Part shown: piece by piece, positions 1 through 64,000 of the stretch
Layout: every line of letters begins with the position of its first letter
Position numbering within the stretch: the first letter of the stretch is position 1
Source of the DNA: Thermoplasmata archaeon
GTDB lineage: Archaea > Thermoplasmatota > E2 > JACPAO01 > JAHFTW01
Length of the DNA stretch: 64,000 bases
Assembly (NCBI GenBank): GCA_034667725.1
Contig: JAXDQS010000010.1
Span: forward strand, 217,937 to 281,936
Direction of reading: 5' to 3'
The notes under the pieces: model-generated
Databases searched by the model: none
Told to the model about the DNA's origin: nothing
The model's input: the letters and a program-made list of their open reading frames with translations, nothing else
Position numbers and translations under genes: made by a program

Positions 1-1
1 C

Positions 2-2008
2 GGCGTGACCGGCCCCTGGAGCAACGCCCTGTCGGTCGCGACCTGGATCGCGCCGCCGGGCCCGGTCACGAACGCCGTCGCCTACAGCAAGAGCATGGCG
101 ACCGGCCGCGTCGAGCACGGGCTCACCGGCATCGTGGACTGGGACGTGCCCACCGCGAACAACTGCCCCGTCGTGGACTACAAGATCTACAAGACGGACA
201 ACACGTTCGCGCCGCTCGGCATCGACCTCTACAACGACCCGCACGCGGTGGTCCCCCACCCGACGACGGTGCTGGAGGACACGCCCAACGTGGTGTGCGT
301 CCGCTACACCTACGACATCCAGGCCGACAACACCGCCCTCGGCGGCGGCCTTGGCCCGGCCGTCCAGGTGAGCTACGTCCACATGATCTACGTCGATGCC
401 GACACCTACGCCGGCGACGCAGAGGCCATCACGGGCCTGCCCATCGCGGCCACCCGCGGCACCGCCTCGGGCGCGACCGGCCTGCCCCTCTCGGACGTGC
501 CCATGGTGGCGCTGCCCGTCTGCGGCCTGCCGTGCATGCCCTTGGACATCGAGCTGTGGGACACCGACGAAGGCCTCGCGTACCACGTCGACCTGGACGA
601 CTTCCCGTTCTACGAGAAGCGCGACCCGGCCGGCTACCCCGCGGGCATCGGCTACGACCTCCTGCTGGAGTCGCAGTGCGTCCCGGACCCGCCGTGCATG
701 AGCCAGCGCGGCGACTACCTCTACGACAACCCGTTCACCGGCACCAGCCTGTGGCTTGAGCTGGCCGGCGCGCCCAAGGTGCACTTCCACCAAGGCGTCC
801 CCGACCCGAACGGGGCCGTGACCCTGCCCACGGAGCCCGTGGGCACCGGCAAGGCCGTCGTCGTGGAGTGCGTCCCCGCCCTCCCCTGCCTGTGGGCCAA
901 CGCCGGCTACACCAACCAGGTGCTCGGCTTCGGCGGCTGGGCCTCGGCGCCGGGCTCCCTCGGGGCCTACGTCCACCAGCCGACCCTCGGCGGCCCCAAC
1001 CCGCTGGGCACGTACTACGCCGGCGCGGCCCTCGGCTGCATCCCGGACGTCCCATGCCTGCGGGGCGGCGGCGGGTACCTCGGCGTCCGCCCGCTCGACG
1101 CCGACGTCTACTGGCCCGGCGCCGACGGCGGCTCGCTGGTGGTGTTCGCGTACACGCCCGACTCGCCCACGGCGACCCCGGGCATCACGAGCACCTCGAC
1201 GCTGCCGACGGTGGACCGCAACTGCGTCGTCGACTGCAGGAGCATCCCGTCCAACACGCTGGTCAACCCGTGCGACCCCTGCCCGGACATGCCCAACCCT
1301 GGCCCGCTGCCGTGCGGCGTCTGCACGCGCGTGCAGGCCCAGGTCGTGTGCGACCCGGTCTGCCCCAACCAGGAATGCATCCCCGACTGCGAGGACCTCG
1401 GCACCTGCCCTCCCCCGTGCGACCCGCGGGACCCGAAGGCGGAGTGCTGCGAGTCGGCCCTCTCGGCCGACTGCCTGGTGCCGACCTGCGAAGACCTCCT
1501 GGGCCGGCCTTGCACGTGCGACAACCTGCTCGGGCGGTCCTGCACCTGCGACAGCCTGGCCGGGCGGTCCTGCACGGTGACGTGCCATGACGTCCCGCGG
1601 CCGAACCCCTCCGTGGACCCGTGCAATCCCTGCCCGCCGTCCACCACAGGCCCGGTCCCGTGCGACGTCTGCCCGCCCGCCCCCCCGCAGGTGTGCAGCC
1701 CGCCGGACTGCGACGACGTGACCAACCCCGTGGCCGGCCACGACCCATGCCGGCCGCCTTGCAGCGTGCCCATCAATGTGAACACCTGCCTGCCGTGCGA
1801 CCCGACACCGATCCAGGGATGCACGGGGACGCTGCCTTGCGTCAACAACCTGGATGACTGCCTGCCGGTGACGACGTGCGACCCCACGCCCATCCAGAAC
1901 TGCATTCCGGAGCTCCCGTGCGGGACCATCCAGGAGTGCATCGTCCGGCAGGAGCCCATCTGCGTCACCGTGGGTGGCCGGAACCCCATCTGCGTCACCA
2001 ACGCCTGA
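2..2008 (+). CDS. Cys-rich secreted repeat protein, 5'-partial (continues upstream of window)
   Basis: Open frame runs from the window edge to the stop at 2006-2008. C-terminal third is dense in Cys with repeated CDPTPIQ and TC(D/E)xL(L/A)GR(P/S)C modules; no C-terminal TM. Confidence 0.5.
   Translation, partial: GVTGPWSNALSVATWIAPPGPVTNAVAYSKSMATGRVEHGLTGIVDWDVPTANNCPVVDYKIYKTDNTFAPLGIDLYNDPHAVVPHPTTVLEDTPNVVCVRYTYDIQADNTALGGGLGPAVQVSYVHMIYVDADTYAGDAEAITGLPIAATRGTASGATGLPLSDVPMVALPVCGLPCMPLDIELWDTDEGLAYHVDLDDFPFYEKRDPAGYPAGIGYDLLLESQCVPDPPCMSQRGDYLYDNPFTGTSLWLELAGAPKVHFHQGVPDPNGAVTLPTEPVGTGKAVVVECVPALPCLWANAGYTNQVLGFGGWASAPGSLGAYVHQPTLGGPNPLGTYYAGAALGCIPDVPCLRGGGGYLGVRPLDADVYWPGADGGSLVVFAYTPDSPTATPGITSTSTLPTVDRNCVVDCRSIPSNTLVNPCDPCPDMPNPGPLPCGVCTRVQAQVVCDPVCPNQECIPDCEDLGTCPPPCDPRDPKAECCESALSADCLVPTCEDLLGRPCTCDNLLGRSCTCDSLAGRSCTVTCHDVPRPNPSVDPCNPCPPSTTGPVPCDVCPPAPPQVCSPPDCDDVTNPVAGHDPCRPPCSVPINVNTCLPCDPTPIQGCTGTLPCVNNLDDCLPVTTCDPTPIQNCIPELPCGTIQECIVRQEPICVTVGGRNPICVTNA
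1484..1573 (+). repeat. Three tandem 30-bp in-frame repeats encoding TC(E/D)xLxGR(P/S)C
   Basis: Units 1484-1513, 1514-1543 and 1544-1573 are near-identical (acctgcga..ggccggccttgc / acgtgcgac..cgggcggtcctgc / acctgcgac..cgggcggtcctgc). Confidence 0.7.
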
Positions 2009-2013
2009 CGGGC

Positions 2014-2064
2014 ATCTTCCCCCTTCGCCCCTCTTTCCCTCCTCCTTTTTCCTTCCCTTTTCGC
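2014..2064 (+). terminator. Pyrimidine-rich tract with T5/T4 runs directly after the stop; putative archaeal intrinsic terminator
   Basis: cttcccccttcgcccctctttccctcctcctttttccttcccttttcgc follows the stop; the CTCCTTTTTCC core recurs after two other genes in the window. Confidence 0.3.
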
Positions 2065-2092
2065 GCCGGGGAGCCTAAGTAGCATCGGCCGG

Positions 2093-3661
2093 GTGCGCGC
2101 AAGCGTGAGCGTCGAGGCGAAGGTCGCGGACCTCCGGCGGAAGAAGGCCGAGTCGCTGGCGGGCGGCGGCGCGGAGCGCGTCGAGAAGCAGCACCAGGCG
2201 GGCAAGCACACGGCCCGCGAGCGCGTCGACCTCTTGCTGGACGCCGGCACCTTCGTCGAGCTGGACGCGCTGCGGGTCCACGAGTCGCACGACTTCGGCA
2301 TGGACAAGAAGCACTACCTCGGCGACGGCGTCGTCACCGGCTGGGGCCACGTCGACGGCCGACTGGTGTACGTGTTCGCGCAGGACTTCACCGTCCTTGG
2401 CGGCTCGCTCGGTGGCGTCTACGCCGAGAAGATCTGCAAGGTGATGGACCTCGCCGTCCAGAACGGCGCGCCCGTGGTTGGCCTCAACGACTCCGGCGGC
2501 GCGCGCATCCAGGAGGGCGTCGTGGCGCTCGGGGGCTACGCGGAAATCTTCTGGCGCAACACGCGGGCCTCCGGCGTCGTGCCGCAGATCTCGGCCATCC
2601 TTGGGCCGTGCGCGGGCGGCGCCGTCTACTCCCCCGCCATCACCGACTTCGTGCTCATGGTGCAGGACACCAGCCACATGTTCATCACCGGCCCCGAGGT
2701 CATCAAGACCGTCACTGGCGAGACCGTCACCTTCGACGAGCTGGGCGGCGCGCACACCCACATGGCCACCTCGGGCGTCGCGCACATGAGCTACGAGGAC
2801 GAGGAGGCCTGCATCAAGGGCATCCGCGAACTCTTGTCCTACCTGCCGTCCAACAACCTCAGCGAGCCGCCGCAGCTCACCCCCACCGACGACCCGTCCC
2901 GCATGGACGAGGCCCTGCTGCGCCTGGTGCCCGACTCGCCCGACAAGCCCTACGACATGCTTGCGGTCATCCGCGCCATCGTCGACGGCGGCCGCTTCCT
3001 CGAGGTCCAGCCCGAGTTCGCCAAGAACATCGTGTGCGGCCTCGCCCGCCTCAACGGCCGCAGCGTCGGCGTCGTCGCCAACCAGCCCGCCAACCTCGCC
3101 GGCGTCCTAGACATCGACGCCTCCACCAAGGCCGCCCGCTTCGTGCGCACCTGCGACGCCTTCAACCTCCCGCTCGTGACCTTCGTCGACGTCCCCGGCT
3201 TCCTGCCCGGCGTCGGCCAGGAGCACCGCGGCATCATCCGCCACGGCGCCAAGCTGCTGTACGCCTACGCCGAAGCCACCGTGCCCAAGCTCACCGTCAT
3301 CACCCGCAAGGCCTACGGCGGCGCCTACGACGTGATGTGCAGCAAGCACGTCCGCGCCGACTACAACGTGGCGTGGCCGACGGCGGAGATCGCGGTCATG
3401 GGCCCCGAGGGCGCGGTCAACATCGTGTTCCGCAACGAGCTCAAGGGCCTGGAGGGCAAGGCGCTCGCCGACCGCCGCTCGCAACTGGTGGCCGAGTACC
3501 GCGCCAAGTTCGCAAGCCCCTACGTCGCCGCCCGCAAGGGCTACATCGACGACGTCATCGAGCCGCAGGAGACCCGCCCCGCCTTGATCCGCGCCCTGGA
3601 GACCTTGGTCAACAAGCGGGCGGACGGGCCGAAGCGGAAGCACGGCAACATCCCGCTCTGA
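2093..3661 (+). CDS. pccB: Acyl-CoA (propionyl-CoA/acetyl-CoA) carboxylase carboxyltransferase beta subunit
   Basis: 522 aa, GTG start. Full-length match to the PccB / methylmalonyl-CoA decarboxylase alpha family (N-terminal [42 protein letters not shown] and carboxyltransferase core). Confidence 0.8.
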
Positions 3662-3748
3662 CAGGGACACGCCTGGTTGCCCCCGGCGCCCGCATTATCC
3701 CGCCCCCGCATTTCGTGGGCCGGGGCGTGGTGGGCGCCCGCAAGGACG

Positions 3749-4954
3749 ATGCGCATGCACCCGCGACCGACATTGAAGCTCCGCCTGCCCTCTGCTGCCC
3801 TGCCGCTGCTGCTCCTGCTGTCCTCCGTGGGCCTGGCCGCCCCCGTCGCTGCGGAGGAATCGCCCCCGGCCGGCTGCGCCCCCACCGGCCTCAGCGGCTT
3901 CTACCAGGACGACGTCGTGTACCTGCAATGGGACGCGACCGCGGGCGCCACGGCCTACGACCTCTACCACGACCCCGGCGACGGCGAACTGGTGTACTTC
4001 ACCACCGTCTATGCGCCCGAGACGCAGACCTACGACCCCACCGTCGTGGCCGGGCGCACCTACCGCTACCTTGCCACCGCCTACGTGGACGGCATCGAGA
4101 CCCAGAGCTGCGGCCCCATCTCCGTGACGACCACGGCGCCGCCCTGCGCTCCCCAGGACTTCACCGCCACGGGCCAAAGCGACGGCATCCTGCTCCAGTG
4201 GACCGCGACGGAGGGCGCGACCCAGTACGACATCTACCGGTGGGACGACACCGACCCCGGCGGGCAGCTGCTGGCGAGCGTGCAGCCGCCCGCCACCCAG
4301 TACTTCGACGGGCAGACCGTCCCGGACGTCTGGTACTGGTACGGCGCGGTGGCCATCGTCGACGGCGCCACGACCGACGGCTGCGGCAGCGTGGTCGCCA
4401 AGATGGACACGTCCGAGACGGGGCCGGCCCCTGACCCGAACGTCTGCGCCCCCGCCGACTTCACGGCGACCCCCATCGGCAGCTTCGTGCAACTCTCCTG
4501 GACCGCCACCGTCAACGCCTCGCAGTACAACATCTACCGCGCCCGCGAGGACGGCGCGTTCCGCCTCGTCATCCTGGGCGACGCCAGCACCACCTCCACC
4601 ATCGACACCCAGGTCGAGGCGCAGACGACGTACCACTACTACGCGACCGCGGAAGGCGGCGGCGTCGTGACCCCGAGCTGCGGCATCGTGACCGTGACGA
4701 CCCAGGGCGAATGCTCCCCGATGCTCACCGTCACGCGCGGCGACGGCGTCAACCACCTGGAGTGGGGCTTCCTGCCCGCGGCGGAGCACTACAACGTGTA
4801 CGTGGGCAAGAACCCGCGGCACATGACGCTCCTGGCCTCGGTGTTCAACGGCAACGAATACCACCACACGGTTCACGACCCCAAGGCCAAGCTCCACTAC
4901 GAGGTGCGCGCGGTGGTGGACGGCGAGGAGAGGCCGGCCTGCAACACCGCCTGA
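3749..4954 (+). CDS. Secreted protein with four FN3/Ig-like ~85-aa repeats
   Basis: Signal peptide (MRMHPRPTLKLRLPSAALPLLLLLSSVGLAAPVAA). Four repeats each start CAP/CSP and contain an aromatic (Y/W)-(D/N)-(I/L/V)-Y-(H/R/V) motif. Start codon approximate. Confidence 0.55.
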   Translation: MRMHPRPTLKLRLPSAALPLLLLLSSVGLAAPVAAEESPPAGCAPTGLSGFYQDDVVYLQWDATAGATAYDLYHDPGDGELVYFTTVYAPETQTYDPTVVAGRTYRYLATAYVDGIETQSCGPISVTTTAPPCAPQDFTATGQSDGILLQWTATEGATQYDIYRWDDTDPGGQLLASVQPPATQYFDGQTVPDVWYWYGAVAIVDGATTDGCGSVVAKMDTSETGPAPDPNVCAPADFTATPIGSFVQLSWTATVNASQYNIYRAREDGAFRLVILGDASTTSTIDTQVEAQTTYHYYATAEGGGVVTPSCGIVTVTTQGECSPMLTVTRGDGVNHLEWGFLPAAEHYNVYVGKNPRHMTLLASVFNGNEYHHTVHDPKAKLHYEVRAVVDGEERPACNTA

Positions 4955-4984
4955 GGCCTCCACGCGCAGCCAAGGCCCTCGGGC

Positions 4985-5110
4985 CCGCCGGCCTTTCCGG
5001 TGCAGCCACTTGTTTTCCGCTCATCGGAAGCTGCGCGACGGCCCCGCCCCCAAGGGCAGGGTTCCACCGGAAGCAAGGGGGTCTCTGAAGGGGGCGGATA
5101 CCTATATTTC
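4985..5110. other. Candidate replication origin region with ORB-like elements upstream of orc1
   Basis: gttccaccggaagcaagggggtc at 5061-5083 resembles the archaeal origin recognition box (TTCCA-N-GGAA dyad plus G-string). A second G-string and partial dyads (ttccggtg at 4994, ttttccgctcatcggaagc) lie nearby. No strongly AT-rich unwinding element is visible. Confidence 0.35.
5102..5109 (+). promoter_or_regulatory. TATA-box-like element upstream of orc1
   Basis: ctatattt is an AT-rich octamer in a ~70% GC background, ~45 nt upstream of the in-frame ATG at 5153. Confidence 0.3.
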
Positions 5111-5152
5111 CCATGCCCGTCTTGGCACGAATCCCGCGGGGGTCCAGGACCC

Positions 5153-6523
5153 ATGGAACCCGTGCAGCCGCTGGGAGGCGGAGGCGCGGCGGAGGGTCCA
5201 CGGCACCGAGCTGGGAGGTTTCCTTCGTTGGCTGTCAATGACTTGTTTGGCCAGTTGCTCCAGGTCGAGCCCCTCTTCGTGAACAAGGAGGTCATGCGGG
5301 CCTCCTACACGCCCGACGACCTGCCGCACCGGGACACGGAGATCCGCTCGCTCGGCAGCCTGCTGGTCCCCGCCCTGCGCGGCGAGACCCCGTCGAACGT
5401 CTTCATCTACGGCAAGACCGGCACGGGCAAGACCGCCTGCGTCAAGTACGTCGGCAAGGAGCTCAGCCACAAGGGCGTCGAGCTCGGCAAGCGCGTCAAC
5501 CTCATCTACATCAACTGCGAGATCGTCGACACCCAGTACCGCGTCCTGCAGAACATCGCCAACGCCTTCGTCCCCGCAGAGAACTGGAACCACCGCATCC
5601 CCTTCACCGGCTGGCCCACGGACGAAGTGTACGAGGCGCTGCGGCGCTACGTCGACGGCTGGATGAAGGCCGACGACACCCAATGGGTCCGCGACCCCAG
5701 CCGCGTCGGCGGCGAGGTCACCATCATCGTGCTCGACGAGGTGGACAAGCTCAAGGGCGACGAGGTCCTCTACAACCTCACCCGCATCAACGGCGACCTG
5801 GCCCAGAACAAGGTCAGCGTCATCGGCATCTCGAACGACCTCAAGTTCACCGAGTTCCTCGACCCCCGCGTCAAGTCGTCCCTCGGCGAGGAATCGATGA
5901 TCTTCGCGCCCTACGACGCCAAGCAGCTCGAGGACATCCTGATGCAGCGCGCCACCATGGCGCTCAAGCTGAACGTCGTCCAGGACGGCGTCGTGCCCCT
6001 GTGCGCCGCCCTGGCCGCCCGCGAGCACGGCGACGCCCGCCGCGCCCTCGACCTCCTCCGCGTCGCCGCCGAATTGGCCGAGCGCGACCGCGCCCCCAAG
6101 GTCACCGACGCCCACGTCCGCATGGCCCAGAACAAGATCGAGCTGGACCGCATCAGCGAGGTCGTGCGCACCCTGCCCACCCAGAGCAAGCTCGTCCTGC
6201 TGGCCACCATCCTCGGCGAGGAGGCCAACCGCGACCAAGGCGTCCACACCCTCACCACCGGCGAGGTGTTCGACGTCTACAAGGACCTCTGCAAGCACAC
6301 CGGCAGCGACGTGCTGACCCAGCGCCGCATCACCGACCTCATCAGCGAGCTCGACATGCTCGGCATCTTCACGGCCCGCGTCATCTCGAAGGGCCGCTAC
6401 GGCCGCACCCGCGAGATCCAGATGAGCTGCCCCATCGACAGCACCAAGCGCGTGCTGGAGGAGGACGAGCTCATCCGGACGGTCGTGCAGCACAAGCCGA
6501 AGAAGCAGCATCGTCTGACTTGA
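5153..6523 (+). CDS. orc1: Orc1/Cdc6 replication initiator (AAA+ ATPase with C-terminal winged helix)
   Basis: Walker A GKTGTGKT, Walker B IIVLDEVD, and the conserved N-terminal YTPDDLPHRDTEI motif. Start uncertain: in-frame ATG at 5153 or TTG near 5228; the ORF-track start at 5000 is probably too far upstream. Confidence 0.85.
   Translation: MEPVQPLGGGGAAEGPRHRAGRFPSLAVNDLFGQLLQVEPLFVNKEVMRASYTPDDLPHRDTEIRSLGSLLVPALRGETPSNVFIYGKTGTGKTACVKYVGKELSHKGVELGKRVNLIYINCEIVDTQYRVLQNIANAFVPAENWNHRIPFTGWPTDEVYEALRRYVDGWMKADDTQWVRDPSRVGGEVTIIVLDEVDKLKGDEVLYNLTRINGDLAQNKVSVIGISNDLKFTEFLDPRVKSSLGEESMIFAPYDAKQLEDILMQRATMALKLNVVQDGVVPLCAALAAREHGDARRALDLLRVAAELAERDRAPKVTDAHVRMAQNKIELDRISEVVRTLPTQSKLVLLATILGEEANRDQGVHTLTTGEVFDVYKDLCKHTGSDVLTQRRITDLISELDMLGIFTARVISKGRYGRTREIQMSCPIDSTKRVLEEDELIRTVVQHKPKKQHRLT
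6485..6519 (+). repeat. Direct repeat copy 1 (last 35 nt of the orc1 coding sequence)
   Basis: gtgcagcacaagccgaagaagcagcatcgtctgac recurs 96 bp downstream. Confidence 0.7.
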
Positions 6524-6580
6524 CCTGGCCGGGGGGCCGCAGGCCTTGCCGCGGGGCGACCCTCGGGGCGGAGCCCCCGG

Positions 6581-6620
6581 GTGCAGCACAAGCCGAAGAA
6601 GCAGCATCGCATCGTCTGAC
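6581..6620 (+). repeat. Direct repeat copy 2 (duplicate of orc1 3' end with a 5-nt insertion)
   Basis: gtgcagcacaagccgaagaagcagcatcgCATCGtctgac; identical to copy 1 except for the inserted catcg. Confidence 0.7.
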
Positions 6621-6626
6621 GCCATC

Positions 6627-6668
6627 CACCGAGGACACCGAGACCACCGAAGTTCGGTGTCCTCGGTG
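6627..6668. terminator. Perfect 14-bp-stem hairpin between convergent orc1 and nob1
   Basis: caccgaggacaccg (6627-6640), 14-nt loop, cggtgtcctcggtg (6655-6668). Lies between two convergent stop codons. Confidence 0.4.
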
Positions 6669-6682
6669 CGCTCGGCGGATGG

Positions 6683-7201
6683 TCAGTCGTTGCCCCGCAT
6701 CGCCGGCTTGTGGGCTCCGCCCTGCACCGGCTTCGCCTTCACCGGCGACCCGCACACGATGCACTCCTCGCGCTTCGGCATCGTGTCGAACCAGCGGCCG
6801 CACCCGATGCAGCGCGGCCGGAAGTCCAGCGTCGCCGCGATGCCTTCGGTGTTGACCGTCTGCGTGCGCACGCCCAGGCGGCGCGCCACATCGAGGAGCG
6901 TGTAGTCGTCCGTGACCAGCGTGCCCGCCAGGTCGACGGCGAGGGCCGCGAGGCTCAGGTCGGCCGCGGACAGGCGGACCAGGTTGCCGGCCGCGGTGGC
7001 GACGTCGCGCACCCGCTCGACGGCCTCGGGTGTTGCGTCGCGGACCTGGAGGCCGGTGGCGATCCAGTTGTCGTAGCGGCGCGCGTCGCGGCCCCCCGTG
7101 GAGATTTCGGCGGCGGCCTCCGGCGTCGTGGCCCAGTTGGCAGAGCGGGGCGGGTCTTTGCCGCCAAGGAGCAGGCTGGTGTCCAGGACGAGCCAGGGCA
7201 C
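6683..7201 (-). CDS. nob1: Nob1-like PIN-domain endonuclease with C-terminal zinc ribbon
   Basis: 172 aa. N-terminal PIN-like acidic residues (VLDTS..., TDDYTLLDVA) and C-terminal CIGCGRWF...ECIVCG zinc ribbon, the archaeal Nob1 architecture. Confidence 0.6.
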   Translation of the reverse strand: MPWLVLDTSLLLGGKDPPRSANWATTPEAAAEISTGGRDARRYDNWIATGLQVRDATPEAVERVRDVATAAGNLVRLSAADLSLAALAVDLAGTLVTDDYTLLDVARRLGVRTQTVNTEGIAATLDFRPRCIGCGRWFDTMPKREECIVCGSPVKAKPVQGGAHKPAMRGND

Positions 7202-7290
7202 GGCGCGGGATTCAGCCCTCGCGGTGATGAGGCTGCCGGGTCGCGTGCCGCCGCGGCGCCCTTTTCAACTTCCCTCCGGTCGCCGCGCCC

Positions 7291-8208
7291 ATGGCCAAAG
7301 TCGGATTCGTCGGCGCGGGCACCATCGGCGCGAACTCCATCTATGCGACGCTGGCGCTCACCGACCGCATCTCCGAGATCGCCGTCGTGGACGTCAACGA
7401 GGCCGCCGCCGTCGGCCGGGCCCTCGACCTCAACACCGCGTCGGTCGCCTTCGGCCGCCGCACCCGAGTCCACGGCGCCACCGATTACGCGATCCTCAAG
7501 GGCAGCCAGGTCGTCGTGGTGTCGGCGGGGATGCCCCGCAAGCCCGGCATGACGCGCGCGGACCTTCTGGGCATCAACATCAAGATCCTCAAGTCGGTGT
7601 GCGCCGAGGTCAAGAAGCACGCCCCCGACTGCATCTTCCTCCTGGTCACGAACCCCGTCGACATCCTGCTCTACGTCTGCTGGAAGGAGCTCGGCTTCCC
7701 CCGCGAGCGCGTCCTCGGCATGACCAGCCTGCACGACTCGGCCCGCCTCACCGACATCGTCCGCGACGCCACCGGCGATCGCGAGCTGCGCGCCACCATC
7801 CTCGGCGAGCACGGCGAGACCATGTTCGTCGCCCCCAGCCTCAGCAGCCCCGAGATCAAGGCCGCCGACTGGGAGGCGCTGGAGAAGAAGACCCGCGGCC
7901 GCGCCATGGAGATCATCGAGCGCGTCGGCGCCACCGCCTACGCCCCCGGCGCCTGCACCGGCCGCATGGTCAAGGCGTTCATCGAGGACACCCACGAGGA
8001 GATTCCCACCGGCGTCATCCTCACCGGCGAGTACGGCCACCGCGATGTTGCCACCGGCGTCCCCGCCGTCCTGGGCCGCGGCGGCCTGGTGCGCGTTGTC
8101 CAGTACGAGCTGCGCCCCGACGAGAAGCAGAAGCTCGAGGTCACGGTCCAGGCGGTCAAGGACAAGATCGCCGAGGGCATGGCGATGCTGGCGGCGCCTG
8201 CGAACTGA
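7291..8208 (+). CDS. mdh: Malate dehydrogenase (LDH-like family)
   Basis: 305 aa. Rossmann GFVGAGTIG; substrate loop GMPRKPGMTR carries Arg at the discriminating position, which points to malate rather than lactate. Confidence 0.8.
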   Translation: MAKVGFVGAGTIGANSIYATLALTDRISEIAVVDVNEAAAVGRALDLNTASVAFGRRTRVHGATDYAILKGSQVVVVSAGMPRKPGMTRADLLGINIKILKSVCAEVKKHAPDCIFLLVTNPVDILLYVCWKELGFPRERVLGMTSLHDSARLTDIVRDATGDRELRATILGEHGETMFVAPSLSSPEIKAADWEALEKKTRGRAMEIIERVGATAYAPGACTGRMVKAFIEDTHEEIPTGVILTGEYGHRDVATGVPAVLGRGGLVRVVQYELRPDEKQKLEVTVQAVKDKIAEGMAMLAAPAN

Positions 8209-8391
8209 GCGGGAAGGGTCGCGCGTCAGCGCGCGCGGCCGCACGCGCAGCCGTGCGCCGCGGCCGTGATGGTCCCTGGCGCCCGCTCAGCCCGCCCGTC
8301 TTCTCGTCAAGATTCGGCCACGGGTTTCTTCATCACTGCGGGCAGGCCCGCCACGCCGGCCCGCTTTAAGCCGTCGCGCCTTCGGGGGACC

Positions 8392-8865
8392 ATGGACGAC
8401 ATCCCGGTCGTGGCCGTGCGCGACACCAAGGACCTGGCGGCGGCGCGGCAGGCGCTCGAGGACGCGGACGGCCCGGTGCTGGTGCGCATCCAGCGCGAGG
8501 GCTTGGCCGTCGTGAAGGCGCTGGCCGACGACGGCGAGCTGTGGGCGGACGCCAAGGACGTCCATGCCGACGAGGCGCTGGACATGGCGGTGGCGGGCGC
8601 GTCGCGCATCGTGCTGCACGCCGACTCCGTCGCGCCGGACATGCTGGACGAGATGGGCGACGTCCTGGGCCCGAGCCTGGCGGTGGTGGCGCGCAAGGCC
8701 GACGCCGCGCTGGCCGAGAAGCTCATGGGCTGGGGCGCGGCCTTGATCGTGCAGGAGCGCGGCGACGCCGGCGACGTCGAGTGCTACCTCGACCACGGCA
8801 GCCGCCTGGAGACGCTGCACGCCGCCGGCGACGGCGACGACGCCGCCGGCGACGCCGAAGAGTGA
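8392..8865 (+). CDS. Hypothetical acidic protein
   Basis: ORF with GC3-biased codon usage; 157 aa from the internal ATG. No family recognised. Confidence 0.4.
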   Translation: MDDIPVVAVRDTKDLAAARQALEDADGPVLVRIQREGLAVVKALADDGELWADAKDVHADEALDMAVAGASRIVLHADSVAPDMLDEMGDVLGPSLAVVARKADAALAEKLMGWGAALIVQERGDAGDVECYLDHGSRLETLHAAGDGDDAAGDAEE

Positions 8866-8867
8866 GC

Positions 8868-9320
8868 ATGGGCGACCTGGAGACGGCGCTCGCCTTCGTG
8901 GCGCGCCGCGCCGGCGCCCGCGCGATGCCGCCGGCGGCGTGGGTCCACCACCTCAGCCTGGAGCTGGCGTGGATGGCCCCCGCGCAGGCGCGCGCGTTCG
9001 TCGAGCGCGCCATGGCCGCCGGCGTGCTGCGGCTGGCTGGCGACGACGCGGAGCTGGCGTTCGACCCGCGCGCGGTCGAGGCGCCGCGCGGCTTCCGCCC
9101 GAACCCCGACACGGGCGCCGCCCCGCCGGAGGACCCGTTCGTGGCGTGGCTCGGCCGCGTGGGCGCCGCCACCGGCAAGGACCGGGCCGCCGTGCTGGCC
9201 GACGTGGCCGCGCGCCAGCAGGCCATGGGCGGGATGCTGACGGCGTGGGCGGCGCTGCTGTGGGCGGCGGCGGACGCGGGCCTCGACGTCAGGTCGGCGG
9301 CGCAAGCGTCCGCAGGATGA
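8868..9320 (+). CDS. Hypothetical protein
   Basis: ATG 3 nt after the upstream stop (operon-like spacing). Ala-rich helical protein; no family recognised. Confidence 0.4.
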   Translation: MGDLETALAFVARRAGARAMPPAAWVHHLSLELAWMAPAQARAFVERAMAAGVLRLAGDDAELAFDPRAVEAPRGFRPNPDTGAAPPEDPFVAWLGRVGAATGKDRAAVLADVAARQQAMGGMLTAWAALLWAAADAGLDVRSAAQASAG

Positions 9321-10518
9321 TGGGCACCGCCAGCGCGCCCACCAAGTGGATGCGGCGCACGCCCCACGCGATTGGCAGCAGGCCGACGAGGGCCGCCGCC
9401 ACCAGGATGGCCAGCCCGAGCGGCCCGGCCAGCACGCCGACGAGCGCCACCAGCAACGCGAGGGCGGCGAGCGGCACGCGGCGCGGGTCCCACTGATGGA
9501 CGCGCGCCGCCACCAGGCGGTCGAGCCCGCGCACCGCGGCCCAGCCGAGCACGGCGGCGGCCACGGTCGCGGCCAAGGCGTCGAGCATGGCCGTCGGCGG
9601 GCGGCCCGCCGTCCACGGCTGCGCCTGGCCTTGCGCGACGACGGCGAGCGCGATGCCGGTGCGTGCCTGGCCGGTCGTCCAAAGCAGCCCGAGCGACAGC
9701 GCGTGGTGGGCGGCGCCCACGGCCGCCAGCGCGGCGGCGGAGGCGCGCGCGTCGCCGCGTCCGTAGGCGAGGGTTGCGCCCATGGCTGGGGTGGCGCCCG
9801 GCGTCACCGCGGTCCAGAGGGCGGCCGCGCTGCCGCGCAGCGTCGCGGCCCAGCCGGCCAGGAAGGCGTGCCGGCTCCAGCGGCGCGGCGCCGGCTGCTG
9901 CGGCGGCAGCCGCGCCGCGCGCAGGCTGGCCAGCAGGCCGGCGGCGCCGAACAGGCCGGACAGCAGCGGCAGCAGTGGGCTGGCCGGGATTGGCAGCAGG
10001 CCGGCGGGGCGCAGGCCGAGGCAGGCCCAGCCGAGGGCGGCGCTGGCGGCCAGGACGGCGGCGGCGCGCAGCCGCTGCTGCTCGCGGGCGAGGACCCACG
10101 CGAGGGCGGCAAGGACGGTCCAGGGCGCCGCGGCCGCCGCCACGCCGCGCAGGTTGCCGGGCTCCAGCAGCAGCCACTTCAGCAGCCATCCGAGCGGGAC
10201 CGCGACCAGGGTCGCCGCCAGCGTGGCGTCGGCGGCCGCGCGCACCGCCTCGCGGCCGCGGCCGGCGAGCACGAGGCGGTGGGCCGGCAGCGCGCCCAGG
10301 TCGTCGTCGGGCACGCCGAGGTAGGTGCCGGGCAGCAGGCTCGCGAACGATTGGGTGGCGGCCATCGCGGCGAGGCCCGGGACGAGCGCTTCGTGCGGCG
10401 CGAGCGTGGCGGTCGCGACGGCGGCGAGCGTGTTGGCGTGCAGGCCCGGCAGCAGGCCGAGCAGCCCGGCGGCTGCACCGACGAGGGTGGCGGCCGCCAG
10501 GGTCGCAAGGTCGATCAT
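9289..10518 (-). CDS. Polytopic membrane protein, possibly TctA/DUF112-like transporter
   Basis: ~409 aa with many Gly/Ala-rich TM helices. Start overlaps the upstream stop by ATGA at 10515-10518. The long ORF-track frame 9289..12582 is a run-on through the upstream genes. Confidence 0.45.
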   Translation of the reverse strand: MIDLATLAAATLVGAAAGLLGLLPGLHANTLAAVATATLAPHEALVPGLAAMAATQSFASLLPGTYLGVPDDDLGALPAHRLVLAGRGREAVRAAADATLAATLVAVPLGWLLKWLLLEPGNLRGVAAAAAPWTVLAALAWVLAREQQRLRAAAVLAASAALGWACLGLRPAGLLPIPASPLLPLLSGLFGAAGLLASLRAARLPPQQPAPRRWSRHAFLAGWAATLRGSAAALWTAVTPGATPAMGATLAYGRGDARASAAALAAVGAAHHALSLGLLWTTGQARTGIALAVVAQGQAQPWTAGRPPTAMLDALAATVAAAVLGWAAVRGLDRLVAARVHQWDPRRVPLAALALLVALVGVLAGPLGLAILVAAALVGLLPIAWGVRRIHLVGALAVPIILRTLAPPT

Positions 10519-11057
10519 GGGACGGGCGCGAAGGTGTGGCAGAGGCAGGCGGGCGCGTAGCGCACGAGGCCGGCGCCCCGGAACGGCCCAGCCGGCGCGG
10601 CGCCCGCGAGCCGGATGCGGTGGCCTTCCTGGTCGCGCAGCTGGTCGCCTTGCACGACGCCGGCCAGCACGACGGGCCGGCCGGCCCATGCGTCGGGGTC
10701 GGCGGCGAGGGCGTGCCAGCCGGGCTCGGGCAGGGCCGTGGGCGCGGCGGCGTCGACGTCGAGGGCGTCGGCCCACAGCACCAGGCTGCCGCCGAGGCGG
10801 AGGACCCGGCCCGTCGCCGTGGCCTGCGCGCCCACGGGGACCTCGGCGGCGCGCACGGCCAGCTCGACGCCGTCGCGCGCCAGCCAGACGGTGCCGTCGC
10901 GGGCGCGGACGACCGTGCCCGTCACCTGGATGGCGCCTTGGCCTTCGTAAAGCGCCGCGTCGCGCGGGTGGACCTCCGGCGGCGGGGCGTGGGCTAGCAC
11001 CGAGAGCGTGCCGGCAAGCAGGAGGCCGAGGGCGGGCAGGAGGCGGGGTCCGAGCAC
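10515..11057 (-). CDS. Secreted hypothetical protein
   Basis: 180 aa with N-terminal signal peptide (MLGPRLLPALGLLLAGTLSVLAHA); operon-like with the flanking genes. Confidence 0.45.
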   Translation of the reverse strand: MLGPRLLPALGLLLAGTLSVLAHAPPPEVHPRDAALYEGQGAIQVTGTVVRARDGTVWLARDGVELAVRAAEVPVGAQATATGRVLRLGGSLVLWADALDVDAAAPTALPEPGWHALAADPDAWAGRPVVLAGVVQGDQLRDQEGHRIRLAGAAPAGPFRGAGLVRYAPACLCHTFAPVP

Positions 11058-11108
11058 GGGCGGGCAAGGGGCGCGTGCGGGGTTGGCCGGGAACGGACGG
11101 GCCTTGGC

Positions 11109-12563
11109 TCAGGCGAGGCGGGCCACGACGGCCGGGATGGCCTCGGCCACGTCGGTGGCAAGCGCCCCGTCGCCGCGCAAGGCGGCCGCGATCTCCCCGG
11201 CGGCCCCGAGGAGGTAGGCCGCTGCTGCTGCCGCCTCGAACGGCTTGGAGCCCACCGCGAGAAGCTGGGCGGTGATGCCCGCGAGCACGTCGCCCGTGCC
11301 GCCGACCGTGAGCGTCGGGTGGCCGCGGCGGCAGAAGCGGGCGCGGGCGCCGTCGGTGACCAGGTTGGCATGGCCCTTCCCGAGGACGCCCTTGCACATC
11401 ACCACGACGCCGTGGCGGCGGGCGTAGGCTTGCACGTTCGCTGGTGTCGCCTCCCTCCCGGAAAGGTCCAGGAACTCGCGGGCGTGGGGGGTCAGCACCA
11501 TGCGCCGGCCGTGGCTGCGGAACAAGGCGGGCGAGAGGGCGTCGAGGCCGTCGGCGTCCACCACGGTCGGCTTGCGGGCCTGGGCGGCGGTGGCGAGCGC
11601 GCCGTGGGCGAGCGCGATGCTCTCCGGGTCGTGGCCGAGGCCGGGGCCCAGCAGCAGGGCGGTGGACTTCGGGAGCAGGCGGCGCAGCGGCTGGAGCGCG
11701 GTCGGCGTGAGGTGGCGGCCCGGGTTGCCGTCGTGGACGATGGCGTGCGGGCCCCAGTTGCGCATCACGGCGGCGGCGTCGGCGGGGGCCACGCAGTGGA
11801 CGAGGTCCGCCCCGGTGCGGTAGGCCGCCATCGCACTGTAGTAGGGCGCCCCCACCAACGGGAGCGAGCCGCCCACCACCAGCACGACGCCGTTGTCGCC
11901 CTTGTGCGAGTCGGCGCGGCGCGCGATCCAGCCTTCGTGCAGGTCGCCGACCCCGACGTCCGCGGCGGCCGGCGGGACGCCGATGTCCGCCACCACGATG
12001 CGCCCGGCGTTCGCGGCCGCCATGCCCTCCTTCGGGGCGTGGAACGTCACGGTCGCGTCCGGCCGGACCGCCATCGCGGTGCCCAGCCCGCTCGGCAGGT
12101 CGCAGGCGACCCGGACCGCGTCCTTGCGCGCCTTGAGCCAGCGCAGCATCGACGCGTACGGCCCGCGCGGCACGCCCTTCAGGCCGGAGCCCAGGAGGCA
12201 ATCGACGACCGTCGGCGCCGCGGCCCACGCCGGGTCCGGCTTGCCGGCCCAGGTCACGACCGTGTCCTCCTGCAGGTGCCCGAGGTAGCCGGCGCCCGGC
12301 CCCTGGAACGCGGCGCGCGGCTCGGCCAGCACGGCCCAGGCGCGGCGCCCTTGGCGTTGCAGCAGCGCCGCGGCGGCCAGGCCGTCGCCGCCGTTGTTGC
12401 CCTTGCCGCACAACAGCACGATGTCGCCGGGCGGCGCGATGCGCAGCACCTCGGCCGCCAGCGCCTTGCCGGCCCGCGCCATCAGGTCGGCAACAGGGAC
12501 GCCAAGCTCCGCCGCGTTGCGGTCCAGGCGCCGCGCCTCTGCCCACGGGATGGCCTTCGGCAC
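11109..12563 (-). CDS. nnr: Bifunctional NAD(P)H-hydrate repair enzyme (epimerase plus ADP-dependent dehydratase)
   Basis: 484 aa. N-terminal YjeF-N domain (LLCGKGNNGGDG) and C-terminal carbohydrate-kinase-like domain (GKGHANLV...GGTGDVLAG). Confidence 0.8.
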   Translation of the reverse strand: MPKAIPWAEARRLDRNAAELGVPVADLMARAGKALAAEVLRIAPPGDIVLLCGKGNNGGDGLAAAALLQRQGRRAWAVLAEPRAAFQGPGAGYLGHLQEDTVVTWAGKPDPAWAAAPTVVDCLLGSGLKGVPRGPYASMLRWLKARKDAVRVACDLPSGLGTAMAVRPDATVTFHAPKEGMAAANAGRIVVADIGVPPAAADVGVGDLHEGWIARRADSHKGDNGVVLVVGGSLPLVGAPYYSAMAAYRTGADLVHCVAPADAAAVMRNWGPHAIVHDGNPGRHLTPTALQPLRRLLPKSTALLLGPGLGHDPESIALAHGALATAAQARKPTVVDADGLDALSPALFRSHGRRMVLTPHAREFLDLSGREATPANVQAYARRHGVVVMCKGVLGKGHANLVTDGARARFCRRGHPTLTVGGTGDVLAGITAQLLAVGSKPFEAAAAAAYLLGAAGEIAAALRGDGALATDVAEAIPAVVARLA

Positions 12564-12608
12564 CCAGCCTGCAAAGGGTCAAGCGCCATTCAAGCTTCGC
12601 CCTGGCCG

Positions 12609-13004
12609 ATGATGCCTGGAATGGGCGACACCCGCCAGATGGCCGCCATGATGAAGCGCATGGGCATCGAGATGCGCGACGTCGAGCAGGTCGAGGAGGT
12701 CGTGGTGCGCACCGCCACCAAGGAGTACCGCTTCAAGCGGCCCGAGGTGTCGATCATGAAGGCCCAAGGCCAGGAGACCTGGCAGATTCAGGGCAAGGCC
12801 GTCGCGTCCGACCGGGCCGGCGCCGCCGTGCCCCCGCCCGCCGTGCCTTCCGTGTCCTCCGCTCCTGCCGCGCCTTACGCCCCCTCGCCCGACGACGTCA
12901 AGGTCGTCATGGAGGCAGCCAAGGTCCCCGAGGCGAAGGCCTGCGAGGCGCTCCTGGCCACCGGCGGCGACCTGGCCGAGGCCATCCTGCGGCTGTCCGC
13001 CTAG
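12609..13004 (+). CDS. nac: Nascent polypeptide-associated complex protein (archaeal NAC alpha) with C-terminal UBA-like domain
   Basis: MMPGMGDTRQMAAMMKRMGIEMRDVEQVEEVV... matches the archaeal NAC N-terminus; C-terminal tail has the UBA-like AKACEALLATGGDLAEAILRL. Confidence 0.8.
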   Translation: MMPGMGDTRQMAAMMKRMGIEMRDVEQVEEVVVRTATKEYRFKRPEVSIMKAQGQETWQIQGKAVASDRAGAAVPPPAVPSVSSAPAAPYAPSPDDVKVVMEAAKVPEAKACEALLATGGDLAEAILRLSA

Positions 13005-13008
13005 AGAC

Positions 13009-13223
13009 GATTTCAAAATTCCAAGTGGCCTGCGCGCGCCGGTTTGCAAGGAGTGCAAGGAAGGCCGCAATCCGCCGCAAAGCGGCGCGCCCTTCGGGGC
13101 GGTTTGCCGCCCCCCAATACGGCGTCAGGGGGTCCTTGGCGGGCCTCCAGCCCGCCGGCGGACCCCCTTCCTTGGACTGCGATGGCCGGAAACCGCCGCA
13201 GGCCTTCTTGGAATTTTGAAATC
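13009..13223. repeat. ~215-bp imperfect palindromic element with AT-rich 17-bp terminal inverted repeats (MITE-like or structured RNA)
   Basis: GATTTCAAAATTCCAAG at 13009-13025 is the exact reverse complement of CTTGGAATTTTGAAATC at 13207-13223. Further arm pairing GGCCTGCG/CGCAGGCC, CGGTTT/AAACCG, CAAGGAAGG/CCTTCCTTG; internal hairpins GCCGCaaaGCGGC and CGCCCttcgGGGCG. Confidence 0.5.
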
Positions 13224-13228
13224 ATCTC

Positions 13229-14752
13229 TTAGGCCGTTTCGGCCTGGTCCGCCGCCAGCTGCCGGTCCCGGCTGCGCTGCACGAAGAACATCGGCACGCC
13301 GGCCAGGATCAGGCCGGACGCGATCAGCGCCTGCGCGAGGAACTTGAAGTAGATGATGCCGACCACGAACGCCGAGGCCGCCATGAACAGCAGCGGCACG
13401 AACGGGTAGAGCGGCGTCTTGAACGGGCGCTCGACGTCGGCGTGGGTGCCCTTGATCCCCAGCCATGGGACGCCGCGCATCCGGACGTGGGCCCACGAGG
13501 TCGGCACGTAGAACAGGAAGATGGCGAACACCACCATGATGACGAGCTGCTCGTAGCCGCCGGTCATCACGAGCAGGCTGGCCCAGATGGCGGTGAAGTA
13601 GATGGCCCACCCCGGGACCGAGTGCTTGTTGAGCGTGCCCATCGAGCCTAGCAGGCTGCCGTCGCGGCTGAAGGCGTAGAACACGCGGGGCCCCGTCAGC
13701 AGGAAGCCGTTGACCGTGCCGAACACCGACACGAGGGCGACGGCGCTGATGAAGTCGTAGCCGCCGATCCCCAGCACGGCGCCTGCCGCCTCGGGGGCGA
13801 TGCGCTGGTTGGCGACCCCAAGCTCGACCGCCCGGTCGATGGGGATGACGTGGAAGTAGCTCGACGCCAGCGCGATGTAGATGGCGCTCGTGATGAGCGG
13901 GCCGACGATGAGTGCCACGGGCAGGTTGCGCCGGGCGTTGCGGACCTCGGAGGCGACGTAGGTGGCCTGCGGCCAGCCGTCGAACGCGAACAGCGACAAC
14001 GCAAGGGCGCCGCCGAACGCGGCCACGAGGGCGCCGCCGCCCATGCCCTCCGGCGCGAAGCCGCCGCCTTGGGCCTGGTAGGCCTGCGGGTGGGCGGTGC
14101 CGAACACGAACACGATGACGACCAGGCTGGCCAGGCCCAGCACCTTGGCGATGGTGCTGACGTTCTGGATGCGGCCGGCGATGGCGGCGCCGCGCGAGTT
14201 GATGAACGCCAACAGCAGGATGACGGCGATGGCCAAGAACGCAGGCCCGTAGGCGGGGATCGTGATGGGGTCGATGTGGACCAGCTTGCGGGTGCAGGCG
14301 CCGGCGAGGCTCTCCTCGACGCAGGGGCCGGTGTCCACGAGGCTCGTGAGGGCGAACTTCGTGCCCGGCATCGTGCCGCCCATACGCTCGACGAAGTAGG
14401 TGGCGAACCGGCTGAACGCCACCGCGACGCCGGCGATGATGCCGCTCTGGATGACCCAGAACTGCGACCACCCGAACAGGTAGGCGCTGAACCGGCCGAT
14501 GCCCTCCTTGAGGAAGTGGTACTGGCCGCCGGCGCGCGGGAACATGCTCGACAGCTCCGCGAACGTCAAGGCACCCAGCACCGTCAGCACCGCGCCGGCC
14601 ACCATCACCAAGAGGATGAGGCCCGGGCTCGGCAGCACCTCCGCCATGTCCGCGGGCAGCAGCAGGATGCCGGAGCCGATCATCGAGCCGACGATGATCG
14701 TGATGGCCTCGAACAGCCGCAGGTTCTGCTTGAACTTGATAGGCCCGCCCAT
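13229..14752 (-). CDS. Amino acid permease (APC superfamily transporter)
   Basis: 507 aa, ~12 TM segments, typical APC N-terminal region (ITIIVGSMIGSGILLLP...FAELSSMFPRAGGQYHFL). Confidence 0.75.
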   Translation of the reverse strand: MGGPIKFKQNLRLFEAITIIVGSMIGSGILLLPADMAEVLPSPGLILLVMVAGAVLTVLGALTFAELSSMFPRAGGQYHFLKEGIGRFSAYLFGWSQFWVIQSGIIAGVAVAFSRFATYFVERMGGTMPGTKFALTSLVDTGPCVEESLAGACTRKLVHIDPITIPAYGPAFLAIAVILLLAFINSRGAAIAGRIQNVSTIAKVLGLASLVVIVFVFGTAHPQAYQAQGGGFAPEGMGGGALVAAFGGALALSLFAFDGWPQATYVASEVRNARRNLPVALIVGPLITSAIYIALASSYFHVIPIDRAVELGVANQRIAPEAAGAVLGIGGYDFISAVALVSVFGTVNGFLLTGPRVFYAFSRDGSLLGSMGTLNKHSVPGWAIYFTAIWASLLVMTGGYEQLVIMVVFAIFLFYVPTSWAHVRMRGVPWLGIKGTHADVERPFKTPLYPFVPLLFMAASAFVVGIIYFKFLAQALIASGLILAGVPMFFVQRSRDRQLAADQAETA

Positions 14753-14776
14753 GGACGCGGCGCCACCGCCAGGCTT

Positions 14777-14785
14777 GCATAAAGG
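14777..14785 (-). promoter_or_regulatory. TATA-like box for the permease gene (leaderless spacing)
   Basis: Minus-strand CCTTTATGC centred ~29 nt upstream of the ATG at 14752. Confidence 0.3.
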
Positions 14786-14852
14786 CTGGCTGAACTTGCA
14801 CGTTCACTTGGGCCTGGCCAGGGCCTAAGGGCTGCACCAAAGGTGCGAGCGC

Positions 14853-15152
14853 ATGGCCGATCCACGGCTCGACCCTGCCATCTTGGAGTTCCTGAACCTT
14901 CCAAGCAACCGAGGGCGTTGGCACTACACCCGCGACATCGCCCAGCAACTGTTTGGCACGGACTGGGCATCTCCGGAGGAGATCGTGCGGGTCCGGGCAG
15001 CCCTGAAACGCCTGGAACGGGATGAGAAGGTGGCCGGGTTCGGCTACTTCCGCGAATGGCGGTCCACCCAGCATCCTGAGGCCGAAGCCCCCGAGGCGGT
15101 TCGGGCGGTCCTTGCCATCATGCGCGAGCAGAGGACAACCCGGCCTTCGTAG
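14853..15152 (+). CDS. Hypothetical small protein
   Basis: 99-aa ORF; no family recognised. Confidence 0.35.
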   Translation: MADPRLDPAILEFLNLPSNRGRWHYTRDIAQQLFGTDWASPEEIVRVRAALKRLERDEKVAGFGYFREWRSTQHPEAEAPEAVRAVLAIMREQRTTRPS

Positions 15153-15192
15153 CTGCGAAACCCTCCTGAAGGGGTGCCTCCTCGCCGCTTCC

Positions 15193-16002
15193 ATGGACCG
15201 CGGCCGCCTTCTCTGGGAGTACCGCCCGCCGCGCGCCCATCCCATCCTCTACGCCGGCCTGCTGGTGTTCAGCTTCGTGTTCGCCACCGGCTCGCTGGAG
15301 AACCTTGCCCGCGACAACGTGCCGCGCCTGTACGCGGTCTACGCCGCCCCCGTCGCCGCCGTCCTCGTCCTCATGGCCGCCCTCTGGCCGACCCCCGTGC
15401 GCATCCACGAGAACGGTGTCGCCCCCAGCCGCGCCCTGGTGCTGCGGTGGTGGCGCCCGTTCGTCCCGTGGCCCCAGGTCGCCGCCTGCTACGCTGTCTC
15501 CTACGACGTGACCGGCGCCTTCGTGTCGCCGTTCGCCTCCTCCGACGGCAAGGTCACCCAGACCGGCATCGGGCTGGAGCTGCACGGCGGCGCCCTCGAG
15601 ACGCTGCGCTTCACGCCCACCCGCTTCGCCCTCACGAGCCGCCGCAGCCGCGGCTACCGCGAGGCCATCGAGGTGGTGCGCGAGCGCTTCGCCCTGCTTG
15701 GCCGCCCGCTCGTGGCCCAGGCCGAGCGGCTCGCCCCGGCCGACCGCGAGACCCTGCTGGCCGAGGCGCGCAAGCCGTTCCTGCCGTTCTTCGCCATCGT
15801 GTTCCTGTTCGCGAGCGCCGCGCCCGTGGTGTGGCTCCTGATGGAGACGCTGCGCTGGGAGCCGCCGGGCGCCATCGCCGCCGCCCTGCTGCTGCCACTT
15901 GGCACCAGCCTCCGGAGCTACCTGCAGAGCCGGCGCCGCAACGCCATCCTCAACCGCCTCAGCAAGGCCGCCGAGTTCGAGCGCCGCACGGGGCCGGCAT
16001 GA
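15193..16002 (+). CDS. Hypothetical membrane protein
   Basis: Internal ATG followed by several hydrophobic helices; stop overlaps the next start (ATGA at 15999-16002). Confidence 0.4.
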   Translation: MDRGRLLWEYRPPRAHPILYAGLLVFSFVFATGSLENLARDNVPRLYAVYAAPVAAVLVLMAALWPTPVRIHENGVAPSRALVLRWWRPFVPWPQVAACYAVSYDVTGAFVSPFASSDGKVTQTGIGLELHGGALETLRFTPTRFALTSRRSRGYREAIEVVRERFALLGRPLVAQAERLAPADRETLLAEARKPFLPFFAIVFLFASAAPVVWLLMETLRWEPPGAIAAALLLPLGTSLRSYLQSRRRNAILNRLSKAAEFERRTGPA

Positions 16003-16346
16003 GCAAGGTGTCGATGCCGCGGCCGCGCTACCTCGCCTTCGAGGTGGCGGCGGGCGCCCCCGTCCCGCGCAAGGCCTTCGCCAGCGCCCTGCGCGCCGCG
16101 GCGCGCGCGGGCGGCTGGGCCGAATCCGACGCGCCGCAGCTCACGCGCTACGCCTGGCCGCACGGCGTCGTGCGCGTCGAGCACCTGCACGCGGCGCGGG
16201 CGCGCGGCCTGCTGGCGGGCATCACGTGGGCGCAGGACGGGGCGGGGCCGCGCGCCGAGGTGCGGGTGCGGACGTTGGCGACGTCGGGGACCCTCAAGGC
16301 GCTCGCGGCGCGCACGGGCGTGCTGGGAAGCCGGGACGCCTCCTGA
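15999..16346 (+). CDS. RNase P protein component Pop5-like
   Basis: ~115 aa. RPRYLAFEV near the N-terminus, VVRVEH in the middle and a C-terminal TLATSGTLKAL fit the archaeal Pop5 pattern as I recall it (RYIAFEI ... HTLGVSGTIK). Confidence 0.55.
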   Translation: MSKVSMPRPRYLAFEVAAGAPVPRKAFASALRAAARAGGWAESDAPQLTRYAWPHGVVRVEHLHAARARGLLAGITWAQDGAGPRAEVRVRTLATSGTLKALAARTGVLGSRDAS

Positions 16347-16356
16347 GCCCGGCCGG

Positions 16357-17721
16357 TCAGGCCTTCCGCTTCGCCGCCGGCTTGGCGGGCACGACCATCT
16401 CCGACTCCTTCTCGAACCGGTCCTGCGCCCGCTCCTGCCGCCACACCACCAGCCCCGAGGCCGCCACCGTCAGCAGCACCAAGAGCAGGCTGAGATTGGT
16501 GAAGGCGGCCTCCCACGGGCTGAACAGGTCGTGGAAGGCGCTGCCGGGGACGTACGCGGGCGCCACGAACGGCAGGGTCGCAAGCACGGCGGTGTCGAGG
16601 CCGCGGCCGAACACGCCGAACAGGTCGGCCTGGGCGGGGTCGCGGATGGAGGCGAGGCGGACGCTGAGGTAGCGGGCGGCGACGATGACGGCGAGGAACA
16701 GGAACGCCGCCGCCAGGAACAGGGCGCCGGGGCTGAGGCCTTGGAAGAACGCGACGGGGGTGGCGGGCCAGAGGCCGCCCTCGAAGGTGAAGCTGGCGCC
16801 CAGGAACAGGAAGAACATCGTGCGCACCAGGAACGTGATCTCGTCGTGGAACGCGACCACCTTGCCGTGCTCGTGGTCGTCCTCGCGCACGCGGGCGAAG
16901 CGGCGCAGGATGGCGGTGCGGTTGCCGACCAGGATGCCGAACAGCAGGATGCTCAAGGCGCCGGAGCCGCCCAGGAGCTCGGAGGCGCCGTAGACGCCGA
17001 TCATGGTGGCGAACGTGAGCATGTAGGAGTGCGGGTGGCCGCTCAGGGTCCGGAGCGCGAACAGCCACGGGATGCCCGCCGCCAGGCCGACGGCGAGCGA
17101 CACGGACAAGAGGACGGCGAACTGGCGGACGAACAGCGCGGGCGTCCCGGTGCCGTCGGCGAACGCCAACAGCGACACGATGAGCGGGATGCACACCAGG
17201 TCGTACACCGCCATCTCGATGGTGTAGATGGCGCGTTGGCGGTCGGGGATGCGCAGGTCCCGGAGAACGCCGCTGGAGACCACCTGGTCGACGTTGGTCA
17301 GGGCGACCGCGAGGATGGCGGCGACCAGGGGCGGCATCCCCAACAGCAGGACGCCGACGCCGGCGATGCCGAGGGCGGTCAGGAAGAAGATCGGGAGGGT
17401 GTGCAGCAGCGCCGGGCGCAGGCCTTTGCGGAACGGCCCGAAGTCGAGCTGCAACCCGGCGTCGAACACCAGCACGACCAAGGCGATGCCGGCGAGCACC
17501 GGCGTGGCGGCGCGCAGGATGGCCGGGTCCAGGGCGGCGGCAAGCTGGTCGGAGCCCCAGCCGCGGCCCGCCAGCACGCGGTTGACCGGGCCCAACATCA
17601 GCCCGAGGCCCAAGAGCAGCAGGACGTCGGGGACGCGGGTGCGCTGGAAGATGCGGCCCGCCACGAAGCCGGCGAACGTCAGCAACGCGATGGCGAGGAA
17701 CCCGGCCGCCACGTCCGCCAT
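16357..17721 (-). CDS. Cation:proton antiporter (Na+/H+ exchanger family)
   Basis: 454 aa, ~12 TM helices, CPA1-like composition; C-terminal cytoplasmic tail. Confidence 0.7.
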   Translation of the reverse strand: MADVAAGFLAIALLTFAGFVAGRIFQRTRVPDVLLLLGLGLMLGPVNRVLAGRGWGSDQLAAALDPAILRAATPVLAGIALVVLVFDAGLQLDFGPFRKGLRPALLHTLPIFFLTALGIAGVGVLLLGMPPLVAAILAVALTNVDQVVSSGVLRDLRIPDRQRAIYTIEMAVYDLVCIPLIVSLLAFADGTGTPALFVRQFAVLLSVSLAVGLAAGIPWLFALRTLSGHPHSYMLTFATMIGVYGASELLGGSGALSILLFGILVGNRTAILRRFARVREDDHEHGKVVAFHDEITFLVRTMFFLFLGASFTFEGGLWPATPVAFFQGLSPGALFLAAAFLFLAVIVAARYLSVRLASIRDPAQADLFGVFGRGLDTAVLATLPFVAPAYVPGSAFHDLFSPWEAAFTNLSLLLVLLTVAASGLVVWRQERAQDRFEKESEMVVPAKPAAKRKA

Positions 17722-17744
17722 CGCGGGACGACAGCCGGATGGCC

Positions 17745-17750
17745 ATTATA
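17745..17750 (-). promoter_or_regulatory. TATA-like element in the divergent intergenic region
   Basis: attata/tataat lies 27 nt from the antiporter start (17721) and ~46 nt from the plus-strand start (17794). Confidence 0.3.
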
Positions 17751-17793
17751 GCCCCGCCACAACGCTTACAGGCGCCCGGCCTGCGTCCCGGCC

Positions 17794-19233
17794 ATGCGCG
17801 TGCTTGCCGTCCTCCTCCTTGCCCTCCTGGTCCTGGTCCCCGCGGCCGACGCCCAGCACGCCCACGAGGAGGGCGGCAGCGTGCGCATCCTTGCGGAGGG
17901 GCCGGTCCACGCCGGCGTCCTGGCCGGCTTCGCCGCCTTGGCCTTGGGCGACGACGACGCGCCGGACTTCCACCAGCAGAACCACCTGCGCGTGACGCAG
18001 GGCGGCCTGGTGCTGTTCGAGACCACGCCCGACTCCGGCCACGACTACGACGGTGTTGCCCGCTTCGCGCTCGCCTTCCCCGCCCCTGGGCCGTACCGCG
18101 TCGAGGCGCTGGACGACGCCGGCGCGGTCCTCGGCGCGCTGGAGGGCGAAGCGTTGCCCGTCCCCACCGAGGCCGGGACCTTGGCCGTCGCCCACAGCCT
18201 GGTCGACGGCATGGTGCGCTTCGACGCCATCGTGTCCGTCGGCGGCGTCCAGGTGCCGTCCCGGCTGCAGCTCGAGGCGATGGCGGACGGGAAGCCCGCG
18301 GCCCGCCTCGCGACCGTGGCCGTCGCGCACGTGGTGGAGCTTGGGCTCGACCCCGGCGTGACCTACCGGTTCCGCCTGCTCGCGACCCCGCTCGACGCGC
18401 CGTTCGCGCCCGTCGTCCACGAGGAGACGTTCGCTGTCGAGGCCGCCCCGCGCGCCGACCCGCCCGCCCTGCCGTCCCCCAGCCCCATGCCGGGCAACGC
18501 CGTGGTGCGCGCCGGCGCGGGCAACGCCACCCTGCTCGGCACCTACGACCCCTGGACCGCGGTCGGCCCGGACACCCGCGCCCGCTTCGCCGCCGTCGGC
18601 CCCGCCGGCCCCATCGCCGTCCGGATGCACGACGCCGCCGGCCGGGTCCTGCTGGCCACCGACCAGCTCGCCGGCCCCGTCGCCGAGGTCACGACCACCC
18701 GCCCGCCCGGCGCCTACACCATCGCGTACACCGCCGGCGGCGAAACCGTCGAGCTGCCGTGGACCGTGCTGCCGCCCAGCGACCCGTCCGCCGTCGGCCC
18801 GCAGGACCTCGTCTTCACCGCCCCCGCCGCCCAGGCCGGCGTCCCGTTCGACCTCGCGCTGGCCTCGCACGACCTCGCCGGCCGCCCGTTCGACCACACC
18901 GAGGTCGAGCTCGAGGTCGCCCGCGCCGGCGTCCCCGTCGTCCAGGCCAAGCTGCACACCCACGGCGACGGCAGCTTCCCGCTCCGCCTCGCCCTTCAGG
19001 AAGGGCGCCAGGACGTGCGCGCCCAGGTCTACCCGCTGGAGGCGCGCACCGCCCTGGCCGGCCCCGCCCTGCTGGCAAGCTTCGACGTGGCCCCCGGCGC
19101 CCCCGCCGAGCCCACCCCTGCCCCACAGGACCAAGAGGCCGAGGCGGCGCCCTTGGGCGCGCCCCTGGCCGTGCTGGCCGTGCTGGCGGCGGGCGGGCTG
19201 CGGCGCGGGGGCCGCGGCTGCAAAGGATTTTGA
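17794..19233 (+). CDS. Secreted protein with C-terminal membrane-anchor tail
   Basis: Signal peptide MRVLAVLLLALLVLVPAADA; C-terminus GAPLAVLAVLAAGGLRRGGRGCKGF (short motif, hydrophobic helix, basic end). Confidence 0.5.
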   Translation: MRVLAVLLLALLVLVPAADAQHAHEEGGSVRILAEGPVHAGVLAGFAALALGDDDAPDFHQQNHLRVTQGGLVLFETTPDSGHDYDGVARFALAFPAPGPYRVEALDDAGAVLGALEGEALPVPTEAGTLAVAHSLVDGMVRFDAIVSVGGVQVPSRLQLEAMADGKPAARLATVAVAHVVELGLDPGVTYRFRLLATPLDAPFAPVVHEETFAVEAAPRADPPALPSPSPMPGNAVVRAGAGNATLLGTYDPWTAVGPDTRARFAAVGPAGPIAVRMHDAAGRVLLATDQLAGPVAEVTTTRPPGAYTIAYTAGGETVELPWTVLPPSDPSAVGPQDLVFTAPAAQAGVPFDLALASHDLAGRPFDHTEVELEVARAGVPVVQAKLHTHGDGSFPLRLALQEGRQDVRAQVYPLEARTALAGPALLASFDVAPGAPAEPTPAPQDQEAEAAPLGAPLAVLAVLAAGGLRRGGRGCKGF

Positions 19234-19265
19234 GGCACCAGCGCCGTGGGCCGCTCGGTCTGTCG

Positions 19266-21383
19266 ATGCGTCCAGCGATGCTGCTTCCAGCCTTGGCCCT
19301 GGTGGGCCTGGGGCTTCTCACGATGATCCCGCACGAGGCCCAGGCCCAGGCGGTCATCGACAACGGCTTCGTCCAGGTCGGCGTCCGCGCCGACGGCGCC
19401 CTCATCGCCTCCCCGGTCTCGACCGACGGCGACTGCACCGTCGTCGGCGGCGTCACGGTCTGCACCGGCGGCGCCGGCACGGGCCTGGTCGGCCTGCGCC
19501 ACATGGCCACCGGCTACGAGTCGACGGCCGACGGCTGCGCCTGCGAGACCTGGGGCGTGTCGTACGACGGCGCCGTGTCGGGCTACGCCCGCAGCGGCAG
19601 CGCCGGCCCCGGCTCCGGCCTCACGCCGGTGGCGTTCTCGAACACCGCCAGCACCGCCGTGGCCACCGTGCGCGCCGGCGACCTGCTGGTCACCCACGAC
19701 TTCCACCCGACGGCACTCACCAACGACCTGTACGAGGTCAACGTCACCATCGAGAACACCGGCCCCGCCCACGTCGACCTGCGCTACCGCCGCGCCATGG
19801 ACTGGGACATCCAGCCCACCGCCTTCAGCGAGTTCGTCACCATCGAGGCCAAGAGCCCGCTGCCGACCGCGCTGTCCTGCTCCAGCGACGACGGCTTCGC
19901 CACCGGCAACCCCCTCAGCGGCCTCGGCTCGATCCTGATGTACGGCCCCGGCTGCGGCTCCGACTTCATCGACTCCGGCCCGAGCGACCACGGCGCCGCC
20001 TTCGACTTCCACTTCGGCGTCATCGCGGCCAGCGAGAAGCGCGAGTTCCGCATCTACTACGGCGCCGCCTCCTCCGAGATCGACGCCTACGCCGCCATGG
20101 CCGCGGTGGGCGCCGGCGTCTGGACCTTCGGGCAGTGCAACCCGGGCAGCAACCCCGCCTGCGACACCAGCACGGGCGCGCCGGCCACCTTCATGTTCGG
20201 CTTCGACGACGTCGACATCATCCCGGTCAAGCCCGCCAACATCCCGCCCGTCGCCGCCGGCACCTACCTCGCCCGCACCGCCTGCGAGGACTCCCGCGTC
20301 TCGTTCGACGGGAGCAAGAGCACCGACCCCGACGGCTTCGTCCGCACCCACGCCTGGACCTTCGGCGACGGCGGCAACGCCACCGGCGAGAAGGTCGACC
20401 ACCTCTACAAGGCGCCGGGCCCCTACACCGTGACGCACACTGTGATGGACAACAACGGCGCCCTCACCACCCGCACCTTCACCATCGTGAGCGCCGGCGA
20501 CCCCGACTGCTGCCTCAACCTCAACCCGGTCCCGCCCATCGACGCGATGGAGTTCGACGCCGTCGGCTTCCTGCCCATCGTCTGGGACTTCGAGGACGGC
20601 CCCTACAGCTTCGACCTGTTCCCGCTGCCGACGGGCGCCACCTTCAACCCCGCCACCGGAGAGTTCGGCTGGCCCACCGCGGCCGGCGACGCTGGCGCCT
20701 ACACCCTCACCCTGCTGGCCACGGACGGCGGCGGCTGCACCGTCGGCACCGAGGTCGACATCGCCGTCCGCCCGTACCCGCCGCCGCTGCCGCCCGCCGA
20801 GGACCATGACCTCGACGGCATCGCCAACGCGCAGGACAACTGCCCCGACCGCGTCAACCGCGACCAGGGCGACGCCGACCGCGACGGCCTCGGCGACCTG
20901 TGCGACGACGACCCCGGCCTCACGGGCCCGGAGGCCGAGGCCGCGCGCCGGCTGCGCGCCGGCGGCGCGCGCGACCGCGACCGCGACGGGGTCGCCGACG
21001 TGGCCGACGTCTGCCCCGACGTGGCCGACCGCGACCAGAAGGACCTCGACGGCGACCGCCTCGGCGACCTGTGCGACCCGGACGCCGACGGCGACACGGT
21101 GCGCGACCAGCCCGCCGCCGGCATCCCGGCCGACAACTGCCTCCAACTGGCCAACGCGGACCAGGCCGACGCGGACGGCGACGGCGTCGGCGACGCCTGC
21201 GCCGCCGACCGCCTCGCCGCCGCCCAGGCGCGCAGCAGCGACGCCGAAGGCCGGCCCGCCGTCCTGGCCGCCGAGCAAGGCGGCCTCGGCTCGGGCGCCA
21301 AGGCGTTCATGCTGGCGTTCGCCGCCGCAGGCCTCCTGGGCCTGCTGGTGGTCTTGGCCATCCTGCGCCGCAACGAAGCGTAG
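19266..21383 (+). CDS. Surface protein with PKD domain, Ig-like domain, TSP3 calcium-binding repeats and C-terminal TM anchor
   Basis: Signal peptide; PKD motif (FDGSKSTDPDGFVRTHAWTFGDGGNATGEKVDHLYKAPGPYTVTHTV); Asp-rich DxDxDGxxDxxDNCP repeats; C-terminal AFMLAFAAAGLLGLLVVLAILRRNEA. Paralogous to 57188..59221 and 61203..63659. Confidence 0.6.
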   Translation: MRPAMLLPALALVGLGLLTMIPHEAQAQAVIDNGFVQVGVRADGALIASPVSTDGDCTVVGGVTVCTGGAGTGLVGLRHMATGYESTADGCACETWGVSYDGAVSGYARSGSAGPGSGLTPVAFSNTASTAVATVRAGDLLVTHDFHPTALTNDLYEVNVTIENTGPAHVDLRYRRAMDWDIQPTAFSEFVTIEAKSPLPTALSCSSDDGFATGNPLSGLGSILMYGPGCGSDFIDSGPSDHGAAFDFHFGVIAASEKREFRIYYGAASSEIDAYAAMAAVGAGVWTFGQCNPGSNPACDTSTGAPATFMFGFDDVDIIPVKPANIPPVAAGTYLARTACEDSRVSFDGSKSTDPDGFVRTHAWTFGDGGNATGEKVDHLYKAPGPYTVTHTVMDNNGALTTRTFTIVSAGDPDCCLNLNPVPPIDAMEFDAVGFLPIVWDFEDGPYSFDLFPLPTGATFNPATGEFGWPTAAGDAGAYTLTLLATDGGGCTVGTEVDIAVRPYPPPLPPAEDHDLDGIANAQDNCPDRVNRDQGDADRDGLGDLCDDDPGLTGPEAEAARRLRAGGARDRDRDGVADVADVCPDVADRDQKDLDGDRLGDLCDPDADGDTVRDQPAAGIPADNCLQLANADQADADGDGVGDACAADRLAAAQARSSDAEGRPAVLAAEQGGLGSGAKAFMLAFAAAGLLGLLVVLAILRRNEA

Positions 21384-21438
21384 CCGAAAAAATCGAAGGA
21401 AACGGAAGGAAAAGGGAAGAAGGGAATGTCAGCTTGGC
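21384..21438 (-). terminator. T-rich/pyrimidine-rich tract downstream of the minus-strand gene
   Basis: Minus-strand reading ...cattcccttcttcccttttccttccgtttccttcgattttttcgg directly after the stop of 21439..22041. Confidence 0.3.
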
Positions 21439-22041
21439 TCAGAACAGGCTCGCGACCCCGGACACCATGCCGGAGAAGAACGCCTCGACCTGGCCCATGA
21501 AGCTCGCGTCGGCCTCGACGTCCGCCTGGGCGTCGACCGAGGCGTCCGCCTGCAGGCCCGCGTCGAGCTGGGCGTCGGCCGCGACGTCCGCGTCGACCGC
21601 CGCGTGGGCGTCCGCGGCCACGTTGGCGGCCGCGTCGAGCGCGCCGTCGACCGTGCCGTGGACCGTCGACTGGGCGGTCGCGGTGGCGGTGCCGGCCAGG
21701 CCGAGGCCCGTGCCGAGGGCACCGGTGGCGGTCGCCTGCGCGTCCGCCGTCACGTCGGCCGCGGCGTGGGCCGCGGCGTCGAGCTGGGCGTCGGCGTCGA
21801 CGCTGGCGTCGAGGGCCGCGTCGAGGTTGGCGTCGACGTTGGCGTCAAGGCTGGCGTCCGCATCCGCGGCGGCGTCCAGGCCAGCGTCCGCGGCGGCGTC
21901 GGCGGCAGCGTCCGCCGCGCCGGTCGCGCCGAGGCCGAGCATGGCCGTGCCCGGGATGGCCAGGGCCAGCAGGGCAGTCAGGGCAAGGGCAGCAAGGCCC
22001 GCCTTCTTCCAGGGTTTCTTGGGGGTGTGTTGGGGTTCCAT
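21439..22041 (-). CDS. Ala/Asp-rich low-complexity secreted protein
   Basis: Signal peptide after the internal Met (MEPQHTPKKPWKKAGLAALALTALLALAIPGTA), then ~150 aa of D-A-rich degenerate repeats; hydrophobic C-terminus. Confidence 0.4.
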   Translation of the reverse strand: MEPQHTPKKPWKKAGLAALALTALLALAIPGTAMLGLGATGAADAAADAAADAGLDAAADADASLDANVDANLDAALDASVDADAQLDAAAHAAADVTADAQATATGALGTGLGLAGTATATAQSTVHGTVDGALDAAANVAADAHAAVDADVAADAQLDAGLQADASVDAQADVEADASFMGQVEAFFSGMVSGVASLF

Positions 22042-22252
22042 CGGGGTCACCTTGTCTCCTGGTCCGACGGCGCGGCACATAAGGCGACGCGATACGCCGG
22101 GAAACTCCCAGCACCTCCTCAGGCAGGCTTATCTACGAACCATCCTGAGCCGGCCCCCGACGCCTGTGCCGGGTCCCCCCGGGTCGGTCGTTGAAAGATG
22201 AAGGAGGGCGGGGCGCCACCGCGGCCCAAACTCCCTATGGAGACAGACAACT

Positions 22253-22621
22253 ATGGCAATGTTCGTTCGTTTTGAGACCCCCAAGGAGCTTGGGGCGCAG
22301 ATCTACGAGACCATCGAGAAGGCCCGCAGCACGGGCCGGGTCGCCAAGGGCGCCAACGAGGTCACGAAGCAGGTGGAGCGCGGCGTGGCGAAGTTCGTCG
22401 TCATGGCCGAGGACGTCACCCCCGAGGAGATCCTCGCCCACATCCCGCTTTTGTGCGAGGAGAAGGGCATCCCCTACGGCTACGTCCCCTCCAAGGCCGA
22501 GCTCGGCAACGCCGCCGGCCTCGCCGTCGGCACCGCCGCGGTCGCCATCGTCGACGCCGGCACCGCCGCCGAGTCCGTCGAGGACGTCGCCAAGAAGACC
22601 AGCGCCCTCAAGAGCGCGTAA
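22253..22621 (+). CDS. rpl7ae: Ribosomal protein L7Ae
   Basis: 122 aa; the [37 protein letters not shown] region is the conserved L7Ae/L30e fold signature. Confidence 0.85.
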
Positions 22622-22634
22622 GGAGGCAGTTCCC

Positions 22635-22973
22635 ATGGCTGAAGAAGCGAAGAAGGGCAAGGCCCCCGCCGACGACAAGCCGGCGAAGGCGGCCAAGGCC
22701 CCGAAGGACGCCGACGCGGCACCCGCCTCGGCACCCGCCACGCCCCAGGCCGGCGAGACCGACGCCTTCCCCGCGGAGGTCGTCGAGGTCGTCTCGCGCG
22801 GCGGCATGACCGGCGAGGTCACCCTCGTCAAGGTCCGCGTCCTTGCGGGCCGCGACAAGGGCCGCATCATCGCCCGCAACGCGATGGGCCCCATCCAGAT
22901 GGGCGACATCCTGATGCTGCGCGAGACCGAGCGCGAGGCGCGCACCATCGGCGGCGGGGGTCGGAAGAAGTGA
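22635..22973 (+). CDS. rps28e: Ribosomal protein S28e with Lys/Ala-rich N-terminal extension
   Basis: C-terminal 70 aa ([57 protein letters not shown]) is canonical S28e. AGGAGG at 22621-22626 precedes the ATG. N-terminal ~40 aa is KA-rich. Confidence 0.8.
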
Positions 22974-23281
22974 GCAACTGCTCCTTCTGCGGCAAGCCCG
23001 TCGAGGCCGGCACCGGCAAGATGTACATCAAGCGGGACGCGACCGTGTTCCACTTCTGCAGCAGCAAGTGCCAGCGCAACCAGGTCGAGCTCGGCCGCGT
23101 CAACCGGCACGTCGGCTGGACCAAGGCCTACGCCGAGCACAAGGGCGACCGCCAGACGACGTCCGCCCGCGCCGCCGGCAAGGGCACCGCGACCGGCAAG
23201 GCCGTCGCCGCCGCCAAGCCTGCCAAGCCCGCGAAGCCCGCCAAGGCCGCCAAGAAGACGGCCGAGGCCCAGGCCGAGTAA
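22970..23281 (+). CDS. rpl24e: Ribosomal protein L24e
   Basis: [37 protein letters not shown] zinc-ribbon N-terminus; GTG start overlaps the S28e stop. Confidence 0.85.
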
Positions 23282-23294
23282 GCGCGCGCCAGCG

Positions 23295-23328
23295 CCTCCT
23301 TTTTCCCTCTCCTTCCTCCCCTCTTTTG
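23295..23328 (+). terminator. Pyrimidine-rich T-tract after the ribosomal protein operon
   Basis: cctcctttttccctctccttcctcccctcttttg shares the CTCCTTTTTCC core with the tracts at 2041 and 28070. Confidence 0.3.
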
Positions 23329-23351
23329 AACGCGGCCGGCTTCGGCGCCCC

Positions 23352-23906
23352 GTGGCCCTGACGCCGTCCACGATGGTGGAGCTCGGCACGCCCGCCCCCG
23401 ACTTCGCGCTGCCCGACACCGAGGGCCGCGCCGTCCGCCGCGCCGACTTCGCGGGCCGGCCGCTGCTGGTGATGTTCCTCTGCAACCACTGCCCCTACGT
23501 CAAGCACGTCGCCAAGGGGCTCGCCGACGCCACCGCCAAATACCTCCAGAAGGGGCTCGCCGTGGTCGCCATCAACGCCAACGACGCCGAGCGCTACCCC
23601 GAGGACTCCCCCGCCAACATGCGTCGCGAGGCCCGCGACCGCGGCTACCGCTTCCCCTACCTGTTCGACGAGACCCAGGAAGTGGCCCGCGCCTACCACG
23701 CCGCCTGCACGCCGGACTTCTTCCTCTACGGCCGCGACCACCGCCTGGTCTACCGCGGCCAGTTCGACGACTCGCGCCCAGGCAACGGCAAGCCCGTGAC
23801 CGGCATCGACCTCACGATGGCCGTGGAAGGATTGCTGGCGGGCCGGGCGCCGATCGAGCCGCAGGTGGCGTCGATGGGATGCAACATCAAGTGGAAGGCG
23901 GCCTAG
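23352..23906 (+). CDS. Thioredoxin-fold thiol-disulfide oxidoreductase / peroxiredoxin-like protein
   Basis: CxxC-type motif in FLCNHCPYV within a thioredoxin-like fold signature; start may be the ATG at 23373. Confidence 0.6.
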   Translation: MALTPSTMVELGTPAPDFALPDTEGRAVRRADFAGRPLLVMFLCNHCPYVKHVAKGLADATAKYLQKGLAVVAINANDAERYPEDSPANMRREARDRGYRFPYLFDETQEVARAYHAACTPDFFLYGRDHRLVYRGQFDDSRPGNGKPVTGIDLTMAVEGLLAGRAPIEPQVASMGCNIKWKAA

Positions 23907-23994
23907 CGCGAGGACGAAGCGCCGGTCGTGCCCTTCACACCCCAAAGCCTTGCCGGTCCTTCGCATCGGCACGCCCAAATGACGGGGCCGAATC

Positions 23995-24330
23995 GTGCAG
24001 GCCGTGGTGACGTACCGGGCGGTGGCCTTCGCGCTGGGCGCCCTGGGGCTGCTGGCGTTCGCCGCCGCCGGCGTGCTGGCCCTCACCGCGCAGCCGGACG
24101 CGTCCTGCGGCGCCATCGTCACCTGCAAGCGGGAGTCGCTGGCGAAGCAGGAGTTCCCGGTGGCGCTCGCCGCCGCGTTGGGCGCGGCGCTGATGGCGGC
24201 GGCCGTGCTGTTCCTGTTCCTGCAGTTCCGCCAGGACCGGCGCCGGCCGAAGCGGGCGGCGGCCGCGGCGCCTGCGCGCTCGCATGGGCCCATCGTCACG
24301 ACGACGCGGCCGCGCCCGCCCCGGCCCTGA
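23995..24330 (+). CDS. Hypothetical small membrane protein
   Basis: 111-aa ORF with two hydrophobic helices and a basic C-terminal tail. Confidence 0.3.
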   Translation: MQAVVTYRAVAFALGALGLLAFAAAGVLALTAQPDASCGAIVTCKRESLAKQEFPVALAAALGAALMAAAVLFLFLQFRQDRRRPKRAAAAAPARSHGPIVTTTRPRPPRP

Positions 24331-25839
24331 TCACATCAAGGGCGGGATGTCGCCCGGCAGCCCCGACGCGGAGCCGGGCGCGTCGTCGGAGCCGCGCAGG
24401 CCGCGCTGGCTGCTGGCCCGCTTGCGGTAGCGCCCGTCGATGCGGAGCTGTTGGATCGCGGTCTCGAACGCGGCGGTGACGGCGATGCGCACCGGCGCCG
24501 CGGGGTCGAGCACGCCGTCGGCGTCGGGCAGCAGCGGCTCGACGATCGGGTCGTGGCCGGCGTTGGCCACCAGCAGGTCGGCCAGGCGGGCGAAGCCGTC
24601 GGCGGCGGCGCGCAACGCCCACGGCGTCTTGCCGGGCCCGGCGTCGGCCGCGGCGCGCAAGGCCTTGGCGAGGTGGCGCTGCCAGCGGCCGCCGCCCGGG
24701 ACGCAGGAGGGGTCGCCGAGGTGGGCGCCGGCGGCGCGCAGCAGGCGCTCGGCGTCGTCCTTGGCGCGGTCTTGCGCCATGGCGTTGTGCGCCGGCACGA
24801 CGAGGGTGGCGGACGGGCCGGCGCCCTGCACCATCCAGCCGGCGTGGCCGGGGCGGCGCACCAGGGTGCCTGTGCCCAAGTCGGCGGCCGTGGCCTCCTC
24901 CAGGCGCGGGACGGGGGTCGCGCCGGTGGCGCCGCGCAGGCGGTCGAGCGCGCTGCGCGGGGCGTCGTTCCACACGGTGATGCCGCGGGTGGCGGCGCGC
25001 TCGGCCAGCTCGGGGTTGACCTCGCGGGCGCAGACGACCAGGTTGACGCCGAGCCGCTGGAGGTGGCCGAGGGCCTCCGTGCGCCTGCGGTCCTCCCCGT
25101 CGGTCCAGGCCGCAAGCGCGTGGTCGGCCGTCATGCGGTAGGACATGCGCTCGTTCCATGGGCCGGGCTTCCAGTCGTCGGTCAGGAGCAGCACGCGCAC
25201 CGGCGTCGCGGCGGGCACGTCGCGCGGGAGGTGCTGGGGCGCCACCGCGACGCCGGGCAGCCAGGCGGGGCCGTCGGCCTCGGCCCGCACGTCGACGGCG
25301 TCGAGCCGGATTTCGCCGTCGAGGCTGAGATGGGCGAGGCCGCGCAGCACGGTGGCGGCAAGGTCGGGCTGGCCCGGCAGCACGCTGCGCAGGCTGGCGC
25401 CGGCCGCGTCGCGGCTCGCCATGGCGTTGAGTTCCGCGCGCGCCTGGCGCAGCGCGAGCTGGTAGCCGTCGAGCAGGGCCGCGACCGGGACGCCGGCTTG
25501 CCGGGCGCGGTCGGCGGCCCGCATCAGGTGGGCCGCGAGCAGGATGGCGCCCGTCGCCTGGTCGCCCGCGTGCTCCTGGACGGCGTGCGCGAGGTCGAGG
25601 TACGGCTGCAGGTCGGGATGGCGGATGCCGGCCTCGCGCAGCGCCGAGGCGCCCGACTTGAGGATCCGGCCGGAGCCGTCGCCCTGCTCGATGCACTTGT
25701 CCAGGCCGTGCGGCCCGTAGGTGGGCCCCGCGAAGCCGGCGACCCAGTCCGCGACCCATGCCGTGACGGCCCGCTCCTCGCCCGCTTGGCCTTCCTCCAC
25801 GCGGCGCCGAAGCAAGGGCTTCCCAAAGGCTTTCAGCAA
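24331..25839 (-). CDS. Divergent group II chaperonin (thermosome/TCP-1 family) paralogue, probably ATPase-degenerate
   Basis: 502 aa. GPHGLDK (thermosome GPKGMDK), GASALREAGIRHP, apical-domain region and C-terminal VPGGG...LVANAGHDP...IQQLRID all align to thermosome signatures. The nucleotide-binding GDGTTT is replaced by GDQATG. Confidence 0.55.
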   Translation of the reverse strand: MLKAFGKPLLRRRVEEGQAGEERAVTAWVADWVAGFAGPTYGPHGLDKCIEQGDGSGRILKSGASALREAGIRHPDLQPYLDLAHAVQEHAGDQATGAILLAAHLMRAADRARQAGVPVAALLDGYQLALRQARAELNAMASRDAAGASLRSVLPGQPDLAATVLRGLAHLSLDGEIRLDAVDVRAEADGPAWLPGVAVAPQHLPRDVPAATPVRVLLLTDDWKPGPWNERMSYRMTADHALAAWTDGEDRRRTEALGHLQRLGVNLVVCAREVNPELAERAATRGITVWNDAPRSALDRLRGATGATPVPRLEEATAADLGTGTLVRRPGHAGWMVQGAGPSATLVVPAHNAMAQDRAKDDAERLLRAAGAHLGDPSCVPGGGRWQRHLAKALRAAADAGPGKTPWALRAAADGFARLADLLVANAGHDPIVEPLLPDADGVLDPAAPVRIAVTAAFETAIQQLRIDGRYRKRASSQRGLRGSDDAPGSASGLPGDIPPLM

Positions 25840-25859
25840 GACCTGCCTCGCGCGGCCCG

Positions 25860-26891
25860 ATGCAGCTCGAGGTGGCCCTCCTGGCCGTCGTCGCTGTCGG
25901 GACCGCCATTCTGGTGGTCGCCGCCGCCGGCCTGCTGTTCCGCATGGCCCGCCGCCACGCCGACGTCGTCCCCGCCGCCCGCGCCAAGGCCGTCGGCGCC
26001 CTCGTGGCCAGCCTGGTGCTCGGCGGCGTCGGCATCGTGGCCCTGCACGGCTTCGAGTCCGCCGGCCACGACGGCATCCACGCCACCTTCACCCAGAACC
26101 TCAACAAGACCGTCGGCGAGTCCGACTACCTCGAGGCCCAGAAGGCGCGCGTCAGCAAGACCAACGCCATCGACAACATCCTGCCCGCCAAGATCCTGGC
26201 CGCCCAAGACGCGGTCAACGCGACCCCGGAAGGCACCAAGCAGCGCACCAACGCCGAGGGCAACCTCACCGCCCTCCAGGCCGCCCTCGTCACCGCCCAC
26301 GCCGACCTTGCCGCCGCGGAGGCCACCATGAAGCGCCTCGCCGGCAACCACCTCCTCTGGCTCAAGGTCCAGCCGCACTTGGCCAAGCACACGCCCGAAG
26401 GCGACGCCGAGGCCCACGACCTCATCGAGCGCTCCCTGCACGCCAGCACCGTCGGCGGCGTCCTCTCCATCGGCCCCGACGGCGCCTGCGCCCGCGACGC
26501 CAAGACCGGCGACTGCACCCAGCCCGTCACCGCGGCGGCGCTCGAGCACGACTTCAAGGACTCCCACCAGCAGCCGCTCACCATGGAGCAGGGCTTCGAG
26601 GACGCCTACCACCACAAGGCGGAGTTCACCCACCAGATGGAGAGCCAGATGGCCTGGTTCTTCTACCCCAGCCTGACCGGCCTGTTCCTCGCGCCGTTCG
26701 CCTTCGTCGGCGGCCACTTCCTCAGCCGCGCCTTCGTCCCCAGCGACTCAGTCGGCTTCAAGAAGTACCCCGGCACCAGCGCCGGCTTCTTCCTGCTGCT
26801 GGGCGGGTTTGGCTTGCCGGCGCTGCCCTTCAGTGCATGGCTGCTGCGCGACTTCGCGAAGCGCAGCGCCGAAGGGCAGATCGCGCTGTAG
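25860..26891 (+). CDS. Hypothetical membrane protein
   Basis: 343 aa; N-terminal and C-terminal TM helices flank a soluble middle domain. No family recognised. Confidence 0.4.
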   Translation: MQLEVALLAVVAVGTAILVVAAAGLLFRMARRHADVVPAARAKAVGALVASLVLGGVGIVALHGFESAGHDGIHATFTQNLNKTVGESDYLEAQKARVSKTNAIDNILPAKILAAQDAVNATPEGTKQRTNAEGNLTALQAALVTAHADLAAAEATMKRLAGNHLLWLKVQPHLAKHTPEGDAEAHDLIERSLHASTVGGVLSIGPDGACARDAKTGDCTQPVTAAALEHDFKDSHQQPLTMEQGFEDAYHHKAEFTHQMESQMAWFFYPSLTGLFLAPFAFVGGHFLSRAFVPSDSVGFKKYPGTSAGFFLLLGGFGLPALPFSAWLLRDFAKRSAEGQIAL

Positions 26892-26964
26892 GACACGCGG
26901 GTGTAGCCACATCGGCCGCAAGCCTGAACCCTTGCCTTGCACCTGCCGCCACGGTCGGTCGGAC

Positions 26965-27759
26965 ATGCAAAGCACCCCCATCCTTTCCAGCATCGCAACC
27001 GTCGCCTTGGCGCTCGCCTTGGCGGTGCCGGGCGCCGCGTACCACGTCACGCCGGACGCCTTCAACAACCAGAACGGCCTCGACGCCCAGGAGTGGGGCC
27101 GGTCCCCGAGCGTGTACTTCCCGCTTGGCGACCCGTTCACCGACGACCAGCCCCTCTGCATCACGCTGCGCGCCATCGCGAACTTCGTCCCGGACCCATC
27201 CCTGCGGACCACCCTGAACGCCCTGCTAAGCCTCGTCTGCAAGCCCTACTATGCCTGGAACGCCGCCGACGCCATCTTCGCCTTCCCCGTCTGCGAGGCG
27301 CCGCCTGCCTTCCCGGACCCGGGCCACAGCGGCTTCGGCAAGCTTTGCTTCATGAGCCCCGGCTTCGCGGGCGTCACATGCGCCTTCGTCGGCACCGGCG
27401 TCGACCAAGGCGGCTCGAACGGCTTCTACAACCCCTACACGGGCGGAGCCTGCGCCGCGGCCCCGCCCACCATGGCGCCGATGGGCGGGCCCGCCTGGTT
27501 CAGGATCACCATGCAGTCGACCCATCCCGCTACGCCAGGCAGCGACGTGCAGTTCGTCGCCTCCATCGGCGGGATCTCCTGCCCGCCCGCCACCGCCCTC
27601 GTGTACGACGACCTCTTCGCCCAGACCGTGGCCAACGGCCACGTCACGGGCGTCCCGGACGTCGAGCCGGCGCCCGCCAGCTTCGGCGGCTACACGGTCG
27701 AGAGCGTGGCCGGCCCCGCCGGCCTCACGGCGTGCGGGGCGTCGCCGATGTACGTCTGA
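26965..27759 (+). CDS. Secreted Cys-containing hypothetical protein
   Basis: Signal peptide MQSTPILSSIATVALALALAVPGAA; about 10 Cys residues. Confidence 0.45.
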   Translation: MQSTPILSSIATVALALALAVPGAAYHVTPDAFNNQNGLDAQEWGRSPSVYFPLGDPFTDDQPLCITLRAIANFVPDPSLRTTLNALLSLVCKPYYAWNAADAIFAFPVCEAPPAFPDPGHSGFGKLCFMSPGFAGVTCAFVGTGVDQGGSNGFYNPYTGGACAAAPPTMAPMGGPAWFRITMQSTHPATPGSDVQFVASIGGISCPPATALVYDDLFAQTVANGHVTGVPDVEPAPASFGGYTVESVAGPAGLTACGASPMYV

Positions 27760-27820
27760 CGGCGGCCACGTCGCGCGCCGCTCGCCAGAATAGTCATAAG
27801 CGACCCGCCCGTCGAAGCCC

Positions 27821-28057
27821 TTGATGGTCCTGCGCTTCTTCCGCCGCAAGCCTGCCGCCAAGCCCCAGCCGCCTGCCGACAAGTCGCTCCCGGAGGTCTC
27901 GCGTCCCCAGCCCCCGCCCGTCGTGGCGCCCGAGCTGACCGAGTCCCCCAAGGCCCCTAAGCAGGTCAAGAAGGCCCCCGCCAAGAAGGCGGCCGCGAAG
28001 AAGGCCTCGGCCAAGAAGGCGCCTGCCAAGAAGGCGGCCGCGAAGAAGGCCAAGTAG
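27821..28057 (+). CDS. Small Lys/Ala-rich basic protein (histone H1-like KAAAKK repeats)
   Basis: 78 aa ending KKAPAKKAAAKKASAKKAPAKKAAAKKAK. Confidence 0.4.
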   Translation: MMVLRFFRRKPAAKPQPPADKSLPEVSRPQPPPVVAPELTESPKAPKQVKKAPAKKAAAKKASAKKAPAKKAAAKKAK

Positions 28058-28095
28058 GCCCGTTCCCCCTCCTTTTTCCCCGCTTCGTCTTCCGC
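28058..28095 (+). terminator. Pyrimidine-rich T-tract between the KA-rich gene and uvrB
   Basis: gcccgttccccctcctttttccccgcttcgtcttccgc with the shared CTCCTTTTTCC core. Confidence 0.3.
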
Positions 28096-28100
28096 AGCGC

Positions 28101-30179
28101 GTGGCCTACCAGCTCAAGGCCCCCTTCGAGCCCGCGGGCGACCAGGGGCCCGCCATCGCCGCCATCGTCAAGGCCGTCCGAGCGGGCCAGCGCTTCATCA
28201 CGCTCCAAGGCGTGACCGGCGTCGGCAAGACCTACATCATGGCGCAGGTGGTCTCGCAGGTCCGCAAGCCGACCTTGGTGATCAGCCACAACAAGACCTT
28301 GGCGGCGCAGCTCTACGAGGAGCTGAAGGCGTTCTTCCCCCAGAACGCGGTCGAGTACTTCGTCAGCTACTACGACTACTACCAGCCCGAGGCGTACGTC
28401 CCGCAGTCGGACACCTACATCGCGAAGGAGTCGGACGTCAACAAGGAGATCGAGAAGCTGCGGCACTCGACGACGCAGTCGCTCATGACGCGCGACGACG
28501 TGGTGGTGGTGTCGTCGGTGTCGTGCATCTACGGCCTGGGCTCGCCGGAGAACTACCGCGCCAACAACCTGCTCTTGCACGTGGGCGAGAAGATCGAGCG
28601 CCGCACCTTGACCGGCCGGCTGGTGGACATCTACTACGAGCGCAACGACGCCGAGCTGAAGCCGGGCACGTTCCGGGTCCGCGGCGACACCATCGACATC
28701 CTGCCCCCCGGCGACGAGGACCCGCTGCGCGTGGCGTTGTGGGGCGACGAGGTCGAGTCGATTCGCCGCGTCCACCGCCTCACCGGCGACACCCTGGTGG
28801 ACTACCAAGGCGCGACCGTGTTCCCAGCCAAGCATTTCGTGTTGCCGCCGGACCAGCTCGAGGCCGCCATCCAGCGCATCCAGGAGCAGCTCAAGGACCG
28901 CCTGTCCGAGCTGCGCGGCCAAGGCAAGATCCTGGAGGCGGCGCGGTTGGAGCAGCGCACCCGGTTCGACGTCGAGATGCTGCGGGAAATCGGCTACTGC
29001 AACGGCATCGAGAACTACAGCCAGCCCTTGAGCGGCCGCCCGCGCGGCGACCCCGGCGCCTGCCTGATGGACTACTTCCCCGACGACTACCTGTTGATCA
29101 TGGACGAGTCGCACGTGACGGTCCCCCAGGTGCGCGGCATGTACAACGGCGACCGGATGCGCAAGGAGACGCTCATCGAATACGGCTTCCGCCTGCCCAG
29201 CGCCCTCGACAACCGCCCCCTGAAGTTCCACGAGTTCGAACGCAAGTTCCGCCAAGTGGTGTTCACGAGTGCCACGCCAGGCCCCTACGAGGCGGAGAAG
29301 GAGGAGCTGCGCGTGCAGGCCGTGGTGCGCCCCACCGGCCTCATCGACCCCGAGGTCGAGGTCCGCCCCGTCCAAGGCCAAGTCGATGACCTCTACGGCG
29401 AGATCGTCAAGACCGCCAAGCGCGGCGAGCGCATCCTCATCACGACGCTCACCAAGAAGATGGCCGAGGAGCTCACCAAGCACTACCAAGGCCTCGGCCT
29501 CAAGGTCGCCTACCTGCACTCCGACATCGACACGCTGGAGCGCGTCATCATCCTGGAGAAGCTCCGCAAGGGCGAGCACGACGTCCTCGTCGGCATCAAC
29601 CTGCTGCGCGAAGGCCTCGACCTGCCCGAAGTGAGCCTGGTGGCCATCTTCGACGCCGACAAGATCGGCTTCCTCCGCAGCCACACCAGCCTCATCCAGA
29701 CCATCGGCCGCGCCGCCCGCAACGTCCACGGCCGGGTCCTGATGTACGCCGACCGGATGAGCGACGCCATGAAGGTGGCCATCGACGCCACCAACGAGCG
29801 GCGCGCCAAGCAGGTCGCGTACAACAAGGAGCACGGCATCACCCCGACGAACGCCGTCCGCAGCATGAAGGGCCTCGAGATCGACGGCCGCCGCATCGGC
29901 GAGAAGATCCCCGCCATCCCCAAGGAGGCCATCGCCAAGATGGGCAAGACCGACTTCGACCGCCTCATCCGCGACTTGGAGCACGAGATGCAGGCCGCCG
30001 CCAAGGCGTGGGACTTCGAGAAGGCCGCCCTGCTCCGGGACGAGATCCTGCAGCTCAAGACCGACGCCGGGTCGCACAAGGACGAGCCTTCCGAGCGCCA
30101 GGCCGCGGCGCAGGAGAAGGTGGAGGAGCGGGTCGGGCCGCGGCGTGGGAAGGGGAAGCCGAAGGAGCCGCTGCTTTAG
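28101..30179 (+). CDS. uvrB: Excinuclease ABC subunit B
   Basis: 692 aa, GTG start. Helicase motifs (GVTGVGKTYIMAQV, DESH), beta-hairpin region and C-terminal UvrB/UvrC interaction domain (DFEKAALLRDEILQLK). Confidence 0.9.
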   Translation: MAYQLKAPFEPAGDQGPAIAAIVKAVRAGQRFITLQGVTGVGKTYIMAQVVSQVRKPTLVISHNKTLAAQLYEELKAFFPQNAVEYFVSYYDYYQPEAYVPQSDTYIAKESDVNKEIEKLRHSTTQSLMTRDDVVVVSSVSCIYGLGSPENYRANNLLLHVGEKIERRTLTGRLVDIYYERNDAELKPGTFRVRGDTIDILPPGDEDPLRVALWGDEVESIRRVHRLTGDTLVDYQGATVFPAKHFVLPPDQLEAAIQRIQEQLKDRLSELRGQGKILEAARLEQRTRFDVEMLREIGYCNGIENYSQPLSGRPRGDPGACLMDYFPDDYLLIMDESHVTVPQVRGMYNGDRMRKETLIEYGFRLPSALDNRPLKFHEFERKFRQVVFTSATPGPYEAEKEELRVQAVVRPTGLIDPEVEVRPVQGQVDDLYGEIVKTAKRGERILITTLTKKMAEELTKHYQGLGLKVAYLHSDIDTLERVIILEKLRKGEHDVLVGINLLREGLDLPEVSLVAIFDADKIGFLRSHTSLIQTIGRAARNVHGRVLMYADRMSDAMKVAIDATNERRAKQVAYNKEHGITPTNAVRSMKGLEIDGRRIGEKIPAIPKEAIAKMGKTDFDRLIRDLEHEMQAAAKAWDFEKAALLRDEILQLKTDAGSHKDEPSERQAAAQEKVEERVGPRRGKGKPKEPLL

Positions 30180-30353
30180 CCCAGGCTTGGCCTAGGACAA
30201 CCTGGGCGCAAAGACCGCGGATTCGCCCGCCTAGGCTTGTCCCAGCCCCCCATCCCGCCCGCAACCGCGGAATCCGCGGCGAATCCCGGGGCGCGGCTTC
30301 TGCCCTTGCCGGAGGCGGCCCCGTTCAAGCCCGCCCGCACCCAAGGGGTCGGC

Positions 30354-30539
30354 ATGGCCGACAGCTACGAGCTGCGCAAGGGTGCCCGCACCCTGAATGT
30401 CATCGAGGACGACCTGGCCGCCGAGATCGTGGCCGCCGTGGCCCGCGACCGCCTGGAGGAGGACCTCGCGTCCCAGGCCCGCGTCGAGCGCGACCGCGAG
30501 GCGGCCGAGGCGGACGACAGCCTGGGCTGCGACTGCTGA
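30354..30539 (+). CDS. Hypothetical small acidic protein
   Basis: 61-aa ORF from an internal ATG in a structured intergenic region; weak support. Confidence 0.25.
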   Translation: MADSYELRKGARTLNVIEDDLAAEIVAAVARDRLEEDLASQARVERDREAAEADDSLGCDC

Positions 30540-30573
30540 AGCGTTTTCCCTCGCCCGCCGCTTCGCCGCCGCG

Positions 30574-30966
30574 TTGACCGACGCCACCGTGTGGTTCGAC
30601 GGCGCCTGCAGCGGCAATCCCGGCCCCATGGGCGCCGGCGCCGTGGTCGAGGTCGCCGGCCGGCGCGAATCGTTCAGCCGCAACATGGGCCACGGCACCA
30701 ACAACGAGGCAGAATACCACGCCATCATCCTGGGCCTGTTGCGCGCCCACGCCGCCGGGGCGACCCGGGTGACGATCCGCGGCGACTCCCAACTGGTCCT
30801 GCGGCAACTGGAGGGCCGCTACGCCGTCAAGGCCGCGAACCTCCAGCCCTTGGTGGCCGAGGCCAAGCGCCTGTTGGGGCAGTTCGAGCGCGCCAAGCTG
30901 GAATGGGTCCCGCGGCTCGAGAACGCCGAGGCCGACGCCGCCGCCCGCCACGCCATCGGCATGTGA
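30574..30966 (+). CDS. rnhA: Ribonuclease HI
   Basis: WFDGACSGNPGPMGAGAVV...NNEAEYHAIILGL...EWVPRLENAEADAAARHA matches the RNase H type 1 catalytic residues. Probable TTG start. Confidence 0.7.
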   Translation: MTDATVWFDGACSGNPGPMGAGAVVEVAGRRESFSRNMGHGTNNEAEYHAIILGLLRAHAAGATRVTIRGDSQLVLRQLEGRYAVKAANLQPLVAEAKRLLGQFERAKLEWVPRLENAEADAAARHAIGM

Positions 30967-31037
30967 GCCCTCCTGGGCGCGGACGTCCCGCGGGGCGCAG
31001 CCCCCGGTTGGGGAGAAAACCAACCTCCAACCCTCTC

Positions 31038-31043
31038 TTATAT
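31038..31043 (+). promoter_or_regulatory. TATA-like box, leaderless spacing to the ATG at 31069
   Basis: ttatat in a GC-rich context ~29 nt upstream of the ATG that begins the signal peptide MRPLLLVATALLMF. Confidence 0.3.
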
Positions 31044-31068
31044 GGGGACGGCGCCCATCGACCTACCC

Positions 31069-33003
31069 ATGCGCCCCCTCCTCTTGGTGGCCACCGCCCT
31101 GCTGATGTTCGCGTTCGTGGCCAGCGCCCCGCACGCGGACGCCCAAGGCGCTTCCACACTTACCGTCACCATCTGCGCCCAGCCGACCTATTCCGAGTCC
31201 AAGGACACGGCCCTGTGCGAGGGCCGCGGCTTGGCGGGCGCCACCGTCCGCGTCACCCGCAACGGCCCGCTCGGCAACAACGTCGGCGCCGTCGACCGCA
31301 GCGCGACCACCGACGCCAACGGTGTCGCCGCCTTCGACGCCTTGGCGGACGGCACCTACAACCTCCAGGCGACCCGCGCCGGCTTCGCCGCGCGCACGGC
31401 CACCGTCGAGGTCGCGGGCGCCACCAAGGCGGCCTACACCCTCGCCGGCGTCCCGGTCGAGTTCCAAGGCATCGTCAAGGACGCCGCCGGCAAGCCGGTG
31501 GCCGAGGCCATCGTCACGGTGTGCTGCTCGCGCGACTCCTCGTACCAGCCGCCCGTCGCCACCGGCGAGGACGGCCTGTTCCGGGTCGCGACCACGGGCG
31601 GCTACCAGTCGGTCGGCGCCTACGACGCCCCAGGCTTCGTGCCTTACAACGCCGAGGTGCTGGTGGACGGCAGCCGCCAGGACATCACCCTGGAGCGGGT
31701 CCCCGCCCAGGACGCCGAACTCCACGGCGTCGTGCGCGACCAGGACGGCAAGCCCGTCGCCGGCCTGCGCATCGACGCCAACCCCTCGTGCTGCCACACC
31801 GAGCCGATGCCGGCCGACGAGCCGGGCGCGCCCGCGTCGTCGGTGCCCCCCAGCCCCGGCTACGCCTACTACGGCAACCACACCACGACCGCCAGCGACG
31901 GCTCCTACGCGATCCACGTCTACGGCGGCGCCACCGTCGGCCTGCGCGTCGGCTCCGAGGACTTCGCCCCGCTCTACAAGGACGTCCAGGTCGGCAAGGG
32001 CGCCTCCGTGCGCGCGGACCTCGACGTCAAGCGCTACCCGCCCCGCGACGCCCGCATCGAGGGCCGCGTCACCGACGGCGACGGCCACGGCATCGGCTCG
32101 GTCGCGATCACGGTCAACAACCCCGAGTTCGGCCGCACCGAGCAAGGCGGCCAATGGTGCGCCGCCGCCCCCGTGCCGATGATGGCAGAGGGCGACGCCA
32201 TCGCCAAGCCCGCCATCTGGGCCGGCCCGGAGTGCTCCCTCAGCGTGCAGGCCGACGGCAGCTTCTCCGGCCTCGTGACCCCCGGCTACAGCATCGTCAC
32301 CGTGTACTACGTCTGCATGGAGGGCGACTGCGCCGACGGCTACTACCCGTCCGTCCGCACCCTGGTGCTGCGCTCCGGCACCCAGCGCCTCGACGTCGCC
32401 CTCGTGCCCCGCCCCGGCCCCGACGCCACCCTGTCCGGCTACCTCGTGGACGCCGACCAGCGCGAAGGCATCGCCGGCCCCGACGCCCGCATCGACCTCT
32501 ACAACCTCGACAACGGCGCCTGGGGCAGCGCGGTCGCCGACGCGCAAGGCTCCTACAAGATCCGGCTCCGCAGCGGCCTCCACCAGGTCACCGCCTACGC
32601 CGACGGCCACCTCCACTGGGAAGGCATCGTCAGGGTCGAGCCCGGCGACAACGCGCTCGACATCCTCATGACGGCCGGCCAGGACACCGGCTACGGCGGC
32701 TGCTGCTACCTCGCGCAGGACAGCAAGGGCATGGCCACCACCGCCACCGCCTCCCCGGCCCCGATGACGCCGGGCGACGACGGCGGCAGCCGCGTCGCCG
32801 AGCAGGAGCTGCGCCAGAACCTCGCCGCCAACACGCCCGCCTTCGAGGACCTCAACGGCGGCCTCGGCCCGTACGACCCGGACGAGCGCCCCGCCCCGAA
32901 CAACGGCACCGGCACCCGCGCCAGCCCGGCGCTGGGCCTGCTGACGGTGCTGGGCGTCGCGGCCGCGATGGTCGTGGCGCGGCGCAAGGGCCGCGAATCC
33001 TAG
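31069..33003 (+). CDS. Surface protein with carboxypeptidase-regulatory-like beta-sandwich repeats and C-terminal TM anchor
   Basis: Signal peptide; repeated GxxGAxVxV...DxxGxxxF...DGTYxL modules; C-terminus SPALGLLTVLGVAAAMVVARRKGRES. The ORF-track start at 31042 would begin inside the TATA-like box. Confidence 0.55.
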   Translation: MRPLLLVATALLMFAFVASAPHADAQGASTLTVTICAQPTYSESKDTALCEGRGLAGATVRVTRNGPLGNNVGAVDRSATTDANGVAAFDALADGTYNLQATRAGFAARTATVEVAGATKAAYTLAGVPVEFQGIVKDAAGKPVAEAIVTVCCSRDSSYQPPVATGEDGLFRVATTGGYQSVGAYDAPGFVPYNAEVLVDGSRQDITLERVPAQDAELHGVVRDQDGKPVAGLRIDANPSCCHTEPMPADEPGAPASSVPPSPGYAYYGNHTTTASDGSYAIHVYGGATVGLRVGSEDFAPLYKDVQVGKGASVRADLDVKRYPPRDARIEGRVTDGDGHGIGSVAITVNNPEFGRTEQGGQWCAAAPVPMMAEGDAIAKPAIWAGPECSLSVQADGSFSGLVTPGYSIVTVYYVCMEGDCADGYYPSVRTLVLRSGTQRLDVALVPRPGPDATLSGYLVDADQREGIAGPDARIDLYNLDNGAWGSAVADAQGSYKIRLRSGLHQVTAYADGHLHWEGIVRVEPGDNALDILMTAGQDTGYGGCCYLAQDSKGMATTATASPAPMTPGDDGGSRVAEQELRQNLAANTPAFEDLNGGLGPYDPDERPAPNNGTGTRASPALGLLTVLGVAAAMVVARRKGRES

Positions 33004-33803
33004 CGAAGCGAGGACGCGGCCTTCGCCAGCTCCACGAGCCCCGCCGCCGTGCGCGTGCCGAACCAGGTGAGCGCCTCGCCGTCCACCACCCGCACCCGCC
33101 CGGGCGCGCCGCACGGCCCGAGGCCGGCGGTGTCGACCGGCTTGCGGTGGAACGGGAACGGCTCCGTGGGCAGCAGCGTCCACGCCGCCCCGGCGGCGCG
33201 GACCTCGGCGTCCGTGACCTCGAAGTAGCGCGGCCCCGCGTGGTCCCCGAAGACGTTGCGCAGGCCCGCCGCCGCCAGCATCGCGCTGGGGTAGCTGGTG
33301 CCGTCGAACGTCATCCACGGATGCCAGATCGGGCAGAACACCGGCACCGGCGACGCGGGCCGGGGCAGCGCCGCGACGGCAGCGTCGAAGCCGGCCCGCC
33401 AATGCTGGGCGGCCGCCTCGGCGCCGCCGCCGACCCGCCGCGCCAGGCGCAGCACGAAGGCCGCCGCGTCGTGCGGGGTCGCGATGTCGCTCCACAGCAC
33501 CTCGACGCCGTGGGCTTCCAGCGCGTCCACCAGCGCCTTGGGGTTCTCGTCCTTGTCGGCCACCACGAGCGTGGGCCGCAGCGCGAGGATCTTGTCGAGG
33601 CTGGCGTCCTTGGTGCCGCCCACGTGCGGGACCGTCTTGGCGGCCTCCGGCGCGATGCAGAACCGGGTGCGGCCGACGACCTGGCCGCCGGCGCCGAGGT
33701 CGAACAAGGTCTCGGTGTGGCTCGGCACCAGGCTCACGATGCGCTGCACGGACGGGGCAAGGCGTCGCGCGCTTGGGCCTTCCGTCGCGTCCTCCGACCA
33801 CAA
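33000..33803 (-). CDS. Periplasmic-binding-protein-like (BtuF/TroA-fold) ABC substrate-binding protein
   Basis: 267 aa, class III SBP-like pattern (IVSLVPSHTETLFDLGAGGQVVGRT..., LRPTLVVADKDEN). No obvious signal peptide. Confidence 0.55.
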   Translation of the reverse strand: MWSEDATEGPSARRLAPSVQRIVSLVPSHTETLFDLGAGGQVVGRTRFCIAPEAAKTVPHVGGTKDASLDKILALRPTLVVADKDENPKALVDALEAHGVEVLWSDIATPHDAAAFVLRLARRVGGGAEAAAQHWRAGFDAAVAALPRPASPVPVFCPIWHPWMTFDGTSYPSAMLAAAGLRNVFGDHAGPRYFEVTDAEVRAAGAAWTLLPTEPFPFHRKPVDTAGLGPCGAPGRVRVVDGEALTWFGTRTAAGLVELAKAASSLR

Positions 33804-33835
33804 CCGTTCTAAGGGTGGGGGAAGTGAGAACCGCG

Positions 33836-35119
33836 ATGGAGGAGGCGGCGCCCACCGAGAGCCCCTTGCCGGGCGCCGGCGCCAAGGGCAAGCCGGTGCG
33901 CGTCCACCCCTACGCGCTCGAGCTGTCCACGGCCGCCGAGCTGCGCCGCGACCCGCGCATGGTCACCCTGTTCTGGGCCGGCCTGGGCACGGCGCTGGTG
34001 CTGCTGGGATTGGGGCTCGCCAACCGCTTCAGCCCCTGCCTGAACGGCGTCGGCCCCGAGCCCTGCGCCACCCCCGCGGCATGGACCAGCTGGGTCCAGC
34101 TTCCCCTGTTCGGCGGCCTTGCCCTGCTGGGCTTCGGCTTCGTGCAGCGCCAATGGGCCCGCCGCGTCACGCTTGCCGGCTGGCTGCTGTTCGGGTTCTA
34201 CTGGGCGCTCACCGCGCAGGACCTGTTCGTGGCCGAGGGCGGCGACATCGTCAACCTCTGCTTCGCCATCGTCGGCGTCTACTTCTTCGTCTACCTGGCC
34301 TACCACCAATGGCTCTCCGAGGCGCGCGGCATCGAGAACCTCACCGTCCGGTTCCTCAACATCGCCACCTTCGTCGCCGCCGGCTCCTACTTCGTCATCG
34401 ACAAGATCGAGCCGGTCCGCAAATGGCTCATCCTCACCGTCAGCCGCCACACCGAATGGATGCTGGGGCTGTTCGGGCAAGGCGCCGACGCCGGCCTCCG
34501 GGCCGTCTACAACCCCGCCGGCAGCACGAGCGACTTCCAGGCCGACCTGGCCCGCTTCTACTACGAGGGCCACCTCAACCACTGCCCCTCGCAGCCGAGC
34601 GACTGGTTCTCCAGCCTGATGCACTGGGACCCGTTCGCCCGCCAAGCCCTCGACGCCTGCCGCGACTTCTCGGCCCACGAGGCCGTCATCGTCCCCGTCT
34701 CGATCATCCTGGCCTGCACCGCCCTCCAGTCCATCATGCTGTTCGTCGGCCTGTTCATGGGCACCCCGGCCCCATGGAAGCGGCGCCTGCTGGCGTCGGC
34801 CATCGTCGCCGCCGTCGTGTACGTCCTCAACCTGCTGCGGAACACCGGCATCGTGTGGTTCTACGGCCAAGGCGAGGCCTCGTTCTGGATGATGCACGAC
34901 GCCGTCGGCAAGGGCGGCAGCCTGGTCGCCATGATCCTCATCGCGTTCGCCGCCTTCGCCTGGTTCCCCGAGTTCCTCAAGGCGCTCGTCGGCGTGCTGG
35001 ACCTGCCGCACCGCGACGGCCCCATCGAGCGCACGCTGCGCCTTGGCAGGCGGCGGCCCGACCAAGGCGCGCCGCCAGCGGAGCCGCCGGCCGAGACGCC
35101 GGCACCCCCCGTCCACTGA
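33836..35119 (+). CDS. Polytopic membrane protein, candidate exosortase/archaeosortase-family enzyme
   Basis: 427 aa, ~8 TM helices. Cys293 sits in a TM helix (SIILACTAL) and NLLRN lies 42 residues later, reminiscent of the archaeosortase catalytic Cys/Arg arrangement recalled from the literature. Family assignment is tentative. Confidence 0.4.
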   Translation: MEEAAPTESPLPGAGAKGKPVRVHPYALELSTAAELRRDPRMVTLFWAGLGTALVLLGLGLANRFSPCLNGVGPEPCATPAAWTSWVQLPLFGGLALLGFGFVQRQWARRVTLAGWLLFGFYWALTAQDLFVAEGGDIVNLCFAIVGVYFFVYLAYHQWLSEARGIENLTVRFLNIATFVAAGSYFVIDKIEPVRKWLILTVSRHTEWMLGLFGQGADAGLRAVYNPAGSTSDFQADLARFYYEGHLNHCPSQPSDWFSSLMHWDPFARQALDACRDFSAHEAVIVPVSIILACTALQSIMLFVGLFMGTPAPWKRRLLASAIVAAVVYVLNLLRNTGIVWFYGQGEASFWMMHDAVGKGGSLVAMILIAFAAFAWFPEFLKALVGVLDLPHRDGPIERTLRLGRRRPDQGAPPAEPPAETPAPPVH

Positions 35120-35177
35120 AGGCGGGGTCGCGCCCGGCCTCCGATTTAATCATTTGCGCTCTGGGCCAGTGTTGGAC

Positions 35178-38100
35178 ATGGGCTGCAAACGGTCAAGAAG
35201 GCACGGCGGTCGCTGGGCCTTGACAATGGTCGTCCACCGCTTGTCCCCGCTCGCCGCTGCCTTCATCCTGGCAGTCTCCACCCTCGCCGCCGCGCCGGCG
35301 TCGGCCCTCATCGTCGGCCCCGTCGGCCCCATCGACCCCGACCTCATCAACGTAGACTGCGAGGACAGTGCCGCCGTTAGGGCCGCCTGCAACGCGGTGG
35401 CCACCCTCACGGAGGACCCTGGCGAGATCACCGTCGGGTGCGGCGACGGGTACGCCGGCAACGCCTGCCGCGAAGCCTTGGACACCCTCGAGGACCCGCC
35501 CGCGGCCTGCGAGGCCGTCACGTTCGCGATCTGCGAGGCGGTGGCCCGGCTGCTGGCCGACGACGGCGGCGACCCCGTCGGCCAGTGCCTGCACGACCTC
35601 GGCTTCGACACCGTCGTGATGCCCCAGCCCGGCACCAGCATCGTCAACCTGGACTGCTCGCAGCTTGGCGAGACCCTGGCGAGCCTCTACGTCATCCTGG
35701 ACAACCTGGCGGCGCGGGGCGGCGCCACCCTGAACTCCTGCCTGGCGCTGTTGGGCGACGGCATTGCCAACCTGGAGTCGAGCGGCCCGCCACTGGTGGA
35801 TTGCGAAGGCCTCGGCGAGACCGCCCGCGACACCGTCCAGGCCGCCATGGACCTGGTGGACCGCGAAGCCGACGACGCCATGCGCACCGTCGAGGCGTGC
35901 GTCTACGGCGCGCCCCCGCCGTCCGCCGGCGCCGCGCTGTGCCGCTCCCTCTACAACACGCTCGTCCTCTACCTCGCCTTCGCCGTCCAGACCGGCCTCC
36001 AGGCGGCCAACCACCAGCTTGAGTGCCAAGGCCTCGACACCGTCTCCATCACGGCGCCCGCCCCCGAGGGCGACCCGCCCGCCACCTTCGGCCTGCCGGA
36101 GGAGTGCGTGACCGCCCACCTGCTCTTGACCGCCGTCCAGGAGGCCGTCGCCAACGTGCTGCGCATCGCCGGCGACCTCGCGCCCTCCGTCTCGCTCTGT
36201 GTCGCCGAGGTCCCCGGCGGCCCCACCACCGTCACCCTCGACTGCCGCTACGTCGAGCGCGTCGTGCGCACCGTCGGCGACGCCGAGGCCACCGTCATGC
36301 TCGTCGTGCAGCAATACCTCGACGACTGCCAAGGCCGCGGCGCGCCCCCCGAGGGCCTGCCGAGCTGCCGCGAGCAGGTCGAGAACCTGCAGCGCATCGT
36401 GGACCGCAACTTCGCCGGCGCCTGGCGTGCCGCCCAGGAAGCCGCCGCCGACCTGCAGGCCTGCGCCGCGGCCGCCGCCGCGAGCACCTGCGCGGCCACG
36501 CAAGACTGCGCCCTGCTGCCCTGCGTCCTGCCCGGCGCCTGCGACACCGGCTGCGCCAGCAACGGCACCACCTCCTACCCGGCGCGCGCCAACGGCACCG
36601 CCACCGACGCCCGCATCGGCAACGTCTTCGAGTTCGTGGCCCCCGTCACGGGCGCCGCGGTCCCGGTCGACGTCCACGACTACGACGGGGACGGCATCCC
36701 CGACCTGCTGGACCCCGTCAACCTCCCCTCCGAGACCCTGCGCACGACCTCCGGCGCCGACAACCTGACGCTGCTGGACGGCCTCGGCGAGCAAGGCTTC
36801 GTCCTCTTGATCGAGCCCGGCCACCGGGAGGCCCAGCTCGTGGCCGCCGACCCGCTCGGCGTGGCCCTGTCGCTGCTGCCCGTCGAGGTGCTCGACGCCG
36901 CCACCACCCTCCAGCTTTTGGGCCAGACCCACGGCGGCCACGTCGCCGACCTGCTGGCCAGCGCCCTCAACGAGAACATGACGGTGAACGTCACCTGGGT
37001 CGTCCCGCAGCTGCCCACCGTCGTCCCCCTGCATTGGGCCGGCGGCGCCATCCCCGCCGACGGCAGCTGGCTCATGGCCCGCTCCGACCCGACCCGCCGC
37101 GTCACGTTGGCGCTCTCCGGCCTTGACGTCAAGCTGGAGGCCCCCAGCGCCAGCCACGCCAGCACCGACCCCGACCTGTCGTACCGCTGGGAGTTCCTCA
37201 ACCTCTGGGGCAAGAAGGGCTTCTGCTTCGACCCCACCACCTACACCGGCGGCACCGGCCAGTGCGAAGGCAAGGCCGAGCCCGGCTGGCTGCGCGCCTA
37301 CAGCGGCCGCGCCCACTACGCCCTCCAGGCCGTCGCCGAGAACCTGGAGCGCGGCCTGTCCGACCTGGCGGCGACCCCGGCGGGCACCAACGGCACCGCC
37401 CTGGAGCCCATCCTGGCGCCGACCGAGGGCCTGCGCGGCGACGAGGTCCCCGCCGACGCCATCGACCTGTTCGACCCCTCCTCGCTGGTGCACGCCATCG
37501 GCGACAACAGCACCTCGTTCCCGCCCGGCGTCGGCGTCGACTACCAGGTCCCGGCCCGCGAGCCGCGCTCCCTGCCGCGCCCCGCCATCCTGCAAGCCCC
37601 CGACGCCCTGCTCACGACCGACGTGGACCTGTCGGCCTACCGCCCGACGCGCACCTTCCGCTTCGACGCCCAGTTCTACGAGACCCCCGGCACGCCGCGC
37701 GACCTGCAGCTGCTGACGCTGCACATCACGCCGGCCGACGGCAACGACGCCGCCCAGACCTTCGTGCTCGACGGCCGCGCCTTCACGGAGTACCTGCGCC
37801 TGCTGCCCGGCGAGCAGCTCGCCCTCGATATCGACGCCGATCACTTGGACGGCTTCGTCCAGGTCTCCAAGGACGTCAACGCCGACGGCTGGGAGGACCT
37901 CGTCGTGCAGGTGCCCCACTTCAGCACCGTCACCATGGACGTCCACAGCGACAACTCGATCGCCTACCCCATGTGGACCATGGTCAAGATGACCAGCGCC
38001 ACCGAGGGCTGGCTCACCGGCCCTTACGGCGCCATGTACAAGTACAGCGCCGGCCGCGTCTACCGTCACGACATCCCCGGCCTCGCGGGCCAGATGCGCT

Positions 38101-41100
38101 CCATCGCGCTGCACGTCGTCGGCCCCAACGACGTCTGGGTGGCGGGCGACGGCGACTGCAACCTCGCCGACCCGTCGCCGTTCATCGCCCACTACTACTA
38201 CGGCAGCTGGAGCATCTTCCGCACGTCGCAGGTCGGCCCCGGCTGGGCCTGCGAGGGCTTCATCACCATCTGGATGGACCCCACCGGCTCCTTCGGCTAC
38301 GCGGGCGGCACCGACGGCATGTGGTTCAAGTACGCCAGCGGCGCGTGGAACCCCGCCCCCAGCCCCGCGCCCGGCGCCTGCGTCCGCGACATCGCCTTCG
38401 ACAGCAGCGGCCGCGGCTACGTCGGCGCCAACACCGACTTGTGCCTGGCCAGCGGCCGCCCCGCCATCAGTTACTGGGACGGCAGCTCGTGGAGCAGCCA
38501 CAGCACCTACGGCAGCACCGAGATCTGGAGCGTCATGGACGGCTCCGGCCAATGGGCCGCCGCCATTCCCAAGGACCCGGCCACCCACGGCATCCTGCAA
38601 CAGTCCGGCTCGTCCTGGTCCCTCGCCTCCGTCCCCGTTCCGGCGGGCCATTACTACGGCATGACGCGCGCGCCCGACAGCCGCCTCTGGTTCAGCGCCA
38701 CCGACCGCAGCAACCGCGGCTTCCTGGTCGAACGCGACCCGTCCGGCACCTGGACGACGCACTGGTTCCAGACCCGCATCGGCTTCCTGCGCGACGTCTC
38801 GATGTCGTCCAGCACGGCGGGCCTCGTCGTCGGCGACAAGAACATCCTGGCCATCCAGGTCTCGTCGGCCGCCGCCGCCTCCGCCGACTGGATCTGGGAC
38901 AGCCTGTCGCCGACCTCCGGCACCACCAGCACGACGTTCGCCGGCCGCGACTCCGGCACCCGCGACCCCGACAGCGGCAGCGGCACCGTCGCGCACACCT
39001 GGAACTGGGGCGACGGCTCGGCCAACGACCTGGCCGCCAACGCCGACCACGTCTACCAGGCGCCCGGCACCTACGCCGTCACCCACCAGGTGCGTGCCAG
39101 CAGCACCGGCCAGGCCAACGCGCACGGCTGGACCGTCACGGTGAACCCCCAGTCCACCAGCATCGGCCCCAGCACCTCGGACTCGCTGCCCGCCGGCACC
39201 CGCGTGGCCCCGAAGTACTACCAGTACACCAACGCGGCCAGCGACGGCCAGGCGCATGACTTCCGCGTCGTGCTCGGCGGCGCTGCCGGCGTCAAGATGA
39301 CGATCCGCAAGGGCACCGGCATGGGCGACTTCAGCGCCGGCGGCAACTGGCCCAACTACGGCGCCGCCGGCCGCGACCTGTCCGGCCCCATCGCCTACGG
39401 CCAGTCCATCACCATCCGGGTCGAGCAGGACACCAGCGTGAGCCCCTACGGCGGCTCCTACACCCTCACGGTGACGCAGCTGCCGCCCCCGCCCAACCCG
39501 GCCTTGAGCAGCCTGGTGCCGCAGCCGATGGAGGCGCTGACCCGCGGCTACGAGGAGCTGACGTTCCGCGTCACCTGGACCGACACGCAAGGCTACCAGC
39601 CCCGCGACGCCAGCGGCGCCACCAGCCCGCCCACCATCACGCTGGACACCAACGGCGACGGCGCCCTGGAGACCTACTCCATGCACCTGGACCGGCCGCT
39701 GTTCACCGGCTCCACCTACAAGGCGATCTACTCGTACTCGACCTACCTCAAGGAAGGCAGCGGCACCCAGCCGATCTACAAGGCTTGGGACACGCAGCCC
39801 TACCAGCAGGTCGCCACCGGCGCCTGGATCTACGCCCGCGCCACCGTCCTCAAGGCCTACGACTTCGAGGCCGACGCCGTCGACCGCCTCCCGGCAGGCT
39901 TCGCCAACGTCCCGCTGGCCGGCCACCCGGTGAGCTACTGGCACGTCACCGACACCGCCAAGGCGGGCACGCCCGACCGCGTCGCCTTCGGCGCGCACGG
40001 CAAGGCCCTCTGGTTCGGCCAGGAGTCCTCCGGGAACTACGTCGACGCCGACGGCCGCGCCCCGGGCGGCGCCCTCGAGACGCCGGTGCACGACCTGAAC
40101 CGCATGGACAAGCCGGTGCTGTCGTTCGCGTCGCTCTACGAGACCCAGGACGACGGCAGCAGCATCGACGTCAAGCAGGTCCACATCAAGGCCCGCGACC
40201 CCGGCGGCGTCTGGGGCGGCTGGGTGCTGCTGCAGGCCGTCCACGGCCCCGGCTTCCTGCCCGGCCGCTGGAACACCGTGGCCGCCAGCCTCGCCGACTA
40301 CGCCGGCAAGGAGGTCGTGCTGCGCTTCCAGTTCCAGGCCGACAACGCCAACAACGGCTACCTCGGCTGGTACGTCGACGACATCGTGCTCGGCAGCGAC
40401 GCCGACGGCGACCTGATCCCCGACCTGAAGGAGGCCAACCGCGTCATCGGGCTCCGCAACGGCGCCGTCGGCCCCGTCAACGTCGCCCCCGGCCAGACCG
40501 GCGCCAGCTACGTCAACCGCGTCAGCACCTCCGGCTTCCAGGGTGTCGTCGCCGAGGCCGTCCTCTACTCCGAGCGGCCGCAGGACCTGCGCGTCGAGCT
40601 GCTGGTGCCGCCGGCGGGCACGCTCCCCGGCGACTTCCCCGCGCTCACGACCGAATTCCGGCCGTTCAAGCTGAACCCGGCCGCGGCGCCCGCCACCGAC
40701 ACGGTGTGCGGCGTCACCAGCCCGGTGCGCAACTCCCTGTCGCCCTGGTACGCGACCTACCCGAACCTGCTCTTGGACCCCGCCACCGGCTTCGACAACC
40801 CCCGCATCGGCGGCGGCTTCGGCCCCGACTCGCGCCCGACCGTCGTGCCGATCCACGCCCTGGAGTTCAAGCGGGTCGACGGCGTCGGCCTTGCCATCAA
40901 GGCGGACCTCACCGAATGCCTCAAGGCCGCCGGCTTGAGCGAGTTCGGCGTCCACGACGTCGTGCTGCGCGTCCAGAACACCGCCGCCTCCGGCACCGCG
41001 ACCATCGAGTCGTTCGCGGTCACCGGCGTCGGCCGGTCGTCGATGTTCAGCGCCCGCAGCGCCGCCATCGGCATGGGCGACTACCGCGCCAGCGACGGCG

Positions 41101-42806
41101 GCTGGCTGGGCGGCGGCACGCCGCTGGGCCCCGACGCCGACTGGGACGGCATGGCGCGCGGCGAGGACGGCAACGACATGGTGCCGACCTACGTGCCGTT
41201 GGTCTTCGTCGACTACAACAAGCCCGAGGAGGGCCTGCAGTTCGCCCTCGACAGCAAGCGCGTCGTGCTGTCCGTCGACATCCTGGCCACCACCGGCACC
41301 ACCACGCGCGACGTCGCGACCCCGGTGGCCCAGGCCTACGGCGAGTGGCGCAACTACGTCCTGCCGGCCAGCCGGTTCGCCGGCGCCGACAGCCTGCGCA
41401 TCGTCGTCAGCCTGGCCGGCGGCTCGGTCATGACCATCGAGGCGGCCTTCAAGGACCGCCAGCCGCAGCTGGCCAGCCTCACCGAGTCCTTCCTGGCCGA
41501 CCCCGGCAACCCCTCGCCGGAGCCTGGCAGCCACTACCTGACCGACGCCGAGCGCAACCTCGGCTACATCATGGGCGGCGCCAAGGCCCTCTACTGGGTC
41601 TACAAGGCGGGCAAGCTCATCACGGGCGTCGGGGCCGCCGAGACCGCCCTCGAAGGGGCCACCCTGGTCGTCAAGACCGTCGGCAAGTGGGCCATCGTCA
41701 AGGTCGCCAAGGAGGGCCTCAAGTCGGCCTACGCCTCCAGTGGCGAGCTCACCATCTACGAGAAGACCTCGCGCCACAACATCTACAAGGGCCGGACCTC
41801 GCGCGGCGACTACCCCGAGGTCTACGACCTCTTGGACGAGGCCATCACCAACGCCCAAGGCCCGTACCCCACCATCGGCGGCAACAACGTCTGGTTCTAC
41901 GAGAAGGCGGTGGACCCGTCGACGGGCGCCATCGCCAAGCTCTACGTGCTGGAGACCCGCCAGGACGGCGACCTGTTCCGCGGCTGGGGCCACTCGCTTG
42001 CCAGCTGGGGCCAGATGGTGTCGCGGCCCTACACGGCCGGCGCGGACGCCAACACCGTCCACGCCACCGACGTCTCGGACATCCAGAGCATCGAGCGGCT
42101 GGCCAAGGTCGCCGGCCCGTACCCGAGCTTCGGGAGCTTCCTGTGCGCCGTCACTTGCTATGCCGAGGTGGACGGCGACCCCGGCCGCGTCCACCTGCAA
42201 GCCTACGGCGTCAACTGGGACAACCGCCACGACAGCAAGCTCGACGTCGACGCCGGCTGGGTCACGGCGGCGCGCTACGCCGCCTACCGCCCGAACTCGT
42301 GGGTGCCTTCCATCAACGAGGGCCAGCGCGACCTCCAGCTCGCGGGCTGGATCCGGTCGTACCGCTTCATCCACGACAACGGCGTCCACGCCTCGGCCTC
42401 GCAGGACGCGAAGGCCTTCTGGGGCGACGACTACGCCTCGAACCCAGGATGCGCTGCCGAGACCACGCGCCGCTGCCAGGCGCCGACCGCGACCTTCGAC
42501 GGCCACGGCGTCTTCGCCCAGGGCTTCACCCTGCGCTGGACGACCTCGTCGAGCCCCACGGTCCTCAAGACCGACAAGGCGGCCAGCTTCGGCCTCTACA
42601 CCAACTCCGACCGCGGGCCCTGGGATGGCCGCTCCGGCATCGAAAAGAGGCGCGACACCCTGGCGACGTCGCTCGGCACCCCGGGCTCCGGCCATGACGC
42701 GAACCTCATCCTGGCGCTCGACGCCAGCGGCGCCACCTGGGAGGACGACCACTACTACCCAGAGTACGGCCCGCACACCTTGGAGGAGTTCTACGACGTC
42801 CCGTAG
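35178..42806 (+). CDS. Giant secreted multidomain protein (~2540 aa)
   Basis: Single uninterrupted frame. Signal peptide, Cys-rich helical N-terminal ~450 aa, propeller-like W/Y/G-rich repeats, a PKD-like domain (TVAHTWNWGDGSANDLAANADHVYQAPGTYAVTHQV), a GWYVDDIVLG motif and a ~600-aa K/Y/I-rich C-terminal module. The antisense ORF is low-complexity. Confidence 0.7.
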   Translation: MGCKRSRRHGGRWALTMVVHRLSPLAAAFILAVSTLAAAPASALIVGPVGPIDPDLINVDCEDSAAVRAACNAVATLTEDPGEITVGCGDGYAGNACREALDTLEDPPAACEAVTFAICEAVARLLADDGGDPVGQCLHDLGFDTVVMPQPGTSIVNLDCSQLGETLASLYVILDNLAARGGATLNSCLALLGDGIANLESSGPPLVDCEGLGETARDTVQAAMDLVDREADDAMRTVEACVYGAPPPSAGAALCRSLYNTLVLYLAFAVQTGLQAANHQLECQGLDTVSITAPAPEGDPPATFGLPEECVTAHLLLTAVQEAVANVLRIAGDLAPSVSLCVAEVPGGPTTVTLDCRYVERVVRTVGDAEATVMLVVQQYLDDCQGRGAPPEGLPSCREQVENLQRIVDRNFAGAWRAAQEAAADLQACAAAAAASTCAATQDCALLPCVLPGACDTGCASNGTTSYPARANGTATDARIGNVFEFVAPVTGAAVPVDVHDYDGDGIPDLLDPVNLPSETLRTTSGADNLTLLDGLGEQGFVLLIEPGHREAQLVAADPLGVALSLLPVEVLDAATTLQLLGQTHGGHVADLLASALNENMTVNVTWVVPQLPTVVPLHWAGGAIPADGSWLMARSDPTRRVTLALSGLDVKLEAPSASHASTDPDLSYRWEFLNLWGKKGFCFDPTTYTGGTGQCEGKAEPGWLRAYSGRAHYALQAVAENLERGLSDLAATPAGTNGTALEPILAPTEGLRGDEVPADAIDLFDPSSLVHAIGDNSTSFPPGVGVDYQVPAREPRSLPRPAILQAPDALLTTDVDLSAYRPTRTFRFDAQFYETPGTPRDLQLLTLHITPADGNDAAQTFVLDGRAFTEYLRLLPGEQLALDIDADHLDGFVQVSKDVNADGWEDLVVQVPHFSTVTMDVHSDNSIAYPMWTMVKMTSATEGWLTGPYGAMYKYSAGRVYRHDIPGLAGQMRSIALHVVGPNDVWVAGDGDCNLADPSPFIAHYYYGSWSIFRTSQVGPGWACEGFITIWMDPTGSFGYAGGTDGMWFKYASGAWNPAPSPAPGACVRDIAFDSSGRGYVGANTDLCLASGRPAISYWDGSSWSSHSTYGSTEIWSVMDGSGQWAAAIPKDPATHGILQQSGSSWSLASVPVPAGHYYGMTRAPDSRLWFSATDRSNRGFLVERDPSGTWTTHWFQTRIGFLRDVSMSSSTAGLVVGDKNILAIQVSSAAAASADWIWDSLSPTSGTTSTTFAGRDSGTRDPDSGSGTVAHTWNWGDGSANDLAANADHVYQAPGTYAVTHQVRASSTGQANAHGWTVTVNPQSTSIGPSTSDSLPAGTRVAPKYYQYTNAASDGQAHDFRVVLGGAAGVKMTIRKGTGMGDFSAGGNWPNYGAAGRDLSGPIAYGQSITIRVEQDTSVSPYGGSYTLTVTQLPPPPNPALSSLVPQPMEALTRGYEELTFRVTWTDTQGYQPRDASGATSPPTITLDTNGDGALETYSMHLDRPLFTGSTYKAIYSYSTYLKEGSGTQPIYKAWDTQPYQQVATGAWIYARATVLKAYDFEADAVDRLPAGFANVPLAGHPVSYWHVTDTAKAGTPDRVAFGAHGKALWFGQESSGNYVDADGRAPGGALETPVHDLNRMDKPVLSFASLYETQDDGSSIDVKQVHIKARDPGGVWGGWVLLQAVHGPGFLPGRWNTVAASLADYAGKEVVLRFQFQADNANNGYLGWYVDDIVLGSDADGDLIPDLKEANRVIGLRNGAVGPVNVAPGQTGASYVNRVSTSGFQGVVAEAVLYSERPQDLRVELLVPPAGTLPGDFPALTTEFRPFKLNPAAAPATDTVCGVTSPVRNSLSPWYATYPNLLLDPATGFDNPRIGGGFGPDSRPTVVPIHALEFKRVDGVGLAIKADLTECLKAAGLSEFGVHDVVLRVQNTAASGTATIESFAVTGVGRSSMFSARSAAIGMGDYRASDGGWLGGGTPLGPDADWDGMARGEDGNDMVPTYVPLVFVDYNKPEEGLQFALDSKRVVLSVDILATTGTTTRDVATPVAQAYGEWRNYVLPASRFAGADSLRIVVSLAGGSVMTIEAAFKDRQPQLASLTESFLADPGNPSPEPGSHYLTDAERNLGYIMGGAKALYWVYKAGKLITGVGAAETALEGATLVVKTVGKWAIVKVAKEGLKSAYASSGELTIYEKTSRHNIYKGRTSRGDYPEVYDLLDEAITNAQGPYPTIGGNNVWFYEKAVDPSTGAIAKLYVLETRQDGDLFRGWGHSLASWGQMVSRPYTAGADANTVHATDVSDIQSIERLAKVAGPYPSFGSFLCAVTCYAEVDGDPGRVHLQAYGVNWDNRHDSKLDVDAGWVTAARYAAYRPNSWVPSINEGQRDLQLAGWIRSYRFIHDNGVHASASQDAKAFWGDDYASNPGCAAETTRRCQAPTATFDGHGVFAQGFTLRWTTSSSPTVLKTDKAASFGLYTNSDRGPWDGRSGIEKRRDTLATSLGTPGSGHDANLILALDASGATWEDDHYYPEYGPHTLEEFYDVP

Positions 42807-43938
42807 CCGCGCCCTCTTGGCCGTCGCGGCGGCGCTGCTGCTGGCCGGCTGCCTGGGGTCGGTGGACGACGGCAGCCAGGCCCCGCCGCCGGACGCCTGC
42901 GCGGACGGCGTGCCGCCGTGCGTCCGCAACGCCGACGCCGAGCTGCTGGAGGCCAAGTACGGCTTCCGGCAACTCAGCAACGGCACCGGCCGGCCGCTCC
43001 AGCCGTGGGTCACGAACGGCTTCGCCGGCTGGTCGGTGTTCTACTCGGACGCCTCCCCCCGCGTGGACCTCGCGGCGCGGACCCTGGCGGAAGATGACGA
43101 CGACGGCGCGGCCCGCGGGCTCACGCTGGCGGCCGGCGGCAAGGTCGCCTACACCTTGACGCCGCTGGCCAACGACGCGCTCGACCACGCCCACGCCCGC
43201 CTGCTGCTGCAGGACGCCGCCACCGGCGAGGCCACGCCCCTCGTGGAGGACCGCGGGCTGTATCCTCGCGCCTTCGGCCCGCCGTGGCTGCTGCTGCAAG
43301 AAGACAAGGGCGACGGCGCGCCGCGCGACCTCTGGGCCCTCCACGTCGAGACGCGGGCGCTGCAACTGGTCTCCGACCGCAGCGGCGAGGCCCACGGCGG
43401 CCCCGTCGTGACCGGCCACGCCGTCGCCGGCCACCACGCCGTCTGGGCCGAGGCCGAGCCCCAGCCGGACGGAAGCTTCGCCTACTCGGTGCGCACCCGC
43501 GACCTGGAGGCCCAAGCCGACGGCCCGACGTTCCGCGTCGCCGGCGGCGGCGAGGTCGACTGGATCGCCAGCACCGGCGCCGCCGCGGCCATCCTGGTCG
43601 GCCACGACGCGGGCGCCGACCTTTTGCTCTTCGACCCCGCCACCGGCCAGGCACGCCCGCTGGGCCCCGAGCCCGGCTGGAACGCGGTGCTCGCCGCCGC
43701 GGGCGGCGGCGCCGTCGTCGTGGCCGAGCGCCGCGGCGACGACGAGGCCCGGCTGCGCCTCATCCGCGCCGACGGCACGTCGGAGGCGCTGGCGGACCTG
43801 GAGGAGCTGGCGGTGGCGTCGATGGCCACCGACGGCCACGACCTCGTGCTGGTGGCCTACGCGTCGCCAAGCCGCGGCCTGCGCTACGAAGGCACCCAGG
43901 TCTACTGGAAGCCGCTCGACCTCGGCAATCGCGCTTAA
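42693..43938 (+). CDS. Putative lipoprotein (beta-rich), start uncertain
   Basis: Lipobox LLLAGC after a basic n-region (TSRSRALLAVAAALLLAGCLG). The only upstream in-frame ATG (42693) overlaps the giant gene's 3' end by 113 nt in another frame; a TTG at 42816 is the alternative. Confidence 0.45.
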
Positions 43939-43941
43939 GAG

Positions 43942-44598
43942 TTGCACCTCCGTCGCGCCGCCGTGGCGCGCTTTGCGCGGGGGTCCGCCCCCTGGCTGCT
44001 GGCCCCCGTGACCCTCGCGGTCGTGCTGGTGGCCTACGGTCTGCAGTCGAAGGACGTCTGGCCGTTCGTCGCCGCGGTCCTGCCGCTCTTGGTGTTCGCG
44101 TTCTTCATCGTGTTCTTCCGCGACCCCGACCGCCTGGCCTCGGAAGGCATCGCGAGCCCCGCCGACGGCACCGTGAGCTTCATCGACGAGGTGGACGACC
44201 CCGACCTCGGCCGGGTCGAGCGCTTCTCGATCTTCATGTCGCCTAAGGACGTCCACGTCAACCGCTACCCGGTGGACGGCACCGTCGTGTCGGTGCTGCA
44301 CAAGCCCGGCGGCCACGTGCCCGCCTTCAACAAGGAGGCCGAGCGCAACGAGCGGGTCGAGACCCTGCTGGCCACCGCCCACGGCCGCGTCAAGGTCATC
44401 CAGATCGCCGGCACCGTGGCCCGCCGCATCGTGCCCTACCACAAGGCCGGCGAGGCCGCCGTCAAGGGCGAGCGCTTCGGCCTCATCCGCCTCGGCTCGC
44501 GCTGCGACATCCTGGTCGCGCCCGGCACGGTGCGCTGGACCGTCCCGCCCGGCACCCAGGTCTACGCCGGCACCACCAGCCTGGGGGCGTTCAAGTGA
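43942..44598 (+). CDS. psd: Archaetidylserine (phosphatidylserine) decarboxylase proenzyme, short form
   Basis: 218 aa; N-terminal membrane helices, Psd-like core and a near-C-terminal GTTS motif consistent with the self-cleavage site of short PSDs. Confidence 0.65.
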   Translation: MHLRRAAVARFARGSAPWLLAPVTLAVVLVAYGLQSKDVWPFVAAVLPLLVFAFFIVFFRDPDRLASEGIASPADGTVSFIDEVDDPDLGRVERFSIFMSPKDVHVNRYPVDGTVVSVLHKPGGHVPAFNKEAERNERVETLLATAHGRVKVIQIAGTVARRIVPYHKAGEAAVKGERFGLIRLGSRCDILVAPGTVRWTVPPGTQVYAGTTSLGAFK

Positions 44599-45443
44599 CC
44601 CAGCCGCCGCCCGGCGCCCCTGGCGCCCCCGCCGCGGGCGACGGCGACACCTGGCGCGGCTACTTCCGCGCCGCCCTGCGCGACGAGTGGGACGGCCTCG
44701 ACCGCATCAACCGCGACCTCCGGCTGGCGGACCTGTTCACGCTCACCAACGCCCTCATGGGCCTCGCCGCGCTGCTGCTGATCGCCACCGCGCCCTACGA
44801 GGCCCGCTGGGACCGCATCCACCTCGCCATCGAGCTGGTCCTGGTCGGCGTCATCATGGACGGCGTCGACGGCGCCGTGTCCCGCATGGGCAAAGGCAAC
44901 GGCCCGCTCGGCGCCGTCCTCGACACGCTCGCCGACGCCTTGACCTTCGTCGCCACCAGCGCCGTCGTCACCTTCGTCTTCATCGACACCGCCCGCGGCG
45001 GCGAGACCGACCCGTTCCTCGACCGCTGGGGCAGCCTGCTCGCCCTCGGCTTCTACGTCGTGTGCGGCCTGCTGCGCCTGGCCCGCTTCGAGTCGCTCCG
45101 GGACACCGGCAAGCCCCGCGACTACTTCTCCGGCATCCCGACGCCCGCCGCCGCCCTCATGCTGCTGGCCATGGTGCTGGTCGAGTCGCCCGACTGGCTG
45201 CTGCTGTCGGCCGCGTTCGTGCTCGGCATCCTCATGACGACCCGCGCCCGCTACCCGAAGATCCGCGGCTGGATCGCCGTCGGCACCGTCGCCATCCTGC
45301 TCGCCATCCTCGTGAGCTTCAGCAACCCCGACTTCCAGGCGTGGCTCGCGCGCGGCCTCCTGGCCCTCATGGCGCTCTACGTCCTTGCCGGCCCCTTCGT
45401 CGTGCTCGCCCGCCACGGCGCCAACTTCCCGGGGTCCCGGTAG
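44595..45443 (+). CDS. pssA: CDP-alcohol phosphatidyltransferase (archaetidylserine synthase-like)
   Basis: DGxxAR...G...G...D...D signature in DGVDGAVSRMGKGNGPLGAVLDTLADALTF; multiple TM helices. Start overlaps the psd stop. Confidence 0.75.
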   Translation: MTQPPPGAPGAPAAGDGDTWRGYFRAALRDEWDGLDRINRDLRLADLFTLTNALMGLAALLLIATAPYEARWDRIHLAIELVLVGVIMDGVDGAVSRMGKGNGPLGAVLDTLADALTFVATSAVVTFVFIDTARGGETDPFLDRWGSLLALGFYVVCGLLRLARFESLRDTGKPRDYFSGIPTPAAALMLLAMVLVESPDWLLLSAAFVLGILMTTRARYPKIRGWIAVGTVAILLAILVSFSNPDFQAWLARGLLALMALYVLAGPFVVLARHGANFPGSR

Positions 45444-45444
45444 G

Positions 45445-46896
45445 ATGCCCAAGGCCCCGCGCCAACGACGCACCAGCATCCGCACCGCCAGCGACGCCGT
45501 CCAAGACCAGTACGTCGCCCGCATCCGCGCCCTCGCCGACGACCCCACCGTCGTGCTCCCCGAGCCCGTCGGCCCCGAGCACCCCGTCCTTGCCAAGCTG
45601 CGCCGCCGCCTAAAGGCCGGCAAGCTCCCCGTCACCGCCCGCTTCGACAAAGGCCTCGTCGGCGCCGTCCGCGTCGCCCTGTCCCTCGCCGACGTCGACT
45701 CGGCGCCCCGCATGGTGGACGCCCGCGTCGACGGCAACCGCCGCTTCTACCTCCAGCGCGGCCACGTCGTCCGCCTGTGCAACCTCGGCGTCCAGAACTG
45801 GGACGACCCCCTCAGCCTGATGCTCGCCTACGGCCGCCTCGCCCCCAAGCACGGCCTCCACCTGTTCGCCGGCGACAAGCTCTGGTGCAGCGGCGCCAAG
45901 CCCAACCCCCCGCCCGAATGGTTCGCCGCCCTGGCCCGCCGCACCGGCGTCCCCCTCACCCCCAACGACGACGGCGCCGCCTGCCCGCACGGCGACCGCC
46001 CCCGCCTCGAGCTCCGTATGCGCAACGGCCCCGCCCTCCTCGTGTGCGGCCCCTGCGGCGCCAAGTCCGCCAGCGGCGGCATGAACCTCCACGGCCACCT
46101 CCTGCAACGCTACCTCAGCGACCGCCCCGCCCGCCCCGTCGAGCTCGCCGTCCGCCTCCCCGACGGCAAACGCCACGACCTGCCCGACACCCTCCAGGCC
46201 AGCTACCGCGCCGGCCGCGCCGACGAAGCCGCCATCCTCGAGGTCGCCCTCCAGGCGTTCCACGGCTCGCGCGCCGACGGCGGCTACGTCGCCGCCGGCC
46301 GCACCTACCCCACCCAGTCCGCCTTCCTCGACGCCCTCGGCCTCGCGCCCTGGGAAATGGAGGCCGTCCGCCGCATGACCGCCGACGGCCACATCGGGCC
46401 CAGCCTCGACGTGCCCGTGGTGCTGGCGGCGCACGCCGACAAGCTGCCCGAGGCCGTCGAGGCGCTGCTGCCCGGCGACGGCGCCGCGTTCGCAAGGAAG
46501 CACGCCGGCACCGAGGCGCGGACTTTGCTGCGGATGGCGCACGACGAGGCGCAACGGCGGGCGCGGACCCGCGACTTGCCTGTGCTGGAGGGCGTGGGCC
46601 CGTTGGGGCAGTGGATGGACGCGTTCGTCCGGCAGGCGCGGACTTTGGACCGCGGCGAGCTGCTGCAACAAGTCCGCAAGGAGATCGGCAACCCACGGCA
46701 CCCGGCGCACCTGTACGCTTTTTTGTGCGCGGCGGGATTGGAAAGCGAGGGGGAACGGAGCTTCACCTTGGACCAAAGGGAGGCCGGCAAGCACTGGTCA
46801 GGCGCTGCGGCGAAGGTGATGGCTTCCACTGGTGAAGGGTATCGGCTGGCCGTGCTGGAGTATCTCAGGGAGACGGGGGCGGGGGAGGGGGCGTAG
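45445..46896 (+). CDS. Hypothetical protein with Cys cluster
   Basis: 483 aa; CSGAKP...CPHGDRP...LVCGPCG suggests a metal-binding site. No family recognised. Confidence 0.45.
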   Translation: MPKAPRQRRTSIRTASDAVQDQYVARIRALADDPTVVLPEPVGPEHPVLAKLRRRLKAGKLPVTARFDKGLVGAVRVALSLADVDSAPRMVDARVDGNRRFYLQRGHVVRLCNLGVQNWDDPLSLMLAYGRLAPKHGLHLFAGDKLWCSGAKPNPPPEWFAALARRTGVPLTPNDDGAACPHGDRPRLELRMRNGPALLVCGPCGAKSASGGMNLHGHLLQRYLSDRPARPVELAVRLPDGKRHDLPDTLQASYRAGRADEAAILEVALQAFHGSRADGGYVAAGRTYPTQSAFLDALGLAPWEMEAVRRMTADGHIGPSLDVPVVLAAHADKLPEAVEALLPGDGAAFARKHAGTEARTLLRMAHDEAQRRARTRDLPVLEGVGPLGQWMDAFVRQARTLDRGELLQQVRKEIGNPRHPAHLYAFLCAAGLESEGERSFTLDQREAGKHWSGAAAKVMASTGEGYRLAVLEYLRETGAGEGA

Positions 46897-46958
46897 TCCC
46901 CTCCGCTTCGACGGCCTCTCCCCTCCCCTTCAAATCCCGTTCCCCCCTCAAGCCCGCC

Positions 46959-48311
46959 ATGGTCATGGAAGGCCTCGGCGAGTCCCTGAGGTCCACCCTT
47001 CGCAAGCTCGCCAACGCCGGCCGCATCGACGCCGAGCTGATCAAGGAGGTCACGCGCGACATCCAGCGGGCGCTCATCCAGGCCGACATGAACGTCCGCC
47101 TCGTCCTAAGCCTCTCCAAGACCATCGAGCGGCGGGCGCTTGAGGAAAAGCCCCTGTCCGGGATGTCGAACCGGGAGCACGTGGTCCGCATCGTCCACGA
47201 CGAGCTGGTCAAGCTCCTGGGCGAGCCGCGCACCATCCCGCTCAAGAAGCAGGTCATCATGATGGTCGGCCTCTACGGCCAGGGCAAGACGACGACCACG
47301 GGCAAGCTGGCGCTTCACTTCAAGAAAAAGGGGATGCGGGTGGGCGTCATCGCCGCCGACGTCCATCGGCCTGCGGCGCACGCGCAGCTCAAGACGCTTG
47401 CCGACAAGGTGCAGGTCATGTTCTACGGCGAGGAGGGGGCGCGCGACGCCGCCGGCATCGTGACCCGCGGCTTGGCCGAGTTGCGCAAGAAGAACGACAT
47501 CCTCATCGTGGACACGGCCGGCCGCGACAAGCTGGAGGCCTCGCTCATCGACGAGATGAAGGACATCTTCGAGGCGGCCAAGCCGGACGAGAAGTTCCTC
47601 GTCATGGACGCCGCCGTCGGCCAGCAGGCGGAGTCGCAGGCCAAGGCGTTCCACGACGCCGTGCAGGTCACGGGCGTCATCATCACGAAGCTCGACGGCA
47701 CGGCCAAGGGCGGCGGCGCGCTGTCGGCGGTCGCGGTCACGAAAGCCCCCGTGGTCTTCATCGGCACCGGCGAGCATGTCGACGAGCTGGAGCCCCTCGA
47801 CCCGAAGCGCTTCATCGGCCGCCTCCTGGGCATGGGCGACCTGGAGGCGCTCTTGGAGAAGGCGAACGCCGCCATGGAGGGCAAGGACGCGGAGAAGGTG
47901 GCGCGCAAGATGCTCACCGGCCGCTTCACCCTCAACGACATGATGGCGCAGATGGAGATGGTCAACAAGATGGGGCCGCTCGGGAAGGTCGCCCAGATGC
48001 TGCCCGGCAACCTCGGCCAGGCATTGCAAGGCCGCGACATGGAAGGGACCCAGAAGAAGCTCGCCACCTACAAGACCATCATGACCTCGATGACGGACGA
48101 CGAGCGCGAGGACCCCAACCTCCTCAAGGCGCCCCGCATCGGCCGCATCGCGCGCGGCTCCGGCCGCACCACCAACGAGGTCCGCGAGCTCTTGAAGTAC
48201 TACGAGGCGACGAAGGGCATGATGAAGGGCATCGGCAGCAACCGCAAGATGCAGCGCAACCTGATGCGCCAGATGGGCCAGAAGGGCGGCGGCCGCGGCG
48301 GGAAGGCCTAG
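46959..48311 (+). CDS. srp54: Signal recognition particle protein SRP54
   Basis: 450 aa. N domain, GTPase motifs (GLYGQGKTTTTGKLA, DTAGR, TKLDG) and Met-rich M domain (MMAQMEMVNKMGPLGKVAQMLPG). Confidence 0.9.
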   Translation: MVMEGLGESLRSTLRKLANAGRIDAELIKEVTRDIQRALIQADMNVRLVLSLSKTIERRALEEKPLSGMSNREHVVRIVHDELVKLLGEPRTIPLKKQVIMMVGLYGQGKTTTTGKLALHFKKKGMRVGVIAADVHRPAAHAQLKTLADKVQVMFYGEEGARDAAGIVTRGLAELRKKNDILIVDTAGRDKLEASLIDEMKDIFEAAKPDEKFLVMDAAVGQQAESQAKAFHDAVQVTGVIITKLDGTAKGGGALSAVAVTKAPVVFIGTGEHVDELEPLDPKRFIGRLLGMGDLEALLEKANAAMEGKDAEKVARKMLTGRFTLNDMMAQMEMVNKMGPLGKVAQMLPGNLGQALQGRDMEGTQKKLATYKTIMTSMTDDEREDPNLLKAPRIGRIARGSGRTTNEVRELLKYYEATKGMMKGIGSNRKMQRNLMRQMGQKGGGRGGKA

Positions 48312-48934
48312 TGCGCCGCTTCGTCTTCGTCTCGCACACCGGCGACTCCAGCGGCGACTGGCACCTCAACGACCTGTCCGCCGGCGCCGGCCGCGTCGAC
48401 TTGCTGTGCCGCAACGTCCAGTCGGCGTTCTTCCTCAGCCATGGCTTGCGGGAGGACGTCGAGGCCTACCTCGTGTTCGCGGCCAGCCCCGTGCGCCAGA
48501 AGGTCGTCCGCATCCAAGGCAACGCCATCCAGATGCTGCATCCCGACGAGCGCAGCACGGCGGCCCGCATCCAGCAGGCGCTCAAGGTGCAGTGGTCCGT
48601 GCCCGACTGGAAGGAGGTCCAGCGCGGCTTGGCGGTCGCGCGCTTCGGGCTGGAGGAACTGCTGGAGGAGCTGAAGGGGAAGGGCACGCTCGTCCTCTTG
48701 GACCCGCAGGGGCAGCCGGTGCAGGAGTGGAGCCCGCCGGCGGACCCGATCCTGCTGCTGTCCGACCATGTGCCGTTCACCAAGGCCGAGTACCAACTGC
48801 TGGACGGCATGGGCGCGCAACGGGTGAGCCTCGGCCCCTACTGGTATCATGGCAACCATGCGGCGGCGGTCGTGCAGTGGCGCATCGACCAGGTGGTGGC
48901 GCCGGTGTCCAGCGATCCCCGCAACGCCAAGTAG
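48311..48934 (+). CDS. trmY: tRNA pseudouridine(54) N1-methyltransferase TrmY-like (SPOUT family)
   Basis: GRVDLLCR, SAFFLSHGLREDV, PDERS and C-terminal VSLGPYWYHGNHAAAVVQWRID match my recollection of TrmY/DUF358. GTG start overlaps the SRP54 stop. Confidence 0.6.
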   Translation: MRRFVFVSHTGDSSGDWHLNDLSAGAGRVDLLCRNVQSAFFLSHGLREDVEAYLVFAASPVRQKVVRIQGNAIQMLHPDERSTAARIQQALKVQWSVPDWKEVQRGLAVARFGLEELLEELKGKGTLVLLDPQGQPVQEWSPPADPILLLSDHVPFTKAEYQLLDGMGAQRVSLGPYWYHGNHAAAVVQWRIDQVVAPVSSDPRNAK

Positions 48935-48955
48935 CGCAACTTCGTCCTGCCCCTC

Positions 48956-49579
48956 GTGGGCACCGAGGTCCAAGGCACCGTCACCGTCGGCGGCCAGAAG
49001 GTGCAGGTCAAGGCCGACTTCGCGAGCGACCACGTCACGTTCAGCGGCGGCCGGCGCGGCGAGGTGCCCTACAGCAAGATCCAGGTGGTGGGCACCGGGA
49101 AGGGCGTGCTGCGGCTGCGGGTCGACGACGCGCTCATGGAGTTCCCGCTCGGCGAGAAGGTCGACCGGATGGCGAACAAGATCCGCTCGCCGCCCACGCT
49201 GGTCGAGAAGCTCGGCGTCAAGCCAGGCATGAAGGTCGCGGGCCTCGACCTGCCGTCCGCCCTCGTGAAGCAGCTCAAGACGGCCGCGACGTTCTCCGAG
49301 CGCGAGCCGGCGCAGCCGGTGCAGATGATGTTCCTGGGCATCAAGGGCGTCGAGGGGTTGGAGCGGCTCGAAGGGCTTGTGCGCAGAATCCATCCGGACG
49401 GCGCCATCTGGGTGGTCTACCCGAAGGGCAAGCGCGACATCCGCGAGTCGGACGTGCTGGCGGCGGGGCGCGCCGTGGGCCTCAAGGACGTCAAGGTGGC
49501 GCGCATCTCGACCAACCACACGGCGCTCAAGTTCATGATCCCGGTCGCAGACCGCCAGGCGCCGCCCGCCGAGGCATGA
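48956..49579 (+). CDS. Hypothetical protein
   Basis: 207 aa, GTG start, coding-like composition. No family recognised. Confidence 0.4.
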   Translation: MGTEVQGTVTVGGQKVQVKADFASDHVTFSGGRRGEVPYSKIQVVGTGKGVLRLRVDDALMEFPLGEKVDRMANKIRSPPTLVEKLGVKPGMKVAGLDLPSALVKQLKTAATFSEREPAQPVQMMFLGIKGVEGLERLEGLVRRIHPDGAIWVVYPKGKRDIRESDVLAAGRAVGLKDVKVARISTNHTALKFMIPVADRQAPPAEA

Positions 49580-49866
49580 CGGTCCGCTGCGCCTGCCTGC
49601 ATTGGACCTCGCCGCTCGACCTCGTGTCGTTCCGGTTCGCCTGCTGCGCGCCGTGGTGGCCATGCGATTTGTGCCACCAGGAGGCCGCCGGCCATCCGGC
49701 CGAACCGTGGCCGAGCGCCCGGTTCCACGAGCCGAGCGTCTTGTGCGGCGCCTGCGGCAACGCCATGACGGCGCCGGCCTACGTCGCGTCGGGGTCGCGG
49801 TGCCCGTCGTGCGCCGCGCCGTTCAACCCGGGCTGCCGGCCGCATTGGCCGCGCTATTTTCAGTAG
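49576..49866 (+). CDS. Small Cys/His-rich protein, CHY zinc-finger-like
   Basis: 96 aa with ~12 Cys and several His in CxxC/CxH spacing; ATG overlaps the upstream stop. Confidence 0.4.
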   Translation: MTVRCACLHWTSPLDLVSFRFACCAPWWPCDLCHQEAAGHPAEPWPSARFHEPSVLCGACGNAMTAPAYVASGSRCPSCAAPFNPGCRPHWPRYFQ

Positions 49867-51011
49867 ACCTCGAACAGGATGGCGAAGCCTTGGCCGCCGC
49901 CGACGCACATGGTCTCGACGGCGAGGCCGCCCCCCTTCTTGCCGAGGGCGTCGAAGATGTGCGCCGCGATGCGCGCGCCGGAGGCGCCGAGGGGGTGCCC
50001 GAGCGCGATGGCGCCGCCGTCCGGGTTGACGATCTCCTCGGGGACTTGCAGTTCGCGGATGCAGGCGAGCACTTGGCTGGCGAACGCCTCGTTGATCTCG
50101 AAGTGGTCGAGGTCGGACACCTTGGTGTTGGTCTGGGCGAGGAGCTTGCGGACGGCGGGGACGGGGCCGATGCCCATGACCTCCGGCGCGACGCCGGCGA
50201 CCGCGGCGCCCAGGATGCGGCCCTTGGGTTCCAGGCTGTGCTGCTCGGCGAACTTGCTGCTCGTGATGAGGCTCATGGCGGCGCCGTCGCTCATCTGGCT
50301 GGCGTTGCCGGCGGTGACGACGCCGTCCGGGCGGAACGCGGGCTTCAGGGCCGCGGTGGCCTCGTAGGTCGAGCCGTAGCGGATGCCTTCGTCCTTGGAC
50401 ACCACCGTGCCGTTCACCGTGACGGGGACGATCTCGCCGTCGAACCGGCCCGCCTTCTGGGCGGCCTCGGCGCGGGTGTGGCTGCGCACGCCCCAGCGGT
50501 CCATGTCCTCGCGGCTGACCTTGTAGCGCGACGCGACCTCCTCCGCGGTGATGCCCATTGCGTTGTAGTAGGATTTGCGGACCTCGACCATGCGCGGGTT
50601 GAGGTAGAGCTCCGGGGTCATGCCGACCATCGGGATGAGGCTCATGGTCTCGACGCCGCCGGCGACGATGCAGTCGTTCCAGCCCGACTCGATGGTCGAG
50701 TGCGCGACGGCCATCGCGTAGGCGCTGCTGGAGCAGAAGCGGTTGATGGTCGCGGCGCCCGCCGTGTCCGGCAGGCCGCCGAGCAACGCGACTTGGCGGG
50801 CGACGTTGTAACCTTGCGGCCCCTCCGTCATGGCGCACCCGACCAAGACGTCCTCGACGGTGTTGGGGTCGAGCTTGGTGCGGCGCATCAGGCCCTCGAT
50901 GCACCAGGCGCCCAGGTCGTCGCTGCGGGTCTTGGCGAACGCGCCCTTGAACGCGCGTCCGATCGGCGTGCGGCAGGCGTCGATGACGACGGCGTCCGGC
51001 TTCACGGCCAT
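49860..51011 (-). CDS. Acetyl-CoA C-acetyltransferase (thiolase)
   Basis: Thiolase N-terminus VIDACRTPIGRAF, active-site Cys region NRFCSSSAYAM, C-terminal catalytic His/Cys (GHPLGASGARI, CVGGGQG). Start taken at the internal Met (MAVKPDAVV). Confidence 0.85.
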   Translation of the reverse strand: MAVKPDAVVIDACRTPIGRAFKGAFAKTRSDDLGAWCIEGLMRRTKLDPNTVEDVLVGCAMTEGPQGYNVARQVALLGGLPDTAGAATINRFCSSSAYAMAVAHSTIESGWNDCIVAGGVETMSLIPMVGMTPELYLNPRMVEVRKSYYNAMGITAEEVASRYKVSREDMDRWGVRSHTRAEAAQKAGRFDGEIVPVTVNGTVVSKDEGIRYGSTYEATAALKPAFRPDGVVTAGNASQMSDGAAMSLITSSKFAEQHSLEPKGRILGAAVAGVAPEVMGIGPVPAVRKLLAQTNTKVSDLDHFEINEAFASQVLACIRELQVPEEIVNPDGGAIALGHPLGASGARIAAHIFDALGKKGGGLAVETMCVGGGQGFAILFEVY

Positions 51012-51094
51012 CGCAACCCGGGCTTGCACATGGTCGCTTCGGCTGGGGAGAGAGCCTTCAACCCCCAAGCGGTTGGGCCGCCTGGAGCCGCCCG

Positions 51095-52084
51095 ATGGTG
51101 GACCTCAACGACCAGCGCGCGCCGGAGCTTACGGACATCCATGTCGGGCAGTTCCGGCTGAGCGATTCCGGCTCCGGATGGGTTCCACCGGGCGACGGCA
51201 GCAGCCCGTCCGACTGGACGCCGGGCGCCCAGGCCTTGTTCTACACGGGGGTCGTCGTCATGGTCGGCGGCTTTGGGGTCGGGCTGATGACGGAGGCGTT
51301 CGAGATGCTCTTGGTCGGCATGTTCGGCGGCCCGCTCCTCATCCTTGCCGGCGGCATCGTGAACAAGAACTCCACCCGGCCCCGCGCGCCCAAGCCCGCC
51401 CGCGCGGCCCGTCCCTCCCCGCCGCCTGGCCCGTCCCCCGAGGAGCGGGCGCGGCAGCGGCGCCGCGCGCGGGAGCGGCGGCAAGAGGCGCGGCGGGAGC
51501 GGCAGGCCAAGCGGGTCTTGCGGATGCAGCGCCAGACGCCGCCCGAGGCGATCCTTCGGCTGCACCGCGAACCCCGCCTGCCGCTCGTGCCCAAGGTGGC
51601 GCGCTACCGCGTCGCGATCAAGCCGTTGGGGTCGCTGCGCGCGATGCGGCAGGCCGCCGCGGCGTTGCGGCCGGAAGAAGACGCCCGCCTGCCGTTGGAA
51701 ACGCTCCGGGAAGAATCGGGCCGCACGTTCGTCAACCCGGGCGACGCCGACGTCCCCGTCATGGCCGTGCCCGACGCCGGCCTTGCCCCGTTGCCGCCCG
51801 CCGTCGCCAACGACCCGGTGTACCTCCACTTGGCGGAGAAGGACCGCGCCCTGCAAGCCGAGGCGGCCCGCCTGGACGCGGCGGTCGTCACGGCCCGTGC
51901 GCTGGCGGCGGCGCGGCCCGGCGGCCGGGCGGACGTCGAGCTGGCGCAGGCCAAGCAGGCGCGGAGCCAGGCCGAGTACCTGCACAAGGTCAACCGCAAG
52001 GAGCTGGAGGCGCGCCACGAAGTGCTGCGCAAGAGCTTCACCGCGAAGACCCTGCCGATCGACGGTCCCGGGACGCCGCGATGA
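51095..52084 (+). CDS. Hypothetical membrane-anchored protein with basic/coiled-coil region
   Basis: 329 aa; one TM region (FYTGVVVMVGGFGVGLMTEAFEMLLVGMFGGPLLILAGGIV) followed by an Arg-rich helical stretch. Confidence 0.4.
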   Translation: MVDLNDQRAPELTDIHVGQFRLSDSGSGWVPPGDGSSPSDWTPGAQALFYTGVVVMVGGFGVGLMTEAFEMLLVGMFGGPLLILAGGIVNKNSTRPRAPKPARAARPSPPPGPSPEERARQRRRARERRQEARRERQAKRVLRMQRQTPPEAILRLHREPRLPLVPKVARYRVAIKPLGSLRAMRQAAAALRPEEDARLPLETLREESGRTFVNPGDADVPVMAVPDAGLAPLPPAVANDPVYLHLAEKDRALQAEAARLDAAVVTARALAAARPGGRADVELAQAKQARSQAEYLHKVNRKELEARHEVLRKSFTAKTLPIDGPGTPR

Positions 52085-53025
52085 GCGCCGAGCCGCCGCC
52101 CCTGCCCCAGGTGCCCGCGACCTTGGCGGACCCGCCGCGCGCCGCCTTGGCCGCCCAGCGCGCCGGCTTGGCGCAAGAGTACCTCGCCCTCAACCGGCGG
52201 GTCGAGGCGTTCGTGTCCCGTTGCGCCGACGTCGAGGTGGGCTCGGCGCGGGACGTGGAGTGCACCGTGGAGGACGGCGCCATCGCGCAGGCGAAAGCCG
52301 GCGTCGCCGCCCGGGCGTGGGCCTTCGTCGCGACGCTGGACGCGGCCTTGCAAGCAGAGCGGGCCCGCCGGCGCCGGGCGTTGGAGGTCGAGATGGAAGG
52401 GCTGCGCACGAGGGGCCTGGCGACGCGCGCGGCGGAGTTCGAGGCCTGGGCCGAGCTGGCAAGCGACGCCAAGGACGACCTGGCCCGCGACGCGGTCGGC
52501 AAGGCCATCCGGTTGACCCTCGCGGCCGCGCAGGCTGGCGCCGCGGCGTTGCCGGCCTTCACGCCCGCGCAGGCGGCCCGCCTCGAGCTGCTTCTGATGG
52601 AGCACGAGGTCGCGGCGCCCGAGACCATCGCCCTCCTCAACGCGGTGGCGGACAACGCGAAGGGCCGGGAGGCGGTCGCGCGCGCCGCGCAGCAGCTTCT
52701 TCCCCAGATGCCCGCGGTGCTGGACAAGCTGCTGGCCAAGCCCTCCTCGCATCCGGGGCTCGACGCCTTGCTGGCGCTGGCCCAAGTGGTCGGCGGCATC
52801 TGGGGCGGCCCCGCCGCCGCCGTCGTGATGGTGGTCGGCCCGACGGTCGGCGCCTGGCTTCCGGCCGCCTACGTCCTGGCCGTGGACGCGCCCCGCCTGG
52901 CCGCACTTGAGAAGGCGACCGAGGCGGACCTGGGGCGGGTGCGCCGCCACGCGGCCCGCATCGAGGCGGAGGTCCACGGCCTGCGCGACGCCGAGGCCGC
53001 GCTGCACGCGTTGCCGGCGCGCTGA
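52081..53025 (+). CDS. Hypothetical helical protein with C-terminal hydrophobic segment
   Basis: ATG overlaps the upstream stop; Ala-rich helical sequence with a hydrophobic stretch near the C-terminus. Confidence 0.4.
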   Translation: MSAEPPPLPQVPATLADPPRAALAAQRAGLAQEYLALNRRVEAFVSRCADVEVGSARDVECTVEDGAIAQAKAGVAARAWAFVATLDAALQAERARRRRALEVEMEGLRTRGLATRAAEFEAWAELASDAKDDLARDAVGKAIRLTLAAAQAGAAALPAFTPAQAARLELLLMEHEVAAPETIALLNAVADNAKGREAVARAAQQLLPQMPAVLDKLLAKPSSHPGLDALLALAQVVGGIWGGPAAAVVMVVGPTVGAWLPAAYVLAVDAPRLAALEKATEADLGRVRRHAARIEAEVHGLRDAEAALHALPAR

Positions 53026-53027
53026 CG

Positions 53028-54362
53028 CTAGCCGGCCGGGCGCACCTGGTCGGGGTCGAGCGGCACGAAGACCACGGCGGGCCGGCCCCGCCCGCCCGTG
53101 GCGGCGGCCAGCAGCCCGGTCGGGACCACGCCGGCCTTGAGCGTGGCGGCGGGGTTCCGCACCGTGCGCTCCACGGTTCGGCGCAGGCGGGGCGACAGCG
53201 GCTCGTCCAGCAAGGGCGAATGGGATTGGTTGTGGCCGACGAAGGCGACGAACAGGCGCACGTCGCGGACGGGCCGGCCCCAGCGGTTGCGCACGCGGGC
53301 CGTGAGGGTGCCGTCCTGGAGGTCGCCGTCCAAGCGGAGGTCGAGGCGCAGCCGGCTTGCCGGCAGCAGGAAGCGGCCACCCAGCCAGCCGGCCAGCGCC
53401 GCCAGGGGCGCGAGGTTGGTGGCATCGGCCCAGTCGCCGCCTCCGACGACGAACAGCGAGCCGTGCAGGAACAGCTCGTCGGCCTGGATCGGGGCGCGCA
53501 ACAGCGCCGACACCGCGTCGGAGCCGAGCAGGATGCCGAGGAAGGCCGCGAGCATCGCGGCCAGCGCGGCGCCGAGGCCCTGCGAGCGGTTGCCGGTCCA
53601 GGCGCCGGCGGCGAACGCCGCCAGCAGCAAGGGCCGCGTGTCGGGATACGCCGACGGGGCCAGCAGCCACGCCCCAAGCGTGTACGCCCCGGCGACGGCC
53701 GCGACCCCAAGCAGCGGCCGGAGGAACGGCGCCCGGCTGCGCCCCGCCGGCCAAGCCAAGGCGAGCGCGGCGGCGGCCAGCACGATGGTGATGCCGCTGA
53801 CGGCGTAGCCGATGAGGCCGGGCAGCTCGTAGAACGGAGCCTGCCGGAGGACTGCGGCGCGCAGGTCGTCGGGGCTGCTGGCGAAGCCCGGCGTGAACAG
53901 GTCCGTGAGGGTGAACGCCAAGGTCGCGTTGGCGTGGGCGCGGACGCCGGCGGACGGGAAATCCGAGTTGTCCAGGACGAGGACATAGTCGCCGGCGGGG
54001 AGCATGGTGAAGCGCGCGTCCAGGCTGCGCACGTTCAGGTGGCCATCGACCCATGGGACGCTGGCGCCCGCGCTGAAGTCGGCGAACTGACCCGCGGTGA
54101 GCAAGAGCACGTCGATGGGGACGTCCGACACCAGCGTCAGGTCGAACCGCTCGATGCCCTCGGTCGCGTTGTAGTAGAAGTATTCGAAGAAGTTGTCCGG
54201 CAACACGTCGTCGTGCGGCCACTCATGCACCCCCGCCGCGTGCGCGGGCAGGGCGGCCAGCGGCAGCCCCGCAAGCGGCGCCAGCAGCACGGCGGCCGCG
54301 ATGGACGCGTGCCAGCGGCGGGGCTTCACGCCGGCCCATCCGCCCGCGGCGTCTTCAACCAT
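53028..54362 (-). CDS. Hypothetical membrane protein with N-terminal signal peptide
   Basis: Internal Met start (MVEDAAGG...); signal-like segment, soluble beta-rich domain, then several TM helices. Confidence 0.45.
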   Translation of the reverse strand: MVEDAAGGWAGVKPRRWHASIAAAVLLAPLAGLPLAALPAHAAGVHEWPHDDVLPDNFFEYFYYNATEGIERFDLTLVSDVPIDVLLLTAGQFADFSAGASVPWVDGHLNVRSLDARFTMLPAGDYVLVLDNSDFPSAGVRAHANATLAFTLTDLFTPGFASSPDDLRAAVLRQAPFYELPGLIGYAVSGITIVLAAAALALAWPAGRSRAPFLRPLLGVAAVAGAYTLGAWLLAPSAYPDTRPLLLAAFAAGAWTGNRSQGLGAALAAMLAAFLGILLGSDAVSALLRAPIQADELFLHGSLFVVGGGDWADATNLAPLAALAGWLGGRFLLPASRLRLDLRLDGDLQDGTLTARVRNRWGRPVRDVRLFVAFVGHNQSHSPLLDEPLSPRLRRTVERTVRNPAATLKAGVVPTGLLAAATGGRGRPAVVFVPLDPDQVRPAG

Positions 54363-55321
54363 TCCCGCGCAGCACGCACGCCTTGCACGCGGCGCCGCTG
54401 GTGGGCTCGCCGCATTCGGGGCAGGACCGCATCGTCTCGCGCGGCAGGGCGGCGGCAAGGATCGGCTTGAGGCGCTCCTGCGCCTTGACGAGGGCGTGCC
54501 TTGTGCCTGGCGTGCGCTCCTCCAACCCGGCCAGCACGTCGCGCAACGCGAACCGGCCGCTGCGCACGGCGTACGGACACTCGGCCTCGTGGTGCAGTGG
54601 CAGCCCGTGCAGCACCGCGTACAGCAGCACCTCCTTCTCCGGGATGGTCCGGAACGGCATCAGGCGCGGCACCAGCCCCTCCACCGGGTCGCGGGGGTCG
54701 TGCGGCGCCAGCCGGGCCAGCCGCTCCAGGTCGCCCTTGAGGTGGTTCATCAGGATGGTCTGCGCCTGGTCGTCGAGGTTGTGGCCCGTCACGATGGCCG
54801 TGCAGCCCAGGTCGCGGGCGAGGCGGTTCATCCCAAGCCGCCGGTACACGCCGCACGGCCCGCACGCCGGCCGCGGCACGCCCGCCTTGGCTTCGCCGGC
54901 GGGGCCATCGGTGCCGGCCGCGTAGCCGTCGATGTCGTAGCCGGCCAGGTCGCGGACCTTGACGACGTGCCACGGCACGTCGAGGTCGCGCGTCACCTGC
55001 CGGCAGATCTCCAGCGCGCCGTCGCGGTAATTGGCGATGCCCTCGTCCACCGACACGGCGGCCAATTCGATGCGCGGGTGGTCCTTGGTCAGATGGCGCA
55101 GGAAATGCAGCGCGCTCACCGAGTCCTTGCCGCCCGACAACGCGACGGCGATGCGGCCTTCGGGCAGGCGGCCCTGGCGGGACAACTCCAGCTTGGCGCG
55201 GCGGCCGAACCCCTCCAGGAAGTGCCGGTCGCACAACGACGTGCCGGCGTAGCGCAGGCGGACGACGGCGGGCCGGTCGCACTTGGCGCAGCCGGCCGGC
55301 GCCGGCGCCATCAAAGTTCCC
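54355..55321 (-). CDS. tRNA 2-thiolation PP-loop ATPase (TtuA/NcsA family)
   Basis: N-terminal zinc finger CAKCDRPAVV...CDRHF, PP-loop ALSGGKDS, C-terminal CPECGEP...CKAC. Confidence 0.65.
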
Positions 55322-55679
55322 GCGCCGTCTCGTGGGCGTGCGGCCGCGGCTTGGTCACGAGGTACAGCTCGCGCGCCACCAGGATCGCCATCACGTACGC
55401 CAAGATGGCGGCGCCGATGCGCAGGTAGATGGCCCAGGCTTGCGCCGACAGCGGCCAGCGGGCAAGCTGCTCCAGGTCGCCGGTCAGCCACGAAGCCGCC
55501 AGCACGCCGAGGTAGTACACGAAGATGGCCCACGCCATGAAGCGCAGGTTGCGCGCCGCGCGCCGCAGGTGCCCGAACGCCTCGCGCTGGAAGCTGCGCA
55601 CCTGCCGGTCGACGACGAACGCCAGCGCCAACGGCGCGGCGGCGACCACCGATGCCACCGCCGCCAGGACCAGCTGCAT
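55311..55679 (-). CDS. Hypothetical small membrane protein
   Basis: 122 aa with three hydrophobic helices; overlaps the ttuA-like start by 11 nt. Confidence 0.35.
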   Translation of the reverse strand: MQLVLAAVASVVAAAPLALAFVVDRQVRSFQREAFGHLRRAARNLRFMAWAIFVYYLGVLAASWLTGDLEQLARWPLSAQAWAIYLRIGAAILAYVMAILVARELYLVTKPRPHAHETAREL

Positions 55680-55681
55680 CC

Positions 55682-56671
55682 CTAGAGCAGGCCCGCCTTC
55701 TGCAGCGTCAGCAGGTCCTCGGTGGAGAGCTTCTCGCCCTTCTTGAAGCGCTGGAACACCATCTCCGCCGCCGCCTCGTTCTTGGCCTGGGTGGCCGCCG
55801 AGGGCTGCCCGCCGCCGTGCTGGCCGGTGGCGTCCTCGATCTCGTGGATGGCGTTGACGAACTGGATGTACGTCTTGTGAATCTCGTCCGCCTCCATCTT
55901 GGCGACGACGAACTTCTCCTGGAGCTTGTCCGCCTTCTTGCGGAGCTTGTCGGACTCCTTGTAGAGCTTGATCATGGCGTCGTGCTCCGACTGGGCCTTC
56001 TCCGCCATCTCGCCGACCTTGGCGTGCGCCTTCTCGGCCTTCTCCTTGAGCTCCTCCGCCTTCTCCAGGCTGGCCTTCAGCTCGGGGTCGGCGCGCAGCA
56101 GCTTCTCCTTCTCGCGGATGAGCTTGCCGATCTCCTTGAGGCGCTCCATCAGCGCCTTCTCCTTGGCGACCGTCAGCACCGAGGTCATCTGCTGGAACTC
56201 GAGCTGCTTGGCCTCCTTCTTGAGCTTCGCGACCGTCAGGGTGGCGTCGCCCTCGGGCATCCGGGTGCGCCGCAGCACCTCCGCGGACTTCTGCGCCTCG
56301 TCGGCCGCCCGGTTGGCCTCGTCCCGCAGCTCCTTCGAGCGCTTGACGCCCTCGTTCATCTCGTCGCGGCGCTTCTTGTGCTCGTTGGCCTGGTTCACGA
56401 GCCCGCGGACCTCTGCGTTGTAGGTGTCGCGCTCCTCGGCGTGCTTGCGCGCCTCGTCGTTGAGGCGGTCGCGCTCGCGCCGGAGCATGTTGGCGCGGCT
56501 CTGGAGGTCCTCCTTCTTCATGCCGGGCTTGGGCCCGTTGGGGTTCGGCTTGGGAGGCTCGGGGGTCGCCTCGACGGGGGCGGCCGCGGTCTCGGTCTCA
56601 GGGGCTTCGGGCGCGGGGGGCGACTCGGGCGCCGGCGGCGCCGCCGAGGCCACATCGGTGGTCTCACTCAT
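55682..56671 (-). CDS. Archaeal coiled-coil protein
   Basis: ~330 aa. Pro/Ala-rich N-terminus, long K/E/R-rich heptad region, conserved-looking C-terminus (VFQRFKKGEKLSTEDLLTLQKAGLL). The ORF-track frame extends antisense through the next gene and is a run-on. Confidence 0.55.
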   Translation of the reverse strand: MSETTDVASAAPPAPESPPAPEAPETETAAAPVEATPEPPKPNPNGPKPGMKKEDLQSRANMLRRERDRLNDEARKHAEERDTYNAEVRGLVNQANEHKKRRDEMNEGVKRSKELRDEANRAADEAQKSAEVLRRTRMPEGDATLTVAKLKKEAKQLEFQQMTSVLTVAKEKALMERLKEIGKLIREKEKLLRADPELKASLEKAEELKEKAEKAHAKVGEMAEKAQSEHDAMIKLYKESDKLRKKADKLQEKFVVAKMEADEIHKTYIQFVNAIHEIEDATGQHGGGQPSAATQAKNEAAAEMVFQRFKKGEKLSTEDLLTLQKAGLL

Positions 56672-56832
56672 GGTCCAGTCACCAGGATGGGCGTTCGCAC
56701 AAGGGCCCCCTAGATAACGGGTGCGGCTGAGGAGGGCACCATAATCCCCGCGCCCTAACGGTGCATGAGGGGACAGAAGGAGGATGTAGGCGGCAAAAAG
56801 GTGGCCAAAATGTGCTACGGTGCCGCCGATTC

Positions 56833-56897
56833 CCACAGAACTCTGTGGAATTTTGGCTAGGCCTGCCAAATCAATGTCGAGGTCTGTGGAATCTGTG
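56833..56897. promoter_or_regulatory. Cluster of TCTGTG/CACAGA hexamers (dyad plus direct repeats) in a divergent promoter region
   Basis: CCACAGAacTCTGTGG palindrome at 56833-56848 and TCTGTGgaaTCTGTG at 56883-56897, in a relatively AT-rich island. Confidence 0.3.
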
Positions 56898-57154
56898 TCC
56901 AGTCGGCGGTGCGCGACGGGCCAGCGGCTCCAGGCGACCTGCACGGCCTTCGGTCCAACCCCCCTCGTGCCGCGCCACCGTCTCCGCGTACAGCTCCAGC
57001 TGCCGCAACAGCCGCCCGGCCGTGCCATGCGACAGGCCGCCCCGTTCGCGCCCCGCCCCCCCAACCTCGCGCGTGGCCCCAGCAACGGGAACCCCAAGCC
57101 CAAGGCCGAAAGTCGTAGCCGGCCCGCTGTCCGCCCAGGACGCCGCCTGCAATG

Positions 57155-57162
57155 CTTTATTT
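57155..57162 (+). promoter_or_regulatory. TATA-like box (within hairpin CCTGCAAtgctttatTTGCAGG), leaderless spacing to the ATG at 57188
   Basis: ctttattt centred ~30 nt upstream of the ATG that begins the signal peptide. Confidence 0.35.
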
Positions 57163-57187
57163 GCAGGACAGGGTGGTGACGCCCAGA

Positions 57188-59221
57188 ATGACATCGTCTG
57201 CCGCCTGGGCCGCCTTCGGCGTCCTGGCCGCCCTTGCCGCCACCGGCATCGTCCTGTTGGCGACCCCCGCCGAGGCCGCGGTCATCCTGGAGCCGGCCGG
57301 CCCGCTGGAGCAAATCCACATCTCGCGCTCCAAGACGCTCGACTGCCAGGTGATGTACATCGGCACGGTGTACAGCTTCCCCGGCAGCGAGGCGGACGGC
57401 GAGTTCTGGGGCGTCGGCTCGGGCTCGTGCGGCACTTTCCTGCACGTGGTGGGCGACCAGACCTACGGCCCGCCGGTCGAAGGCTACGGCCCGCCCTACA
57501 TGGCGGGCGGCATCCCGCCCACGCCCTACACGCCCGTCAGCCAGGTCGGCCCCACCGGCACCGGCACCGTCGCGGACCCGTGGACCATCGACACGGTGGC
57601 GCGCGCCGTCGGCCCCGGCACCTTGGTCGAGCTGCACCAGGTGGACGAGTACGTCAAGGGCGACGAGTACTACACCACCACCGTCACCGTCAGCAACCTC
57701 GGCGCCGCCGCGGTGGACCTCATCCTCTACCGCGCCGGCGACTGCTACCTCACCACCACGAGCGCGGACCCCGACTCGGGCTACGGCTACCTCGACGTCG
57801 CCAACCACACCGTGGCCTGCACCGAGACGCCCGGCGGCGCCACCGGCCGCATCATCGAGTGGGTGCCCCTCACGCCCGGCGCGCACGCCGAGCACAACGA
57901 GTGGGACGACATCTGGATGCGCCCGATGTACGGCGACGAGATGGCCGACACCTGCCTGTGCGCCACGTTCCTCGACAACGGCGCCGGCCTGAGCTGGGCG
58001 TTCAGCCTCGGCGTGGGCCAGGACAAGACCTACGCCAACAACAACGTGTTCTCGCCGACCGGCGTCCCGCCGCCCCCCGACCCGGACGTCCCGCCCGTCG
58101 CCCGCGCCACCGCCGCCCCCGGCGAGCGCACCTGCTTCTCGGCGCCGTTCTTCTTCAGCGGCACGGCCTCCACCGACTCCGACGGCACCATCGTCTCCTA
58201 CCTGTGGGACTTCGGCGACGGCTCCCCCGTCGGCGCGGGCGCCACCACCAGCCACGACTACCCCGCCGCCGGCACCTACACCGTGCGCCTCACGGTGACC
58301 GACGACGACAAGCTTGCGCACACGGTCACCTTCACCATCACGAGCCTCGGCGACACCGACTGCCCGTTCACGCTGCGGGTGTTCGACTCGACGGTGCGCG
58401 AGGGCGCCCTGCTGCGCTTCTGCATCCAGGCCGAGGACCTCGACGGCGGCGCGTTCACCTACGCCGCGACCTACCCCGGCGGCCTGCCGGCCGGCCTCGA
58501 GTTCGATGTCGCCGGCTGCCTCGACTGGACCCCCGCCCAAGGCCAGGCCGGCAAGTACGACTGCCTCACCTTCACGGCCATGCAGGGCGGCGGCCCCACC
58601 GGGGCGCCGTTCCAGACCGCCACCGACTGCGCCACCATCACCGTCGTGGCCGTCCCGCCCGTCCAGGCGACCGACGACACCGACATGGACGGGGTCGCCG
58701 ACGAGGCCGACAACTGCCCGTCGCACGTCAACCGCGACCAGGCCGACAGCGACCGCGACGGCCCCGGCGACGCCTGCGACCCCGTGGCGCCGCAGGCCCG
58801 CGACCCCAGCGTCCCGACGCGCAACCTCGCCGGCCCCGGCGACCAGGACGGCGACCGCGTCGCCGACCGCCTCGACAACTGCCCGGAGCGCCCGAACGCC
58901 TCGCAGGACGACCGCGACCGCGACGGCCTCGGCGACGGCTGCGACCCCGACGAGGACGGCGACGGCATCATCGTCGGCGGCCCCTTCACCGACAACTGCC
59001 CGCTCGCGGCGAACCGCGACCAGGCCGACGCCGACCGCGACGGCGTCGGCGACGCCTGCGACCTGGCCGGCGTGACGGCCGCGTTCGTGCCCGCGCGCGG
59101 CAACGAGCCCGCCCTGCACTCCGCCCGCGCCGGCCCCTCCGTGTGGCCGTGGGTCGCGGCGGCGGCGCTGGGCGCGCTGGCCGCGGCGGCCTTGGTGGCG
59201 GTCGTGCGCCGGCGGGCCTAG
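57188..59221 (+). CDS. Surface protein with PKD domain, Ig-like domain, TSP3 repeats and C-terminal TM anchor (paralogue 2)
   Basis: Signal peptide MTSSAAWAAFGVLAALAATGIVLLATPAEA; PKD motif (YLWDFGDGSPVGAGATTSHDYPAAGTYTVRLTV); CPxT...RFC Ig-like region; DxDxDGxxDxxDNCP repeats; C-terminus GPSVWPWVAAAALGALAAAALVAVVRRRA. Confidence 0.6.
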   Translation: MTSSAAWAAFGVLAALAATGIVLLATPAEAAVILEPAGPLEQIHISRSKTLDCQVMYIGTVYSFPGSEADGEFWGVGSGSCGTFLHVVGDQTYGPPVEGYGPPYMAGGIPPTPYTPVSQVGPTGTGTVADPWTIDTVARAVGPGTLVELHQVDEYVKGDEYYTTTVTVSNLGAAAVDLILYRAGDCYLTTTSADPDSGYGYLDVANHTVACTETPGGATGRIIEWVPLTPGAHAEHNEWDDIWMRPMYGDEMADTCLCATFLDNGAGLSWAFSLGVGQDKTYANNNVFSPTGVPPPPDPDVPPVARATAAPGERTCFSAPFFFSGTASTDSDGTIVSYLWDFGDGSPVGAGATTSHDYPAAGTYTVRLTVTDDDKLAHTVTFTITSLGDTDCPFTLRVFDSTVREGALLRFCIQAEDLDGGAFTYAATYPGGLPAGLEFDVAGCLDWTPAQGQAGKYDCLTFTAMQGGGPTGAPFQTATDCATITVVAVPPVQATDDTDMDGVADEADNCPSHVNRDQADSDRDGPGDACDPVAPQARDPSVPTRNLAGPGDQDGDRVADRLDNCPERPNASQDDRDRDGLGDGCDPDEDGDGIIVGGPFTDNCPLAANRDQADADRDGVGDACDLAGVTAAFVPARGNEPALHSARAGPSVWPWVAAAALGALAAAALVAVVRRRA

Positions 59222-59274
59222 GCCGGCAGCCCCCGGCGACAACCGTTAAGGGCGAAGGCCGCCGTCGGCCGCAT

Positions 59275-61125
59275 ATGCGCCTTGGCGCCATCCTTCCCGT
59301 CGCCCTCCTGGGCCTTGCCCTTCTCGCCGGCTGCACGCAGCCCGAAGCCGAGCCGCCCGTCGCCCAGGACGAGCCCCGCCTGGTGCCCGTCGCCGAGCGC
59401 AACGGCCTGCCGTACAACGTCACCGGCTACTACTCGCGCACCTTGGTGGACGGCGTCCTCGGGATGCTGCCCGTGGAGTCGGTGTTCGTCGACGTCGAGC
59501 TGCCCGCCACCGAGGGCGGCGCCGCCTTGATGGGCGGGGCCCGCGTCCACATGGGCCTGTGGCGCCCGAACGTGCCCGCCGGTACCAAGGTCCCCGTCAT
59601 CGCGGACATCGGCCCGTACTACGGCGACTCCGACGACCCCGCCGTGAGTCCGGCGCACCGCCTGGGCGGCTTCCTGATCGAGAACTTCGTCCCGCACGGC
59701 TACGCGGTGGCCCAAGTGTCGGTGTTCGGCTCCGGCCTCTCCAACCACTGCATGGACCTCATGGGCAACGCCGAGCAGCTCGGCATCGACGCCGCCGTCA
59801 CCTGGCTCGGCACCCAGGAGTGGTCCAACGGCAAGGTCGGCCTCGTCGGCCGCAGCTACGACGGCTCCACCCCATGGGAGGCCGCCACCTTCGGCAACGA
59901 GCACCTGGCCACCATCGTCCCGATCTCCGGCCTCATCGGCATGCACGACCTGATGTGGCGCAACGGCAGCGCCGAGACCCGCGGCCCCATCATGCACAAC
60001 GTCGTCTACGGCACCTTCGGCATCGACACGCCCGACCCCACCGGCCCCGAGGGCCCGCAGGTGGACGACGGCGAGATGGTGGAGAACCTCCAGACCCTCT
60101 GCCCCGACTACGTCGCCGGCCTGCCCGAGGGCGCTGGCGCCACCGTCACCGGCGACCAGGTCGTCCCCGCCGTCAACCCGTACTGGGCCGAGCGCAGCTT
60201 CCTGCCGCGCGCCCTTGCCAACTACAAGGGCTCGGTGTACCTCATCCACGGCCTGCAGGACTGGAACGTCGACCCGCACATGGCGTTCCCGACCTACCAG
60301 AAGCTAGAGGCCGCCGGCCTGGAGGTCAAGGGGCTGTTCGGCCAATGGAACCACATGTACCCCGACCGCCCCAGCGAGCACGTCAGCACCCCTGACGGCG
60401 AGGGCCACGAGGCCTACCCCGCCTCGGTGCGCTACGACTGGGCCCAGGACCTGCTGGAGTGGTTCGACCACTACCTCATGGGCGACCCGCTGGCGCCTGC
60501 CCTCCACGCCGAGGTGCAGGACAACCACGGCGCCTGGCGCGTCGAGGCCACCTACCCGCCCGCCGACGCCACCCCGCTGGCCATCGGCCTCGACGCCGCG
60601 ACCAGTGTTGCGCCCAATGGCGCCGCCGCCCCCGCCGGCCAGCCCATCGTCAGCCCGAACGACGGCATGGCCCTCGCGTTCGCGCCGCTTGCCGCCGACA
60701 CCCGCATCGCCGGCCTGCCCACCTTGCACGTCCAGGTCACACCCACCGGCCCCGGCGGCCAAATCTACGCCGAGCTGACCGACGTGGCGCCCGACGGCAA
60801 GACGCTGCGCCTCGGCCACGCCATCATGGATCTTCGGTTCGCCGCCGGCGGCACCGAGGCCCAGCCCGTCACCCCCGGCATGCCGCTCGTGGCCCGCATG
60901 GAGTTCGAGGCGTTCGACGCCGTCGTGCCCGCCGGCCACAGCCTCCGCCTGGAGCTGGCCGGCTTCGGCCGCGACTACCTGCCGAGCGCGGTGTCGGCGC
61001 CGGTGCTGGTGGACCTGTCGGCCGCCAGCGTGCTGACCCTGCCCACCATCGAGCGCGGCGCGGAGGCGTTCTTCACGCCGCCGGCGTGGTCGGGCGAGGC
61101 CGAGGCGACCGCGCAGGAACCGTAG
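59275..61125 (+). CDS. S15-family (CocE/NonD, X-Pro dipeptidyl-peptidase-like) hydrolase lipoprotein
   Basis: Lipobox LLAGC; GRSYDG nucleophile elbow (GxSYxG) in an alpha/beta-hydrolase context; C-terminal beta-sandwich region. Confidence 0.6.
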   Translation: MRLGAILPVALLGLALLAGCTQPEAEPPVAQDEPRLVPVAERNGLPYNVTGYYSRTLVDGVLGMLPVESVFVDVELPATEGGAALMGGARVHMGLWRPNVPAGTKVPVIADIGPYYGDSDDPAVSPAHRLGGFLIENFVPHGYAVAQVSVFGSGLSNHCMDLMGNAEQLGIDAAVTWLGTQEWSNGKVGLVGRSYDGSTPWEAATFGNEHLATIVPISGLIGMHDLMWRNGSAETRGPIMHNVVYGTFGIDTPDPTGPEGPQVDDGEMVENLQTLCPDYVAGLPEGAGATVTGDQVVPAVNPYWAERSFLPRALANYKGSVYLIHGLQDWNVDPHMAFPTYQKLEAAGLEVKGLFGQWNHMYPDRPSEHVSTPDGEGHEAYPASVRYDWAQDLLEWFDHYLMGDPLAPALHAEVQDNHGAWRVEATYPPADATPLAIGLDAATSVAPNGAAAPAGQPIVSPNDGMALAFAPLAADTRIAGLPTLHVQVTPTGPGGQIYAELTDVAPDGKTLRLGHAIMDLRFAAGGTEAQPVTPGMPLVARMEFEAFDAVVPAGHSLRLELAGFGRDYLPSAVSAPVLVDLSAASVLTLPTIERGAEAFFTPPAWSGEAEATAQEP

Positions 61126-61202
61126 CAAAAGGCAACGTTCTCGCAGGGTGCGCCGTCGCCTGCCTGCCAAGGTTCAAGAGCCGGAATCAAAATCCGGGGC
61201 TG

Positions 61203-63659
61203 TTGTCGCTTGGTCGGTGGCTGCTTGCCCTTGGGCTCGTGCTGCTCGGCGTCGCCGTGGCCGTCGAGGCGCGCGAGTACTGGACGGCCGACCTGCCGAC
61301 CTTCTGCGGCACCAAGGGCCCCACCATCGACCTCCTGAACCCGTCCCCCACGATCGCCACCGCCACCGTCACCACGGAAGGCATCTCGACGGTCTACGTG
61401 GTGCTGCCCGACTCGGCCTTCGTGATCAAGCCCGCGTCCCCGATCCCAGGCAGCGGCATCGGGGTCGCGGGCGTCTACCACATCGACACCGGGACGGGCC
61501 CTGTCGTGCCCCTGCTGGCCGGCGACGAGGTGCCGTCGTGCGGCGACGCCAACCGCATCCTGCCCACCGACGCCTTGGGCACCAACCACGTCCTCCACAC
61601 CTTCCCCGCGACCACCTACGCCACCGACCGCTCGTTCTTCACGGTCATCGCCACCGAGGACGACACCACCGTCGGCATCTTCCTGCAAGGCACCCCGACG
61701 ACGCCGGGCGGCGGCCTGCCTCCCATGGTCCCCGGCGTCAGCTACTCCTACGTCCTTGCCCGCGGCGTCGCGCTCACCGCAGTCTCCGGCCCCTCCACGG
61801 TGCTGGCGATGGCGGCGTTCGACGGCACCAACATCGTCTCCGACAAGCCCGTGAGCGTCTGGTCCGGCAACTTCCACAGCACCTACGGCATGGCCTCCGG
61901 CGGCGCGGACCAGATCTGGAACCAGCACCCGCCCACGCGGCTGTGGGGCACCGAGTACGTCGCCTGCTCCACCCTGGACCCGATGGTGCGCGCCAGCGGC
62001 ACCGAGCGGCTCCGGTTCGGCAACGCGTTCGTCCCGGCCACCGTCACCTTGGACCCGCCTCCCGTGGGCGCGGCAAGCGGCGTCTACGCCCTCGCCGCCA
62101 ACGCGTGGCTGGAGGTCAACGTCGACAGCAACACCCGCATCACCTCGACCGAGCCGATCCAGGCGCTGCACATCATGGTCCCCGACTCGCCGCCGCCGCT
62201 CGGCGACGTCGACATCCTGCCGCTGGCGCCGACCTCGCTCTGGACCGAGGAGCACCTGCTCTACGCCTCGCCCAACTACCCCGTGCGCCACCTCGCCATG
62301 GTGGTCCCGGCCGGCGGCGCCGCGGCGCTCGACGGCACCCTGGTCACGGGCGGCACCCCGGTCGGCGCCTCCGGCTACCGGTGCGCGCTCCAGCCGGTGG
62401 CGGCCGGCCTGCACCGCGTCACCGGCACCCAGCCGCTCGGCAACTGGATGATGGGCCAGACCCCGTTCTCCGGCTCCTACTGGTACGAGGACGCCGGCCT
62501 CCCCAAGGTGCTGCCGCCTCCGCCGCCGCCCCCGCCGCCCCGCCCGCCGGTGGCGGTGCCGGCCGTGGCCGGCGCGGGCACGAGCTGCGTGGACAGCGCC
62601 GTGCTGCTCACCGGCATCGCCTCGTTCGACCCCGACCTCGGCGGCACGGTCGTGGCGTGGGCGTGGGACTTCGGGGATGGCGTGAAGGGCGCCGGCAAGA
62701 CCGTCGCGCACGAGTACGCGCTCGCCGGCGATTACACCGTCACCCTCACCGTCACCGACAACGACGGCATGACGCACACGGCCACGCTCCTGGTCCACGT
62801 CGCCGTCGACGCCGACTGCCCCGCCACCCTCGTCACCGGCCATTCCTTGGTGCGCGAGCGCGACACCGTCCGGTTCTGTGTTGCCGCCAGCGACCCCGAC
62901 GGCGGCCCCTTCACCTTCACCCTCGCCTGGCCCGACGGCGAGCCCGCCGGCGTCACCTTCACGCCCGACGGCTGCCTCAGTTGGCGCACCTCCGTCGGCC
63001 AGGCCGGCTTCTACCCGTGCCTGCTGTTCACGGCCCTCGGACCCGGCGGCCCCGTGGCCGGCTGCGCCACCGTCGAGGTGCTGCCGTGGCCCCGCCCCGA
63101 TCCGACCCTCGACACCGACCTCGATGGCGTGGCCGACACTCAGGACAACTGTCCTTACGACGCCAACCGCGACCAGGCGGACGACGACCTCGACGGCCTC
63201 GGCGACCTGTGCGACCCGACGCCCCTGCGGCGCGACCTCGCCAATCCCGGTCCCGAACGGCTTGGCCGCGCCCGCGACGCCGACCGCGACGGCATCGCCG
63301 ACCCCGCCGACAACTGCCCGCTGGCGCCCAACACCTCGCAGGCCGACCGCGACCGCGACGGCGCCGGCGACGCCTGCGACCCGGACGCCGACGGCGACGG
63401 CGTCGCGACGGCGGGCGCGTTCCCCGACAACTGCCCCGACGCCGCCAACCCCGACCAGCGCGACGCCGACGCCAACGGCCACGGCGACGCCTGCGACGCC
63501 GCCGCGCCCGCCGCGCCGCGCGCCCTGGCGCGCGGCCGCGAGGCGGCGGCGTCGGTCGGCGGCGGCGCGCCGTGGGCCGTGGCGGCCGTCGGGCTGGGGG
63601 CGGCAGCGCCCCTGCTGGCGTGGGCCGTCGTGCGCCGCAAGTTCGCTGCCAAACCTTAA
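61203..63659 (+). CDS. Surface protein with PKD domain, Ig-like domain, TSP3 repeats and C-terminal TM anchor (paralogue 3)
   Basis: Probable TTG start giving a signal peptide (LSLGRWLLALGLVLLGVAVAVEA); PKD motif (AWAWDFGDGVKGAGKTVAHEYALAGDYTVTLTV); CPATL...RFC region; TSP3 repeats; C-terminus GAPWAVAAVGLGAAAPLLAWAVVRRKFAAKP. Confidence 0.55.
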   Translation: MSLGRWLLALGLVLLGVAVAVEAREYWTADLPTFCGTKGPTIDLLNPSPTIATATVTTEGISTVYVVLPDSAFVIKPASPIPGSGIGVAGVYHIDTGTGPVVPLLAGDEVPSCGDANRILPTDALGTNHVLHTFPATTYATDRSFFTVIATEDDTTVGIFLQGTPTTPGGGLPPMVPGVSYSYVLARGVALTAVSGPSTVLAMAAFDGTNIVSDKPVSVWSGNFHSTYGMASGGADQIWNQHPPTRLWGTEYVACSTLDPMVRASGTERLRFGNAFVPATVTLDPPPVGAASGVYALAANAWLEVNVDSNTRITSTEPIQALHIMVPDSPPPLGDVDILPLAPTSLWTEEHLLYASPNYPVRHLAMVVPAGGAAALDGTLVTGGTPVGASGYRCALQPVAAGLHRVTGTQPLGNWMMGQTPFSGSYWYEDAGLPKVLPPPPPPPPPRPPVAVPAVAGAGTSCVDSAVLLTGIASFDPDLGGTVVAWAWDFGDGVKGAGKTVAHEYALAGDYTVTLTVTDNDGMTHTATLLVHVAVDADCPATLVTGHSLVRERDTVRFCVAASDPDGGPFTFTLAWPDGEPAGVTFTPDGCLSWRTSVGQAGFYPCLLFTALGPGGPVAGCATVEVLPWPRPDPTLDTDLDGVADTQDNCPYDANRDQADDDLDGLGDLCDPTPLRRDLANPGPERLGRARDADRDGIADPADNCPLAPNTSQADRDRDGAGDACDPDADGDGVATAGAFPDNCPDAANPDQRDADANGHGDACDAAAPAAPRALARGREAAASVGGGAPWAVAAVGLGAAAPLLAWAVVRRKFAAKP

Positions 63660-63686
63660 GCCGCCATCAAAGTCGGTAGGGGCGTC

Positions 63687-64000
63687 ATGCGTGCCGCGCT
63701 CCTGGCCTTGCTGTTGAGCCTCCCGTTGGCGACCGCCAGCCTCGTCCCCGTCCTGCCCAGCGCGGTCCCGGACACGCCGCTGGCTTCGGTTGCGCCGCCA
63801 GCGCCCCCGGCCATGCCCACCCTGGCGGACCTGCTGGCCGACCCCAACGTCGGGCCCGTGCTGCGCACGACGCCGGGCGTCCGCGGCCTCGAGCGCCTCC
63901 AGGCCAGCGCGCAGGCGGAAGGCAGCGAGCCCGCCCCCGCGCCCGCCACCGACCTTGGCGCCGACGGCCTCCAGCTCGCCTGGCTCCAGGCGTTCCTTGG
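63687..64000 (+). CDS. Secreted hypothetical protein, 3'-partial (continues beyond window)
   Basis: ATG followed by signal peptide MRAALLALLLSLPLATASLVP; frame stays open to the window end. Confidence 0.3.
   Translation, partial: MRAALLALLLSLPLATASLVPVLPSAVPDTPLASVAPPAPPAMPTLADLLADPNVGPVLRTTPGVRGLERLQASAQAEGSEPAPAPATDLGADGLQLAWLQAFL

Follow-up and report, generated by a model that had tools for sequence, protein, structure and literature searches.

General features of the spacer

What occupies the long divergent intergenic region between a coiled-coil gene and a surface-protein gene in an archaeal genome, and does any part of it control either of these genes? The window, that is, the whole 64-kb stretch of DNA analyzed here, belongs to a Thermoplasmata contig of the phylum Thermoplasmatota with a GC content of 72%; the organism is archaeal and the locus is single-copy. 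The spacer begins at 56672, since the ATG of the minus-strand neighbor, a gene encoding a DUF7121 coiled-coil protein, is located at 56671-56669, and the plus-strand neighbor encodes a surface protein with PKD, He_PIG and TSP_3 (TSP3) domains. The genes of the neighborhood code for the DUF7121 protein, a 122-aa protein without any Pfam match, a TtuA-like protein, an S15 peptidase and surface proteins. No other non-coding stretch of the 64 kb is as long as the spacer, which ends at 57187 and corresponds to the largest gap between segments showing a coding signal. The orthologous spacers in the relatives measure about 124-156 bp, and the present one is approximately 350 bp longer.

We give a probability of about one half to the following reading: an ordinary divergent promoter of the archaeal type has undergone a lineage-specific expansion to give the present spacer, in which four parts can be recognized, namely two edge promoters, an island consisting of a decayed repeat, and orphan DNA (Table 1). 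The sequence strings singled out in the first-pass annotation were all found in the spacer (CCACAGAacTCTGTGG at 56833-56848, TCTGTGgaaTCTGTG at 56883-56897 and CCTGCAAtgctttatTTGCAGG at 57146-57167), and its description of a divergent promoter region is supported.

Table 1. Location of the features recognized in the divergent spacer (positions are those of the window).
Feature	Position	Strand	Description
Spacer	56672..57187	no strand	Divergent, intergenic, non-coding
Putative DUF7121 core promoter and leader	56679..56721	-	CCCGTTATCTAGGGG (56721->56707) and Shine-Dalgarno GGTGA (56683->56679)
Putative second promoter-type box	56751..56763	-	CACCGTTAGGGCG, read from the sequence
Hairpin 1	56789..56827	no strand	GGCGGCA ... 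TGCCGCC; predicted on both strands (MFE and centroid folds)
Interrupted palindrome	56828..56897	no strand	Units (G/A)ATTCC(C)ACAGA; contains all the TCTGTG motifs of the first-pass annotation
Orphan non-coding DNA	56900..57140	no strand	About 76% GC; no fold or coding signal
TATA-like box TTTATTT	57156-57162 (within 57146..57167)	+	Inside the inverted repeat CCTGCAA/TTGCAGG
SD-like GGTGA and ATG 57188	57175..57190	+	GGTGA at 57175-57179, from the sequence

Proposed promoters at the two edges

Only about 49 nt of the spacer, adjoining the ATG of the DUF7121 gene, can be aligned to the relatives, with 76-80% identity. Within this segment, GTTATnTAGGGG and the GGTGA located 7 nt before the ATG are invariant or nearly so in the 13 sequences. 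The left edge would correspond to a conserved DUF7121 promoter, consisting of a TATA-type box and a GGTGA ribosome-binding site. The second box on the same side resembles the promoter of the S15 peptidase gene (ACAACCGTTAAGGGCG, 59239-59254) in inverted orientation, and in the relatives the corresponding position is taken by CAACCGTTAAG, oriented toward the divergent gene; the box may be a promoter-type element here.

At the right edge, the TTTATTT box occupies positions -32 to -26 with respect to ATG 57188. The same distance separates AT boxes from the start codons of many genes in the lineage, including the next gene downstream, which encodes the S15 peptidase, and a 41%-identical homolog of the surface-protein gene (locus L148). 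The TATA-like box noted in the first-pass annotation is thus credible, and its spacing, which matches that of the lineage, implies a leaderless mRNA: transcription directed by TTTATTT would begin at about ATG 57188 and yield a surface-protein mRNA with no leader or almost none. The arrangement resembles the archaeal TATA/BRE leaderless promoters, of which the genes of the lineage carry TTAA, TTATAA, TTTTAT or TATAA versions at -35 to -26, but differs from them by the presence between the box and the ATG of an SD-like GGTGA, which a leaderless transcript would omit. The hairpin in which the box was said to be embedded is not exceptional, its 7-bp stem being within the range of chance (P=0.32 in shuffles of the spacer; fold z=-1.9).

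These features also bear on the start of the surface-protein gene. In the public gene call the gene starts at ATG 57152, for which no AT box was found at the right distance. The N-terminus that follows 57188 is signal-peptide-like, and ATG 57188 is probably the true start codon.

The GC-rich orphan DNA

No ORF was identified in the spacer on the basis of codon statistics and two exhaustive protein searches: the best frame scores between -0.17 and -0.5 per codon, as compared with 0.71±0.24 in the case of genes. Codon statistics, Pfam and the large protein searches all agree in this respect with the original statement that the region holds no convincing ORF. A 107-aa minus-strand ORF (56871-57194) was considered as a possible small protein, given its weak GC3 periodicity and a stretch resembling a helix-turn-helix, and was rejected: it has no coding score, no Pfam match, and no homolog among 5.8 billion proteins or 1.84 billion representatives.

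The GC-rich part was also considered as a pseudogene of a neighbor or relative, and nothing was detected by blastx against all the proteins of the window and the fetched loci or by blastn against all the loci. The plasmid collection contains no match to this DNA. A viral or mobile origin was likewise discarded, as there were 0 matches in viral contigs and no transposase motifs in the fetched loci.

The possibility raised previously that the GC-rich remainder might encode a small RNA, and that of a structured leader, found no support either: the fold z-scores are about 0 (+0.57 and -0.39), and Rfam yields no match. A scan of the whole window with the Rfam 15 covariance models gave 0 matches at the gathering score, and at E<=10 the matches between 56400 and 57400 are all at chance level; neither SRP RNA nor RNase P RNA was matched at either threshold. 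No tRNAs were found, and no C/D-box motifs were visible by eye. These 240 bp would therefore be best described as GC-rich orphan DNA without any detectable function.

The AT-enriched island and its repeats

The middle of the spacer is occupied by an AT-enriched island of about 110 nt with the capacity to form hairpins. Its GC content falls to a minimum of 50% (in 80-nt windows), versus 72% for the window as a whole, where it is one of six such spots. The TCTGTG hexamers are parts of a unit of about 10 nt, (G/A)ATTCCACAGA, which is present in three to four copies and forms an interrupted palindrome of 66 bp. The left unit (56828-56839) is in the plus sense and is followed by two inverted units (56842-56852 and 56883-56893) and a partial abutting unit (56892-56900). 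The arms of the larger dyad, GATTCCCACAGAACTC (56828-56843) and GAGGTCTGTGGAATC (56879-56893), correspond at 14 of 15 positions and leave a single bulge; a smaller hairpin, TTTGGC-TAGGCCT-GCCAAA, is nested between them at 56852-56870, and the exact 10-mer TCTGTGGAAT occurs at 56842 and again at 56883, 41 bp apart. The palindrome and the direct repeats previously described in the AT-enriched island are therefore both present, as parts of one larger dyad.

TCTGTG is rarer than expected in the window (6 occurrences versus 20.8 expected), and four of the six lie within 56834-56897. All three copies of TCTGTGG are located inside the island, and none elsewhere in the 64 kb. The significance of these repeats differs because it depends on the null chosen: when the whole GC-rich spacer was shuffled, three copies of a 7-mer were obtained in 29% of the cases and a duplicated 10-mer in 9%, versus 1.2% and 0.45%, respectively, when the island alone was shuffled. 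Compared with shuffled sequences, the region 56785-56900 folds with z=-4.4 on the plus strand and -3.6 on the minus strand as RNA; the DNA fold of the island has z=-3.0.

Regulatory and RNA readings of the island

The first-pass annotation took the dyad and the direct repeats to be consistent with the operator of a dimeric transcription factor. In its general form, this reading involves a dimeric or multimeric archaeal factor that would control one or other of the two flanking genes or else an internal promoter. A possible variant, read from the base sequence, would have the AT patch AAATCAAT (56868-56875) as a TATA box, with the direct repeat placed between it and the site of initiation and the palindrome some 30 bp upstream; an AT patch flanked in this way by repeats would fit the classic geometry of archaeal repressors. 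The site has the symmetry expected of an operator (a 16-bp palindrome, a 10-mer direct repeat and 15-bp arms), the two 10-mers lie about four helical turns apart, and the clustering of the motif is locally significant. The dyad and direct repeats share with operators of the Lrp, TrmB, MarR or RHH type, which lie next to the BRE/TATA, their placement between divergent genes and a spacing in phase with the helix. Protein binding would also be in keeping with the sequence-constrained look of the cores in the wider repeat family described below.

However, whereas such an operator should lie within about 50 bp of the BRE, TATA box or start site of its gene, the cluster is separated from the DUF7121 TATA box (56707-56721) by approximately 115-180 bp and from TTTATTT by 260-320 bp. 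The motif is absent upstream of 13 DUF7121 orthologs and two surface-protein homologs, and TCTGTGG was found upstream of none of the other surface-protein genes, of which the 64-kb window carries at least four. No regulator gene is adjacent, and the same grammar adjoins unrelated genes in other genomes. Since the proposed operator is thus remote from both TATA boxes, not conserved, and accompanied neither by a second site in the 64 kb nor by a regulator, we consider it unlikely; in all probability the hexamers do not serve as a switch dedicated to the two flanking genes.

According to another reading, which seems highly improbable, the island encodes a small structured plus-strand RNA of about 65-105 nt starting near 56788, comprising hairpin 1 and the CCACAGA/TCTGTGG hairpin and with its 3' end at the T-run 56851-56854 or beyond the long hairpin. 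The plus-strand fold z-score given above points in this direction, the hairpin together with AATTTTGG was flagged as terminator-like in a scan, and a box of the promoter type precedes 56788 by about 25 nt. The promoter sense of this box is on the opposite strand, however, and the number of terminator-like signals is within chance (1 found versus 0.6 expected). The minus strand folds nearly as well, as a DNA palindrome should. The island has no Rfam match, and its sequence is not conserved in the relatives, so that there is no covariation support for an RNA.

A dispersed family of nonamer repeats

A metagenome scan seeded with the two arms of the island itself led to a family of intergenic elements, in which abutting CAC(A/G)GATTN nonamers form two inverted arrays. 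At least 120 loci, with at least 84 distinct bacterial sequences, were obtained versus a naive expectation of a few, a raw count that overstates the significance since inverted repeats are over-represented in genomes. Among the matches listed, the arm continues with TT in 79% of the cases (6% expected) and in 71% it is adjoined on the outside by another C[AG]C[AG] core. The family loci examined are intergenic with unrelated neighboring genes, and the family spans GC contents of 33-71% and both domains. One named example is found in the Haliscomenobacter hydrossis plasmid pHALHY01, directly after a histidine-kinase gene; the archaeal-type element and a second bacterial-type element had no match in the plasmid collection. 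Among the Thermoplasmatota relatives, arrays are present at four loci (L003, 8650-8722; L004, 283-362; L007, 2600-2710; L148, 3055-3115), that of L007 in a divergent spacer and that of L148 directly after the homolog of the present surface-protein gene. L004 is not syntenic with the region of the L007 element, so that comparing the two gives no information on a presence/absence polymorphism of that element. The family is absent from Rfam and was not found in the searchable literature, where the sequence strings matched only primers or nothing and the keywords retrieved only the HuH/REP paper.

The resemblance of the island to these elements makes it probable that it is a decayed copy of the dispersed CAC(A/G)GATTN repeat, part of the resemblance being built in, since the arms of the island served as the seed of the search. 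Abutting units with a period of 9-10 bp are present in one arm only (CACAGATTCCACAGACCT, 56880-56897, minus strand), and make up the sole array in the window, as compared with 0 in 30 shuffles. The arms have the inverted orientation and the hairpin capacity of the family, and the island shares with it an intergenic location without fixed gene neighbors. The analysis covered 64-69 kb of this genome, with 1-3 candidate elements in 64 kb. Other features speak against membership: the island has only one abutting pair of units, the others being followed by GAAC, GAGT or GACC and not by GATT, and the outermost AACCAC[AG]...[CT]GTGGTT units, corresponding to the usual AACCAC...GTGGTT ends of the family, are missing, the flanks here being GCCGCC|GATTCC and GGAATC|TGTGTCC. 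The decayed copy may have been interrupted by a duplication of 41 bp, delimited by the two identical occurrences of TCTGTGGAAT.

The repeats might, on the other hand, be a local accident with neither function nor family, i.e. a 41-bp slippage duplication and a chance palindrome in a decaying spacer, the match with the bacterial arrays being coincidental. The repeat counts are indeed not unusual in the whole-spacer shuffles, and the entire spacer has the appearance of junk DNA. In addition, a profile built from the arms of the four elements of the related archaea (of the CACG[GA]ATT type, 30 nt long and of low power) gave no match to the island with nhmmer --max at E<=10. We nevertheless find an accident quite unlikely: shuffles with the composition of the island give P = 0.005-0.012, the arms are identical to the unit that best typifies a large repeat family, the 15-mer TCTGTGGAATCTGTG included, and the same grammar was found within the same archaeal lineage.

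Any action of a decayed copy of the repeat would stem from the properties of the element itself and not from a role as an operator dedicated to the flanking genes. It could form a hairpin or cruciform, its 8-nt cores probably offer a sequence-specific site to a putative protein, and on the plus strand the hairpin followed by a T-run could stop read-through.

Comparison with known repeats and origins

The E. coli REP/BIME and the Pseudomonas REPINs are dispersed palindromic repeats, and REPINs are bound by RAYT Y1-HuH transposases (PMC3116915, PMC6006769). Like these and MITE-like repeats, the nonamer arrays are short, intergenic, hairpin-forming and dispersed beside unrelated genes; they are often found immediately behind a stop codon or in the gap separating convergent genes, and a genome may carry several of them. 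REP families, however, are specific to a species or genus and are defined by a single imperfect palindrome and its GTAG-type guide on the 5' side, whereas the CAC[AG]GATTN unit is repeated in tandem and present in both domains; unlike the copies of REP or MITE elements, those of the nonamer family in one genome are not near-identical. No RAYT or transposase with Y1-HuH motifs was detected in about 1 Mb of fetched loci, and no target-site duplication or duplicated flanking bases were seen at the loci of the nonamer family.

The unit also recalls the DnaA box, the consensus of which is TT[AT]TNCACA (quoted in PMC6006769). Both are 9-mers with the same variable fifth position and a 3' CACA (GATTNCACA vs TTWTNCACA), and perfect or one-off DnaA boxes account for 13 of 167 flanking 9-mers versus a background of 0.06%, an enrichment due mostly to the conserved CACA alone. 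Nonamer positions 1-2 differ, however, and in contrast to DnaA-box arrays the units abut with a period of 9-10 bp and are palindromic; the arrays are located at gene ends and not at oriC, with no dnaA or dnaN nearby. Archaea are not known to have DnaA, and the arrays nevertheless occur in them. The units also show a possible resemblance to the ParB parS half-site GTTNCAC, the P1 BoxA ATTTCAC and the Noc site ATTTCCC.

The island itself might be an origin element bound by Orc1/Cdc6, with a cluster of ORB or mini-ORB sites beside an AT-rich unwinding zone. Its TTCCACAG is similar to TCCACAGGAAAC, the ORB core of Aeropyrum, its units are inverted and the patch is AT-enriched. This reading is largely refuted and retains a minimal probability: the orc1/cdc6 gene of the window (5249-6523) lies 51 kb away and is accompanied by a canonical ORB of its own, complete with a G-string (GGTTCCACCGGAAGCAAGGGGGTC, 5060-5083), a pattern which the island does not resemble. 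No initiator gene is located near the island, no GC-skew switch was observed, and the relatives lack the element at this locus.

Implications

The result at the level of the locus is mostly deflationary, since it amounts to two ordinary promoters, spacer DNA without detectable function and the relic of a repeat. As regards annotation, neither an operator nor an RNA gene should be called in the spacer, and the start of the surface-protein gene should be moved to ATG 57188.

The family to which the island probably belongs has broader implications: one short nonamer grammar underlies hairpins located between genes both in high-GC Thermoplasmatota and in bacteria that differ widely from each other. 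The Y1-HuH proteins of the 'TnpA subclass 2.1 / RAYT group 1' type are widespread and have no known partner repeat (PMC6006769). At long odds, we speculate that the (CAC[AG]GATTN)n arrays might constitute an undescribed class of dispersed elements common to Bacteria and Archaea, the DnaA-box-like cores of which would be recognized by a conserved DNA-binding module, one candidate being the DnaA-domain-IV-like helix-turn-helix of these proteins; the island (56828-56897) would then be an archaeal instance, co-opted or decaying in a promoter region. Should these elements share a binding factor or a mechanism of mobility, this would be a rare non-coding element shared across domains, and it would also explain many of the terminator-like hairpins that are now unannotated.

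Promoters and coding potential of the spacer

The organism is archaeal: its contig encodes DUF7121, L7Ae, S28e, L24e, a thermosome subunit, NAC, and Orc1/Cdc6, the GC content is 72% (GC3 in genes 0.95-1.0), and the nearest DUF7121 proteins (70-82% identity) come from Thermoplasmatota MAGs. The longest stretch of the window without coding signal is the spacer 56672-57187, which separates the DUF7121 coiled-coil gene from a plus-strand gene encoding a PKD/He_PIG/TSP_3 surface protein with a signal-peptide-like N-terminus. The strings quoted from it in the first-pass annotation were all found by a sequence check at the positions given there; the observation is confirmed, and its interpretation is partly supported.

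Among the 20 related loci retrieved via the DUF7121 protein, only the 49 nt adjoining the DUF7121 start codon can be aligned. They include GTTATnTAGGGG, 40-47 nt 5' of the ATG, and GGTGA, 8-12 nt 5' of it, both (near-)invariant in 13 sequences, which are predicted to be the TATA-type box and the ribosome-binding site of this gene, respectively. In the relatives, the divergent neighbor, which encodes either an S15 peptidase or a surface protein, starts only 124-156 bp away and has CAACCGTTAAG about 28 nt 5' of its ATG. The S15 peptidase gene of the window, located directly 3' of the surface-protein gene, carries the same box, ACAACCGTTAAGGGCG, at 59239-59254 (ATG 59275). Since the DUF7121 and S15 boxes are conserved and the relatives' spacers are so short, the surface-protein gene and some 350 extra spacer bases are lineage-specific additions between two conserved promoters. 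Surface-protein homologs found elsewhere (41 and 39% identity) are preceded by spacers of 61 and 55 bp. The promoter-type boxes CGCCCTAACGGTG (56751-56763) and ACAACCGTTAAGGGCG are mutual inverted copies (13 matches, two 1-nt gaps) flanking the 2.5-kb lineage-specific segment, which consists of the AT-enriched island (about 56785-56900), GC-rich DNA, and the surface-protein gene; this likeness may come only from the promoter consensus that both follow, CCGTTA(n)AGGG.

The public gene call places the surface-protein start at ATG 57152 (689 aa), the alternative being ATG 57188 (677 aa). When the 70 nt 5' of about 40 called starts in the window contig and related contigs were listed, many genes showed a sole AT-rich box 26-35 nt 5' of the start codon (TTAA in the case of S15, TTATAA in that of the surface-protein homolog of locus L148, and TTTTTAT, TTTTAT, TATAA, or AAATAT in others), a spacing which would imply leaderless or near-leaderless mRNAs. 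The gene for the giant 2526-aa surface protein likewise has the AT box TTTAATCATTT (35142-35155) about 30 nt 5' of ATG 35178. Since TTTATTT (57156-57162) lies 26-32 nt 5' of ATG 57188 and no comparable box precedes ATG 57152, the TATA box and the start chosen in the first-pass annotation are better supported than the public call, and the signal-peptide-like N-terminus favors the same start. A caveat is the GGTGA 8 nt 5' of ATG 57188, near the 7-nt spacing of DUF7121, which would fall outside a leaderless transcript. The hairpin said to embed this TATA box is present as CCTGCAA/TTGCAGG, but is within chance (P = 0.32; fold z = -1.9). For the flanking genes, the promoters of DUF7121 and of the surface protein are the best-supported mechanics.

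The claim that the GC-rich part holds no convincing ORF is borne out: no spacer frame nears a coding score (the best reach -0.17 to -0.5 bits per codon vs. 0.71 ± 0.24 in true frames), and no protein match was found. The sole sizeable ORF (107 aa, minus strand, 56871-57194) has weak GC3 periodicity, no Pfam match, and no relative either in an index of 5.8 billion proteins or, by exhaustive HMMER search, among 1.84 billion representatives. As to the small RNA suggested for this part, Rfam gave nothing at gathering scores across the window, SRP RNA and RNase P RNA included, and only chance-level matches at E ≤ 10 in the spacer region; no tRNAs were found. The GC-rich 256 nt right of the island fold no better than shuffles (z = +0.57, -0.39), nor does the whole spacer.

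Repeats and folding of the island

GC falls to 50% in the island (about 56740-56920). TCTGTG is depleted in the window (6 copies, against an expectation of 20.8); four of these lie within 64 bp in the island, which also has all three copies of TCTGTGG. At island composition, 1.2% of the shuffles contained a 7-mer three times, and 0.45% contained a 10-mer twice. Since shuffles of the whole GC-rich spacer often give such repeats (29 and 9%, respectively), the local statistics on their own are suggestive, short of overwhelming.

Folding joined the palindrome and the direct repeat of the first-pass annotation into one larger dyad (table). The 116-nt island folds on both strands (z = -4.4 plus, -3.6 minus), as is expected of a DNA palindrome. 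Two exact copies of TCTGTGGAAT delimit a 41-bp segment which would fit a slippage duplication: deleting one copy would give back a compact two-plus-two-unit palindrome.

These repeats had been read as consistent with the operator of a dimeric transcription factor. The island, however, lies 115-320 bp from either TATA box, farther than is typical of archaeal operators; it lacks conservation at the spacer locus, and its motif does not recur in the 64-kb window, where no TCTGTGG was found upstream of the other surface-protein genes. Distance, lack of conservation, and lack of recurrence weaken the model of a gene-specific operator. A conjectural internal promoter amid the repeats can be drawn from the sequence.

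A nonamer-repeat family in bacteria and archaea

Metagenomes were scanned for both island arms, GATTCC[N]ACAGA ... TCTGTGGAATC (22 specified bases), with a free interval of 30-60 nt. At least 120 loci with at least 84 distinct sequences were found in soil, lake, sludge, and gut metagenomes (33-71% GC), and none in viral contigs. Among the matches listed, the interiors differ, so that the loci are not copies of a single element; the arm is continued by TT in 79% and by an outer abutting C[AG]C[AG] core in 71%, the median perfect stem is 17 bp long (the longest, 61 bp), A or T runs flank about one quarter, and arm-to-arm complementarity is 74-80% at variable positions and 89-93% in the cores. 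A typical locus reads AACCACA-GATTCCACA-GATTNCACA-GATT ... AATC-TGTGNAATC-TGTGGAATC-TGTGGTT, that is, two inverted arrays of tandem 8-nt cores CAC(A/G)GATT with 1-2 variable bases between successive cores. The elements lie between unrelated genes (neighbors include citrate synthase, UxuA/GNAT, glutamate dehydrogenase, and RNase HII), often just 3' of a stop codon or between convergent genes. Some genomes carry several, such as locus L065, with three mutually non-identical copies in 14 kb. The family was found neither in Rfam nor, by sequence, in the searchable literature.

The unit GATTNCACA resembles the DnaA box, TT[AT]TNCACA (PMC6006769). Perfect DnaA boxes (TTATCCACA, TTGTCCACA) occur among the outermost units. 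This link is weakened by the fact that the enrichment in outer units mostly follows from the common CACA, and that archaea are not known to have DnaA.

A detector requiring at least two abutting units was run on the window and on the related archaeal loci, which add up to about 190 kb. In the window it found exactly one array, 56880-56897 (none in 30 shuffles), and in the related loci, elements in four, with units CACG(G/A)ATT and fold z of -3.2 to -6.1. The fact that in L004 the cores pair while the variable positions are mismatched points to a constraint on the cores themselves. Two of the four elements, a number too small to interpret, lie just upstream of redox genes (AhpC/TSA peroxiredoxin in L007, thioredoxin-reductase-like Pyr_redox_2 in L148).

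We rate it as probable, at roughly 60-65%, that the island belongs to this family, and describe it as a decayed copy. The unit most typical of the bacterial arrays is that of the island's arms, the junction characteristic of two units is its 15-mer TCTGTGGAATCTGTG, the arms are inverted, the location is intergenic, and such elements occur in its own lineage. Against this, the island has only one abutting unit pair and no AACCAC/GTGGTT ends, and the family was found by seeding with the island, so that the resemblance is partly built in. A profile from the eight archaeal arms alone, a very short model of the G-rich unit type, misses the island (E > 10).

The same profile weakly matches 30211-30290 (E 0.6-5), in the spacer 3' of the UvrB gene, where inverted CGCGGATT-type units (ACCGCGGATTCGCC ... 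AACCGCGGAATCCGCGGCGAATCCCGGGG) resemble the L007 element; this is possibly another member in the host genome. The whole 227-bp spacer 13003-13229, between convergent NAC-domain and amino-acid permease genes, is one long imperfect inverted repeat (RNA fold z = -8.9 plus, -10.6 minus; no Rfam match). The 10-mer TGGAATTTTG (3 in the window vs. 0.33 expected) and AGGCCTGC occur both in this inverted repeat and in the island. The units of its arms, ATTNCAAR with a period of 8 nt, resemble a variant of the nonamer grammar. Candidate roles for it are those of an ncRNA, a repeat element, or a bidirectional terminator.

Coordinates of the features (window positions, unless a locus is named)
Feature	Position	Strand	Sequence or remark
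DUF7121 coiled-coil protein gene	55682-56671	minus	
Larger dyad, paired arms (folding)	56828-56843; 56879-56893		GATTCCCACAGAACTC; GAGGTCTGTGGAATC
Hairpin nested in dyad	56852-56870		TTTGGC-TAGGCCT-GCCAAA
Second hairpin, 5' of dyad	56789-56827		GGCGGCA...TGCCGCC
Further surface-protein gene	19290-21383		paralog of the spacer's surface-protein gene, PKD/He_PIG/TSP_3 architecture alike
Further surface-protein gene	35226-42806		
Further surface-protein gene	61233-63659		
Inverted-repeat spacer, arms	13003-13229		AGAGACGATTTCAAAATTCCAAG(T)GGCCTGCG and CGCAGGCCTTCTTGGAATTTTGAAATCATCTCT; interior GC-rich, structured
orc1/cdc6 gene	5249-6523		
Canonical ORB-like box and G-string, upstream of orc1/cdc6	5060-5083		GGTTCCACCGGAAGCAAGGGGGTC
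Second dyad, same spacer	5013-5030		TTTTCCGCTCATCGGAAG
Small AT patch, same spacer	5100-5112		
Archaeal element, L003	8650-8722		after Hel308-type helicase gene
Archaeal element, L004	283-362		before short-chain dehydrogenase gene
Archaeal element, L007	2600-2710		divergent spacer, HTH protein gene/peroxiredoxin gene
Archaeal element, L148	3055-3115		directly after homolog of the spacer's surface-protein gene
Haliscomenobacter hydrossis plasmid pHALHY01 element, L146	2490-2585 (NC_015511.1 4057-4132)		directly 3' of histidine-kinase gene; fold z = -11

Replication origin

Since the units resemble ORB cores, the origin reading was checked for the island and rejected: orc1/cdc6 and its ORB lie 51 kb away, and neither a pattern match nor a skew switch was found. 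The region 4955-6523, with orc1/cdc6 and its upstream spacer, is a probable replication origin. The last ~35 nt of orc1/cdc6 (GTGCAGCACAAGCCGAAGAAGCAGCATCGTCTGAC, 6485-6519) recur at 6581-6620 with a 5-nt insertion, followed by a long hairpin (CCATCCACCGAGGACACCGA...TCGGTGTCCTCGGTG...GGCGGATGG) set against the stop of a PIN-domain gene (6485-6682 overall).

Significance of the repeat family

The family pattern, with its sequence-constrained cores and hairpin-capable inverted arrays at gene boundaries, fits a REP-like element to which a sequence-specific protein binds; for the bacterial members, bidirectional terminators fit it as well. A lead to a candidate partner comes from the Y1-HuH "subclass 2.1" proteins, a taxonomically widespread group with a DnaA-C-like domain and no known partner repeat (PMC6006769); no such gene was found in the fetched loci. 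The spacer locus is itself ordinary, made up of two promoters, junk DNA, and the relic of a repeat. Its wider significance lies in the repeat grammar reached from the island, which appears to be undescribed and is of unusual phylogenetic breadth.

Follow-up and report, generated by a model that had tools for sequence, protein, structure and literature searches.

A predicted lipid-anchored S15/CocE-NonD hydrolase encoded between two stalk-and-head surface proteins in a Thermoplasmata archaeon

Introduction

In the genome of a high-GC, soil-type Thermoplasmata archaeon, the gene for a serine hydrolase (gene B) stands between the genes for two surface proteins (genes A and C). Do the three genes work together, or do they only lie side by side? 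The initial annotation of this DNA had taken their arrangement to suggest a functional module. We analyzed the locus within a window of 64,000 nucleotides, which is the whole stretch of DNA under study, and compared it with the corresponding loci of related genomes.

Results

Organization of the locus

Genes A, B and C were confirmed at their annotated positions on the + strand, and the features of the locus are collected in Table 1. The row of surface genes extends beyond position 63659: gene D begins 27 bp past C and encodes a secreted product with PQQ_2/FG-GAP beta-propeller repeats and a C-terminal anchor. All four genes are co-oriented, and the gaps from A to B and from B to C are 53 and 77 bp. 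The products of A, B and C are all predicted to lie on the cell exterior, in agreement with the extracellular setting suggested in the initial annotation. The GC3 values of the three genes (96-99%) are like those of housekeeping genes, and thus nothing points to a recent import. Neither a tRNA gene nor a break in composition was found that would mark the region as an island. The A-B-C arrangement is known from one genome only. The window also encodes an amino-acid permease.

Table 1. Positions of the genes, domains, catalytic codons and candidate promoter elements in the window
Feature	Position	Strand	Description
Gene E, third stalk paralogue	19266..21383	+	36 kb upstream of the locus; same stalk, different head
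AT-rich box CTTTATTTG	57155..57163	+	about 28 nt 5' of ATG 57188
Gene A	57188..59221	+	677 aa; signal peptide, head of about 300 aa, PKD, He_PIG, TSP3 repeats, C-terminal membrane anchor
Head of A	57278..58087	+	no Pfam family; predicted beta-supersandwich
Stalk of A	58088..59149	+	PKD aa 302-385, He_PIG aa 398-476
TSP3 repeats in the A stalk	aa 497-630		five DxDxDG calcium-binding motifs
Membrane anchor of A	59150..59218	+	C-terminal hydrophobic helix, then RRRA tail
GTTAAG box	59245..59250	+	about 28 nt 5' of the B start
Gene B	59275..61125	+	616 aa; lipobox-bearing S15/CocE-NonD serine hydrolase
Lipobox L17-A18-G19-C20 of B	59323..59334	+	G19 and C20 at least 90% conserved in the homologue alignment
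Ser194 codon of B	59854..59856	+	nucleophile in GRSYDG; invariant in 40 sequences
Asp329 codon of B	60259..60261	+	in HGLQDWNV; invariant in 40 sequences
His360 codon of B	60352..60354	+	in GQWNH; invariant in 40 sequences
PepX_C beta-sandwich domain of B	60511..60975	+	aa 413-567, Pfam
Gene C	61203..63659	+	818 aa, TTG start; signal peptide, IgGFc_binding-type head, PKD, weak He_PIG, TSP3 repeats, C-terminal anchor
Head of C, IgGFc_binding (PF17517)	61548..62456	+	124 bits, cutoff 25.6
Stalk of C	62529..63557	+	paralogous to the A stalk
Membrane anchor of C	63558..63656	+	C-terminal hydrophobic helix, then RRK tail
Gene D, 5' part	63687..64000	+	truncated at the end of the window; the complete gene in the contig encodes 945 aa

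The box upstream of A is a candidate archaeal TATA box, which would give a leaderless transcript of gene A. In the JGI call, A begins at an alternative ATG at position 57152. The box falls inside this longer call, and therefore 57188 is favoured as the true start of A. The GTTAAG box is a candidate promoter of B itself. AT-rich boxes, judged by eye, precede the start codon by about 28 nt in each of A, B and D, and the genes may thus have independent promoters. Nowhere between 56901 and 64000 does the coding strand have four or more T in a row. Since the genes lie on the same strand with short gaps and without oligo-T, co-transcription of A-B-C-D could occur, although the AT-rich boxes before A, B and D point the other way. 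If the genes were co-expressed, a link in function would gain plausibility.

Gene B encodes a member of the S15/CocE-NonD hydrolases

The B protein matched Peptidase_S15 (PF02129) with 138.3 bits (cutoff 23) and PepX_C (PF08530) with 74.2 bits (cutoff 22.5). Among the NCBIfam models, only TIGR00976 (CocE_NonD) was passed, with 124.5 bits against a cutoff of 66.3. The nucleophile elbow is G192-R-S194-Y-D-G197; in PepX of L. lactis (chain 1lns), the elbow aligned with Ser194 is GKSYLG. Asp329 aligns with residue 468 of the same chain, within an identical HGLQDWNV motif. His360 was assigned by motif and position only: it lies 31 residues past Asp329, after the last core strand, which is the canonical position in alpha/beta-hydrolases. 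The triad motifs are present in 116-119 of 120 homologues, with the Ser194 motif in 119 and GQWxH, the His360 motif, in 118. The acidic residues D161, E167, D196, E234, D364 and D388 of B are invariant as well. Judged from these alignments, B carries an intact, invariant Ser194-Asp329-His360 triad in S15 order; the lack of a triad, which the initial annotation had named as refuting it, was not observed.

The AF2 model of B (pLDDT 85, pTM 0.86) consists of an alpha/beta-hydrolase domain, a helical insert and a jelly-roll C-domain. By Foldseek, it matched all solved S15 members with E=1e-24 to 1e-28 and TM 0.57-0.71. This TM range covers CocE and PepX, alpha-amino acid ester hydrolase (AEH), the lipase 8yzn and the archaeal aminopeptidase 4pf1. 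Family scores, triad order and fold agree, and B belongs to Peptidase family S15/CocE-NonD hydrolases, as its GxSYxG elbow had suggested.

PepX of L. lactis and Lactobacillus helveticus (MEROPS S15; 1lns, 6nff) has in common with B the alpha/beta-hydrolase domain followed by a C-terminal PepX_C beta-sandwich, the GxSYxG elbow, the identical Asp motif, and the order and spacing of Ser, Asp and His. The Foldseek TMq is 0.64-0.66, yet the identity is only 15%. B is shorter than PepX (616 versus 763-813 aa), lacking about 150-200 extra N-terminal and helical residues, and possesses a signal peptide and a lipobox, whereas PepX is cytoplasmic. CocE from Rhodococcus and its family (TIGR00976; 1ju3, 3i2h, 3ib3) are equal to B in size and in three-part architecture, with 17-19% identity. 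However, CocE is an intracellular esterase, whereas B is predicted to be surface-anchored and has the PepX-like Asp motif. The structure 4pf1 ('Peptidase S15/CocE/NonD', from a marine-sediment archaeon) is an archaeal enzyme with the S15 fold, which its depositors call an aminopeptidase. It matches B with TMq 0.57-0.59 and 14-15% identity, but with a profile E-value of only 2.7e-4, and its host belongs to a different phylum from the host of B. This likeness fits the idea of extracellular protein degradation by archaea.

The lipobox of B is conserved among homologues

The N-terminus of B is MRLGAILPVALLGLALLAGC, and its signal peptide ends in the archaeal lipobox pattern [LVI][ASTVI][GAS]-Cys. 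Among 120 homologues, the strict motif was found in 81 and a relaxed Cys-containing motif in 103; six homologues without the Cys seem to retain an uncleaved signal anchor. The earlier designation of B as a lipoprotein is thus upheld as a prediction. The signal-peptide end of B is like that of haloarchaeal AliA/AliB lipoproteins, and the Cys is kept across the B family. Lipidation of the lipobox by AliA/AliB has been demonstrated in archaea only in Haloferax (PMC12462473), whereas it is predicted for B.

A search for relatives of B gave 2285 homologues. All top matches with a named source were from Thermoplasmatota, Poseidoniales or 'Euryarchaeota', and a relative of B is encoded in 546 genome stretches. 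In Thermoplasmatota and Poseidoniales, B is a core gene for a surface hydrolase.

Genes A, C and E share a stalk and differ in the head

Against Pfam, A matched PKD_4 (74 bits), He_PIG (40.5 bits) and TSP_3 (64 bits), and C matched IgGFc_binding, TSP_3 (69.6 bits) and PKD_4 (69.4 bits), all above the thresholds. He_PIG in C scored 21.5 bits, under the cutoff of 24. The stalk of A also matched COMP (E=9e-34) and thrombospondin-2 (E=1e-28). Over 310 aa of their C-terminal stalks, A and C are 52% identical (E=4e-79); the paralogy does not extend beyond the stalk, and the heads are unrelated. Thus, the earlier statement that two paralogous anchored PKD/TSP3 proteins flank the lipoprotein is correct for the flanking position, the anchors and the stalks, but not for the heads. 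The stalk of E has the same PKD, He_PIG, TSP3 and anchor parts, with 40-45% identity to the A/C-type stalk, so that at least three stalk paralogues lie within 64 kb. In profile comparison, the head of A showed no significant relation to those of E and C (probabilities 2.8% and 0.2%). In a repeat search for recent gene conversion, the cognate TSP3 units of A and C were only 71-80% identical in DNA, without long identical tracts, which indicates that the duplication is old.

The head of A was modelled with AF2 (pLDDT 81). Its Foldseek matches to cellobiose phosphorylase, GH116, YidC P1 and aldose epimerase were weak (TMq 0.44-0.48, below 0.5). In the model, the head resembles the N-terminal domains of GH94/GH116 enzymes and is possibly glycan-binding. 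It has 64 homologues, all with at most 41% identity; few have a source name, and these are bacterial. The head of C gave no match in a sequence search of the PDB. For C, no full-length relative was found among 5.8 billion proteins, and other proteins match it through the PKD domain only. A and C are lineage-specific, without close orthologues elsewhere.

Several known classes were considered for these proteins. The NCBI name of C is trimeric autotransporter adhesin. However, Pfam gives only IgGFc_binding, PKD, He_PIG and TSP_3 in C, whereas that class has a YadA-type head or stalk and a beta-barrel anchor, and the archaeal host has no outer membrane. On the model of myxobacterial MtsC (NF047638), whose cutoff is 350 bits, A and C scored 106 and 95 bits, in the TSP3 region only, and no MYXO-CTERM match was obtained with NCBIfam. 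For archaeosortase signals (PGF-CTERM and others), A and C gave no NCBIfam match at E<=0.01, a weak negative because such short models are insensitive; the two tails have no common PGF-like motif. Like the thrombospondin/COMP 'wire' and bacterial TSP3 proteins (MtsC), A and C have tandem DxDxDGxxDxxDNC calcium-binding repeats with paired cysteines, and, as in TSP3 surface proteins, the stalk adjoins a C-terminal membrane or sorting segment. They differ from thrombospondin, COMP and MtsC in the archaeal host and in the combination of TSP3 with PKD, He_PIG and variable heads. A literature search on TSP3/PKD proteins in Thermoplasmatota found nothing specific.

The A-B-C arrangement is not conserved in relatives

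A check of synteny in relatives had been named beforehand as able to overturn the module proposal. Genes like A or C were looked for within 10 kb of the B homologue in 80 genomes, all from other species, and none was found (0/80). A tblastn search of 84 related loci with A, C, D and the remaining neighbours as queries gave nothing for A, C or D at E<=1e-2. Relatives with 63-70% identity have genes for an ABC transporter, a radical-SAM protein or an HTH regulator, or further S15 copies, as neighbours. Among relatives that have the same genes on both sides (a DUF7121 gene, 76% identity; a gene for a 163-aa protein, 87% identity), the nearest carries three tandem S15 paralogues in place of A-B-C-D. 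Gene E sits among unrelated genes and has no hydrolase neighbour. Thus, synteny is not conserved, there is no A-B-C gene cluster with the same neighbours in the relatives compared, and the proposal of a functional module is not sustained.

Discussion

Relatives do not share the A-B-C neighbourhood, and we read it as an ordinary group of genes for surface proteins that makes up no conserved functional module and defines no new system. We consider it likely that four genes for cell-surface proteins follow one another here on one strand without forming a dedicated module, with B as the probable ancestral peptidase and A and C as adhesin-like flanks derived from turnover. B would be the ancestral resident of the locus. 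A and C may have come to flank it by local gene turnover in a variable locus, where the same slot contains tandem S15 copies in a relative.

As for the activity, B is most likely an exopeptidase. The Ser194-Asp329-His360 triad would work within the alpha/beta-hydrolase fold together with the PepX_C beta-sandwich, and B most likely trims amino acids or dipeptides off the N-termini of extracellular peptides. Instead, B may cleave non-peptide esters at the cell surface, as an esterase, a lipase or an alpha-amino-acid-ester hydrolase of the CocE/NonD type, which we regard as unlikely. For such an activity speak the passing of TIGR00976 alone, the position of CocE at the top of both the Foldseek and phmmer lists, the nearly equal scores of the lipase and AEH, and the JGI family name 'predicted acyl esterase'. 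The Foldseek matches do not separate peptidase from esterase relatives, CocE, PepX and AEH being equally good. Also, B stays far below the cutoffs of the Xaa-Pro dipeptidyl-peptidase equivalogs NF003781 and NF003783 (48.5 versus 881 and 37.6 versus 988 bits) and of the subfamilies NF003780 and NF003782 (171 versus 642 and 66 versus 711 bits). However, the best full-length NCBIfam alignment of B is that to NF003780 (residues 68-593), its Asp motif is the one found in L. lactis PepX, the sole archaeal S15 structure in the PDB list, 4pf1, is described as an aminopeptidase, and the host clade is described as proteolytic (PMC6461757). For Marine Group II, nothing specific on S15 or Xaa-Pro dipeptidyl peptidase came up in a literature search.

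An arrangement known from one genome is compatible with a young lineage-specific association, which would also lack conservation. The four genes might form a recent extracellular scavenging unit in which A, C and D bind proteinaceous or glycan particles at the cell surface, while the lipid-anchored B, made from the same transcript, trims the released peptides for uptake. The single strand, short gaps and missing oligo-T terminator, the predicted surface display of all four products, the permease gene in the window and the likeness of the A head to carbohydrate-binding supersandwich domains are consistent with such a unit. Nevertheless, we judge it unlikely: the arrangement is absent from the 80 genomes and from every contig examined, the relative with the same flanking genes fills the slots with S15 paralogues, E lacks a hydrolase neighbour, a box at about -28 precedes each of A, B and D, and neither A nor C contains a domain that is related to proteases or serves substrate delivery. 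It is highly doubtful that surface genes of soil Thermoplasmatota turn over in a hot spot bounded by the DUF7121 gene and the 163-aa gene, where tandem S15 hydrolases were swapped for a previously undescribed tail-anchored PKD/He_PIG/TSP3 family with swappable heads, some of them bacterial-derived, and where, in this lineage, adhesins and lipid-anchored peptidase are now co-expressed as a particle-binding, peptide-trimming unit. That B is the maturation protease of A and C, for example by N-terminal trimming after signal-peptide removal, is extremely improbable. Only the adjacency and the common extracellular location speak for it, whereas B is kept in hundreds of genomes without A and C, S15 enzymes are exopeptidases or esterases, and neither A (AVILEP) nor C (REYWTA) is predicted to begin with Xaa-Pro in its mature form. 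To our knowledge, MEROPS family S15 includes no processing endopeptidases.

A, C and E are most likely adhesins or ligand-binding proteins. They belong to a lineage-specific tail-anchored family, in which a common stalk of PKD, Ig-like He_PIG and calcium-binding thrombospondin type-3 repeats may hold an interchangeable head away from the membrane. The head of A is predicted to be a supersandwich looking like a carbohydrate-binding domain, and that of C is an IgGFc_binding-type domain. Our analysis documents this archaeal family with its thrombospondin-type calcium-binding stalk and interchangeable heads, and corrects two annotations, the naming of C as a 'trimeric autotransporter adhesin' and the choice of start codon in A.

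B would be exported via its Sec-type signal peptide, and a lipid on Cys20 of the lipobox probably fastens it to the membrane on the outer side; in archaea, this lipid would be thioether-linked archaeol, attached by AliA-type enzymes. Trimming of peptides by B would supply a proteolytic, amino-acid-dependent lifestyle, as described for Poseidoniales (PMC6461757), a related order with the same gene. The conserved lipobox suggests that the S15/CocE-NonD hydrolase of Poseidoniales and other Thermoplasmatota is probably a lipid-anchored ecto-enzyme. Such an S15 ecto-enzyme bears on extracellular protein degradation by these abundant archaea.

Extent of the gene row and candidate transcription signals

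Genes A and C encode anchored surface proteins on either side of gene B, an S15-family hydrolase. The initial annotation suggested that the three form an extracellular peptide-scavenging or protein-processing module. A fourth gene, D, follows C by only 27 bp; its product is secreted and C-terminally anchored and contains PQQ_2/FG-GAP beta-propeller repeats. Thus, the end of the cluster after C is an effect of the window edge, and the row of surface-protein genes extends beyond both the annotated interval and the window. The intergenic gaps are 53 bp (A-B) and 77 bp (B-C). Further upstream of the DUF7121-family gene that precedes A, genes on the same strand encode a membrane-like protein of 122 aa and a tRNA thiolation enzyme of the TtuA type.

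The GC content of the window is 66-78%. Its sequence corresponds to JGI metagenome contig 3300044738 Ga0467041_0000015 (369 kb), and NCBI lists the same proteins as "MAG: Thermoplasmata archaeon". Runs of four or more T are absent from the + strand between 56901 and 64000; therefore, read-through across the genes is possible. AT-rich boxes precede A, B, D and further nearby genes in DNA that is otherwise 72% GC, and would fit archaeal transcripts that are leaderless and each have a TATA box of their own. The box position suggests that the JGI start of A is too far upstream. The NCBI version of C (P0185, 806 aa) starts 12 codons further in, which would truncate the signal peptide.

Features of the locus (window positions unless a locus is named)
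Feature	Position	Strand	Remarks
Gene A	57188-59221	+	JGI prefers ATG at 57152
A head	57278-58087	+	Cys-rich
Gene B	59275-61125	+	
B C-terminal tail	61069-61122	+	FFTPPAWSGEAEATAQEP
Gene C	61203-63659	+	TTG start
Gene C, NCBI version	61239-63659	+	P0185
Gene D	63687-64000, past window end; L001 14413-17250	+	945 aa in full contig
DUF7121-family coiled-coil gene	55682-56671	-	329 aa; DUF7121 143 bits; 76% identity in related MAG
AT-rich box CTTTATTTG	57155-57163	+	~28 nt before start of A
AT-rich box GTTAAG	59245-59250	+	~28 nt before start of B
AT-rich box CTTAAG	63648-63653	+	~28-30 nt before start of D
AT-rich box CTATAA	L001 19658-19666		~28-30 nt before start codon
Anchored 479-aa protein	17794-19233	+	secreted; C-terminal anchor; no Pfam match; immediately before E
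Gene E (third stalk paralogue)	19266-21383	+	PKD / He_PIG / TSP3 / anchor; stalk 40-45% identity; yet another head
Open frame, ~2620 aa	34935-42806	+	GC3 0.97 (coding-type); single weak PKD_4 match

Gene B encodes a conserved S15-family hydrolase

B passed the family models (Peptidase_S15, 138 bits; PepX_C, 74 bits; TIGR00976 CocE_NonD, 124.5 bits against a cutoff of 66.3). When B was aligned with 39 homologues of 50-82% identity, the invariant residues were G192, S194, Y195, D196 and G197 (GRSYDG), Q328, D329, N331 and V332 (inside HGLQDWNV), G356, Q357, W358 and H360 (inside GQWxH), and Y115 and Y116. Among the best 120 database matches, GxSYDG was retained in 119, QD[WT]NV in 116 and GQWxH in 118. 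In a comparison of the alignment profile with Lactococcus PepX, the Ser coincides with the GKSYLG elbow and the Asp with residue 468 of chain 1lns, where HGLQDWNV is identical; His360 lies 31 residues past the Asp, after the last core strand, the canonical alpha/beta-hydrolase position. The AlphaFold model (pLDDT 85, pTM 0.86) matched every solved S15 member with TM 0.57-0.71 at 14-19% identity: cocaine esterase, PepX from two lactic acid bacteria, a Staphylococcus CocE/NonD protein, a lipase (8yzn), alpha-amino acid ester hydrolases and an archaeal aminopeptidase (4pf1). These results show that the Ser-Asp-His triad (S194, D329, H360) is present and that S15 membership is secure, in agreement with the original assignment of B as an S15 / CocE-NonD hydrolase with a GxSYxG elbow.

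The exact reaction is fixed neither by the fold, since the search with the B model gave no preference for peptidases over esterases, nor by NCBIfam, whose Xaa-Pro dipeptidyl-peptidase models placed B far under their cutoffs. We favour the reading that B is probably an exopeptidase, because its Asp motif is PepX-like, NF003780 gives its best full-length alignment in NCBIfam, and members of the Poseidoniales, in which this family also occurs, are proteolytic according to PMC6461757.

In the N-terminus of B (MRLGAILPVALLGLALLAGC), L17-A18-G19-C20 conforms to the lipobox consensus given in PMC12462473; in Haloferax, AliA/AliB attach thioether-archaeol to lipobox proteins (PMC12462473). In the alignment, G19 and C20 each show conservation of 90% or more, and the best 120 homologues contain the strict motif in 81 cases and the relaxed one in 103. 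Six Poseidoniales-type homologues without the Cys appear to retain a signal anchor. Thus, surface tethering of B is a conserved trait. Lipidation itself, as in the earlier lipoprotein claim, is predicted from the lipobox motif. The extreme C-terminal tail lies outside the folded domain (pLDDT <50), shows the conserved pattern PPxWxGxAxA in 31 of the 120 homologues, and might serve as a tag for sorting, glycosylation or interaction.

A and C share a stalk and differ in their heads

A contains PKD_4 (74 bits), He_PIG (40.5 bits) and three TSP_3 stretches (64 bits), and C contains IgGFc_binding (124 bits), PKD_4 (69 bits) and TSP_3 (70 bits) in Pfam. Both begin with a hydrophobic signal sequence and end with a hydrophobic helix and a basic tail (RRRA in A, RRK in C). 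With their TSP3 regions, both proteins match cartilage oligomeric matrix protein (E=9e-34) as well as thrombospondin-2 (E=1e-28), and with their PKD domains those of clostridial collagenase. The 52% identity between A and C over 310 residues (E=4e-79) is confined to the PKD / He_PIG / TSP3 part; the two heads are unrelated. Their description as paralogous anchored PKD/TSP3 proteins therefore holds for the stalks but not for the heads. The two stalks are old duplicates: cognate TSP3 units share 71-80% DNA identity with no long identical tract. GC3 of A, B and C is 96-99%, the same as in housekeeping genes.

No full-length relative of C besides itself was found among 5.8 billion clustered proteins. 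Since Pfam shows no such domain in C, its NCBI name, "trimeric autotransporter adhesin", is a misnomer. The A head matched 64 proteins, all at 41% identity or less, in a search that did not retrieve A itself; about 14 carry DUF11 repeats. For the few matches whose source is named, that source is bacterial (Acidimicrobiales, Solirubrobacteraceae, Bifidobacteriaceae), a hint that the head has an inter-domain origin. Its model (pLDDT 81) is similar to the beta-supersandwich at the N-terminus of GH94 phosphorylases and GH116 glucosidases, and also to the YidC periplasmic domain and aldose epimerase. As TMq is just 0.44-0.48, carbohydrate binding is weakly hinted at.

The third stalk paralogue, E, has as neighbours genes for a Na+/H+ exchanger, an anchored protein that lacks annotation and a protein with weak similarity to bactofilin. 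The ~2620-aa open frame may encode a giant surface protein. A and C belong to a modular family of adhesin-like, TSP3-stalk proteins and are specific to this lineage.

Genomic neighbourhood of B homologues

The B family is large (2285 matches; relatives encoded on 546 genome stretches), and the top matches with a source name are all Thermoplasmatota, Poseidoniales or "Euryarchaeota". By tblastn at E<=1e-2, no A, C or D was found within 10 kb or less on each side of the B homologue in the best 80 genome loci. Closer homologues have other neighbours: downstream ABC transporter pairs (P0010, 66% identity, one pair; P0011, 63%), an upstream radical-SAM gene with a second S15 gene 5 kb off (P0006, 64%), small unannotated genes (P0003, 70%), or a small unannotated gene and then an HTH regulator (P0009, 66%). 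The proposed three-gene module is thus not conserved in synteny, and the module idea fails on this point.

Recurrent neighbours in Poseidoniales are genes for thioredoxin, a MutS-like protein, Cys-tRNA ligase, an epimerase and M32 carboxypeptidase. The M32 (Taq-type) gene lies upstream of the S15 gene on the opposite strand in ~22 of 80 loci (e.g. L005 7399-8910; Poseidoniales); this adjacency may be inherited from a common ancestor or mark a genuine pairing of peptidases. Two contigs labelled 'Salinimicrobium sp.' (CAXRAI010000078.1, L028) and 'Rhodobiaceae bacterium' (CALDQY010000011.1, L063) carry an S15 gene 50% identical to B, like Poseidoniales loci, and are probably binning contamination.

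The most informative case is the Thermoplasmatota MAG SMAG_U14304 (L003/L086), which has orthologues of the DUF7121 coiled-coil gene (76%) and of the 163-aa gene downstream of the row (87%). Between them, three tandem S15/PepX_C paralogues of 620, 627 and 654 aa (L086 8047-13940, DATLBS010000001.1) take the place occupied here by A-B-C-D. Thus, the S15 gene is the stable occupant of a variable slot.

The sequence features originally described are correct, and A, B, C and D belong to already known kinds of protein. The locus is best read as a row of cell-surface genes that evolve independently, comprising a conserved lipobox-anchored S15 hydrolase (B), two lineage-specific TSP3-stalk adhesin-like proteins (A and C) and a beta-propeller protein (D).
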